DNA from: Acaryochloris marina S15 | GTDB lineage: Bacteria > Cyanobacteriota > Cyanobacteriia > Thermosynechococcales > Thermosynechococcaceae | Length of the DNA: 32,000 bases | Reading direction: 5' to 3' | Assembly (NCBI RefSeq): GCF_018336915.1 | Contig: NZ_CP064923.1 | Coordinates: forward strand, 2,370,001-2,402,000 | In this document: piece by piece, positions 1-32,000 of the stretch | How the letters are laid out: each line of letters begins with the position of its first letter | Numbering within the stretch: the stretch's first letter is position 1 | Notes under the pieces: generated by a model | What the model was told of the DNA's origin: nothing | Databases searched by the model: none | Seen by the model: the letters and a program-made list of their open reading frames with translations, nothing else | Translations under genes and position numbers: made by a program

Positions 1-2277
1 CACTTTAGCTTGCAGATTACGGACTGCCTGGGATTGTCTGGCCTCAGAGTTTTTGATATTTTGAGCCTCATCTAAGACAATTCCCTGCCAGGTGAGGGCT
101 GATAAGGTTTTTTCATCCCGAAAGACTAGCGGATAACTAGTAATGACTAAATCTAAGGGTTTGATTTTTTTGAGGAAGGTTTTGCCTTGGGGGCGCCCCG
201 AACCGTGGTGCACTACTACCTTTAACTTGGGGCCAAACCGATGCACTTCTCGCTCCCAATTCCCCAACACAGAGGTGGGACAAACGAGTAACATCGGACC
301 TGTTAGTCGACCTTCATTTTTTAGGTGTAAGAGATAGGCAATAAACTGTACGGTTTTCCCCAGGCCCATATCATCTGCTAAACAAGCGCCAAGTCCCCAT
401 TGCTCTAGAAAAGTCAGCCAGCCCACCCCTCTGGCTTGATAGGGGCGTAAACTTCCCTCAAAACCAGGGGGTTCAGAAATGGCTGTTAAGGTTTGGTTGC
501 CACTGAGGGTCGTCAGTAATGCTTCTAAGGACCCCGATGCCTCAAAACTGACCACCGGGAGTTTATCGATGGTTAAGGTATCCCCGGTACTGATGCGGAG
601 GGCATCTTCCAAGGACAAGCCAGTTTTGTTTTGGCGAGAGGCGAAGAAATTTTGAGCTGCTTTGATATCCTGAGGTCTAAATTCAACCCATTCGCCATTA
701 ATTTCTACTAAGGGAGATTCCTGGGCAACCAACTGATCAAATTCGACTTTAGACAAAGTTTGCCCCCCAATGGCGAGCTCCCACTGAAAATTCAATAAAC
801 TGTCTAAGCCAATAGAACTGTCATTGCGAGATTGTGCAGCGGCTTTAATTTGCAATCCCAGCCGGTTTGCCATGGCATTTTGGTCTGACAAACTGGGAGG
901 CAACATGACTCCAAACCCACTATCTTCTAGCCGCCATGCTGCTGCTTTGATAAAGTCATAGGCTTGGGTCGGAGATAAGCCTAATTTTGTCGGTCGTGCC
1001 CCTTGTAAGCTTTCTTCTAGCAAGGGGTAAACCCGGGAGGCCAATCCCAGTCCTTGCAACAACGTTTCTTGGGGACGCTCAATCTTTCGGCCTAAATAAT
1101 CCATTTGTTCTGAAGTCGTATTCCAAACCACCTCTGCGGTGACTAGAAATGTTGGATCATCCGTCGCTTGTAAAAAGTACTCTACTTTCCAGTGTGTATG
1201 ACCTGTTGGGGGTTGTAAATAGAAACAGGCGCGATACTGCTGTTCTTGAAGACTTTGTTCAATGGGGCGTAACCATTGATTTAGGGTCTCAACCCAGGTG
1301 CCACAGTTTTCTTTTGTCTCTTTGAGAACGGAGCTAGATGAACTCAAGGCCGGTAGCCATTGCCCAAACGTTGAGTCAACCCCTGCCTTTTGCATTGAGG
1401 TGATGAACTCATCATCAATTCCTTGGCGGACCTGATGGTCAATAATATGGGTTAAAAAATCCGTCAGCAGATATCCCGCTTTGGTCGGCAATGCCACTGC
1501 TGGTGCTTGAGTAACAGTGGCTTGATAAAACAGACAAGCTTGAGGCATCCCTTTAACGAACTGTTGAAACCGCTGTCGATCCGTCGCGCTATCCAGTAAG
1601 GGTTGCCAGTAGAAGTGGCAGGATTGGTCTGTTTGGGCCTGAATCGAGGGAATAAATTTCGAACGGGTGAGTAAATCTAGCCCCCAACGGACTGAATGGC
1701 ACCAAAAAAGGAGCTCTTCCCCTAGAAAAGCCTCCTCATCCGTGCTGGTGTGTAGGGGAAGTCCGGCTAAGAAATCTAATGCTTGCTCAGGAGGGAGTTC
1801 TAAACCTTGTACTTCGAAAGGGTGCAGTTCATAGGACTCATCTTCATCTAATACAGTAGATGAGTGAAACGGGATCAGTCTTTCTTCCTCGGTATAGGCG
1901 GGCAAAGTAACCGTTTGAGCATTCCAAGAGGCTGTGCTGGGAGACGCTGTAGGGGAACGAGTTTTTGCAGATCGGGCTTTTTTACGCTTTGGGGGTGAAT
2001 GGACGACCGATTGTAGGGAGGGACTGAGGAACAGCTGTCGAGACTCATATAACGTGAGCAGGAGCTGACTCAATTCCTTTGGGTCCATTCCCAAAGGATG
2101 GGGCAACGTCTCTTCAGAAATTGGGCTTTGTTTTGCGGTTGCACTGCGCCAAGTTTCAGCCCAAATAAATAATGTTCCATTTAAAGGTTGCTGATCACTG
2201 GGTTTAGACGGAGCGTTTGACTGATGCCCATCTTTAAGGTCTGAGGTTGGCCGCCAACTACCATGCAAGATCGCCAT
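1..2277 (-). CDS. SNF2/RapA-family helicase, N-terminal 759 codons (3' end runs off the left window edge)
   Basis: Absent from the supplied ORF track because no stop lies inside the window. Manual reverse-strand translation from ATG at 2277..2275 stays open to base 1, and the frame ends exactly on base 1. Contains helicase motif I 'LADDMGLGKT' (rc of ~352-381) and motif II 'DEAQNIKN' (rc of 49-72), after a long N-terminal region typical of bacterial SNF2-associated helicases. The listed 143..337(+) ORF is antisense noise. Confidence 0.85.
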   Translation of the reverse strand, partial: MAILHGSWRPTSDLKDGHQSNAPSKPSDQQPLNGTLFIWAETWRSATAKQSPISEETLPHPLGMDPKELSQLLLTLYESRQLFLSPSLQSVVHSPPKRKKARSAKTRSPTASPSTASWNAQTVTLPAYTEEERLIPFHSSTVLDEDESYELHPFEVQGLELPPEQALDFLAGLPLHTSTDEEAFLGEELLFWCHSVRWGLDLLTRSKFIPSIQAQTDQSCHFYWQPLLDSATDRQRFQQFVKGMPQACLFYQATVTQAPAVALPTKAGYLLTDFLTHIIDHQVRQGIDDEFITSMQKAGVDSTFGQWLPALSSSSSVLKETKENCGTWVETLNQWLRPIEQSLQEQQYRACFYLQPPTGHTHWKVEYFLQATDDPTFLVTAEVVWNTTSEQMDYLGRKIERPQETLLQGLGLASRVYPLLEESLQGARPTKLGLSPTQAYDFIKAAAWRLEDSGFGVMLPPSLSDQNAMANRLGLQIKAAAQSRNDSSIGLDSLLNFQWELAIGGQTLSKVEFDQLVAQESPLVEINGEWVEFRPQDIKAAQNFFASRQNKTGLSLEDALRISTGDTLTIDKLPVVSFEASGSLEALLTTLSGNQTLTAISEPPGFEGSLRPYQARGVGWLTFLEQWGLGACLADDMGLGKTVQFIAYLLHLKNEGRLTGPMLLVCPTSVLGNWEREVHRFGPKLKVVVHHGSGRPQGKTFLKKIKPLDLVITSYPLVFRDEKTLSALTWQGIVLDEAQNIKNSEARQSQAVRNLQAKV

Positions 2278-2688
2278 AATTTAGTTGTAATTACTCCCTG
2301 GGAGACGTATGGTCCATTCACTGGTAAAAACAGGACAGATATCACCTTTAAACTCGTTAATGTGATGACAATATTGGCACAACCTTTGCCTCATGATGAT
2401 GTTGTGAAGAGATGGCTGTGATTTGTCTTTTGAGCCATCATCAATCTGAAAATATTGTTATGAGCATAAACGGTCTACCCAAACTCAAGAGTCATGAGTC
2501 TAGGCGGTGATCTTCTATACCCATGCTACAGGGTGAACTTGTCATATGGATATCCCTTTTAAAGGTCAGATGAGAATCAATAAGCAACATGTCTGAATGC
2601 TGTTCTGTAAAGCAAGCGGTTCTCTATCAATGTTAGGATTGCCACAGAAAAAAAAAGGACAAAACAATAAGTAAGGACAAGTCACTTA

Positions 2689-4839
2689 ATGTCAGAAGTT
2701 ATTAAGTCAATATCTGTTGACGGGCGGGAAATAAAACTCACCATCGGCCGTTTCGCTCCGCAGGCCGGTGGGTGTGTATTGATTGAATCTGGTGAAACTT
2801 CAGTGCTAGTCACTGCGACACGATCGTCGGGACGCGAAGGGATTGATTTCCTTCCTTTGCTCGTGGATTACGAGGAGAGGCTGTATGCTGCCGGTCGTGT
2901 ACCGGGGGGCTTTCTACGCCGAGAAGGTCGGCCACCTGAGAAAGCAACTTTAACCTGTCGTCTGATCGACCGCCCCATGCGACCCCTCTTCCCGAATTGG
3001 TTGCGGGATGATCTGCAAATTGTGGCAACCACCATTTCGATGGATGAGCAGGTTCCGCCTGACGTCTTGGCCGTTACGGGTGCCTCCGTCGCCACCCTTT
3101 TGGCCAAGATACCTTTTAAAGGGCCCATGGCTGCAGTTCGAGTCGGCTTAGTGGGAGATGACTTTATTATTAACCCCACCTATGAAGAGATCTCGGAAGG
3201 AGAACTTGACCTAGTTGTGGCTGGTTCGCCTGATGGGGTGATCATGGTTGAAGCTGGGGCGAATGAAGTTGCCGAGCAAGACATGGTCGAGGCCATTGAT
3301 TTTGGCTATGAGGTGGTTTGTGATCTCATCAAGGCTCAAAAAGAATTGATGGCTGAATTGGGGATTGAGCAGGTTGAAGAGGCTGCTCCAGAAACGGATC
3401 CAACCCTAGAGAATTTTGTGCAAGAGCGGGTGACTACCCCTATTAAAGAAGTTCTAGCCCGATTTGAGAAGGACAAAAATGTTCGGGATACTGCTTTAGA
3501 TGAGATTAAGGATTCTGTGAAGGCGGCCATTGATGAGCTTCCAGAAACCGACCCTGTGCAAGTGGCAGCGATAGCAAGTCCCAAGGCCATCGGTAAGGTA
3601 TTTAAGAGTATTACCAAAACCTTGATGCGCAGCCAAGTGGTTGAAGATAAGGTCCGGGTGGATGGCCGCAAGCTAGATGAAGTGCGTCCTATTTCTTGTA
3701 ATGTAGGGGTTTTACCCCAACGGGTGCACGGTAGTGGTTTATTTAACCGAGGCTTAACTCAGGTTTTATCTATTGCGACCTTGGGGACACCGGGTGATGC
3801 CCAAGAGATGGATGATCTCCATCCCGATAGCCAAAAACGCTATCTTCACCACTATAATTTCCCTCCCTATTCTGTAGGTGAAACTCGTCCAATGCGTTCA
3901 CCCGGGCGACGAGAAGTGGGGCATGGTGCCCTGGCTGAAAGAGCCATACTACCAATGCTGCCTAGTAAAGAAGAGTTTCCCTATGTGCTTCGGGTCGTAT
4001 CCGAAGTCTTATCGTCGAACGGATCCACATCAATGGGGTCGGTTTGTGGGTCGACTTTGTCCTTGATGGATGCAGGTGTGCCCCTGGCTAAGCCGGTGAG
4101 TGGAGCTGCGATGGGTTTGATCAAAGAAGGCGATGAAATCCGGGTTCTCACAGATATTCAAGGCATTGAAGATTTCTTGGGTGACATGGACTTTAAGGTG
4201 GCGGGTACTGCCGATGGCATTACCGCTCTACAAATGGACATGAAGATCACGGGATTACCCATGAAGGTGATCTCTGAGGCGATTCATCAAGCGAAACCCG
4301 CTCGGCTGCATATTTTGGATAAGATGCTGGCGACGATTGATAGTCCTCGCGAAAATATGTCCCCTTATGCACCTCGCCTATTGACGATCAAGATCGATCC
4401 TGAGCAGATTGGCATGATTATTGGTCCGGGTGGTAAGACCATTAAAGGGATTACCGAGGAAACGGGAGCCAAGATCGACATCGAGGATGATGGTCGCGTG
4501 ACGATTTCTGCCATAGATGAGAAGGCTGCTTCTCGTGCTCGTCAGATTATCGCGGGTATGACTCGCAAGTTGGCAGCTGGCGATGTCTTCTTGGGTAAAG
4601 TGACTCGGATCATCCCGATTGGAGCTTTTGTGGAAATTGCCCCTAGTAAGGAAGGCATGATTCATATCTCCCAGTTGGCGGACTATCGAGTCGGTAAGGT
4701 GGAAGATGAAGTCACCGTTGGCGATGAAGTGGTAGTTAAAATCCGTGAGCTAGACAATCGAGGTCGGATTAATCTGACTCGATTGGGGATTCATCCGGAG
4801 GAAGCGGCGGCGGCTCGTGCAGGCGGTACTGAGTCTTAG
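2689..4839 (+). CDS. pnp: polynucleotide phosphorylase (polyribonucleotide nucleotidyltransferase)
   Basis: 716-aa ORF with two RNase PH-like halves, a KH region ('[20 protein letters not shown]') and a C-terminal S1 domain ('[20 protein letters not shown]...GMIHISQL'). Length and domain order are canonical for PNPase. Confidence 0.97.
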
Positions 4840-5800
4840 ATAGCTTAGCTCCTTGAGCATTGGCTTTGAGAGATGCTGTGGCGTTGCGCTGCAGCATCTC
4901 TAGTTTTATGCGGCGGAGGGCGGAGGCTCTGAATCTGCGATCGCGTTCTGATACCGACAGGGTTGCTAGCTCTGTTAGCGTCGGGGCAACATTTTCAGGA
5001 TAGGGCTGGAAGTCCGGAATATCGGTTTCTTGGGCAAATCTTTGGTTCCAGGGACAAACGTCTTGGCAAATATCGCAACCTGCGACCCAGCCTTGCAAAT
5101 TCTCTGCTATTTGATCGGGCAATGTAGTCTCTCGATTTTCAATCGTATGATAGGCGATACAGCGATTCGCATCAACGACAAAAGGTTCACGAATTGCGTC
5201 CGTGGGGCAGGCTGTCATACAGCGGGTACAGGAACCACAATGTTGAGTGTGGGGACGATCGGGTTCCAAGTCTAAATTAGTCAGAATTTCTCCTAAAAAA
5301 AGCCAAGATCCATAATCCCGCGAGATGAGGTTGCTGTGTTTGCCAATCCAGCCAAGGCCAGCTCGCTCGGCCCAGACTTTGTCTTGGACAGGACCCGTAT
5401 CGACATAGTAGCGGACTTGAGCCTGCGGGTCTTGTTCCTGCATCCACAGGGCTAAAGCTTTTATCCGGCGACCCACCACGCGGTGGTAGTCTCGGCCCCA
5501 GCCATAGCGCGAGATCTTGGCATACTCTGGTTCTGAGGGGCGTTGCTGTGGTGTGTAATAGTTGATGCCCACACAGATGATGGAGCGAACATCGGGCATG
5601 ACTTGGTAGATGTCTTGTCGACGTGGATCATTCATCCAAGCCATATCGGCATCATATCCCTGGTTGAGCCATGCTTGTAAAGGGTGGGCTGAGATTTGCT
5701 CCTTATTCTGCCATTGAGAAATGCTGACAATGCCAAATTTGTGACAGCCAAGTTCGCTGGCTTTTTCCTTAAGGGTTTGACTGTTGAATTCCTGAACCAT
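4769..5800 (-). CDS. queG: epoxyqueuosine reductase (tRNA queuosine biosynthesis)
   Basis: 343-aa ORF with two 4Fe-4S ferredoxin motifs ('[15 protein letters not shown]', '[11 protein letters not shown]') and the QueG N-terminal region. Its last ~24 codons overlap the pnp 3' end on the opposite strand. Confidence 0.9.
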
Positions 5801-6310
5801 TGGTAGTCATGTCGTAAATATTTAAATCAATCGTTAGTCAAGAGGATATTAAGTATCTTTCACCTAAATGGGGCTAAGAAGTTGAAAATATATTGTTAGA
5901 CACAATAGTCTTTAAGTAATAGTCCATGGATAGGGGCATTTGATTTTGAGATAGAAGATTTACAATAATCTCCTCTCCTCTTTTTTTGAGAAATTTACCT
6001 TTTATTGAGCTAATTCTGCAGCCAGGCAAAAATATCGTTATATTGCAACAGTAGCCTTCTATCTTCAATTGATTAATATTGAGTATAAAGGTGACTAAGA
6101 CATTTTCTCATCTTGATATCTTCAAAATAGGGAGCTTGGACCTATGCAAGTAATCCCGTCTTTTGGTCATGCCAAAGCTAGCAGCCTCAATTTGGTGTCA
6201 ATTGATTTAATACTTCGATGAAGAGTGATGATCCCTAGATATTACTCATCGGTACTGTTCGAGAGCTGCTAAAGATTGCGACCACATGTGGCCATTTAAC
6301 TCTTAACTTG

Positions 6311-6898
6311 ATGATGGCAAATCCTAAACATGTTGCAGAGTTAAAGAAAGGGGTTCAATCCTGGAACCAATGGAGACAAAGATTTCCTGATGTGATTCCA
6401 AATTTGACGACCTCTAACTGGGTTGAAGCTGACCTGAGCAATGCAAATCTTCAATTGGCTAATATGAGTGGGGCTAATCTGCTAGGAACGATTCTGACTG
6501 GGGCAGCGTTACGATGTGCCAATTTGGCTAATACTGATTTGTTAGGGGGGCTACTAAATGGAGCCGATATGAGCCGAGCCCACTTGTGTTGGACTAGGTT
6601 ATTTGGCGCTAATCTAGACAGTGCGACTTTGGCAGGGGCTGATTTATATGGGGTTGATCTGGGGAGAGCAATTCTCTCTGAATCTAATTTAATGGGAGCA
6701 AGCTTGATGGAAACAGATTTATGCGAGGCCAATCTCCATAGAGCACAGCTACTAGGAACGAATTTATATAATGCTAATTTGAATCGTGCTGTCCTCCGGA
6801 AGGTTGAAGGTCTAACCGTCTCGCAAATCAAAACTGCTCACAACTGGGATGGAGCCTTTTTTAGTGAAGAGTTCAAAATGAAATTAGGTTGGATGTAA
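6311..6898 (+). CDS. pentapeptide-repeat protein
   Basis: Continuous A(D/N)LxX-type pentapeptide repeats ('ANLQLANMSGANLLGTILTGAALRCANLANTDLLGGLLNGADMSRAHL...NLYNANLNRAVL'). The ORF track starts at TTG 6308; the adjacent ATG at 6311 is a more likely start. Confidence 0.9.
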   Translation: MMANPKHVAELKKGVQSWNQWRQRFPDVIPNLTTSNWVEADLSNANLQLANMSGANLLGTILTGAALRCANLANTDLLGGLLNGADMSRAHLCWTRLFGANLDSATLAGADLYGVDLGRAILSESNLMGASLMETDLCEANLHRAQLLGTNLYNANLNRAVLRKVEGLTVSQIKTAHNWDGAFFSEEFKMKLGWM

Positions 6899-6944
6899 AA
6901 AGTCGTCTTTTGAACGTCATACAACCGTCTTTGTCAAAGGAATG

Positions 6945-7292
6945 TCACTCGTTCCAGAGGGTCACTTGTTCCGGATGTTGGTGAGCAGAAAAGTCTTCCG
7001 AGAACTCTAGTTCATTGTAGGGTTGCCCCAACTCATAGAGTGAATGTTTCGTTTTGATATAGACGTGGCCTGCACCTGCAAAATACCCCTGAATCGTTGA
7101 GGTCATGATCTTAGCCCCCACAGAATGCTGGGGATGACCATAAAGCCGACCTTTGAGAATAGGTCTTCCTGATTTTTCTAAGCCTATCCATGACTCAATG
7201 ATAGGAATTCTTTGAGAGGCTTCTTGAGGCGTTTGCCTAGATTGAGAGATATTCCTTTGATAAAAAACTTTGATATCTTCAACCGTGACCAT
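6945..7292 (-). CDS. hypothetical protein (115 aa)
   Basis: Clean ORF with non-repetitive, globular-looking composition and no competing ORF. I recognise no family. Confidence 0.55.
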   Translation of the reverse strand: MVTVEDIKVFYQRNISQSRQTPQEASQRIPIIESWIGLEKSGRPILKGRLYGHPQHSVGAKIMTSTIQGYFAGAGHVYIKTKHSLYELGQPYNELEFSEDFSAHQHPEQVTLWNE

Positions 7293-7571
7293 GGAGATAT
7301 TGAACTCTTAAAAGGACACCAATGTTGAGGGAGATGAAACCTCTAAATTTTCTACCTCTATATATAAATTAAGTGAAATTTAGAGATATCAAATCAGTAA
7401 TATCCCTGAAAGCTAATATCTAAGCAGGATCTACTCGTGTGGAATGCAGTGTATTTAAGGGTGATAGACCACACCTCATCAGTGACTGATTTATCGGCTA
7501 ATTTATTGTGGTGAAAATAAGAAAATTACTGACATTTAACGATAATAAAAATCTGTTAGAGCAAGCAATGA

Positions 7572-7931
7572 CTATACGTCACAAAGTAAATCTCGAATTG
7601 CTTCATTGAGTGGATCGGCTATCAGAGGTTGCCAATCATCTGCCGTTGCTTGGCCGTTAACCTCTACATCCTTGAATTGGTTTAAATTGCAATCGTACGC
7701 AGTTACGTAATCTATACGCTGTGGCGTTTTGCCTTCATTGATGTAGTAGCTGATGACGGTGACTTCGGAACCTGTTCGTTGGAGCGAATCGCGATCATAA
7801 TATTGGCGAATTTGGCCTTGATCTGTTTCTGCAGCGAGTTTCCAGGTTGTGGCTGTGGCGGGTTGTGCTGCTAGTAGTAGCCATGCGATCGCAAGTCCGA
7901 TCACCAACACCCCCATTCCAATTTTTCTCAT
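7572..7931 (-). CDS. secreted hypothetical protein with N-terminal signal peptide (possibly adhesin-E-like fold)
   Basis: Signal peptide 'MRKIGMGVLVIGLAIAWLLLAAQPATA'. The mature part ('W..A....G....YYDRDSL.R.G..V........DC') resembles small surface-adhesin-E-type proteins; that assignment is from memory only. Confidence 0.6.
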   Translation of the reverse strand: MRKIGMGVLVIGLAIAWLLLAAQPATATTWKLAAETDQGQIRQYYDRDSLQRTGSEVTVISYYINEGKTPQRIDYVTAYDCNLNQFKDVEVNGQATADDWQPLIADPLNEAIRDLLCDV

Positions 7932-7950
7932 CGCCCCACCTTTGAATTCT

Positions 7951-7982
7951 AGTCTGCTGCTACTTTACGTTAGCAGCAGACT
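7951..7982. repeat. perfect 12-bp inverted repeat with 8-nt spacer (AGTCTGCTGCTA-ctttacgt-TAGCAGCAGACT)
   Basis: Read directly from the sequence. Lies in the 141-bp divergent region between ATG 7931(-) and ATG 8073(+). Confidence 0.9.
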
Positions 7983-8072
7983 GAGATGGCCTGCGATGAC
8001 AAACCATAAGCACAATGTCAAAGTGATATCACTTTGCTATCTTAGTGATATGAATTTAAAGGAAGTGAATGT

Positions 8073-8141
8073 ATGAACTCCACGCAAGAATCATCCGCTT
8101 GGAAAATTAATGGGTTTGGGGTGTTGCCAATCCTCTTATTG
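8073..8141 (+). pseudogene. detached 5' end (23 codons) of the SPFH/band-7 gene, split off by IS insertion
   Basis: An AAGGAAG Shine-Dalgarno sequence (8059-8065) precedes ATG 8073. 'MNSTQESSAWKINGFGVLPILLL' ends exactly at the IS left boundary and joins in frame to codon 9635 after removal of the IS and one target-duplication copy. Confidence 0.8.
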
Positions 8142-8164
8142 GGGCGTAAGCAAAGGATCGGGGA
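8142..8164. repeat. IS left terminal inverted repeat
   Basis: Pairs with 9604-9626 (18/23 identical). Confidence 0.8.
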
Positions 8165-8227
8165 TGCATGGCTCAAAGAAAAACGGGTCAAGGACAATAG
8201 ATCCTGTACCCGAACCAAAAAACTATC

Positions 8228-9618
8228 ATGACCCTACCATCGCAATTGCTAACCGTGCTAGCCCATGACGAATTTCTAGAACAAACTGAAGCACTCAAAG
8301 TATCAACCAGCCTGAGTCAGATGGTTTATATCGTTCTGCAAATGGGCTTGTTTCTAGCTCGCTGTCTTCTGGAGGATGAACTCTCAAGGCGCGCGAAAGC
8401 AGTATTTGTATGGCCTGTATGTACTACCTGCGGAACCCGCTTACATTCGAAGGGATGGGAATCTCGTCAGATGCAGACACTGGTAGGCACTATCTCTTGA
8501 AAGCGACGGGTGGGCCGTTGTCCCAAAGGATGTCCAGGCAGTCTGTTGACTCCCCTGGATCAAGCCATTGGGATTGCCCCTATCAGCACAGCAGCGAAGA
8601 ACTGGTGCGTCTGGGCTGCTTGTTGAGTCTGTTCATGCCCTATGAACTGGCCAGTTGGATGCTGGGTCAGTGGAGTGGTCTATCCGTGAGTCCATCCAGT
8701 TTGTGGAACTGGGTGCAATCCGTGGGTAACAAAGCTCAGCAGGAATTAGAAGCTCAACTCAACGCTCAATCATCAGGGACTCAGGCCCCTTGTGAAGCGA
8801 TTTCAGAGATGTTATCTGCTCTACCTTTGGCCATTGCCGCCGATGGTGTGATGGTCCCCTTTCGCCCCACCCCGAACTCACCCAAGGGAAAAATCCAGTG
8901 GCGAGAAGTCAAAGTCGCCATCTTAGCTCGCCTGGGAACACGGGTTACCCGAGCTAAAAAGGAGGTCCCCCAATTACTGCGTCGAAGACTGGTGGCAGTA
9001 TTGGGCGATATCGACCAGTTCATCCCTTTACTTCAACTCGAAGCTCACAAACAAGACTTTGAATCTGCTCCAAAAGTCATCTGGCTCAGTGATGGGGGAC
9101 GAGGCTTCTGGCGAGTCTATCGCACCTTGTTCTCTCATTGTGCTGTGGCAGTCCTCGACTTTTTTCATTCAGCAGGCCATCTGGCACGAGCAACTAAAGC
9201 GATGTTTGGAGATGCCCGCTCTGCTCAAGCCCAAGCCTGGTTCCGGCACTGGCGACACCAATTGCGACACGGGCAACACCTACTTGTATTACGGTCCTTG
9301 ACGATATTGATTCACTCACAACTGTTAACGGGAAAGTCTTTTTCAACGTTGCTCCAGGTGCAGGCTTATTTCCAACGCCATCATAACCACATCCGTTATC
9401 GGCACTTTGAACAGCAACAGATTCCTCTCGGGTCAGGAATGGTTGAAAGTGCATGCAAGTGGTTGATTCAGCAGCGCTTTAAGGGAGTTGGCATGCGCTG
9501 GAGTGAGGATGGTTTCAACCATTTACTGATCTTGAGAATTGCCTGGGTCAATGAACGGTTTGACTCCTTATTCCCAGAGGTGACCATTCCGAAAACTAAG
9601 GCATCCCCGATCCGCTAA
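8228..9618 (+). pseudogene. ISKra4-like transposase with an in-frame TGA and a 1-nt frameshift
   Basis: Split into ORFs 8228..8500 and 8410..9618. Reading past TGA 8498-8500 in the first frame gives '..CTTCGTRLHSKGWESRQMQTLVGTIS*KRRVGRCPKGCPGSLLTPLDQAIGIAP'. This completes a CxxC...CxxxC zinc-ribbon. The frame must then shift by one nt in the C-run at 8577-8580 to continue 'YQHSSEELVRLGCLL...'. Confidence 0.8.
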
Positions 9619-9626
9619 ATACGCCC
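9604..9626. repeat. IS right terminal inverted repeat (contains the transposase stop codon)
   Basis: Reverse complement matches 8142-8164 at 18/23 positions. Confidence 0.8.
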
Positions 9627-9631
9627 TCTTA

Positions 9632-10453
9632 TTGTTCTTGGCAATCAGTAGTTGGTATCTATTCCCTTTTGTTCTGTTAGAGAAAACATTAGCGGGGCCT
9701 CAGCTCTGGCTAGGCTCTGGATTGCTCACTATGGCTGGGCTAGTCGCGGCTGGCTTTTTCCTTGTAGACCCTAATCAAGCTCGGGTATTAATCTTGCTAG
9801 GAAAGTACATTGGCAGTATCCGAGAACCTGGTTTTTACTGGACCATTCCTTTTATCGTCAGTAAACGTCCAGTCTCCCTTCGCGTTCGCAACTTTAATAG
9901 TGAGAAACTGAAGGTCAATGATGCTCAGGGGAGTCCGATTGAAATTGCAGCAGTAGTCGTTTGGCGGGTGGTTAATTCTGCTAAGGCCACACTTGATGTC
10001 GAAAGCTGTCGTGATTTTGTCGCAATTCAGAGTGAGACGGCCCTGCGAAGTCTAGCCAGTCGTTATGCCTACGATATTTTCGATAACACCCACGAGTCTT
10101 TACGGGGCAACCCCGATCAAATTTCTGACTTGCTCAAACAAGAAGTTCAACGCCGTTTGGAGGTTGCGGGGGTTGATATTATCGAAGCCCGAATTACGCA
10201 CTTGGCCTATGCTCCAGAAATCGCTCAAGCGATGCTGCGTCGCCAACAAGCGATTGCAGTCATTGCTGCCAAAGAACGGATCGTCGAAGGTGCCTTGGGC
10301 ATGGTGGAAATGGCACTGCATCGACTGAGTGAGCAACAGGTGGTAGACCTGGATGAAGAACGGAAGGCTGCTATGGTAAACAACTTACTAGTTGCCCTAG
10401 TCTCTGAAAGTTCAACTCAGCCCATCATCAATGCTGGAACCCTGTATACGTGA
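9632..10453 (+). CDS. SPFH/band-7 (stomatin/prohibitin-like) domain protein, 5'-truncated by the IS
   Basis: SPFH core '[25 protein letters not shown]...[21 protein letters not shown]...' followed by a coiled C-terminal region. The only available start is TTG 9632, which lies inside the target-site duplication. The original start is at 8073. Confidence 0.8.
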
Positions 10454-10638
10454 GCAAAAAGAAGCGCTTCTTATTACGACTCGATCAGACTCTCTACGAC
10501 ACCCTGGAACGCTGGGCGGCGGATGAGTTGCGCAGCGTCAATGCTCAAATGGAATTTCTGCTTAAAGAGTCCGCTCGTAAAGCCGGGCGGAAGAAGGAGT
10601 TTCCCTCAGATCAGGATTCAGCTTCCGATTCATCCTGA
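10450..10638 (+). CDS. small ribbon-helix-helix (Arc/MetJ-like) protein
   Basis: '[39 protein letters not shown]' fits the beta-strand-helix-helix pattern of Arc-family proteins. The GTG start overlaps the SPFH stop (GTGA at 10450-10453). Acidic/Ser-rich tail. Confidence 0.65.
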
Positions 10639-10650
10639 TATTTTTACAGG

Positions 10651-10667
10651 CACCTTTTTATAAGGTG
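10651..10667. terminator. short hairpin between convergent genes (CACCTT-tttat-AAGGTG), candidate bidirectional terminator
   Basis: 6-bp stem with 5-nt loop, T-run on the plus side and A-run on the minus side. Sits in the 31-nt gap between the RHH stop (10638) and the DUF4280 stop (10670). Confidence 0.35.
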
Positions 10668-10669
10668 TT

Positions 10670-11062
10670 TCAAGGAATTTGGGTGGTCACTTGTCCGGGA
10701 TAAGTAATCTGGATAATACCGCCCCAGGTACAAAAGCATTTAGACGTGCTATTCAACGCTGGAAAATTATTGATCAATACGGTTGGTGAACCTGGTGCCC
10801 AAGGGGCAGGAATAACTGGAATACAGGGCATGGGGGTAAGGACTCCCAACGCTGCAGCCGTTGCCGAGGCTACGGTGGGATTCGCGAGAGAAGAACAAAC
10901 GCCAAAGGGTGGAATATTGGCGATGGGAGCATAGTCCATGATGGTGGCAGCTGCGGGACCTCCCGTCAGATCGGGGGGACCTTTAGGAATCACGATCAAG
11001 GAACTCGGTGCTGCACCAAATGAACATTGTAATGAAGCTCCCATGACGACCTGTTGAGCCAT
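10670..11062 (-). CDS. DUF4280-family PAAR-like spike-tip protein
   Basis: 'VVMGASLQCSFGAAPSSLIV...PFGVCSSLANPTVASATAAALGVLTPMPCIPVIPAPWAPGSPTVLINNFPALNSTSKCFCTWGGIIQI' is the characteristic DUF4280 signature. A perfect AAGGAGG Shine-Dalgarno (rc of 11071-11077) lies 8 nt upstream of the start. There is no C-terminal extension. Confidence 0.85.
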   Translation of the reverse strand: MAQQVVMGASLQCSFGAAPSSLIVIPKGPPDLTGGPAAATIMDYAPIANIPPFGVCSSLANPTVASATAAALGVLTPMPCIPVIPAPWAPGSPTVLINNFPALNSTSKCFCTWGGIIQITYPGQVTTQIP

Positions 11063-11084
11063 TGCCTACTCCTCCTTGTCACTA

Positions 11085-13043
11085 TCAATTGATCTTTACG
11101 ATTGAGCCTTTAATGCTATTTACCCCAGAGGCCTGAACAGTCACTAAGGCACCATCAATTTTAGTTTGGGCTGTCCCTTTCATAGCGGCCTGAACCCCTT
11201 GAATCGTGACGCCAGAATTGCTCAATTCAATGGATGAGCTACCCACCTTTAGCGTAATCTTGGTCGTTGCTGTTAGGGTAATTTCGCCAGCGTTCAGGCT
11301 AATTTTACGAGAACTACCGCTGGTTCCAGATTTAACATTGATATCTCCTGTCGAAATCATATCGATCTTGGCGGAGCCATTATCGTCTAGTAAGACTTTA
11401 TGTCCTCCCTTGGATTTTATTTCTAACTTTTTACCTTGATCATCCAACCGGGCATAATGTCCTTCTTTTGTTTTTAATTCGGTGAACTTTTCACTGTCAT
11501 TGAGATACAGATGGTGGCCATACACCGTATCTAAGTAAACTCCTTTTTTATTCGCATCTTTATCCTCTTCGACAAATTGGAGGGTATGGCCGGTGCGAGT
11601 TTTCACGGTTCGTAGATTGACCTTGCCGTCAACAATGGAACTATCCACCTTCTCTGGGGGACTATCTTTGCCATTCCACACCCCACCCATAATGTAGGGA
11701 CGGTGAATATCACCATGTTCAAACCCCACCAGCACCTCATCATCCACTTCGGGTAAACAGTCAAAACCGCGATTCTTGCCTGCGCCGCTGGCAACCATTC
11801 TGGCCCAGTTACTTTCATGTTCCTCTGTCAGGGTGGGAAATTTCACTCGGACTCGCCCCCACCCTTTAGGGTCTTTGTTATTGGTGACTTTACCGACCAA
11901 TAGGGTTTGCCCTGCCTGCAGCCGTTGAGCAGGGGCCAGCGTTGATAATAAATCTCCTCCCCGCAATCCCCGCACACTGAACTCAGTGGAATAAACCCGA
12001 TCTTGGAATAAATGGCGCGTTTCCGTGATGTAGTATTTACCGCTGTATTTCCCCATATCTTTGAGTTGGACGACTTGCCCCGTTCTCAAGTCGGGATTGC
12101 CTTCAGCCCTGGCATCCGCCACTACAAATTCACCTCCCAACTCATCAATTAAAGCCTGGGCAATGGTATCGGCTTCTTTGGCACTAAAGACTGGTTGATC
12201 CACCACAATCATTTTGGGAGTCGTGGGTTTGCCATTAAAGACGGTGCTTTGCTTCTGGCCGGAGCCATGATCTGTTGAGGTTAGCAATTTCTCGACATTT
12301 TTAGTGGAAACGATGGCTTCCTTCCGTTCATAATCCCAACCCCGCACTTCAACACTTTTCACTTGCTCTGCACTGGTCACCCGCACCCGAAAGCTATGTA
12401 GATCTTTGAGCCAGGTGAGGGAAATATTGGAGTTGGCCTTGGGCTTCCGAAAATTCATCTTGCCGTCTTGAACATAGAGTTCAAACCCATTTCGAGCCGC
12501 TCTCTCCCGCAAAAATTCCATATTGGTTTGGTTCTCTTGAAAAATATAGTCATGGGGAGAACCGCTGTTATCAATGCTGCCAACGGGAATTCCGACTTCT
12601 CCAATCACTTTTTTGACAACATCGGTGTCGGTCATATTTTGGAAGGAGCGATTGTAGCGACCTCGATGGAGTCGATGGGAGATATCGTAACCGCGAATCA
12701 CAATGGGGGCTTGGGAACTGGAGGTGAAATTCGTCTCCATGCCCGTGATTTCTCCATCCAGCACATAGCCTTGATTCTGATCATCAAAGTCCTGAGCTGC
12801 GGTGGTACTGCCGCTAAAGCCAATTTTGATGGTTTTACCGATCTGCAAGAGATCGTCATATTGCCAAGGGGCATCAACGGAGCGTCCAGAAAAGTAGTCA
12901 TTCTTGATTACCAGGACAAACATCCCAGGTAAGTGCAAGCTTTCTTCCACAGAAATCTGGAGGATATCTTCCATCAGCTCATTGGATGCTGTTTTACCAT
13001 CAATCTCTAGAAGTGGCTCGGCAATATAGGTGGTTGCAGGCAT
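11085..13043 (-). CDS. vgrG: VgrG-like spike/baseplate hub protein (gpD-like N-half, gp5 OB-fold, beta-helix)
   Basis: 652 aa. The N-terminal half resembles phage late control D. The OB-fold segment is 'WGRVRVKFPTLTEEHESNWARMVASGAGKNRGFDCLPEVDDEVLVGFEHGDIHRPYIMGGVWNG'. The C-terminal beta-helix repeats are 'GHKVLLDDNGSAKIDMISTGDINVKSG...ITLTATTKITLKVGSSSIELSNSGVTIQG'. No appended effector domain. Confidence 0.9.
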   Translation of the reverse strand: MPATTYIAEPLLEIDGKTASNELMEDILQISVEESLHLPGMFVLVIKNDYFSGRSVDAPWQYDDLLQIGKTIKIGFSGSTTAAQDFDDQNQGYVLDGEITGMETNFTSSSQAPIVIRGYDISHRLHRGRYNRSFQNMTDTDVVKKVIGEVGIPVGSIDNSGSPHDYIFQENQTNMEFLRERAARNGFELYVQDGKMNFRKPKANSNISLTWLKDLHSFRVRVTSAEQVKSVEVRGWDYERKEAIVSTKNVEKLLTSTDHGSGQKQSTVFNGKPTTPKMIVVDQPVFSAKEADTIAQALIDELGGEFVVADARAEGNPDLRTGQVVQLKDMGKYSGKYYITETRHLFQDRVYSTEFSVRGLRGGDLLSTLAPAQRLQAGQTLLVGKVTNNKDPKGWGRVRVKFPTLTEEHESNWARMVASGAGKNRGFDCLPEVDDEVLVGFEHGDIHRPYIMGGVWNGKDSPPEKVDSSIVDGKVNLRTVKTRTGHTLQFVEEDKDANKKGVYLDTVYGHHLYLNDSEKFTELKTKEGHYARLDDQGKKLEIKSKGGHKVLLDDNGSAKIDMISTGDINVKSGTSGSSRKISLNAGEITLTATTKITLKVGSSSIELSNSGVTIQGVQAAMKGTAQTKIDGALVTVQASGVNSIKGSIVKIN

Positions 13044-13078
13044 AGGTGTAAACAGTTGGAGAATTGAATTTCAGTACT

Positions 13079-13657
13079 TTAGCGACCAAAGGTTGTCCGG
13101 TTGGAGCGACTATCCTGGGAGCGATTGGGGGAGGCAGACTGACTCCCTCCTGCACCTAGGCTGGACTCATCTATTTCCTTCAAGGACATATCGACCCGGG
13201 CTTGGACCGGTGTTCCATCAGGCAAGAATAAGGTGAGTTTGTAAGTAATTTGTTCGACAAAACACCGCAGATATTGCTGGTCTCCCCAAGTGAAGATATA
13301 GATAGGCGGTCGTTTGTTGGCAGCGTCACCACTGTCATCAAAATCCAAGGCTTTAATCAGTTTGCTGACATAGGCATCGATCACGCTTGTACCTTGTTCG
13401 TAGGTATCAAACAATATATTGCTTAAGGACAAAGAGCAGGCTTCCGGGTAGGCAAAGGTGACTTTGGGTAATCCCTTAGCGGTTCGTGCCCCTTGGCTTT
13501 CATTCAGGCGCATTGACTGCTGAAAGACCAATTCAGTGGGGTTGAACATAAATTCAATATCTTTACTCTTGTCCGTGGGTTGGTGGACTAAGGTTGCCTT
13601 GGCTAACTTGCCAGAGGCAACGGCACTGTTATTGCTGCGAGAGCCACTATAGGTCAT
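13079..13657 (-). CDS. CIS tube-initiator-like protein (Afp7/gp53-type N-terminal tube-fold domain, no LysM)
   Basis: Pattern 'KATL....DKSKDIEFMFNPTEL........LNES....AKGLPKVTFAYPEACSLSLSNILFDTY...PPIYIFTWGDQQYLRCFVEQITYKLTLFLPDGTPVQARVDMSLKE' matches the conserved N-domain of LysM-type CIS tube/baseplate-hub proteins. It is followed by a Ser/Arg-rich tail instead of a LysM domain. Confidence 0.75.
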   Translation of the reverse strand: MTYSGSRSNNSAVASGKLAKATLVHQPTDKSKDIEFMFNPTELVFQQSMRLNESQGARTAKGLPKVTFAYPEACSLSLSNILFDTYEQGTSVIDAYVSKLIKALDFDDSGDAANKRPPIYIFTWGDQQYLRCFVEQITYKLTLFLPDGTPVQARVDMSLKEIDESSLGAGGSQSASPNRSQDSRSNRTTFGR

Positions 13658-13686
13658 GGGTATGGTTCAACCTCTTCATTTAATGT

Positions 13687-16600
13687 TCACCAAGGTAAGC
13701 GACCAGAATGATACCCTCCATGTCTCTCTCGCTCCACTTCCAGCCGCTGTCGGAGGATATGATAGATCTCCCTGGCTAAGATCTCGAAGCTTTGCTCATC
13801 TACTTTGGATGCGGTTGAAGTGTCGGTGTGGGATTGACGCATCACCACTTCTGTCGTTTGTAGAGGGGATGAGACTGGAGGAGGGGCAGCTAGAGCCTTT
13901 TGCAAGGTTTGAGCAGTCCGCCGGACAGATGCTGTTTTTCTTTGGACTCGCTTTTCTGGGTGAATTCCAGTGGGAGTGAGAACTAAATCTGAAGTGTCTT
14001 CAGGTACTGGGGTTTGTGGCTCTGCTTGGCGTTGGATGGCTGATGGCGATTGGACTGTGAATAGGTCTTCGATACTAGACCAGTTTGAGGGTAGTGCTGA
14101 GGGTTGGATTGTGGGTGCGATCGCATTCTCCGTATTCGCCTCAAAATCCTCCTCAGATAGCGCCGTGTCACCAGGGCTTAGATCTAATGGAATATTCGGG
14201 CGTTGCAAATGGCTGAGTTTTTGAGCACGATGCTGACGATTCGACTGGCTGGCAGGCCATAGGCTACTGATTAATTTCGGAGCAACAAAATTGTCGGCAA
14301 TGCTGGAAAGGGGAGAAGGCGCTTGGCCAGTCGCCAATAACTGGGCAACGGTTAGGTCTGGAGAATTCTCCTGTGGTAGTTCTAATTCAGGTGGTTGTGC
14401 TGCTATCTCAATGACTCGGCGTTGGCGCAAATCTGTAGAGTCAGGCTGAGCATTTATCTGATCTATCTTCAGCGCATCGAGAGTACCGCCTGATGGGTCT
14501 TGGTGCTGAATCGTAGGCTTAATGGGGGGCGATGATAATGGCTGGGTTGAAGCAAGTGAAGAGTCCGAACGATCTGCATCCGAAATCTGAATCTTTGAAT
14601 CAGGTGTTACTTGAGGCGGTTCTGCAACTTCAGATTTTTGTACAATGTTGGAGGAGATTTCTGTATGAGCAGGGTCAAACTCTGTTTCTACCTGAGAAGA
14701 GTGGCTCTCTGAATTCTTTTGAAGGATCTGATTCTCGTTGAGATCAGAGGATGGACTTGACGATATATCTTGACTGGGTAAATTAGCATTTTCGATGCTT
14801 CCATCAGGACGTTGAGCTGTAATTTCAATAACCCGACGGTGAAGAGACTCTACCTTGTCCGGTTGAGACTGGATGCTTTCTACTTTTTGAGGTGACGAAT
14901 CAGCAATATTTTCAGTTGGAAGTTGTTGTAAGTCTGGAGTTTTGGTGTCAGAAATACTCGGTTTGGCTAAGGGGGCCGGAGTAGCCTGATCCGAACGGGT
15001 TGTTGGGGTGGGTAGATCTGAACCTATCTTTGTCTTTGAAATTGTACTGGGCTGATGTGCAGACTGGATAATTTCTGATGCGTCTGAAATGTCAGTAAGA
15101 GCTGTATTAGAATCGTGAGACTGCTCAATGCTGGATGCTTGGATGGCAGGCTCTATAGTTGCTTCAGGCAAGTTATTGGGAGGTGATGTATCAACAGTTG
15201 GAGAGATGTGGCTATTTGGTGTAGCTTGCTGTTGTTCGGGCTGGTCTATTGACTGGGAAGGTTGGCTGTCTGGGGTTGGCTGGATTGAAAGAATATCTCT
15301 AGTATCTGGAGGTGATTCTTGGATGCGATCGCAATTATCATACGATTGCCCATTGCTTCCTTTCTGTAGCTGTGCTTCAACCGCGGGTTGGACAACAGAA
15401 ATCTCCACAGCCTGAATCGGAACGGTAGATGTTTGCTTTGATAACAACTTCGATATTTCTGTATTGGGTTCTGTTTGAGCAGAAGTCTTGTCTAGGACAG
15501 GAGTTTCCGGGGCTTTAGCCTGAGCATGTAACGGTTTGCTGGCATCACTGACATCCTTTCTTCGAGCAACTAATGGCTGATCACTATTTGATTGAGTCTC
15601 AATCTTTCGCTGAACGATGTTGCCCGTCTCAGCGATGCTAGCAGTATCACTGGTATTGCTTGGAGCTTGTGGCACATTATTTTCTTGAGATTCAAGAATC
15701 TTGGCATTCTGAGTGGCAGCAATAGCCGTATGGTCGGGCGCGTTTACCTTGAGGTCTGATTCAGATAAGCTTTGGTCTGATACTGTCTCTTTCGGTGGAT
15801 TTACGTTGGCTTGAATCGTTGGGGAAGCACTATTCGATACGTTGTCGTCTTGTTTCGGACTTTGAGATGTGTTGATATTAGTGCTATCCAGATTTTGACT
15901 AGTAGCTTCTGAGAGGTTAACTTCTATAACTACCTTTGGACTCTCTCTGTCGTCACTTTGCTTACTCTTCTTGGAAAGCTGAACCTGTTCTTCACTGAAT
16001 TCCTGGATAGATAAATCTGAGCCAGCGGGAAGCTGTTGTTGAGTTTGGCTAGTGATCGATGGCTGTTCAACCTTAGTTTGAACGGAGACTTCACTAATGG
16101 GAGGACGTTCTGGAGGATGCGATTCTGTTTCTAGAACATGTTGATCCAGAAAGTTTGGGGTTGGAGCGTTAGGTATATCGGGTTGAGATTGCTCCTGTAT
16201 AGTTTGTCGCTGGAGTAGGTTGTCTGGATCGCTGGTATTTGATACTTCTGAGTTTTCATCAGAGTCTGTGGACTCCTGTAACGATAGTTCAGCTTGAGAA
16301 AGTGAATGTGAACTTGGGGGGATAGCAGCTTTGGATTGTTTTATTCGATCATCAGCATTGTCGAGTTGTGATGATTGCTGATGAGTGACGTCCTGACGTT
16401 GAATAGAGTTATTAGTACTTGGAATTGAGGTCGCTTGATTGATCGCCTCACTTTGAGTAATGGAATTCTTCTGAGGGGAAAGTTGAATGGAATCTGAGGT
16501 GGGCAGAGAAGACAGCTCTGTTCGGTGCTGAAGGTTCGGTTCGCTAAAGGAGCTAGAACTTTCAGAATCCAAGGGCTTAGAGTTTATTTCCTCAGCTGGG

Positions 16601-19600
16601 ATAGGCTGCTTTTGAATAATTTCTGCTGTGGATGAGTGTCGTTTAATTGAGCTATCAGCTAAGGGAGAAGGAACCTCAGAGGGCTGTATGGAAGAGTGGG
16701 GTGTGTTTCTTGAAGGCTGGTCAGAGACTATTGGAGCGCGGGTCGAAGCTGCCTCGCTCCCATCGCCCGTGTCATGCTGCCTTTGGACCACTGCTGTATG
16801 TCCAGTGGTCGGTGATGATTGTGTGGGTACGTTTGGTCGTTCTAAAGGGTTGGACTGATGTGTCGATGGCGATGTTTCCTCTTGTTCAGTCAGTAAAGTT
16901 GGTCTGAGAGTTGTATCAGCTCCTGTATTCTCACTAGAAATTTTTGCGGGAGACGACGCTAGGTTCTGCTTGTTTGTCTGGCGTTTTGACTTTGTCTTTT
17001 TAGGCCTTAAGTTTGCCAACTGCTGGACAATGGTTGTACCTATTTTTGAGATATGGGAATTGAGGGAGAGATTGCGACTTTGAGATGATTTTGGTGTTGA
17101 GCCACGGTTTTCTGAACCTCGACTCGATACATCGGTTATTGGCTGTTCTGAGCTTGTTGAGGTTATCTCAGAGCTATCTGGAGTCCTTTGTATAGAGTCC
17201 TCATTGCCTGATGGCAAAGCTGGCTCATTTTGTCCTGAATCTTTTGGTGGCTGAGGAGTCTTTGCTTTATCAACAGAGCTAGCTTGAATAATTGGCTCAG
17301 TTGTGGATTCTGGTGGATTATTAGTGTCTTTTGCTGGGGAAGGAGGGATGGCGGGATTTACATCCGTTTGAACAAGACTTTCTGTTGCCGGGTTAGATGT
17401 AGAGGTTAGCTGTACCGAATCAGTCAATAATGGTTGTTCATTGCCATACACTTTGTCTGAACTAGGCTCAGCAGAGGCCTGAATATTATCTCTATTAAGC
17501 TCAGGAACATCTGCAGATTGTAGGGAGATGTTTTTCTGTGCAACTTCGGATGAGGTCGCTGGTTCAACTGAGCCAGCTTCCTGACATTGTATGGATTGAG
17601 GTAATTGCCTCCTCGAACTTTGTTTTCGGATCGACCGATCAACCCTCTCTTTAATTTCTGAACCTAGATTTGTGATTCTATCTGCGAATTGATTTTGAGT
17701 GGTTTGCCATCCAGGCTGGGCAGCATTGGGTTGTGCTTCTCCTTGGGCAACAAGTGCTGGGTTATGCCCTTCCCGTGGGGAAGATTCCTCAATACTATTT
17801 GGGGTAGGGAAGTCTACTTGCTCAGAAGGAAGAGGGGTCGGTATTGAGGATTGTGATGCTTCAGCTTTTTGTACCGTTGGTAATTCTTGGGTTTGGAGAT
17901 TTTCATCAGCAGTGACATCGGTGAGTCGACCTGACTGATTCTTGGGATGCTCTTGTTCGTTTGAACTAAGTTTAGATTTTGAATGAATAGCTGTATCTGG
18001 AACTGTATTGGGTGAAAATGGCTTAGCCTGAATGTCTGATTGAATAGATGTTACAGCGTTTTTATCTACAGCTTTACCACCACTACCTTGCGATGGCGAT
18101 GTATCTTCACCTACCGATTTTTGAGGCGAGACAGGGTTGATGGTCTGGTCTTTACGATTCTGCTCTGAGTTTTTGGATAAAAACTGCTGCTGTCTTTGGA
18201 GCGGATTGGACTCTTCATTTGGCTGAGGTTCAAGTTGGCGACTAACCGTATCCATGACCTGTTGACTGAAACGCGTCAGTCGTTGCAGGGGTTGAACTGG
18301 GAAGGGTCCCCGCGTCTTTGCTTTTGACCGAGACGAACTAGACTCAGCATTAGAAGTAACATCTGATGATGAGGTAGGTTTTTGCTGATCGGCACTCCCC
18401 TCGGGTGTGGATGATTCAGATTTAATTTGATCCGGTCTAGATGCCTTGGAGTCTGAGGTGGACTCAGTCCCCTCATTAGGACCAGCGATTGAATTAGGAT
18501 GTTTGTCTTGATGAATCGTTGGCTCAGACATTCCAAGAGACTTCGTTTGTAGTGGAGTGGAAGGCGAATGTTCTTGGGGTAAGTCTATAGACTCAGGAAT
18601 TGCTTGAACAGTTGGAGAATTCTCTTCATAGTCAGCATTCTCAGTGTTCACTGACAGCAGTTTTTCTTGGGACAGTTCTTGAGAAGGAGCTTTCTCTACA
18701 GCCTTTGTTCCTGTTTGGACTAGAGATACTTCAGAGGATGATTGTTTTGAGTCAGGGGACGATTTGGCTTGAAGCAATGGAGCGTTTGACAGTGGAGGTG
18801 AATCATTCGTGGATTTCTGTACCTCATTGGCCTTAGCTCTAGATTTACCAACAGGGAGTGATTGAGATGCCTGCTTAAGCTGAATACCAACTTTATTAAT
18901 ATCCTGTTGGGCTCGTTTCCCCATTCGCGAGAGCTGAGCTTGTAAGGGAAGCTTTTTCTGTTTGCTTTTTTTACTTTGTTTCGTTTGTTTTTTTTCAGGT
19001 GCTTTAGTAGATGCCTGAGGAGTTAAATCGTCTGCTCGTTGAATAGCTGTTGACTGTACCGCTTCCCCATCAATTTTTTCTGAAGTGCTGGGTATAGAAG
19101 GACTCTCAACGGATGGGAGGTTGTTACTAGGATTAATGCGGTTAGTCTCTACCTTTGGTATCTGTGGGTGATCCGTAGAAGACTGCTGAACAGCCGAACT
19201 TTCTGAGTTTTGAATAGTTGTTGTCTCTGTGGAGCTATCAGAAGTCTTGGCCGTTGAACTGGGTGGCTCGGAATTCTTAAGCAGTAAAGACTCATCATCT
19301 GGAGATTGTTGAGGAGATGCTGGGGTGACTGTTTGAACAATTGTTGTCTTGATGGGGGTTTCGTTAGTCTTGGGCTTAGGGCTAGGTGTTACAGGAGTTT
19401 CAATTGATGAACCACGATCAATTGAGTGACTTGGGTTAGCTTCTACTTTTGAGTTAGCGAGGGAAGCCTGTGAACGGCTAGTTTGCAGTTCATTTGGAGA
19501 AATAGGAGATGACTGTATAGTCCGCTTAGCAGGTAGATCTGTGGTGATGTCAGTCGCTTGTTCAGTGGGTGGAGTGGTTAGCTCGATGTCTTGAGCAGTC

Positions 19601-20952
19601 GCCTCAAGTGAAGTTTGGATTGGAACGGGTTGGGACTCGGGAGGTTGAACGTTAGATACTGGTTTTTCCTGAACAGGTTTAGAAGAAATAACTGGTTTTT
19701 GACTAGACAGTGGAGATGCTTTTGGGGCAGCTTCTTCTTTACTTTGGACAACCTGGGTGTTTTGAGTAGATAGAGCTAATGAATGGTCAGGGGCAGAAGA
19801 GACTTTTGGGAGGTTTGGTTGAATGGGGGTAGAGACTTCTGATGCTTCAGTTGGAGATGAATCAGAATTTGTAGAATTGGCAAGAGGTGAAGGGTCTAGG
19901 CTAGAAGATGTTACGTCTGAGTCTAGAGGAGTGGCCTGTTCTTGAGACTTAGGGAGACTCTCTTGGATTGCGGAGGGCTCGGAATTTGCCTTGATTTCTG
20001 GTAAATCCTGGCGTTTAGTCTGAAGGGGCGGCACATCTGTTGGGTGGGAAGAAGCACTCACCTCAGGAGATATCGCTTTGGATGAGGGATGTGCGATTGG
20101 TTTCTGGGGCGTTTGTTCAGGCTGGGGGTTGAACTCAGTACTGGGTTTGCCGGCAACCCCCTCTGATGATGTCTGAAGTCCCGGTGTGTTGTCTATTGGG
20201 GAGGAAGCAGGGGAATGTGCTGACTCTTGAGCATGGGATTCATGGGATGGCGGGCTAAGTTTAGAAGTCCTGACCAGCTTAGGTTGAAGTATTGTGTCAG
20301 GACTGCTTTGATCTTGAGCAATCTGTTTTTCTGATTCAACCTGCTCAGAATGAGGGACTAAAGACTGGGTAGAGATCTGATACTGCACAGGCTGAATAGA
20401 AGGGGCTGCAGCTTGGGTCGGGGCAGCATTAAGGACTGCATTAGTCTCACTGGATGACGATGGTTCTACTTCTGGTGCATTGCGATGGATCTTGTTAGCA
20501 TTGCTGGGTGCTGTTGGCGGCTCCTGATGGGTTGATAATTGCTCTAATTTAGGTTGCAGATTCTCGGCAGGTGCTTTCGGAGCAAGAGTGCTAGGTTGCG
20601 CTCCAGGAAACTGGGTTACGACGGATTGAGAGATGTTGGAAGCCATTGACGACAGCTCGTCAATGGCTTCCGTTGGCACCTGGGCAGCAAAATGGGTATT
20701 TAGAAGATTTGTCCGAGCTGTTTCGGTAGGCAGGGTGGCATCCAAGCTTATTAGGGATACAGTGCCCAAGGGAGATAGGGTATGGGGTTGGAGAAAGGAT
20801 TGTCCTAGAACAGGAGGAGGTAGCAGTGGATGTTGCAGGCCGAGCGAGTCTGAGGAAGGAATCTCTTCCGGCTGGGATTGATGACCTTGACCTGAATTGA
20901 CATCCATAAACAAACGTTTTGGGTTAGTTACTGGGGTAGAATCCTCCGGCAT
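13687..20952 (-). CDS. giant (2421 aa) low-complexity Ser/Pro/Gln/Thr/Glu-rich protein with a short ordered C-terminal motif; tape-measure-position protein of unknown function
   Basis: An uninterrupted 7.27-kb ORF cannot arise by chance. It is packed between the tube and tube-initiator genes. It is almost devoid of aromatic and Cys residues and has no recognisable enzymatic motif (no HExxH). The C-terminus is 'ILAREIYHILRQRLEVERERHGGYHSGRLPW'. An alternative start, ATG 20907, would remove the 29-nt overlap with the tube gene. Confidence 0.9.
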   Translation of the reverse strand: MPEDSTPVTNPKRLFMDVNSGQGHQSQPEEIPSSDSLGLQHPLLPPPVLGQSFLQPHTLSPLGTVSLISLDATLPTETARTNLLNTHFAAQVPTEAIDELSSMASNISQSVVTQFPGAQPSTLAPKAPAENLQPKLEQLSTHQEPPTAPSNANKIHRNAPEVEPSSSSETNAVLNAAPTQAAAPSIQPVQYQISTQSLVPHSEQVESEKQIAQDQSSPDTILQPKLVRTSKLSPPSHESHAQESAHSPASSPIDNTPGLQTSSEGVAGKPSTEFNPQPEQTPQKPIAHPSSKAISPEVSASSHPTDVPPLQTKRQDLPEIKANSEPSAIQESLPKSQEQATPLDSDVTSSSLDPSPLANSTNSDSSPTEASEVSTPIQPNLPKVSSAPDHSLALSTQNTQVVQSKEEAAPKASPLSSQKPVISSKPVQEKPVSNVQPPESQPVPIQTSLEATAQDIELTTPPTEQATDITTDLPAKRTIQSSPISPNELQTSRSQASLANSKVEANPSHSIDRGSSIETPVTPSPKPKTNETPIKTTIVQTVTPASPQQSPDDESLLLKNSEPPSSTAKTSDSSTETTTIQNSESSAVQQSSTDHPQIPKVETNRINPSNNLPSVESPSIPSTSEKIDGEAVQSTAIQRADDLTPQASTKAPEKKQTKQSKKSKQKKLPLQAQLSRMGKRAQQDINKVGIQLKQASQSLPVGKSRAKANEVQKSTNDSPPLSNAPLLQAKSSPDSKQSSSEVSLVQTGTKAVEKAPSQELSQEKLLSVNTENADYEENSPTVQAIPESIDLPQEHSPSTPLQTKSLGMSEPTIHQDKHPNSIAGPNEGTESTSDSKASRPDQIKSESSTPEGSADQQKPTSSSDVTSNAESSSSRSKAKTRGPFPVQPLQRLTRFSQQVMDTVSRQLEPQPNEESNPLQRQQQFLSKNSEQNRKDQTINPVSPQKSVGEDTSPSQGSGGKAVDKNAVTSIQSDIQAKPFSPNTVPDTAIHSKSKLSSNEQEHPKNQSGRLTDVTADENLQTQELPTVQKAEASQSSIPTPLPSEQVDFPTPNSIEESSPREGHNPALVAQGEAQPNAAQPGWQTTQNQFADRITNLGSEIKERVDRSIRKQSSRRQLPQSIQCQEAGSVEPATSSEVAQKNISLQSADVPELNRDNIQASAEPSSDKVYGNEQPLLTDSVQLTSTSNPATESLVQTDVNPAIPPSPAKDTNNPPESTTEPIIQASSVDKAKTPQPPKDSGQNEPALPSGNEDSIQRTPDSSEITSTSSEQPITDVSSRGSENRGSTPKSSQSRNLSLNSHISKIGTTIVQQLANLRPKKTKSKRQTNKQNLASSPAKISSENTGADTTLRPTLLTEQEETSPSTHQSNPLERPNVPTQSSPTTGHTAVVQRQHDTGDGSEAASTRAPIVSDQPSRNTPHSSIQPSEVPSPLADSSIKRHSSTAEIIQKQPIPAEEINSKPLDSESSSSFSEPNLQHRTELSSLPTSDSIQLSPQKNSITQSEAINQATSIPSTNNSIQRQDVTHQQSSQLDNADDRIKQSKAAIPPSSHSLSQAELSLQESTDSDENSEVSNTSDPDNLLQRQTIQEQSQPDIPNAPTPNFLDQHVLETESHPPERPPISEVSVQTKVEQPSITSQTQQQLPAGSDLSIQEFSEEQVQLSKKSKQSDDRESPKVVIEVNLSEATSQNLDSTNINTSQSPKQDDNVSNSASPTIQANVNPPKETVSDQSLSESDLKVNAPDHTAIAATQNAKILESQENNVPQAPSNTSDTASIAETGNIVQRKIETQSNSDQPLVARRKDVSDASKPLHAQAKAPETPVLDKTSAQTEPNTEISKLLSKQTSTVPIQAVEISVVQPAVEAQLQKGSNGQSYDNCDRIQESPPDTRDILSIQPTPDSQPSQSIDQPEQQQATPNSHISPTVDTSPPNNLPEATIEPAIQASSIEQSHDSNTALTDISDASEIIQSAHQPSTISKTKIGSDLPTPTTRSDQATPAPLAKPSISDTKTPDLQQLPTENIADSSPQKVESIQSQPDKVESLHRRVIEITAQRPDGSIENANLPSQDISSSPSSDLNENQILQKNSESHSSQVETEFDPAHTEISSNIVQKSEVAEPPQVTPDSKIQISDADRSDSSLASTQPLSSPPIKPTIQHQDPSGGTLDALKIDQINAQPDSTDLRQRRVIEIAAQPPELELPQENSPDLTVAQLLATGQAPSPLSSIADNFVAPKLISSLWPASQSNRQHRAQKLSHLQRPNIPLDLSPGDTALSEEDFEANTENAIAPTIQPSALPSNWSSIEDLFTVQSPSAIQRQAEPQTPVPEDTSDLVLTPTGIHPEKRVQRKTASVRRTAQTLQKALAAPPPVSSPLQTTEVVMRQSHTDTSTASKVDEQSFEILAREIYHILRQRLEVERERHGGYHSGRLPW

Positions 20953-21496
20953 CTCTACCTTTCAAGAAGGTAGCCCCACCGCCTGCGTTACTGCTGGGCT
21001 GCAGGTTGGCAACGACCTTTAGACCTTCGTATGCCAAGGTGAGTTCTTCAATGGCAACGGTAGATGTATCCGCTTGGAGAGCTGGAGCTTGCCAAGCCAC
21101 GGGGACGGCACCAATTAAGGTCCAGGTTTGAATGGTTTCTCCTGCTTGATTGAACAAGAGGATATTGATGTTGCGACGCTGGGGATTCACATTACGATCG
21201 GTCGGTTCTAACTGGGTGAGCATACGACTGGCCCAGCCCCAAAACACTAGATCATTCGTAATCCCTCGCTTGAGGGTGACATCAGAGAATTCAGTTTGAC
21301 CGAGTATGATTCGCTGCTGGTTGTTGACGCCGCCTTCAAAGTAGGTGTCATGCTTGATTTTGGCGCTTAACCCTGAACATTCGCTAAAGCAAGCACTGAT
21401 ATAGCTCTTTTCTTGGATTTCGACATAGAAGCGATTGGCAGTGACGTAGTTAAGGTTATGGGTTTCGCTGTTGCTAGCCACTAGTGCCGCCCCCAT
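20924..21496 (-). CDS. phage-tail/eCIS inner tube protein (T4 gp19-like, Afp1/Afp5-type)
   Basis: 'NRFYVEI....ISACFSECSGLSAKIKHDTYFEGGVNNQQRIILGQTEFSDVTLKRGITNDLVFWGW......RRNINILLFNQAGETIQTWTLIGAVPVAWQAPALQADTSTVAIEELTLAYEGL' matches the conserved phage-tail-region tube family. It carries an extra ~28-aa Gly-rich C-terminal extension. Confidence 0.88.
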   Translation of the reverse strand: MGAALVASNSETHNLNYVTANRFYVEIQEKSYISACFSECSGLSAKIKHDTYFEGGVNNQQRIILGQTEFSDVTLKRGITNDLVFWGWASRMLTQLEPTDRNVNPQRRNINILLFNQAGETIQTWTLIGAVPVAWQAPALQADTSTVAIEELTLAYEGLKVVANLQPSSNAGGGATFLKGRDAGGFYPSN

Positions 21497-21707
21497 AGTT
21501 CCGCTCGCGCTGATTTTGCAGGTCGTTTTGCATCAGTTCATAGATGCGATCGCATAATCGAGATTGCGCCAGTGGATCTTGCAAAATCTGGGCTGCTAAT
21601 CTGAAAACCCTGTCTCGATCAGATAGATCAGACAGTCCAGGCGAGCACCCCGCTGAAGCTGAATGGATTCTCTGGTTTTCTCCTAGAGACTGATCCCCTT
21701 GGCTCAT
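21474..21707 (-). CDS. small hypothetical protein (77 aa from ATG 21707; 102 aa if GTG 21782), first gene of the tail-like operon
   Basis: Its 3' end overlaps the tube gene start by 23 nt. Its C-terminus 'LCDRIYELMQNDLQNQRERNYGGGTSG' parallels the giant protein's C-terminus. Contains a HIP1 site. The start codon is uncertain. Confidence 0.55.
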   Translation of the reverse strand: MSQGDQSLGENQRIHSASAGCSPGLSDLSDRDRVFRLAAQILQDPLAQSRLCDRIYELMQNDLQNQRERNYGGGTSG

Positions 21708-22587
21708 ATGGCAAGTACCTAGTAACAACTCTCCCCGCCTGCCCCACCCCGCTTCAGATAAGGGATGAGGGACCAGCCTCACTCTATGGGCCAGAAAGAG
21801 CGACCGATAGTAGCCAAAGGTCTAACTGCACCAAGCATATGGTTCTACATAGGCGCAAGCCTTCCATGAACAAAAGCTGTGATGGGTAAAAAGGTCTATT
21901 AGAGAATGGTCCTCTTCTCCACTTTGAGTAGAGGCTAAATGAAGCCGTGAACTTTTCTAAGATTTTCCATCAGTTTTATCTTGCTTCATCATTTGATTAA
22001 CAAAAGCGAAGATTTTAGTAAATATACTCAGGAATCCATAGGGTATGAAGAAACTAAATCTCAGATGAAGCTTTACCTATCGCACCTAAATGGATAGGCA
22101 AAAGTAGAAAAATTTGCTGACTGCATTCACTTTTTTTCAACCGTAAGGAGGGTCTGATATCAGCTGAGACCTCTAAAAGTGGCTTAACTTAATAATTTTT
22201 TACAGGATTAAATTTCTTCTGACAAATAAAACTTACTGGGCATCAATAATCGAGAATCGTTTTCATGTTGATGTCTTAAAAGTATGCCCAGAAAGCTTTT
22301 TGAGCTATTTGACTGTCCGTAACTTTTGCCGAAATACTCCAAACTTTTCTATCCATAAACTCGTAATTACCAAAAAAAACCTGAAATCCAGAGATTATCA
22401 AGGTTCTGACGATCTATATTTAGCGAATAGCATTTAGAATAATCCATTAAATCGACGTGGTTGCGACATTTCAGCCAGTTAGACTGTAGTTACACTCCAG
22501 ATAGAACATCAGATTTATCTGTATTTTTCTGGAACTACAGACTCGATTTTTTTGCTCACGCTTAACTGAACAAATAGGAGTCAATCA

Positions 22588-22869
22588 ATGAATAAAGGAG
22601 AACTCGTCGACGCCGTTGCTGATAAGGCAAGTGTCACGAAAAAGCAGGCAGATGCAGTTCTGACTGCCGCCCTAGAGGCCATTGTTGAATCTGTCTCGTC
22701 AGGAGAAAAAGTCACATTGGTGGGATTTGGCTCATTTGAACCTCGCGAACGCAAGGCCCGGGAAGGACGTAACCCCAAAACCGGTGCGAAAATGAAGATT
22801 CCCGCAACTAAAGTTCCAGCTTTCTCTGCAGGTAAGCTGTTTAAGGAAAAAGTTGCTCCTAAAAAGTAA
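22588..22869 (+). CDS. hup: DNA-binding protein HU
   Basis: Classic HU sequence 'MNKGELVDAVA...VTLVGFGSFEPRERKAREGRNPKTGAKMKIPATKVPAFSAGKLFKEKV', with an AGGAG Shine-Dalgarno upstream. Confidence 0.97.
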   Translation: MNKGELVDAVADKASVTKKQADAVLTAALEAIVESVSSGEKVTLVGFGSFEPRERKAREGRNPKTGAKMKIPATKVPAFSAGKLFKEKVAPKK

Positions 22870-22899
22870 TTCCTTAATTTTTGGTATGAGGCGTCACTT

Positions 22900-24003
22900 T
22901 TGAGTCGCCCTTTACATGGAGGCAACCTGCGGTGGGCTGCAGACATAGCAGGTTGTTCTCCCAGCTGTATTCTCGATTTCTCGGCCAGTATTAATCCGCT
23001 TGGGCCGCCTAAATCTGCAATCACAGCAATTCAAACTCATCTCGATACCCTCACGGCTTATCCAGATCCCAGCTATCAGTCCATTTGCCAGGTGTTGAGT
23101 GAGGTTCACCGGCTCCCCATTGACTGGTTCTTACCGGGAAATGGGTCAGCAGAATTACTCACTTGGGCCTGCCGTGATTTGGCTCAACTTGCATGGACTG
23201 GGGTTCTAACGCCCGCATTTGCTGACTATCAACGGGCACTGAAGGCGTTTCAAGCCCAAATTCGACCCTTACCTGTGGATCTTAGCCAGATTCACCAACA
23301 ATCTTCCAGTGATTTGATCGAGCAGGCCTTACAGGGCGCTAGTCAGTTTGCCGATTCAGCTCAAGCTGGACTGTTACTGAATAATCCCCATAATCCCACT
23401 GGAGGGCTGGTCAGCATCAGTCAAATAGAACCGTTTCTAGAGCAGTTCTCTTTGGTGGTGGTGGATGAGGCATTTATAGACTTTTTGCCTGCAAATGCTG
23501 ACTACAGCTTGATTTCTAAAGTGCAAGATTTTCCCAATCTCATTATCTTGCGCTCTCTGACCAAGTTTTATAGTTTGCCTGGGTTGCGGTTGGGATATGC
23601 CGTTGGCCACCCTGATCAGCTACAACGCTGGCAACAATGCCGCGATCCCTGGTCCGTGAACTCCCTAGCTGTGATGGCAGGGATAGCGGTACTGGAAGAT
23701 CAAGCGTTTCAAAACAAAACCTTATCGTGGTTACCCCCTGTTCGCACTGAGCTGATGCAAGGTTTGGTGGATTTGGGGGCTTATCCCCTGGAGGGGGCAG
23801 CGAATTTTCTGTTAGTACAAACGAAGGTTTCGGTGCCTATGTTGCAGGAGTTGCTTTTAAAACATCACCGTATCCTGATTCGAGATTGCCTGAGCTTTCC
23901 GGAACTGGGAGATCAGTATTTTCGAATTGCCGTGCGGACCCAAGCAGAAAATCAACGATTACTGACGGCCCTGACCGATTGCCTACCTCAGTTATCTGTT
24001 TAG
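22900..24003 (+). CDS. cobD: threonine-phosphate decarboxylase (CobD-type, class I/II aminotransferase fold)
   Basis: The N-terminal 'HGGNLRWAADIAGCSPSCILDFSASINPLGPP' signature is typical of CobD, and the PLP-lysine region is 'RSLTKFYSLPGLRLGY'. TTG start. HisC-like aminotransferase cannot be fully excluded. Confidence 0.75.
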   Translation: MSRPLHGGNLRWAADIAGCSPSCILDFSASINPLGPPKSAITAIQTHLDTLTAYPDPSYQSICQVLSEVHRLPIDWFLPGNGSAELLTWACRDLAQLAWTGVLTPAFADYQRALKAFQAQIRPLPVDLSQIHQQSSSDLIEQALQGASQFADSAQAGLLLNNPHNPTGGLVSISQIEPFLEQFSLVVVDEAFIDFLPANADYSLISKVQDFPNLIILRSLTKFYSLPGLRLGYAVGHPDQLQRWQQCRDPWSVNSLAVMAGIAVLEDQAFQNKTLSWLPPVRTELMQGLVDLGAYPLEGAANFLLVQTKVSVPMLQELLLKHHRILIRDCLSFPELGDQYFRIAVRTQAENQRLLTALTDCLPQLSV

Positions 24004-24037
24004 ATGAGAAAAGGCATGAGCGCCTTGGGAGTAGGCT

Positions 24038-25321
24038 ATGGCTGATTATGATTTGGTGGTGGTGGGCAATAATGCGGTGGCTCCCTGGGCTGCGATCGCA
24101 GCCAAAGAACGGTCGGCCCGAGTCGCTTTTATCTCTGTTTCTCCAGAACCCATCCCGTATCATCTCCTTCTGCAGCAGTGGGTACAAACCCAGCCCCCGA
24201 TGGCTTTGACCGAATGGATTGAAGCGATGACAATGCGGCTGCAGGCCTCTCGATCGCCGGCCAAATTAGCCAGTTTAGGCATTGAGCAGCTCGATGGTAT
24301 CGCTCAGTTTAGAACCAAGCCGAATTTTCAGGTGCATTGTCAGAATCGGGTATTGAAATCTCATCGGTATCTCCTCTGTCTAGATGCAGATTTATCTTCA
24401 CCAGATGTTCCAGGGCAAGCGGACTGGCTCAGTCCGGCTGATGTTCTAACTCGACTAGACGATCCAAATCAGTCCCTAACCGATCCAGTGCTGGTGGTAG
24501 GGGATGGTCCGGTAGCCGTTTCCCTGAGCCAATCCTTAGGTCGTTTGGGACATTCAGTCCACTTACTGTGTCCCCATAATCAAATTTTGCCTTGGGAAGA
24601 TGCTGAAGCAGCTTGGCGGGTGCAAGCCCACCTAGAGGCTGATCGTGTCCATATTCACTGCCACTGCCAGATCAAAGGCGTTACCCCATCATCCGGCTAT
24701 CAGGTATCGACGAATCAAGGCTTGTTGAGGGCCGGATCCTTAGTTTGGGCTGTAGAAACAACCTCAGCCATCCTGAATCCCAATCAAGTTGCTGTGGATC
24801 TCCGTCATACCTCTCAAGGCTTGTGGGTGAACCCTCAATTGCGAACCTCTCATTCCCAAGTGTATTCCTGCGGGTCGGTCCTGGGGGGATATACCCTGGC
24901 AGATATTGCTCAGTATGAAGCATCTGTAGCGGTGAACAATGCCTTGGGTGCCAGGCAGACGATCGAATATGGCACCTTACCTTGGGCTATCTCGACCATG
25001 CCAGTGTTAGCAAGGGTGGGTTTAACAGAAACTCAAGCCCAACAAGCATCCAGGCCATTTAAGAGTTTCTATCATACCTACCAACAAACTGAGCAAGGTC
25101 AGCTCCAGGACCAGACCGGCTGGTGTAAGGTCCTCATCCAAAATAATGGCCAAATACTAGGGGCTCATGTAGTGGGTGCGGGTGCGGCTGAAATAGTTCA
25201 TCTAATCGCTTTAGCCATACAAAAGAGATGCCCGATTTCAGAGCTGGTTAGCCTTGAATCTTTTAAATCTAGCTACGGCAGTATTGTGGGACACATTGCT
25301 CGGCAGTGGTGCCAAAAGTAG
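24038..25321 (+). CDS. pyridine nucleotide-disulfide oxidoreductase-family protein (degenerate FAD motif, no redox-active CxxxxC)
   Basis: Family architecture: N-terminal Rossmann region 'DYDLVVVGNNAVAPWAAIAA', second dinucleotide motif 'VLVVGDGPVAVSLSQSLGRLG', and C-terminal dimerisation domain '...GWCKVLIQNNGQILGAHVVGAGAAEIVHLIALAIQ'. Confidence 0.75.
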   Translation: MADYDLVVVGNNAVAPWAAIAAKERSARVAFISVSPEPIPYHLLLQQWVQTQPPMALTEWIEAMTMRLQASRSPAKLASLGIEQLDGIAQFRTKPNFQVHCQNRVLKSHRYLLCLDADLSSPDVPGQADWLSPADVLTRLDDPNQSLTDPVLVVGDGPVAVSLSQSLGRLGHSVHLLCPHNQILPWEDAEAAWRVQAHLEADRVHIHCHCQIKGVTPSSGYQVSTNQGLLRAGSLVWAVETTSAILNPNQVAVDLRHTSQGLWVNPQLRTSHSQVYSCGSVLGGYTLADIAQYEASVAVNNALGARQTIEYGTLPWAISTMPVLARVGLTETQAQQASRPFKSFYHTYQQTEQGQLQDQTGWCKVLIQNNGQILGAHVVGAGAAEIVHLIALAIQKRCPISELVSLESFKSSYGSIVGHIARQWCQK

Positions 25322-25343
25322 CCTTTTAGGTTTAATGCTTTAG

Positions 25344-26345
25344 CTAAACCGCTTGAGGTGCTTTGCCCATCTGTTCACGGCCATGGGGGTCAGATAAACT
25401 GGTAATATCAGGCCCTGAAGGGATAATGCCGCCAGGATTTAGGGGAAAGAGAAAACCGTAGTAACTTTGTTTGACTGCTTCTAGGTTGCAGGTGTCTGCT
25501 ACACCAGGGAGTTGGTAAAGATCACGCAAATAGGGGCCTAAATGCTGGTAGTCCTGGATTCGTCGGCGGTTGCACTTAAAAAGTCCGTAGTAGGCGACAT
25601 CGAATCGGAATAAGGTTGGGAATAGCCGCACATCCGCAAGGGTTAAGGTATCACCACAGAGATATCGTTGGTTGGCAAGGGCTGTATCGATTTCGTCTAG
25701 AACTTCAAACAGCTCGTTGCAGGCTTGATCGTAGGCCGTTTGGGTTTGGGCAAAACCACAGCGATACACACCATTATTGACGGCATGATAGATTTTCTCA
25801 TTCCACTGGTCGATGGTGGGACGCAAGGCTTCGGGGTAGAGATCTAGGTCTGGCTGTTGACCAATGTCAGTGAAGGCGGAATTAAGGTTGACAATGATCT
25901 CAGAACTTTCGTTATTGACGATCTTTTGAGTTTGAGTATCCCACAGCACTGGCACAGTGCAGCGGCCCTCATATCCAGGCTGTGCCAGAAGATAGAGATC
26001 TCTAAGGTTACGGCACCCTTGATGTTCAGAGGCAAAGACCCAGCCCCCTTCCGTATCAGAGGGTTGAACCACGACAACATCTATCACGTCTTGTAACCCT
26101 TGTAAGGCTCGAACCACTAAGGTGCGATGGGCCCAAGGACAGCCTAGCCCCACATATAGCCGATACCGTTGAGGGACCGCTGGGAAGGTATCGCTGCCAA
26201 TTTTGTCTCGGAACTGGCTCTCTGGTCGAATATAGGCACCCCCTTTACTCCGTGGGGCCATATTTGACATCATCACATTCCACATTGTGGTCCAAACAAA
26301 CTTACCCAGGCTGATGATGGCTTTGGGGGGTAGAGATTTACCCAT
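25344..26345 (-). CDS. Xi-class glutathione S-transferase / glutathionyl-hydroquinone reductase (YqjG/ECM4-like)
   Basis: Diagnostic catalytic motif 'RYRLYVGLGCPWAHRTLVVR', plus the GST C-terminal domain. The exact start is uncertain because several Met codons lie near the 5' end. Confidence 0.85.
   Translation of the reverse strand: MGKSLPPKAIISLGKFVWTTMWNVMMSNMAPRSKGGAYIRPESQFRDKIGSDTFPAVPQRYRLYVGLGCPWAHRTLVVRALQGLQDVIDVVVVQPSDTEGGWVFASEHQGCRNLRDLYLLAQPGYEGRCTVPVLWDTQTQKIVNNESSEIIVNLNSAFTDIGQQPDLDLYPEALRPTIDQWNEKIYHAVNNGVYRCGFAQTQTAYDQACNELFEVLDEIDTALANQRYLCGDTLTLADVRLFPTLFRFDVAYYGLFKCNRRRIQDYQHLGPYLRDLYQLPGVADTCNLEAVKQSYYGFLFPLNPGGIIPSGPDITSLSDPHGREQMGKAPQAV

Positions 26346-32000: not shown

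Follow-up and report, generated by a model that had tools for sequence, protein, structure and literature searches.

The six genes described here raise the question of what a phage-tail-like tube and spike could do without a sheath. The sequence-only reading of this part of the Acaryochloris marina S15 chromosome had left three possibilities: the inner half of a split contractile injection system (CIS) locus, a remnant, or a sheath-independent device of undescribed architecture. We consider it very probable that the six genes form the hub ("inner baseplate") sub-operon of a conventional A. marina CIS whose genes are spread across three or more sites on the chromosome. The first possibility is borne out by a sheath locus elsewhere on the chromosome, by the absence of the hub genes from that locus and by the co-induction of all three loci.

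ORF re-calling in the window (the whole 32-kb stretch of DNA analysed) returned six minus-strand ORFs between positions 10670 and 21782, and their coordinates reproduced the tight junctions reported earlier (-23, -29 or, from Met16, +16, then +29, +35 and +22 nt). All on the minus strand, these are a small ORF (21782-21474; 102 aa from GTG; ortholog of AM1_5907), a Cis5/Afp5-type adaptor gene (21496-20924; 190 aa; PF06841; ortholog of AM1_5908), the gene for a giant protein (20952-13687; 2421 aa; ortholog of AM1_5909), a Cis7/Afp7-like tube initiator gene (13657-13079; 192 aa; PF19266; ortholog of AM1_5910), a VgrG/Cis8 spike gene (13043-11085; 652 aa; PF05954 and PF04717; ortholog of AM1_5911) and a DUF4280 spike-tip gene (11062-10670; 130 aa; PF14107; ortholog of AM1_5912). 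Both flanks are as previously described, with an 805-bp ORF-free non-coding region (21783-22587, minus strand) and then hup (PF00216) on the plus strand upstream, and a convergent RHH-like ORF (10450-10638) and an SPFH gene (9632-10453) downstream. The hairpin noted between the converging genes does exist as a 6-bp stem at 10651-10667, but it fails a terminator scan. The 805-bp region presumably carries the promoter and regulatory sites of the hub operon; consensus promoter matches were not enriched in it, and its comparison with the region upstream of the sheath locus revealed no convincing common motif. A frameshifted ISKra4 transposase lies 1 kb past the 3' end of the block. Pfam searches of every large ORF upheld the absence of sheath, gp25, baseplate-J, Pvc16 cap and AAA+ genes from the 32-kb window, and tblastn with cyanobacterial CIS proteins as queries likewise found none of these genes there.

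Profile searches supported the tube, VgrG and DUF4280 assignments. The VgrG (WP_212665740.1/QUY44649.1) contains both PF04717 and PF05954, scores 363 bits against NCBIfam NF033848 VgrG_rel (cut-off 275), and combines a gp27-like hub domain, a gp5 OB fold and a beta-helix; it is 60-68% identical to "VgrG-related proteins" from many cyanobacterial genera. The DUF4280 protein matches PF14107 over its full length (E 7e-36), shows weak similarity to IglG (NCBIfam) and is 57-79% identical to the gene product following VgrG in 18 other loci; it is the predicted PAAR-like spike tip in the Cis10 position. The Afp7-like initiator matches PF19266 CIS_tube (E 1e-18) and, in the PDB, 8kea_P ("tube initiator"), the AlgoCIS chain 7aeb_M (taken as Alg7 from its LysM domain and the AlgoCIS paper) and Afp7; it is assigned by homology as the first ring on the spike, and contains no LysM domain. 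The tube protein is indeed gp19-like (PF06841 Phage_T4_gp19, E 2e-36), but it is a Cis5/Afp5-type adaptor paralog rather than the main tube subunit. It scores 74 bits against NCBIfam CIS5_fam versus 28 bits against CIS1_fam (both under the cut-off), its top PDB match is Afp5, and its identity to the fourth tube paralog of a contiguous Leptolyngbyaceae cluster is 57-59%, against at most 25-26% to the three tube paralogs of the A. marina sheath locus. It is the fourth gp19 paralog and is assigned as the second ring on the hub.

The sheath protein QUY40554.1 is encoded on the same 5,881,945-bp chromosome as the window VgrG. Gene order at its locus, taken from Logan contigs of Acaryochloris strains with an identical sheath protein, runs on the minus strand through an eCIS_core effector (DUF4157), AAA+, 76-aa and 82-aa products, a Pvc16_N cap, a LuxR response regulator and a histidine kinase, and on the plus strand through Pvc16_N, sheath, tube166, tube160, tube164, two chaperone-like products (139 and 110 aa) and a kinase/PBP gene, followed by unrelated genes. 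Using tblastn, no small ORF, giant, Cis7, VgrG, DUF4280, gp25 or Cis11 gene was found at the sheath locus, no hub gene within 10 kb on either side of it, and none of the sheath-locus genes in the window. Hence, a CIS locus lacking exactly the six genes of the block is present elsewhere on the chromosome. Since sheath, main tube, cap and ATPase are encoded at that other site, the block is therefore not a sheath-less device.

A third, putative wedge locus is taken from published annotation and co-expression: AM1_6406, annotated as GPW/gp25 (K06903), adjoins the co-induced hypothetical genes AM1_6402-6405 (PMC11633204). Low-light far-red induces AM1_5907-5911, AM1_0269-0278 (AM1_0271 being the sheath gene) and AM1_6402-6406, and the small ORF AM1_5907, first gene of the hub operon, is among the top far-red-induced genes (PMC11633204). 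All three loci are represented in the induced-gene list of strain MBIC11017, and the top-35 table and differential-expression list of strain MU13 include members from each (orthologs of AM1_0269-0274 and 0278, of AM1_5907 and VgrG, and of AM1_6403 and 6406; PMC11633204).

Eighty related cyanobacterial loci share a common order: sheath, three tube genes, one or two chaperone-like genes, a kinase-like gene, small ORF, Cis5-like gene, giant, Cis7, VgrG, PAAR/DUF4280, gp25 and Cis11. Among the 33 loci informative on both sides, five are fully contiguous and three more have gp25 a few kb off, while four break only after the spike tip, 16 only before the small ORF, four are isolated blocks like that in the window and one is rearranged. 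Judged by homology, the window and the sheath locus together match a contiguous cyanobacterial cluster gene for gene, order included, and the four A. marina gp19 paralogs pair one-to-one with those of the contiguous Leptolyngbyaceae cluster (87%, 82%, 66% and 57-59% identity). The synteny comparison proposed in the sequence-only reading places the block inside contiguous clusters elsewhere and does not mark it as a distinct system. Next to a transposase, one Leptolyngbyaceae strain (L002) has truncated copies of the giant and DUF4280 genes.

It is improbable that the block is a decaying, no longer functional remnant of a once-contiguous CIS cluster, as had been considered. Separation from the partner genes, the transposase near the 3' end and the truncations in L002 would fit such decay; however, all six ORFs are intact, as are the genes of the complementary sheath locus, the genes of the block are expressed in two strains, under joint regulation with the sheath and gp25 loci, and the 90%-identity clusters of VgrG, tube protein and giant cover several named Acaryochloris genomes (six, six and two, respectively) along with many sequencing runs. 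We regard as very improbable a spare "orphan" spike cassette, resembling the vgrG islands of type VI secretion systems (T6SS), that would equip a CIS having its own hub with a different tip or cargo. Auxiliary vgrG-PAAR islands are common in T6SS, and two different CIS sets occur in Leptothoe spongobia (L009, L019) and in Nostoc minutum (P0095, L077), but no hub genes accompany the sheath locus over 10 kb to either side, the block has no linked effector gene, a single A. marina VgrG cluster appears among the VgrG matches, and the expression tables contain a single Vgr gene (PMC11633204). Finally, a self-sufficient sheath-independent tube-plus-spike device built around a giant disordered protein is scarcely credible as an undescribed architecture: in its favour, the genes are closely packed and preceded by a non-coding region of their own, housekeeping genes lie on both flanks in A. 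marina, and the block is isolated in at least four other species too, yet the sheath/tube/cap/ATPase locus on the same chromosome lacks exactly these genes, the three loci are induced together, the sole gp19-type gene of the block is of the Cis5 adaptor type with no main tube (Cis1-type) subunit beside it, and in other cyanobacteria orthologous blocks form part of complete clusters.

We infer that in Acaryochloris the products of all three loci assemble jointly into one particle, the individual steps being modelled on Afp, PVC, AlgoCIS and the Streptomyces CIS. A DUF4280-capped VgrG trimer would nucleate the rings formed by Cis7 and Cis5, and the wedge proteins encoded at the third locus would assemble around this hub. 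Sheath and Cis1-type tube subunits, both products of the second locus, would polymerise on it until capped; contraction of the sheath would then expel the spike, the tube and the DUF4157 cargo. The giant would be held in the hub/spike cavity by its conserved C-terminal motif, with its small paralog alongside, and its disordered body would extend up the tube lumen in the fashion of a tape measure or a plug.

Neither the giant nor the small ORF matched any Pfam, PHROG or NCBIfam family, and the giant had no PDB match. An amino-acid content of 16% Ser, 11% Pro, 10% Gln and 8% Thr suggests that the giant is intrinsically disordered, and it contains 11 copies of an [ILV]QR motif, versus 1.2 in shuffles. 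Its ends are conserved and its middle is hypervariable, such that conservation across loci is confined to the final ~40 aa and an N-terminal motif. The N-terminal "PLG x3" motif (20743..20856, minus strand; aa ~33-70, SDSLGLQHPLLPPPVLGQSFLQPHTLSPLGTVSL) is also present at the N-termini of giants in many other cyanobacterial loci (for example L004, L010, L020, L043 and L047). The C-terminal motif (13690..13800, minus strand; FEILAREIYHILRQRLEVERERHGGYHSGRLPW), whose sequence suggests an amphipathic helix with a short tail, is kept in about 60 loci regardless of protein length and was detected in 266 cluster representatives (50% identity), in nearly every case at the very C-terminal end. Across loci, the protein encoded here varies in length from 163 to 3123 aa (the 3123-aa ORF runs past its locus end), a spread that is awkward for a simple ruler role. 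The conserved part of the small ORF is its C-terminal ~45 aa (LAAQILQDPLAQSRLCDRIYELMQNDLQNQRERNYGG), a paralog of the giant's C-terminal motif (hhalign probability 94.9%, E 4e-8). In 28 other loci the Cis5-like gene is immediately preceded by a homolog of the small ORF. The start of the small ORF in the window is more likely the ATG at 21707 (77 aa), chosen by the gene caller on an identical Logan contig, than the GTG. Profiles of the giant's C-terminal motif and of the small ORF matched no PDB chain, including 7b5h.

We propose that the giant is a hub-anchored thread in the tube lumen, tape-measure-like or plug-like. Like the genes of the Afp6/Alg6/Cis6 plugs, its gene is flanked by cis5 and cis7, occupying the afp6 position or one next to it, and like the Afp14/gp29 tape measures the giant has conserved termini and a variable middle, although no sequence similarity to either group was detected. 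In the spike cavity, Alg6 forms a trimeric helix oriented towards the lumen; it is essential for assembly. In comparison, the giant is 40 times its size, by composition appears disordered and not coiled-coil, and has its conserved element at the C-terminus, where a helix precedes a tail, whereas in Alg6 a strand precedes a helix.

Split CIS loci, such as the T6SS-iv of Amoebophilus asiaticus, have been known since 2019, when 13 genomes of both lineages were reported to carry eCIS genes at two disparate locations (Chen et al. 2019, Cell Rep, PMC6899500). A full phage-tail-like gene set at separate genomic sites is common to those loci and to A. marina. However, the A. marina CIS occupies three locations instead of two, its breakpoints, one ahead of the small ORF and one behind the spike tip, are seen repeatedly among cyanobacteria, and co-regulation of its parts by light quality is documented. 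A. marina is not known from the literature as a CIS carrier; a search for papers combining "Acaryochloris" and "contractile injection" found none. The thylakoid-anchored tCIS of Anabaena (7b5h) is also cyanobacterial and includes Cis1, 2, 5, 6, 7, 8 and 10, with the two tube layers nearest the spike formed by Cis5 and Cis7, Cis6 plugging the spike cavity, and a Cis19 crown and a Cis13 transmembrane domain as hallmarks (Weiss et al. 2022, PMC8894136). Nevertheless, it belongs to a different clade (the window VgrG matches All3320 at only 110 bits, E 1.2e-30) and is encoded in one contiguous operon (all3313-all3327). The closest solved relative of the window spike is that of the cytoplasmic CIS-Sc of Streptomyces coelicolor (9gtp/9gtr, E 1.5e-48 to 9gtr; Casu et al. 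2023, PMC10066040; eLife 2025, PMC12237407), which has the same core of sheath, several tube paralogs, Cis7, VgrG, gp25, baseplate J, DUF4255/Pvc16 cap, AAA+ and DUF4157. In the Streptomyces clusters examined, unlike in A. marina, all genes lie together, Cis7 has a LysM domain, and the giant gene precedes the Cis5-like gene instead of following it. Clusters of Streptomyces and Deinococcus hold counterparts of the giant by position, and the giant is a candidate for the length ruler whose absence from that lineage the literature reports. The CIS clusters on the Streptomyces sp. NBC_01426 and S. clavuligerus plasmids carry, at the position of the giant, a Pro/Ala-rich ORF of 1235-1381 aa with [ILV]QR repeats and a C-terminus ending in ...DRERxGRL.

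The hub block consists of six minus-strand ORFs that run head to tail at 10670-21782 of the window: a small ORF (21474-21782), a gp19-type gene, a gene for a giant protein of 2421 aa (13687-20952), a tube initiator, a VgrG-like spike protein and a PAAR-like tip. The junctions of -23, -29 (or +16), +29, +35 and +22 nt were all reproduced from the ORF coordinates, and four of the five domains guessed in the sequence-only reading passed curated thresholds in profile searches of Pfam and NCBIfam. The gp19-type protein matches PF06841 (Phage_T4_gp19, E = 2e-36). The Afp7/Cis7 initiator (PF19266, CIS_tube, E = 1e-18), the spike (PF05954, Phage_GPD, and PF04717, Phage_base_V) and the tip (PF14107, DUF4280, E = 7e-36) all exceed the Pfam cut-offs, and VgrG (WP_212665740.1/QUY44649.1) scores 363 bits against NCBIfam NF033848 (VgrG_rel; cut-off 275). 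The contractile injection system (CIS) features tested for and present in the block are the gp19-type tube or adaptor, the Afp7/Cis7 initiator, VgrG and the PAAR-like tip. The giant and the small ORF have no match in Pfam, PHROGs or NCBIfam. As had been noted, sheath, cap, ATPase, gp25 and baseplate-J genes are absent from the window by tblastn with cyanobacterial proteins and by Pfam. The remaining sizeable ORFs of the 32 kb are housekeeping or unrelated; among their products are PNPase, QueG, a pentapeptide protein, an ISKra4 transposase, SPFH, HU, an aminotransferase, an oxidoreductase, GST, EamA, MarR and a PAS histidine kinase. Scans of 10300-22700 for consensus promoters and terminators gave counts equal to the shuffled expectation. 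The MBIC11017 orthologs of the block are AM1_5907 to AM1_5912, with locus tags checked against protein accessions.

A phage-type sheath protein, QUY40554.1 (PF04984 and PF17482), is encoded on the same 5,881,945-bp A. marina chromosome as the window VgrG. A search with the sheath type of Leptolyngbyaceae locus L002 recovered two Acaryochloris sheath clusters, P0466 (QUY40554.1, 'phage tail sheath') and P0458 (ABW25357.1, AM1_0271). With the sheath type of locus L037 there was no Acaryochloris among the matches listed, and the ten large clusters checked belonged to other taxa; tblastn of a cyanobacterial sheath against the plasmids of PLSDB likewise placed no Acaryochloris among the top matches or leading genera listed. 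The gene order of the sheath locus was read from contigs carrying exactly QUY40554.1, and two further readings were near-identical. The minus strand encodes an eCIS_core/DUF4157 effector, an AAA+ ATPase (664 aa), proteins of 76 and 82 aa, a Pvc16_N cap (436 aa), a LuxR response regulator and a histidine kinase. The plus strand encodes a second Pvc16_N protein (186 aa), the sheath (566 aa), three tube proteins (tube166, tube160 and tube164), proteins of 139 and 110 aa and a kinase/PBP protein (729 aa), followed by unrelated genes. The cap or terminator (Pvc16_N/DUF4255, in two copies) and the ATPase are thus both present in this locus. None of the six hub genes (0/6), no gp25 and no Cis11 were found there by tblastn, so that the gene sets of window and sheath locus are non-overlapping and complementary.

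These results bear out the first of three interpretations offered earlier, that the block is the inner half of a split CIS locus: a canonical locus elsewhere without exactly these genes had been named beforehand as the finding that would make the block an ordinary split locus, and the locus of QUY40554.1 is such a one. A second interpretation, a remnant, is unlikely because the hub genes are intact, conserved and expressed. The third, a sheath-independent device of undescribed architecture, which if true would have been a new class of phage-tail-derived machine, is to be retired, since the sheath locus exists and the gp19 gene of the block encodes an adaptor.

The assignment as an adaptor comes from comparison of the gp19 paralogs. 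Those of A. marina pair one-to-one with the four of a contiguous cluster, at 87%, 82%, 66% and 57-59% identity, and the fourth of these is the window gene. Its best NCBIfam match is CIS5_fam (74 bits, below the cut-off of that family, versus 28 for CIS1_fam) and its best PDB match is Afp5. Together with the pairing, these matches imply that the hub block carries an adaptor ring and not the tube subunit; of the proposed 'gp19-like tube protein', the family membership stands and the role as tube subunit does not.

The window VgrG has hundreds of relatives at 60-68% identity across cyanobacterial genera. For comparison, 80 loci from species-representative genomes were annotated by BLAST against a reference set from one contiguous Leptolyngbyaceae cluster. 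The canonical order is sheath, three gp19 paralogs, one or two chaperone-like genes (~140 aa), a kinase/PBP-like gene, the small ORF, the fourth gp19 paralog, the giant, CIS_tube, VgrG, PAAR/DUF4280, gp25 and a ~735-aa baseplate-J-like gene, with the Pvc16_N cap and AAA+ ATPase nearby; gp25 and Cis11 directly follow the spike tip in orthologous clusters. By this order, the hub block corresponds to an uninterrupted inner stretch of an ordinary CIS cluster, and orthologous blocks lie within complete clusters in other cyanobacteria. Among the 33 loci informative on both sides, five are fully contiguous, a further three have gp25 a few kb off, four are broken solely after the spike tip and 16 solely before the small ORF, four contain an isolated block like that of the window, and one is rearranged. 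Both boundaries of the block are recurrent rearrangement points. Transposases adjoin these boundaries in the window, in Altericista (L086 13044-14021) and in one Leptolyngbyaceae strain (L002 648-1688). The ISKra4-family transposase of the window (8228-9618, plus strand; NF033572, 210 bits) is frameshifted into an N-terminal piece (8228-8500) and a main ORF (8410-9618), and lies 1 kb past the operon's 3' end, from which the SPFH and RHH-like genes alone separate it. In a separate observation, two Leptolyngbyaceae loci from genomes that share the VgrG protein P0046 (L002 and L003) differ in that one strain has truncated genes for the giant (1575 aa called) and for DUF4280 (49 aa). In that strain the region of baseplate, ATPase, cap and sheath follows immediately on the truncated tip gene and a transposase lies near, which suggests that the cluster was recently rearranged or partly duplicated.

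Split eCIS loci were catalogued already in 2019 (Chen et al., PMC6899500). The A. marina genes belong to split CIS in that sense: core genes occupy disparate, mutually complementary locations and the paralogs correspond one-to-one with a contiguous cluster. The hub block is therefore a further example of these described loci, and what stands out is the three-way, light-regulated split and the giant. In a widespread cyanobacterial CIS clade, the hub module behaves as a genomic unit that can part from the rest of the cluster at recurrent break points, and mining pipelines that demand contiguous clusters will consequently miss or mis-score such systems.

The third part emerges from a 2024 A. marina transcriptome (PMC11633204), whose tables carry CIS genes that its text does not discuss. 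According to its MBIC11017 list, low-light far-red induces AM1_0269-0278 (with the sheath, AM1_0271), the hub genes AM1_5907, 5908, 5909 and 5911, and AM1_6402-6406, of which AM1_6406 is annotated as GPW/gp25 (K06903); members of all three loci are also present in the MU13 top-35 table and differential-expression list. The joint induction of AM1_6402-6406 with the other two loci points to a third, wedge locus, known from published annotation and co-expression, and the co-induction argues that the three pieces work together. Far-red/low light also induces AM1_0267 (PMC11633204), a LuxR regulator encoded within the sheath locus, and its induction makes this regulator a candidate for master control of all three loci; in the A. 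marina sheath locus (L092 6771-8641), the genes for the LuxR-type response regulator and a histidine kinase separate the cap operon from the sheath operon. No convincing regulatory motif is common to the sequence upstream of the hub operon and the intergenic region of the sheath locus: these AT-rich sequences have one 12-mer in common, AGATAAAACTGA, in opposite orientation, and a few 9-11-mers, which were judged indistinguishable from chance. A. marina, the chlorophyll-d model cyanobacterium, appears to harbor a three-part CIS, co-induced by far-red/low light and previously not discussed as such. The genes that far-red induces most strongly in both A. marina strains (PMC11633204) also include AM1_3684-AM1_3690, a 'phage tail collar' run with its neighbours, which could represent tail fibres of the CIS at a fourth locus.

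Two other affiliations were considered. A type VI secretion system was rejected, as VgrG falls below the TIGR03361 and TIGR01646 cut-offs and DUF4280 scores 50 bits against IglG (cut-off 200); moreover, such systems have a TssB/C sheath, a TssJLM membrane complex and ClpV, and the partner locus of A. marina carries not TssB/C but a sheath of phage type (PF04984), along with a Pvc16 cap. Membership of the clade of the Anabaena thylakoid-anchored CIS (tCIS) was rejected on spike similarity, with VgrG matching All3320 at only 110 bits (E = 1e-30), and the closest solved spike is instead that of the cytoplasmic CIS of Streptomyces coelicolor (9gtr, E = 1.5e-48). Judged by spike sequence, the A. 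marina system is of another cyanobacterial clade than the published tCIS (all3313-all3327). DUF4280 has no sequence match in the PDB. By analogy with solved systems, it would cap the VgrG trimer, and Cis7-like and Cis5-like hexamers would bridge the change from three-fold to six-fold symmetry and start the tube.

The giant is composed of 16% Ser, 11% Pro, 10% Gln and 8% Thr, with aromatics nearly nil, and the protein at its position ranges from 163 to 3123 aa across loci, always encoded beside the Cis5 adaptor gene. Only two parts are conserved: (i) an N-terminal PLG-repeat motif, shared by the cyanobacterial family members; (ii) a C-terminal motif of ~35 aa, LExLAxEIYxLLRQRLEIERERxGxxYSGRLPW. 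A paralog of this C-terminal motif occurs in the small ORF (hhalign probability 94.9%, E = 4e-8). The C-terminal motif was found in 266 of 1.84 billion representative proteins, of 53-2880 aa and nearly always at the extreme C-terminus, and all family proteins seen span 53 to 3123 aa. Some members (L037, L039, L045 and L055, in the gene before CIS_tube) have a tandem pair of the ...ERERxG motif, and several matches in the representative library likewise show two matched stretches. The tripeptide [ILV]QR, typically with S/T/P before it and x-S-D/E after it, occurs 11 times in the window giant versus 1.2 in shuffles, 31 times in that of L003 (2294-9235), 68-99 times in Pseudanabaena giants and 9-20 times in those of Streptomyces; the enriched giants include those at L026 1889-9358 and L029 821-9451. 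It is strongly enriched in members from A. marina, Leptolyngbyaceae, Pseudanabaena, Arthrospira and Streptomyces, and was rejected as a universal or defining feature of the family because Nostocales and Deinococcus giants have none. The DUF4157 effector encoded in the A. marina sheath locus has a similar motif, IQRK/IQGK, on the N-terminal side of its eCIS_core domain.

Syntenic counterparts of the giant are present in two Streptomyces clusters and one Deinococcus cluster, all on plasmids. The plasmid of Streptomyces sp. NBC_01426 encodes a Pro/Ala-rich ORF of 1235 aa with nine [ILV]QR (about 0.5 expected) and that of S. clavuligerus one of 1381 aa with 20. Both end in ...DRERxGRL. Each profile match is weak by itself (E = 0.05 and 1.8), but it lies at the very C-terminal end of the syntenic ORF. 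In the Deinococcus taeanensis plasmid, a small ORF (small-ORF profile, E = 1e-4) and a Cis5-like gene are followed by an ORF of 1506 aa, which matches the C-terminal profile of the giant in its final residues (E = 0.002). Of the Streptomyces ORFs (L089 16784-20491 and L091 16786-20931), no more than the final 255 and 71 residues are annotated, and for the Deinococcus stretch (L090 17306-21826) the record lists nothing but a 'DUF4157 domain-containing protein' of 252 aa at the 3' end. The family has probably been overlooked because its ORFs are listed as such short 3' fragments.

Two structural papers report that the Streptomyces CIS has a uniform length (230-268 nm), yet no tape-measure gene, and Afp14 is missing from lineage II (Chen et al. 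2019, PMC6899500). The gene position of the giant is that of the tape measure in phage clusters, and adjoins the Alg6-plug site of Afp-type clusters. Taken together, these points led us to propose a hub-anchored thread, in which the giant would be fixed to the hub by its C-terminus and run through the tube lumen. We put forward only tentatively that this unrecognised, apparently disordered family of hypervariable length is the length ruler or lumen thread reported absent from Streptomyces-type CIS, with [ILV]QR as lumen- or cargo-docking sites. The size range of the giant is a difficulty for this hypothesis. No similarity to a tape measure (Afp14/gp29) or an Afp6/Alg6 plug was detected in Pfam, NCBIfam, PHROG or the PDB for the giant, its C-terminal profile or the small-ORF profile, and the resemblance lies solely in gene position and the pattern of conserved ends. 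In the PDB, the C-terminus of the giant has no solved homolog by single-sequence query or by a 32-sequence profile, and the small-ORF profile gave only chance coiled-coil and RGS matches. With its conserved ends, the giant is a concrete candidate for explaining how Streptomyces-type CIS attain uniform length without a tape-measure gene.

Among the housekeeping genes upstream of the operon, at a distance of 4.8 kb, is a Phage_holin_4_2 family gene (26607-26966, plus strand; E = 4e-29). The kinase-like/PBP_like_2 protein (729-750 aa; L092 14311-16500, L004 78-2330 and L087 13724-15139) is a conserved cluster member between the chaperone-like genes and the small ORF, with a weak Pkinase match in a 472-aa partial copy; it is placed with the sheath locus in A. 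marina and with the hub block in a Nostocales locus. The Deinococcus cluster contains an FHA-Ser/Thr kinase inside its baseplate operon (L090 4433-9274).

Follow-up and report, generated by a model that had tools for sequence, protein, structure and literature searches.

The cluster and its largest gene

The window analysed here, a stretch of 32,000 nucleotides of the Acaryochloris marina S15 genome, carries an 11-kb cluster with the gene order gp19/Cis5-like tube, giant ORF, CIS_tube-type (Cis7-like) initiator, VgrG and PAAR-like tip (Table 1). The giant gene accounts for about 65% of this length, close to the two thirds of the operon that a first-pass annotation had estimated, and its position between tube and tube initiator, also proposed there, is borne out by the Phage_T4_gp19/CIS5-like match upstream and the CIS_tube (PF19266) match downstream. 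The Cis5-like adaptor also matches CIS5_fam (7.8e-21, below the family cutoff). No LysM domain was detected in the Cis7-like initiator, no tail assembly chaperone was found in the window, and a promoter and terminator scan gave no more matches than expected by chance.

Table 1. Features of the cluster and of the giant protein (window coordinates; residues counted from the first ATG)
Feature	Position	Strand	Evidence or remark
Small protein, 77 aa	21474..21707	(-)	AM1_5907 orthologue
Cis5-like inner-tube adaptor	20924..21496	(-)	Pfam Phage_T4_gp19 2.4e-36; NCBIfam TIGR02241 7e-41
Giant ORF, 2421 aa from first ATG	13687..20952	(-)	orthologue of A. marina MBIC11017 AM1_5909
N-terminal motif, residues 32-70	20743..20859	(-)	SLGLQHPLLPPPxLGQSFLQPHTLSPLGxVSL
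Internal helix 1, residues 670-697	18862..18945	(-)	basic, amphipathic; AF2 pLDDT 91-94; conserved island
Internal helix 2, residues 888-907	18232..18291	(-)	AF2 pLDDT about 85
Internal helix 3, residues 1081-1114	17611..17712	(-)	AF2 pLDDT about 92
Internal helix 4, residues 1298-1314	17011..17061	(-)	AF2 pLDDT 53-58
Hypervariable, indel-rich segment, residues 1361-1500	16453..16872	(-)	column conservation 0.41-0.52; gap fraction up to 0.4
C-terminal module, residues 2383-2421	13690..13806	(-)	invariant among orthologues; AF2 pLDDT about 90
Cis7-like tube initiator	13079..13657	(-)	Pfam CIS_tube PF19266 1.4e-18
VgrG-like spike	11085..13043	(-)	Phage_GPD + Phage_base_V
PAAR-like spike tip	10670..11062	(-)	DUF4280 6.9e-36 + IglG-like match

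The equivalent of Met16 of the giant ORF (MD[VA]NSG) is the start in all orthologues and the true coding sequence is therefore probably 13687..20907 (2406 aa), in which case the overlap with the tube gene disappears. Other frames across the region contain no ORF longer than 107 aa, and there are no tandem DNA repeats within the giant ORF. The encoded protein was described from the outset as S/P/Q/T/E-rich and poor in aromatic residues; these five amino acids indeed contribute 51.8% of the total (S 15.8, P 10.7, Q 9.9, T 8.3 and E 7.1%), F, W and Y together account for 1.2%, and there are 2 Cys and 7 Met. It is strongly acidic, with 300 D and E residues against 197 K and R. Neither the full-length sequence nor its ends gave a usable match in scans against Pfam (E up to 10 for C-terminal fragments and up to 0.1 for the entire protein), NCBIfam and PHROGs, in agreement with the earlier remark that no enzymatic motif could be recognised; these scans revealed no effector, nuclease or DUF4157/eCIS_core domain. 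Sequence (phmmer) and profile searches of the PDB found no similar chain and returned only chance coiled-coil matches, e.g. FOXP3, and no tape-measure family was matched in any of these four resources. Neither a signal peptide nor a membrane segment is present, the maximal 19-residue hydropathy being 0.93.

Acaryochloris strains contain 15 collinear orthologues of 2188-2476 aa, including AM1_5909 in the complete genome (the AM1 numbering was anchored on HU = AM1_5906 and Vgr = AM1_5911). The reading frame is open in 15 lineages separated by dS values of up to 0.56 and is intact in the finished genome as well as in independent assemblies, which settles the question of an assembly artefact raised by the first-pass annotation. 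The giant gene evolves at a dN/dS of 0.48-0.69, and the genes for tube, initiator, spike and tip have values of 0.00-0.07. In the giant protein, strains differ by indels of up to 98-127 aa, a figure that is not tied to the hypervariable residues 1361-1500. When the signs of the indels within Acaryochloris were randomised, net length was conserved no better than at random (P 0.11-0.84).

Published RNA-seq data from strain MBIC11017 show that AM1_5907-5912 are induced alongside AM1_0271 (sheath) and AM1_6406 (gp25), with AM1_5907, encoding the small protein, responding most strongly within the cluster; in strain MU13 the orthologues of AM1_0269-0278, AM1_6403 and AM1_6406 belong to the most highly induced genes (PMC11633204). 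The giant gene is a genuine, expressed gene that is regulated together with other modules. Three such modules exist, of which the window contains one, the sheath and baseplate genes being situated elsewhere in the genome. The Acaryochloris sheath gene was not located by tblastn of the plasmids or by protein search but by way of the literature. The injection system of Acaryochloris, inducible by far-red/low light, comprises three modules; earlier listings included only two of them.

Predicted disorder and conserved islands

FoldIndex classified 84% of the 51-aa windows of the giant protein as unfolded, while most control proteins from the same DNA gave values of 0-14%, a sensor kinase 34% and VgrG 48%. 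AlphaFold2 was applied to 1082 residues. It placed a single confident helix in residues 2141-2421 (2386-2411, pLDDT about 90) and four isolated helices in residues 560-1360, where 679 of the 801 residues scored below 50; apart from these five short helices pLDDT remained under 50, and the modelled body is not mainly alpha-helical or coiled-coil. By composition, FoldIndex and AlphaFold the protein is thus predicted to be disordered, without folded domains along most of its length. The initial description of a disordered, non-helical polypeptide holds in this respect. The further claim that only the last ~40 residues are ordered was correct as far as the C-terminal helix is concerned, but it overlooked the N-terminal motif and the four internal helices.

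The C-terminal module consists of an acidic patch, the amphipathic helix (2386-2411) and a terminal RER-G-Y-SGRLPW sequence. We propose that it serves as an anchor to the initiator or spike. The N-terminal motif, with the general form PLG..PLLP...LGQ.FLQPKF..PLGA.S., is the best-conserved block apart from the C-terminus. With the loose pattern [PSA]LG[ILVNAM], 36 of the 53 sequences screened gave a match within their first 130 residues, and a fuller version of the motif is found in several members. The four internal helices align with each other in a common repeat pattern with a spacing of about 200 residues; they have no match in family members outside Acaryochloris and are hence specific to this genus. 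The 77-aa small protein, a possible partner or plug of the giant protein, has a C-terminus (LCDRIYELMQNDLQNQRERNYGG) that is paralogous to the C-terminal helix of the latter. About 50 loci encode a homologue of this small protein upstream of the tube gene.

The body of the protein is also enriched in a short motif composed of a hydrophobic residue followed by Gln and Arg or Lys, which occurs 18 times in the window protein (3.3 +/- 1.8 expected). Across 48 family members the tripeptide IQR alone was counted 253 times where 9.9 occurrences were expected. In 35 neighbouring DUF4157 proteins, the N-terminal regions contain the same motif 134 times (18.9 expected), while it is almost missing from several family members, including the Nostoc clade and the proteins L052 and L060. 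We considered an arrangement with one motif per tube ring, but dropped the idea because the spacing is irregular and the density differs widely between clades. Multiplying the 20 motifs of S. clavuligerus by 3 chains gives 60, the number of tube layers in S. coelicolor, but this numerical agreement is probably a coincidence.

A protein family with conserved ends

A word-indexed search with the 65 C-terminal amino acids recovered only three fragments, and it took an exhaustive search of representative proteins to reveal the family. Its signature is the C-terminal motif LAREIY..LRQRLE.ERER.G.YSGRLPW, present in at least 76 cyanobacterial loci that encode proteins of 407-3245 aa; the earlier suggestion to examine length variation thus yielded a far wider range family-wide than within Acaryochloris. 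The C-terminal module was identified in 221 representative proteins, mostly at the extreme C-terminus. Wherever flanking sequences exist, the homologues are linked to tail genes, and all 76 recognised cyanobacterial loci have the same succession of small protein, Cis5-like tube, slot protein (our name for the protein encoded at this place), Cis7-like initiator and VgrG. The ends of the family are conserved and the middle is variable, with the same gene order in every locus examined. The window protein fits every family trait: C-terminal helix with acidic patch, gene order, PLG motif and a disordered body poor in aromatic residues. The slot-protein family comprises at least 100 species-level loci and is not an oddity of a single operon.

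The nearest relative outside Acaryochloris, with a tube protein 66% identical, has only 407 aa; the 407-aa member L012 retains both conserved ends. The 407-aa protein is that of a Phormidium MAG, and members from Nostoc measure about 1100-1240 aa. Some members have embedded PG_binding_1, PASTA or eCIS_core domains, and wall-directed domains are also present in many phage tape measures. Complete clusters are of the ordinary phage-tail-like kind and contain the sheath, tubes, a weak gpE-type chaperone match, gp25, Baseplate_J and eCIS_core cargo, and the examined stretch of these clusters holds no further tape-measure candidate. The Phage_TAC_7 matches in relatives do not reach the curated cutoff (E 0.0033 in L075 and 5.6e-5 in L086).

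Related slot proteins exist outside the cyanobacteria. An hhalign comparison of C-terminal profiles between the cyanobacterial family and actinobacterial/Deinococcus slot proteins gave a probability of 90.9% (P 1.1e-6). The actinobacterial proteins are disordered, about 900-1381 aa long and encoded directly after the tube, a chaperone candidate and DUF6760. In Streptomyces and Kitasatospora the upstream order of sheath, tube, gpE-like chaperone candidate, DUF6760 and slot protein corresponds to the order E, E', T of phage P2. The Deinococcus counterpart has 1831 aa and is preceded by a second tube gene. Kitasatospora and Deinococcus slot proteins with the C-terminal helix of the family also contain DUF4157/eCIS_core.

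Possible roles of the slot protein

With tape measures (P2 gpT, T4 gp29 and Afp14/Pvc14/Alg14, i.e. Cis14) the slot protein shares its large size and its position relative to the tube, chaperone, initiator and hub genes, and in related clusters it is likewise preceded by a chaperone candidate and DUF6760. Yet tape measures, including the eCIS ones characterised so far, are helical, whereas the slot protein is almost wholly disordered by prediction, and the tape measure gene of lineage I clusters, unlike the slot gene, is found downstream of the baseplate genes. Applied to the giant protein, the tape-measure relation would give a tube of 360 nm (0.15 nm/residue) or about 520 nm (eCIS slope of 0.2156 nm/residue), which far exceeds described eCIS. 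The tape-measure reading of the slot offered by the first-pass annotation thus gains from the Streptomyces, Kitasatospora and Deinococcus counterparts, but neither tape-measure similarity nor a signal of length homeostasis could be found for it.

A close precedent in the literature is Tme (BN159_7576) of the S. davawensis CIS, a protein of 2247 aa with about 70% disorder that co-purifies with PAAR, VgrG and initiator proteins and was described as an effector (Nagakubo et al. 2024, PMC11126660). According to its published description Tme resembles the window protein in being the largest ORF of its cluster, directly upstream of the initiator, spike and tip genes, and mostly disordered. However, it belongs to a CIS clade other than CIS-Sc and possesses DUF4157, transmembrane helices, a coiled-coil/tape-measure-like segment and a C-terminal EndA nuclease, all of which are absent from the window protein; the latter ends in a short conserved helix instead.

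We lean towards the view, without great confidence, that the gene product is the 'thread' inside a contractile injection system of class II (Streptomyces type), a protein of the tube lumen with a C-terminal anchor. Such a protein would be the functional counterpart of the phage tape measure and of S. davawensis Tme. In this model the C-terminal amphipathic helix would dock in the cavity of the Cis7-like initiator/VgrG spike, probably as an oligomer and possibly together with the small paralogous protein. The tube would then polymerise around the chain, so that the acidic disordered body of ~2,300 residues ends up in the lumen with the N-terminal PLG motif at the far end on the cap side, and contraction would expel the chain through the tube before or together with the cargo. 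The hydrophobic-Gln-Arg/Lys motifs, we propose, may contact the lumen or the loading machinery; the N-termini of DUF4157 cargo share the motif and the loading sequences of AlgoCIS are equivalently N-terminal. Several observations speak against a thread, namely the lack of tape-measure similarity, the non-helical body and the scarcity of the motif in several members. The eightfold length range across the family weighs against a thread and a ruler alike.

The most serious competitor is a pure cargo or effector like Tme, whose body would be a multiplied loading sequence or act in the target and which would take no part in assembly or length control. The first-pass annotation had listed lumen cargo among its alternatives and this rival is still alive, even if we judge it rather unlikely. 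DUF4157/eCIS_core cargo such as AlgoCIS Cgo1/2 has disordered regions rich in the same motif as the window protein and the published model also places it in association with the tube lumen, disordered N-terminal regions constituting the lumen-loading signal of AlgoCIS (preprint 10.64898/2026.05.27.728243). Kitasatospora and Deinococcus slot proteins carry the cargo-typical eCIS_core, Tme itself was described as an effector, and an eightfold length range with a dN/dS of 0.5-0.7 would fit a payload under diversifying pressure. On the other hand, the window protein is devoid of any effector domain and slot proteins are conserved at both ends, while cargo proteins lack the C-terminal helix, and cargo genes move and differ between loci whereas the slot gene is fixed in 76 of 76. 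An improbable, though not negligible, alternative is a spike plug of the Cis6/Afp6 type, with a C-terminal helix sealing the cavity and a long body that is neutral or entropic. The slot gene occupies the same Cis5-Cis7 interval as cis6, afp6 and pvc6, and Cis6 was described as trimeric, sitting within the spike cavity and extending a flexible loop into the lumen (Weiss et al. 2022, PMC8894136). In Cis6 a C-terminal or compact portion thus occupies the cavity and a flexible one points towards the lumen, an arrangement that can be likened to the slot protein, whose body is moreover fast-evolving and free to vary in length. Cis6 proteins are small, however, unlike the 2406-aa window protein, and the latter matched no PDB chain by sequence or profile although the PDB should contain Cis6 chains. 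A 7-kb ORF that is open in every lineage, with an N-terminal motif, conserved islands and motif bias, is hard to reconcile with a dispensable tail, and the separate small protein with the same helix is better suited to the role of plug.

A role unrelated to the tube interior would be that of a tether or surface fibre, both listed in the first-pass annotation, or of a protein of the extracellular matrix. The Ser/Thr/Pro-rich sequence does resemble cell-surface stalks and one family member has peptidoglycan-binding domains, but we consider this very unlikely because the protein lacks a signal peptide and membrane segments; its gene also lies between the inner-tube and initiator genes, whereas fibres are encoded next to the baseplate wedge genes. 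As to an assembly error, a spurious low-complexity ORF or a decaying pseudogene, for which low complexity, the absence of database domains and a high dN/dS could be invoked, its probability is vanishingly small. It is refuted by the intact independent assemblies and finished genome, the lack of DNA repeats, a dN/dS below 1, regulated transcription and conserved termini common to several phyla.

Whether the thread also determines tube length, i.e. acts as a ruler, is a separate matter. We regard such a function as plausible but doubtful, and the sign-randomisation test for compensating indels lent it no support. The broader proposition, that the family represents the 'missing' tape measure of class-II systems and that a disordered chain confined in the tube measures its length, appears slightly more doubtful still. 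If it were true, particles of Acaryochloris and Pseudanabaena should be roughly 0.35-0.6 micrometres long, and particle lengths in cyanobacteria should scale with the 407-3245-aa range of the proteins. Three publications on class-II systems report the absence of a tape-measure homologue (Chen 2019; Casu 2023; 2025 eLife CIS-Sc structure), and yet CIS-Sc particles are uniform with a length of 268 nm and 60 tube layers. The slot family provides a concrete candidate gene for this length control. A molecular ruler made from a disordered polymer would change the view of how the length of tail-like particles is controlled, and it could be of use for engineering since tube length sets cargo capacity (PROCIS preprint). 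Even without a ruler role, the family defines a proposed conserved docking helix and a putative small paralogous partner, and the motif in common with cargo N-termini provides a lead on targeting to the tube lumen.

In S. coelicolor a candidate orthologue is Sco4251; sco4249 and, by inference, sco4250 are apparently transcribed divergently. The lumen of the S. coelicolor particle appears empty after deletion of the effectors (PMC10066040), a further point against a thread; any resident thread there must therefore be thin.

A disordered reading frame within a split gene cluster

The giant ORF of the window comprises 2421 open codons, and none of the competing ORFs in other frames of the same 7.3 kb exceeds 107 aa. 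Ser (15.8%), Pro (10.7%), Gln (9.9%), Thr (8.3%) and Glu (7.1%) account for 51.8% of its residues, while Phe, Trp and Tyr sum to 1.2%, with two Cys and 300 acidic versus 197 basic residues. The first-pass annotation, which had described such a protein, was accurate and the finding is real. Its DNA lacks tandem repeats, which rules out a simple repeat array. The start giving 2421 aa has probably been mis-called: read from its first ATG, the ORF shares 29 nt with the 3′ end of the tube gene, and most or all orthologues start at the equivalent of Met16 (MD[VA]NSG), 15 codons downstream, which would leave a CDS of 2406 aa and abolish the apparent overlap. The ORF shows strong strand asymmetry, its plus-strand GC skew rising to +0.36 and its AT skew falling to -0.25; the cause is not replication but the abundance of C (38.5%) at the second codon position in a protein rich in Ser, Pro, Thr and Ala.

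The disorder suspected by eye was borne out by prediction. FoldIndex scored 84% of 51-residue windows as unfolded, compared with mostly 0-14% in control proteins from the window (sensor kinase 34%, VgrG 48%). In AlphaFold2 models, 679 of the 801 residues between 560 and 1360 had a pLDDT below 50; for residues 2141-2421, modelled with an orthologue alignment, a single confident helix (2386-2411, pLDDT ~90) was accompanied by hints of three tiny elements, the remainder staying below 50-60. The alignments were shallow (5-11 orthologues) and low pLDDT alone is weak evidence of disorder, which is here predicted in agreement with composition and FoldIndex. Four isolated amphipathic helices predicted within the body coincide with conservation islands and have one repeat pattern in common; they were not found in other members of the giant family. 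The giant contains no membrane segment.

The tube, giant, tube initiator order proposed earlier is confirmed by the gp19/Cis5-like and CIS_tube flanks. Outside the six-gene cluster, which runs from the 77-aa ORF through these three genes to VgrG and the PAAR-like gene, the window is housekeeping (PNPase, QueG, HU, aminotransferase, GST, EamA, MarR, PAS kinase) plus one transposase; genes for sheath, baseplate wedge or ATPase are absent from it. In A. marina MBIC11017, whose genome is finished, the identical six genes lie between HU and a Band-7 gene, and two more independent assemblies show the same arrangement; the giant is intact in all three, which answers the concern about an assembly artefact. 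As HU corresponds to AM1_5906 and the 'Rhs element Vgr protein' to AM1_5911, the giant is AM1_5909. Published RNA-seq shows significant induction of every gene from AM1_5907 to AM1_5912 under far-red light of low intensity (log2 changes -2.55 to -0.62; AM1_5909 -1.42, P 3e-5), strongest for AM1_5907, the orthologue of the 77-aa ORF (PMC11633204). The giant gene is thus real and expressed. In MBIC11017 the induction extends to the genes for sheath (AM1_0271) and gp25 (AM1_6406), and in strain MU13 orthologues of the wider modules (AM1_0269-0278, AM1_6403 and AM1_6406) rank among the genes with the strongest induction (PMC11633204); AM1_0270-0276 and AM1_6403-6406 had previously been listed as a phage-tail-like element (Sarris et al. 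2014). The window cluster is therefore a third module, and the system to which it belongs is split and co-regulated.

Two observations concern the surroundings. An ISKra4-family transposase (NCBIfam 5.5e-62) lies directly upstream of the Band-7 gene and is missing at the same site in MBIC11017 and two other strains; the Band-7 ORF has 273 aa in the window and 295 aa in those strains, so its 5′ end may be clipped. A 119-aa gene among the housekeeping genes, whose orthologue has a precomputed Pfam match to Phage_holin_4_2 (PF04020), has no evident link to the injection-system cluster.

Coordinates of the features (window positions, or positions within loci carrying giant-family slot proteins, L numbers)
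Feature	Locus	Position	Strand	Remark
77-aa ORF	window	21474-21707	-	small protein upstream of tube gene
gp19/Cis5-like tube protein	window	20924-21496	-	
Giant ORF	window	13687-20952	-	
Giant, probable CDS	window	13687-20907	-	
Giant, first 15 codons	window	20908-20952	-	
Giant, hypervariable segment	window	16453-16872	-	residues 1361-1500
Giant, predicted amphipathic helices	window			residues 670-697, 888-907, 1081-1114, 1298-1314
CIS_tube (PF19266) initiator	window	13079-13657	-	
VgrG	window	11085-13043	-	
DUF4280 PAAR-like protein	window	10670-11062	-	
ISKra4-family transposase	window	8410-9618	+	
119-aa gene	window	26607-26966	+	
PstS/PBP-like-domain protein	L012	5296-7839		
PstS/PBP-like-domain protein	L016	4388-6799		
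PstS/PBP-like-domain protein	L060	2534-4996		
Motif-bearing DUF4157 ORF	L075	16442-17158		example; n=35 in L013-L082
Motif-bearing DUF4157 ORF	L060	13147-18525		example
Slot protein, Aliinostoc	L081	386-10123		PG_binding_1
Slot protein, Deinococcus	L088	12755-18250		1831 aa, eCIS_core
Slot ORF, S. clavuligerus plasmid	L089	11786-15931		1381 aa, between DUF6760 and Cis5-like tube gene
Slot protein, Kitasatospora	L090	11635-15366		1243 aa, eCIS_core and PASTA domains
Slot ORF, Streptomyces sp. NBC_01324				1020 aa
Slot ORF, S. cadmiisoli				1009 aa
Slot ORF, S. cattleyicolor				at least 908 aa

A slot-protein family with conserved ends

The giant is no isolated oddity and belongs to a large family unnamed in the databases searched. 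With its last 139 residues as phmmer query against 1.84 billion representative proteins, 221 proteins matched (E <1e-3), the alignment almost always ending at the extreme C-terminus. All carry an acidic patch followed by LE.LAREIY..LRQRLEIERER.G.YSGRLPW, and their bodies are all low in aromatics and rich in S/P/Q/T/E. When one genome per species was scanned, 105 loci were confirmed; of 80 retrieved, 79 were cyanobacterial or from unclassified uncultured MAGs, the exception being a MAG labelled Acetobacteraceae. In all 76 loci with a delimitable ORF the neighbours were the same wherever a flank was present, a small protein and a Cis5-like tube gene upstream and a Cis7-like initiator and VgrG downstream, so that homologues unlinked to tail genes, which would have spoken against the original assignment, were not encountered. 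The small upstream protein is kept in about 50 cyanobacterial loci, and its terminal L.DRVYELL..DLR.QRER..NYG is paralogous to the helix of the giant; in the 77-aa ORF this C-terminal helix reads LCDRIYELMQNDLQNQRERNYGG.

Complete members range from 407 aa (Phormidium MAG) to 3245 aa (Aliinostoc), with about 1090-1240 aa in Nostoc, 2408-2509 aa in Pseudanabaena and 2671-2907 aa in Tumidithrix. Since the 407-aa protein retains the PLG..PLLP..LGQ..PLG motif at its N-terminus, the blocks WS..EDL and DLV.TP.G, and the helix at its C-terminus, and since a loose screen found the PLG core within the first 130 residues of 36 of 53 checked sequences, the architecture is one of two conserved ends and a freely variable disordered middle. 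In L024, L056 and L077 the motif-bearing ORF is short (272-614 aa) and starts 1.3-2.3 kb downstream of the tube gene, which suggests a frameshift, interruption or sequencing error in these assemblies.

Within Acaryochloris, the genus of the window, 15 full-length orthologues (2188-2476 aa, 45-91% identity) are collinear end to end. The amino-acid sequence is weakly constrained, because dN/dS against three strains is 0.48-0.69 compared with 0.00-0.07 for the tube, initiator, spike and tip genes (flanking housekeeping genes 0.00-0.21), yet the 7-kb frame is always kept open. Gaps are frequent in one hypervariable segment (gap fraction up to 0.4); over the giant as a whole, some strains differ by indels of up to 98-127 residues.

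Contiguous cyanobacterial clusters (L075, L009, L060) are ordinary phage-tail-like clusters with sheath, tubes, a pair of small proteins (one weakly matching a gpE-type chaperone), the giant module, PAAR, effectors, eCIS_core (DUF4157) proteins, gp25 and Baseplate_J. In Pseudanabaena, a sheath module with DUF4255 cap, AAA ATPase, 'phage tail assembly protein' and DUF6760 stands separately on a plasmid, hence split systems are common. Several loci have, directly upstream of the small-protein gene, an ORF of ~800-850 aa whose product bears a PstS/PBP-like domain at its C-terminus.

Sheaths of Streptomyces-type clusters share 39-42% identity with the cyanobacterial one. In these clusters the order is sheath, tube, small protein, DUF6760, large unnamed ORF, Cis5-like tube, initiator and VgrG, except that in Deinococcus the large ORF is preceded by a second tube gene. 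The four Streptomyces ORFs are rich in Pro/Ala/Gly/Thr/Arg and essentially devoid of aromatics, the Kitasatospora and Deinococcus proteins having more Leu, Val and Glu; of the S. clavuligerus ORF, the last 71 codons alone are annotated in the PLSDB gene table. Folded domains embedded in some disordered bodies (L081, L090, L088) make the family modular and tie it to DUF4157 proteins. All six actinobacterial and Deinococcus proteins end in a helix, e.g. DLDRLAQQIYGILKRRLATEVRREH, which matches the cyanobacterial ends in profile-profile comparison (probability 90.9%, P 1.1e-6, 34 columns). As an ordinary HMM search gave just a weak signal (E 0.04 within the locus), homology of these ends across phyla is probable but not certain. 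The family goes unrecognised in the literature on Streptomyces contractile injection systems (CIS).

A proposed tube-lumen protein, a motif shared with cargo and possible length control

Several features suggest that the giant is an internal, C-terminally anchored tube-lumen protein, which would be expelled on firing: its slot is fixed and its ends are conserved, it has a small paralogous partner, chaperone-like genes lie upstream in Streptomyces-type clusters, and some family members contain embedded cell-wall-binding domains. A further argument is the precedent of Tme of S. davawensis, a 2247-aa, about 70% disordered protein that combines DUF4157 and transmembrane helices with a segment remotely resembling tape measures and a nuclease at the C-terminus. 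Encoded by the largest ORF, immediately upstream of the genes for initiator and spike, it co-purifies with tip, spike and initiator proteins, and its authors consider it an effector derived from tape measures (PMC11126660). Among described proteins, Tme comes closest in kind to the giant. The spike cavity is plugged by trimeric Cis6, which has a loop extending into the lumen (PMC8894136), and in AlgoCIS cargo is loaded into the lumen through disordered N-terminal sequences and an AAA ATPase (preprint 10.64898/2026.05.27.728243).

A short hydrophobic-Gln-Arg/Lys motif may serve as a signal for loading into the lumen. Across the disordered bodies of 48 family members, 253 copies of the tripeptide IQR were counted (9.9 expected), followed in rank by the related triplets VIQ, QRK, VQR and LQR; the giant has 18 [ILV]Q[RK] (3.3 +/- 1.8 expected) and 60 looser matches (21 +/- 4.6). 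The motif is sevenfold enriched (134 versus 18.9) ahead of the HExxH in 35 neighbouring DUF4157-type proteins, CIS cargo without the C-terminal helix, frequently at the very N-terminus or within the first ten residues (MKERIIQPKK, MREKIQRK). It also occurs in two of the actinobacterial/Deinococcus slot proteins, that of S. clavuligerus having 20 VQR-type motifs (0.5 expected), near-identical copies of P-A-V-Q-R-T-P. Its density varies greatly among clades and is near zero in some, so it is no universal requirement.

The family also offers a specific, testable and fairly novel possibility, namely that the giant is a disordered tape measure setting tube length. Lineage II systems reportedly lack Afp14 homologues and carry unexplained subtype-specific genes (PMC6899500), and Streptomyces CIS are said to have no tape measure (PMC10066040), yet all of their particles measure the same 268 nm and have 60 tube layers (PMC12237407; about 295 nm by negative stain, PMC10020575), and this uniformity in the lack of another candidate gene speaks for such a ruler. 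However, the giant has no helical body, whereas the ruler of AlgoCIS, Alg14, is helical (slope across CIS 0.2156 nm per residue; preprint 10.64898/2026.05.27.728243), the family spans an eightfold length range, the closest relative outside Acaryochloris differs sixfold, and an indel-sign test gave no length homeostasis.

Our own rough volume estimate assumes a 4-nm lumen and 0.13 nm3 per residue. Three 2406-residue chains would then take up about two thirds of the space in a 120-nm tube and about 15% in a 520-nm tube. The latter value resembles the roughly 14% estimated for a chain of 1,200 residues in the Streptomyces tube of 268 nm; that tube looks 'empty' by cryo-ET without effectors (PMC10066040). 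Both geometries are physically possible.

What the first reader, a model, noticed from the sequence alone, without database searches (positions are those of the whole stretch)
21474..21782. Small leading ORF and the giant protein end in the same C-terminal motif (helix plus (E/Q)RER..GG)
The small ORF ends in 'LCDRIYELMQNDLQNQRERNYGGGTSG*' (21477-21557). The giant protein ends in 'LAREIYHILRQRLEVERERHGGYHSGRLPW*' (13690-13782).

Aligned, they share L-x3-IY-x2-[LM]-x3-L-x2-[EQ]-RER-x(1-2)-GG, each within a few residues of the stop codon. The two proteins are otherwise unrelated in size and composition.

A shared C-terminal tag inside one tail-like operon suggests a common docking or loading signal. 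It could resemble the conserved C-terminus by which tape measure or Afp14-type proteins engage the spike and hub cavity. If so, two different proteins may compete for, or co-occupy, the same site in the tube lumen.
Basis: seen in the sequence. Interest (0 to 1): 0.7.

Follow-up and report, generated by a model that had tools for sequence, protein, structure and literature searches.

The report
Shared tail-anchor helix in injection-system proteins
A 77-residue protein and a 2,421-residue disordered protein in a cyanobacterial phage-tail-like injection-system gene set end in the same conserved helix, probably the piece that docks each into the spike and hub, in a class of these machines said to lack a length ruler or a plug.

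Summary
The small ORF is a selected gene; its true start is probably ATG 21707, giving 77 aa. Its C-terminal half has dN/dS of 0.04-0.1, and its stop overlaps the start of the Cis5-like tube gene.

I examined 26 further cyanobacterial loci. All carry the small ORF directly before Cis5. All 16 with a complete long protein show the related tail. Three loci were found through Cis7 alone. The gene order is small ORF, Cis5, one long low-complexity protein (1,087-2,531 aa), Cis7, VgrG. Every complete long protein ends in LAREIY..LRQRLE.ERER.G..YSGRLPW.

The single pair is weak (BLASTP E 0.12). The two families align at hhalign E 2e-7, or 2e-4 for sets chosen by gene position. That score is 27.1 against 9.2±2.0 for shuffled columns.

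The long-protein tail also occurs at the same gene position in Paenibacillus and another Nostoc system, more weakly in Rhizobium and Streptomyces. The small ORF is cyanobacteria-specific. It is not DUF6760 and not detectably Afp6/DUF5908.

Best reading: the long protein is the lumen or tape-measure protein of this lineage-II-type system, its tail is the hub anchor, and the small protein is a free-standing, plug-like copy. Docking is inferred, not shown.

The parts
21474..21707 (-). It belongs to an undescribed cyanobacterial family of 47-116 aa proteins. Predicted structure: disordered N-terminus, helix 28-43, a kink at the DP dipeptide, helix 45-71, then a Gly-rich end.
   Evidence: Searches give the start and the homologues. 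One search finds about 130 clusters of this type. One search gives dN/dS 0.12-0.27 overall and 0.04-0.1 in the C-terminal half. One search gives the AF2 model, with pLDDT >90 over residues 31-70. Searches find no Pfam or NCBIfam family.
21477..21557 (-). C-terminal motif of the small ORF (LCDRIYELMQNDLQNQRERNYGGGTSG). Family consensus: L.DRVYELM..DL..QRER...YGGR[FWY].
20924..21496 (-). Cis5-like tube or tube-initiator protein (gp19 fold). Its start (ATG 21496 or GTG 21481) overlaps the end of the small ORF by 23 or 8 nt.
   Evidence: PF06841, E 2.4e-36. TIGR02241, and CIS5_fam below its cut-off. Afp5, All3323 and Pvc5 in the PDB. One search shows the overlap.
13687..20952 (-). Giant protein of 2,421 aa. 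It is 67% S/T/P/Q/N/E/D/K and has no hydrophobic window, so it is probably disordered apart from the last ~40 aa. It is a candidate lumen or tape-measure protein.
   Evidence: One search gives the sequence and the composition. One search finds no Pfam family. Searches show length variants of 2,188-2,466 aa with an invariant tail.
13690..13782 (-). C-terminal motif of the giant. The predicted helix ASKVDEQSFEILAREIYHILRQRLEVERERHG extends upstream to about 13815. It is followed by GYHSGRLPW.
   Evidence: nearly invariant in relatives (only I/V and one residue before SGRLPW vary). AF2 predicts one helix at residues 69-100 of the last 110, pLDDT up to 96, with the remainder disordered. HMM E 7.8e-25.
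13079..13657 (-). Cis7-like tube initiator (CIS_tube), without a LysM domain. It starts 29 nt after the giant's stop codon.
   Evidence: PF19266, E 1.4e-18.
11085..13043 (-). VgrG-related spike protein. Its closest solved relative is Cis8 of the Streptomyces coelicolor CIS (subtype IId).
   Evidence: Phage_base_V and Phage_GPD. VgrG_rel, E 2e-108; 9gtr_q, E 1.5e-48.
10670..11062 (-). DUF4280 (PAAR-like) spike-tip protein, the last gene of the six-gene module.
   Evidence: PF14107, E 6.9e-36; weak IglG match.

Best explanation
The six genes are the inner-core module of a lineage-II-type contractile injection system: small ORF, Cis5-like, giant, Cis7-like, VgrG, DUF4280.

The giant is this lineage's lumen or tape-measure-like protein. 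It is a long disordered chain whose only conserved, folded part is a C-terminal amphipathic helix of about 30 residues ending in (E/Q)RER-x-G, followed by a short basic and aromatic tail. That helix is the anchor by which the chain is fixed at the spike and tube-initiator end when assembly starts. Phage tape-measure C-termini do the same.

The small protein is a free-standing paralogue of the anchor, with a disordered N-terminus and a helix-kink-helix. It most likely oligomerises and sits in the same axial cavity (VgrG gp27-like cup, Cis7 ring, Cis5 ring). It could lie below or beside the giant's helices. In that position it would work like the Cis6 'plug' of Afp, PVC and AlgoCIS, which is a trimer of small proteins with C-terminal helices that nucleates assembly.

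Shown here: both genes are real and under selection; they always co-occur in this gene order; the two tails are related; both tails are predicted helices at the extreme C-terminus; and the long-protein tail is conserved across phyla at the same gene position.

Inferred: that the giant lies in the lumen or acts as a ruler, that the helix docks in the hub, and that the small protein plugs or co-occupies that site.
For: 1. The small ORF is a real gene. Its C-terminal half has dN/dS of 0.04-0.1 with many synonymous changes. It belongs to a family of about 130 clusters at 50% identity. Its stop overlaps the Cis5 start.
2. Synteny is constant. I examined 26 further cyanobacterial loci: L001-L003, 19 genome loci, 3 plasmids and one extra Acaryochloris assembly. 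All have the small ORF directly before a Cis5-like gene. All 16 with a complete long protein between Cis5 and Cis7 show the tail LAREIY..LRQRLE.ERER. One locus, L009, has no long ORF after Cis5. The three plasmid loci were found through Cis7, not through the motif.
3. The tails are related at family level. hhalign gives E 2e-7 and 2e-4, with 0 of 100 column shuffles reaching the observed score. Cross-family HMM hits have E 4e-5 and 5.5e-4.
4. The same tail ends the long protein just upstream of Cis7 in Paenibacillus (E 1.7e-4) and Nostoc pn3 (E 0.016). The matches in Rhizobium (E 0.19) and Streptomyces clavuligerus (E 12) are weak and not significant alone. The tail therefore belongs primarily to the long protein.
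5. AF2 predicts a terminal helix of 27-32 residues plus a 6-10 residue coil in both proteins.
6. Literature: phage tape-measure C-termini bind the baseplate. Cis6, Alg6 and Pvc6 are small proteins whose C-terminal helices form a trimer in the spike cavity, and they are required for assembly.
7. The module is duplicable. Microcoleus- and Phormidesmis-type long proteins carry two tandem copies of the tail.
Against: - No physical or structural evidence places either tail in the spike or initiator cavity. No multimer prediction was possible.
- Neither family matches the known plug (DUF5908, hhalign E 0.2-0.7), any tape-measure family or any PDB chain.
- The giant is proline- and serine-rich and probably disordered. 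Characterised tape measures are mostly alpha-helical. It could instead be cargo or filler.
- The published CIS-Sc baseplate structure (subtype IId) reports no plug or tape-measure density.
- The Acaryochloris locus has no sheath, main tube, baseplate or cap genes nearby. Whether a complete particle is made in this organism is unknown.
- The Streptomyces and Rhizobium tail matches are weak.
Confidence: 0.5

Rival explanations
1. The shared tail is a recognition tag for an assembly factor, not a hub-docking element. The factor could be the tail-assembly-chaperone-like protein, DUF6760, or the Cis15 AAA+ ATPase. Both proteins would be handed to the growing particle by the same factor.
For: Full clusters of this type encode a TAC-like Zn-ribbon protein and DUF6760 immediately upstream of the small ORF. 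A Cis15 ATPase is required for cargo loading in AlgoCIS. A conserved extreme C-terminus with a basic and aromatic end could be a binding peptide.
Against: Known eCIS loading signals are N-terminal. Phage chaperones bind along the tape measure rather than at its C-terminal tip, which goes to the baseplate (the chaperone point is from established lambda G/GT knowledge). The Acaryochloris module keeps both tails although no TAC, DUF6760 or ATPase gene is nearby.
Confidence: 0.15
2. The motif is only an oligomerisation helix. The small protein joins the giant's C-terminal helices in a mixed bundle, or competes with them. This would set how many giant chains enter a particle, or block premature initiation. 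It would be a regulator rather than a structural plug.
For: Both tails are amphipathic helices of equal length. Their relatedness would allow mixed bundles. The number of tail copies per system varies: there are two in cis in Microcoleus-type long proteins.
Against: No stoichiometry data exist. The small family keeps features of its own, namely a second helix (LA..(I/V)L.DP) and an N-proximal PAGYAAP motif. These suggest a partner surface beyond the shared helix.
Confidence: 0.15
3. The small ORF is simply the Cis6/Afp6 (DUF5908) plug orthologue of this cluster, diverged beyond recognition. Its likeness to the giant's tail is convergence between helices that fill the same cavity.
For: It is small, has a C-terminal helix and is encoded next to Cis5. 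Plug proteins are highly divergent: a 70-aa protein at the Cis6 position in a Streptomyces cluster also fails to match PF19265.
Against: None of 48 family members match PF19265 at E<=10. hhalign against an Afp6 alignment gives E 0.69. The gene lies upstream of Cis5, not between Cis5 and Cis7. The small family is measurably related to the long-protein tail, which convergence does not require.
Confidence: 0.08
4. The small ORF is a decaying remnant of the 3' end of an ancestral long gene, left behind by a rearrangement. In Streptomyces the long gene lies before Cis5, where the small ORF lies in cyanobacteria. On this view it has no function.
For: The position matches the Streptomyces clavuligerus order: long ORF, then Cis5-like, then Cis7. 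The tails are related.
Against: There is strong purifying selection. The start codon is conserved, and the small ORF's stop abuts or overlaps the start of Cis5. The family has about 130 diverged clusters with its own extra motifs. The order Cis5, long protein, Cis7 without a small ORF is also found in Paenibacillus and Nostoc pn3, so no rearrangement is needed to explain it. Origin by duplication remains plausible; loss of function does not.
Confidence: 0.03

Closest known systems
Cis6 / Afp6 / Pvc6 / Alg6 'spike plug' (Pfam DUF5908, PF19265)
   Same: It is a small protein (about 55-60 aa) encoded beside Cis5. It has a disordered or extended N-part and a C-terminal amphipathic helix. In solved particles the helices form a trimer in the tube-facing cavity of the VgrG-like spike, and the protein is needed for assembly.
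   Different: There is no detectable sequence relation. The gene lies before Cis5, not between Cis5 and Cis7. The prediction shows two helices with a DP kink and no N-terminal beta-strand. The family is related to the tail of the long protein, which has not been reported for Cis6. Its location in the particle has not been determined.
Tape-measure proteins (Afp14/Cis14/Alg14; phage T4 gp29, lambda gpH)
   Same: It is a long protein encoded among the tube, initiator and hub genes. Its conserved C-terminus is expected to bind the baseplate or hub at the start of tube polymerisation. Length varies widely between systems, 365-2,531 aa here.
   Different: It matches no Pfam, NCBIfam or PDB tape-measure family. 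Its composition is disordered (67% polar residues plus Pro) rather than a mostly helical rod. At the published 0.216 nm per residue it would give about 520 nm, which is untested. The literature calls such a gene absent from lineage-II and Streptomyces clusters.
Streptomyces coelicolor CIS-Sc (eCIS subtype IId, PDB 9GTP/9GTR)
   Same: It has the closest solved spike (Cis8, E 1.5e-48). The core gene set is of the same type: tube, Cis1b/Cis5-like, Cis7, VgrG-related.
   Different: No plug or tape measure is reported in that structure, although particles are a uniform 268 nm. The Acaryochloris Cis7-like protein has no LysM domain. The small ORF is absent from the Streptomyces clavuligerus cluster examined.
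DUF6760 (PF20546), the small protein that follows the TAC-like gene in lineage-II clusters
   Same: It is a small ORF lying between the chaperone-like gene and Cis5 in the same clusters.
   Different: It is a separate gene. Leptolyngbya, Kovacikia and a marine MAG have both DUF6760 and the small motif ORF side by side. No member of the small family matches PF20546.

Membership tests
Cis6/Afp6 spike plug (DUF5908) | Sequence match to PF19265, or profile similarity to Afp6 homologues | tested here: not met
   None of 48 small-family members hit PF19265 at E<=10, whereas Afp6 itself scores 1.8e-10. hhalign of a 37-sequence Afp6 alignment against the small family gives E 0.69, and against the long tails E 0.2-0.34. 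The Afp6 alignment has low diversity, so remote homology is not excluded.
Cis6/Afp6 spike plug (DUF5908) | Gene located between cis5 and cis7 | tested here: not met
   The small ORF is upstream of Cis5 in all loci. The position between Cis5 and Cis7 is held by the long protein. In pADAP, afp6 lies between afp5 and afp7.
Cis6/Afp6 spike plug (DUF5908) | Small protein with an extended N-part, a flexible linker and a C-terminal amphipathic helix | tested here: inconclusive
   The protein is 77 aa. AF2 predicts residues 1-27 disordered, helix 28-43, and helix 45-71 with pLDDT >90. The overall plan is similar, but there is an extra helix and no predicted strand.
Cis6/Afp6 spike plug (DUF5908) | Trimer inside the tube-facing cavity of the VgrG-like spike; required for assembly | not testable with these tools
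   This needs cryo-EM, cross-linking, genetics or multimer prediction.
Tape-measure protein (Afp14/Cis14, phage TMP): the giant | Sequence match to a tape-measure family | tested here: not met
   No Pfam or NCBIfam hit for the giant or for its relatives. No PDB hit.
Tape-measure protein (Afp14/Cis14, phage TMP): the giant | Long protein encoded among the tube-initiator and hub genes, with a conserved C-terminal end | tested here: met
   It lies between Cis5 and Cis7 in 16 further cyanobacterial loci and in Paenibacillus and Nostoc pn3. The tail is the only conserved part.
Tape-measure protein (Afp14/Cis14, phage TMP): the giant | Mostly alpha-helical central region | tested here: not met
   The protein is 15.8% Ser, 10.7% Pro and 9.9% Gln, with no 40-aa window of >=35% hydrophobic residues. 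Of the last 110 aa, the first 68 are predicted disordered. The full-length structure was not predicted.
Tape-measure protein (Afp14/Cis14, phage TMP): the giant | Protein length sets particle length | not testable with these tools
   This needs particle measurements and length mutants. Lengths of 1,087-2,531 aa would predict about 230-545 nm at 0.216 nm per residue.
DUF6760 | Sequence match to PF20546 | tested here: not met
   None of 48 members match. Separate DUF6760 genes lie next to the small ORF in L013, L018 and L038.
Lineage-II-type extracellular contractile injection system (the locus) | Core set: sheath, tube, Cis5/Cis7 initiators, VgrG, gp25, baseplate J, cap and ATPase | tested here: inconclusive
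   Cis5-like, Cis7-like, VgrG-related and a PAAR-like protein are present. Sheath, Cis1, gp25, baseplate, cap and ATPase are absent from the window and from all syntenic Acaryochloris loci. They are present in relatives such as Microcoleus L012 and Pseudanabaena L023. The rest of the Acaryochloris genome could not be searched.

The most novel reading that the evidence does not exclude
The anchor helix is a mobile, duplicable module. Lineage-II injection systems, described in the literature as lacking both a tape measure and a plug, would use the C-terminus of a long disordered lumen protein as their spike plug. Cyanobacteria would have released an extra copy as a separate gene. That copy would be a living intermediate showing how the free-standing Cis6 plug of Afp- and PVC-type systems could have arisen from a tape-measure C-terminus. 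The two pairs (small ORF with Cis5, long tail with Cis7) may be a duplicated unit of helix plus ring, stacking two helix bundles in two successive initiator rings. In Acaryochloris the six-gene set may be an orphan, exchangeable 'spike cartridge' for a machine encoded elsewhere.
Probability: 0.2. Interest if true: 0.75.

Novelty: new variant of a known kind. Interest (0 to 1): 0.6.

Why it matters
Three papers state that Streptomyces and lineage-II contractile injection systems have no tape-measure gene, yet their particles are uniform in length at 268-300 nm. A genome survey finds Afp6 and Afp14 generally absent from lineage II.

This finding points to a concrete candidate for the missing ruler: a long low-complexity protein next to Cis7 with a tail conserved across phyla. 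In cyanobacteria there is also a second, free-standing copy of that tail that resembles the plug.

If correct, it gives a handle for tuning the length and loading of these particles, which are being engineered as protein-delivery devices. It explains how assembly is nucleated in this lineage. It also links the plug and the tape measure in evolution. All of this can be tested with one deletion series and one local cryo-EM refinement.

Tried and rejected
- Word-indexed search with the giant's last 93 aa found no candidates.
A 12-sequence subset worked.
- PDB sequence searches with both tail profiles and with the giant's last 200 aa found only chance hits such as RGS10 and FOXP3.
- Foldseek of the small-protein model against the PDB gave 0 matches, as expected for a helical hairpin.
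- Pfam and NCBIfam scans of small and long proteins from several loci found nothing.
- The idea that the small ORF is DUF6760 was rejected, because both genes co-exist in the same loci.
- The idea that it is Afp6/DUF5908 is not supported.
- In Deinococcus the protein upstream of Cis7 is a kinase without the tail, so the motif is not universal in Cis7-bearing clusters.
- tblastn with a Streptomyces protein from the Cis6 position found no useful relatives.
- The promoter and terminator scan upstream of the small ORF was no better than shuffled sequence. Rfam gave no hits in the window. Repeats upstream were trivial.
- Chance was rejected by the shuffle control.
Full report
**What is in the window.** On the minus strand, six genes form one tightly packed set:
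- a small ORF (21474-21782 as listed);
- a gp19-fold tube protein closest to Cis5, Afp5 and All3323 (20924-21496; PF06841 E 2.4e-36; PDB hits);
- a 2,421-aa ORF with no family match (13687-20952);
- a CIS_tube / Cis7-like protein (13079-13657; PF19266 E 1.4e-18);
- a VgrG-related spike (11085-13043; NCBIfam VgrG_rel E 2e-108);
- a DUF4280 PAAR-like protein (10670-11062).

The flanks are housekeeping genes: HU and an aminotransferase on one side; a Band_7 protein, QueG and PNPase on the other, plus an ISKra4 transposase. The closest relative of the small ORF is from Acaryochloris sp. 'Moss Beach' at 96% identity, so the window is from an Acaryochloris-like cyanobacterium. The best solved relative of the spike is Cis8 of the Streptomyces coelicolor CIS (9gtr_q, E 1.5e-48). 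That system is the first structure of eCIS subtype IId. The module is therefore of the lineage-II type.

**Checking the observation.** The small ORF probably starts at ATG 21707 (77 aa), because all close homologues are 71-79 aa and begin MSQG/MNQG. Its stop codon lies 8 or 23 nt inside the start of the Cis5-like gene. That arrangement fits translational coupling.

Pairwise BLASTP puts the best HSP tail to tail, but with E = 0.12. The single pair therefore proves nothing, and I tested the claim at family level.

**The small ORF is a real gene and belongs to a family.** Among four Acaryochloris-type loci, dN/dS is 0.12-0.27 overall. In the C-terminal half it is 0.04-0.1, with 10-19 synonymous differences per pair.

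I built a profile from six small ORFs plus the giant's tail and searched 1.84 billion representative proteins. It found 161 proteins at E <= 1e-3. About 130 are proteins of 47-116 aa with the match at their C-terminal end. About 20 are long proteins (234-2,474 aa) or fragments of them, with the match at their extreme C-terminus.

The small family has the consensus LA..(I/V)L.DPL....L.DRVYELM..DL..QRER...YGGR(F/W/Y), and usually an N-proximal P(A/S)GY.AP motif. Those members that carry names are 'hypothetical protein' from cyanobacteria. No Pfam or NCBIfam model matches either class.

**The pairing is conserved in orthologous operons.** A scan of one genome per species for the small-ORF motif returned 19 loci, all cyanobacterial. 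They include Coleofasciculus, Microcoleus, Nostoc, Anabaena, Leptolyngbya, Aphanocapsa, Jaaginema and several MAGs.
- In every locus the small ORF (52-96 aa) lies directly before, or overlaps, a Cis5-like gene with 48-64% identity to the window's.
- Wherever the contig continues, one long low-complexity ORF follows (1,087-2,500 aa), then Cis7 and VgrG. L009, where unrelated genes follow Cis5, is the one exception.
- Every complete long ORF ends in ..LE.LAREIY.L.RQRLE(I/V)ERER.G..YSGRLPW.

Three further cyanobacterial loci were found independently through Cis7 similarity on plasmids: Pseudanabaena, Brasilonema and Kovacikia. All three show the same pair.

**The two tails are related beyond chance.**
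- hhalign of the two tail alignments gives E 2e-7, probability 93.6%, over 35 columns.
- Those alignments came from a mixed profile, so I repeated the test with sets defined only by gene position. That gives E 2e-4. The score is 27.1, against 9.2 +/- 2.0 (maximum 16.3, 0 of 100) for column-shuffled controls and 13.3 for the reversed control.
- An HMM built only from long tails picks out the small ORF of Pseudanabaena at E 4.4e-5 (2,503 ORFs) and of Kovacikia at E 5.5e-4 (280 ORFs).
- In the reverse direction the signal is weak. With an HMM built only from small ORFs, seven of the top thirteen non-family hits among 3,651 ORFs are long-protein C-termini.

AF2 predicts a disordered N-terminus, helix 28-43, a kink at the DP dipeptide and helix 45-71 for the small protein (pLDDT >90 over 31-70). 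For the last 110 residues of the giant it predicts one helix, residues 69-100, after 68 disordered residues. Both proteins thus end in a helix of 27-32 residues followed by a coil of 6-10 residues.

**The tail belongs first of all to the long protein, and reaches beyond cyanobacteria.** Plasmid-borne clusters show the usual lineage-II order: sheath, tube, a TAC-like Zn-ribbon protein, DUF6760, Cis5-like, long protein, Cis7, VgrG. The protein just upstream of Cis7 ends as follows:
- Paenibacillus: ..KKLTEQVYGMLERKLKIAKERRGLQR* (532 aa, E 1.7e-4).
- A different Nostoc system: ..RLADQVYQVIERKIKVERQRRGMF* (524 aa, E 0.016).
- Rhizobium..VERRMRIERERRGL* (about 365 aa, E 0.19, weak).

In Streptomyces clavuligerus a 1,381-aa ORF lies before the Cis5-like gene and ends ..LDRLARRLVAPLSRLLRAELRGDRERVGRLRDG*. 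This is a resemblance only (E 12). The annotation lists only its last 71 aa. A Deinococcus cluster has a kinase at this position without the tail.

The small ORF was found only in cyanobacteria. It is not DUF6760, because Leptolyngbya, Kovacikia and a marine MAG carry both genes side by side.

**What is known, and how this compares.** In Afp-, PVC-, AlgoCIS- and Anabaena-type systems a small protein called Cis6, Afp6, Pvc6 or Alg6 forms a trimer of C-terminal helices. The trimer plugs the tube-facing cavity of the spike and is essential for assembly. Afp6 is Pfam DUF5908 and lies between afp5 and afp7.

Tape-measure proteins bind the baseplate through their C-terminal end and set particle length. 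Lineage-II systems are described as lacking Afp6 and Afp14, and Streptomyces clusters as lacking a tape measure despite uniform particles of 268-300 nm.

The small family shares the plug's size, general plan and neighbourhood. It fails the sequence test (0 of 48 members match PF19265; hhalign E 0.69) and the position test. The giant shares a tape measure's position and conserved C-terminus. It matches no tape-measure family and is compositionally disordered: 67% polar residues plus Pro, with no hydrophobic window.

**Most likely mechanism (inference).** The long protein is the lumen or ruler protein of this lineage. Its terminal helix is the anchor that fixes it in the axial cavity formed by the VgrG cup and the Cis7 and Cis5 rings when assembly starts. 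The small protein is a free-standing copy of that anchor and sits in the same cavity, working like a plug.

Three observations fit this reading:
- the anchor can be duplicated: Microcoleus- and Phormidesmis-type long proteins have two tandem copies about 70 residues apart;
- each anchor-bearing gene directly precedes a tube-initiator gene;
- the extreme C-terminal position is strictly conserved.

Rivals that remain open are a tag for a chaperone or ATPase, and a helix whose only role is oligomerisation or regulation. A non-functional remnant and chance are disfavoured.

**Limits.** Nothing here places either protein in a particle. The Acaryochloris locus is an orphan six-gene module without sheath, main tube, baseplate, cap or ATPase in any strain examined. 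I could not search the rest of the genome. The cross-phylum tail matches in Rhizobium and Streptomyces are weak. The Afp6 alignment used for the negative test has little diversity.

Noticed in passing
window 13687-20952 (giant); L012 10682-14242; L014; L025 7324-11469; L012 17334-20129: The long proteins are studded with a short motif, two hydrophobic residues then Q then A/R/K/S/T (e.g. IIQAS, VVQRQ, IVQRK). The window giant has 13 copies against 3.1 expected (z 5.7). Microcoleus L012 has 17 against 1.3 (z 15). The Streptomyces long ORF has about 23 copies of the 'PAVQRTPA' type. The N-region of the small family (PAGYAAPA..Q(S/T)DR) ends in the same motif. A neighbouring eCIS_core (DUF4157) protein has 'ITPVVQRS' about 30 residues before its domain. 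This could be a lumen-binding or processing site. Enrichment is absent in some loci (L013, L017).
   Followed up: partly
L012 10682-14242 (residues 1073-1107 and 1142-1186); P0066, P0092, P0106, P0135, P0139, P0141, P0144, P0149: A subclade of long proteins (Microcoleus, Phormidesmis) has two tandem copies of the tail motif about 70 residues apart. The inner copy (LAQKVYTLMRQWLEIEQER) looks intermediate between the small-ORF type and the long-tail type. In Microcoleus loci of this subclade (L010-L012, L015) the small ORF is a short 52-aa form without the N-terminal region.
   Followed up: partly
window 10670-21782 with flanks 8410-10453 and 22588-24003; L001-L003, L034-L037: In all Acaryochloris-type strains the injection-system genes form an orphan six-gene module between housekeeping genes. 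No sheath, main tube, gp25, baseplate, cap or ATPase lies nearby. Relatives such as Microcoleus and Pseudanabaena have full clusters. The giant's length varies between strains (2,188-2,466 aa at these loci; representatives up to 2,474 aa).
   Followed up: partly
window 8410-9618 (+): An ISKra4-family transposase gene (E 5.5e-62) lies between the Band_7 gene and the genes beyond it. It is absent at this position in four syntenic strains, so it is a recent insertion next to the module.
   Followed up: partly
L025 7324-11469 (Streptomyces clavuligerus plasmid NZ_CP065235.1, record 111911-116056): A 1,381-aa in-frame ORF full of VQR repeats sits between DUF6760 and the Cis5-like gene. In the gene table available here only its last 71 aa are listed (WP_157849255.1). 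This candidate tape-measure gene may be under-annotated in Streptomyces, where the literature calls the gene absent.
   Followed up: partly
L018 9267-9641 and 9584-9784; L025 6671-7162 and 7099-7317; L026 8425-8793 and 8736-8969; L030 9339-9704 and 9701-9871: The TAC-like Zn-ribbon protein and DUF6760 are encoded in overlapping frames in four phyla. This recalls the frameshift-coupled chaperone pairs of phage tails (G/GT, E/E'). Whether a programmed frameshift fuses them was not examined.
   Followed up: no
window 21708-22587: About 880 bp without a convincing ORF separates the small ORF from the divergently placed HU gene. Rfam gave no match, promoter-like sites were no more frequent than in shuffled sequence, and there are no notable repeats. 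The control region of the module is uncharacterised.
   Followed up: partly
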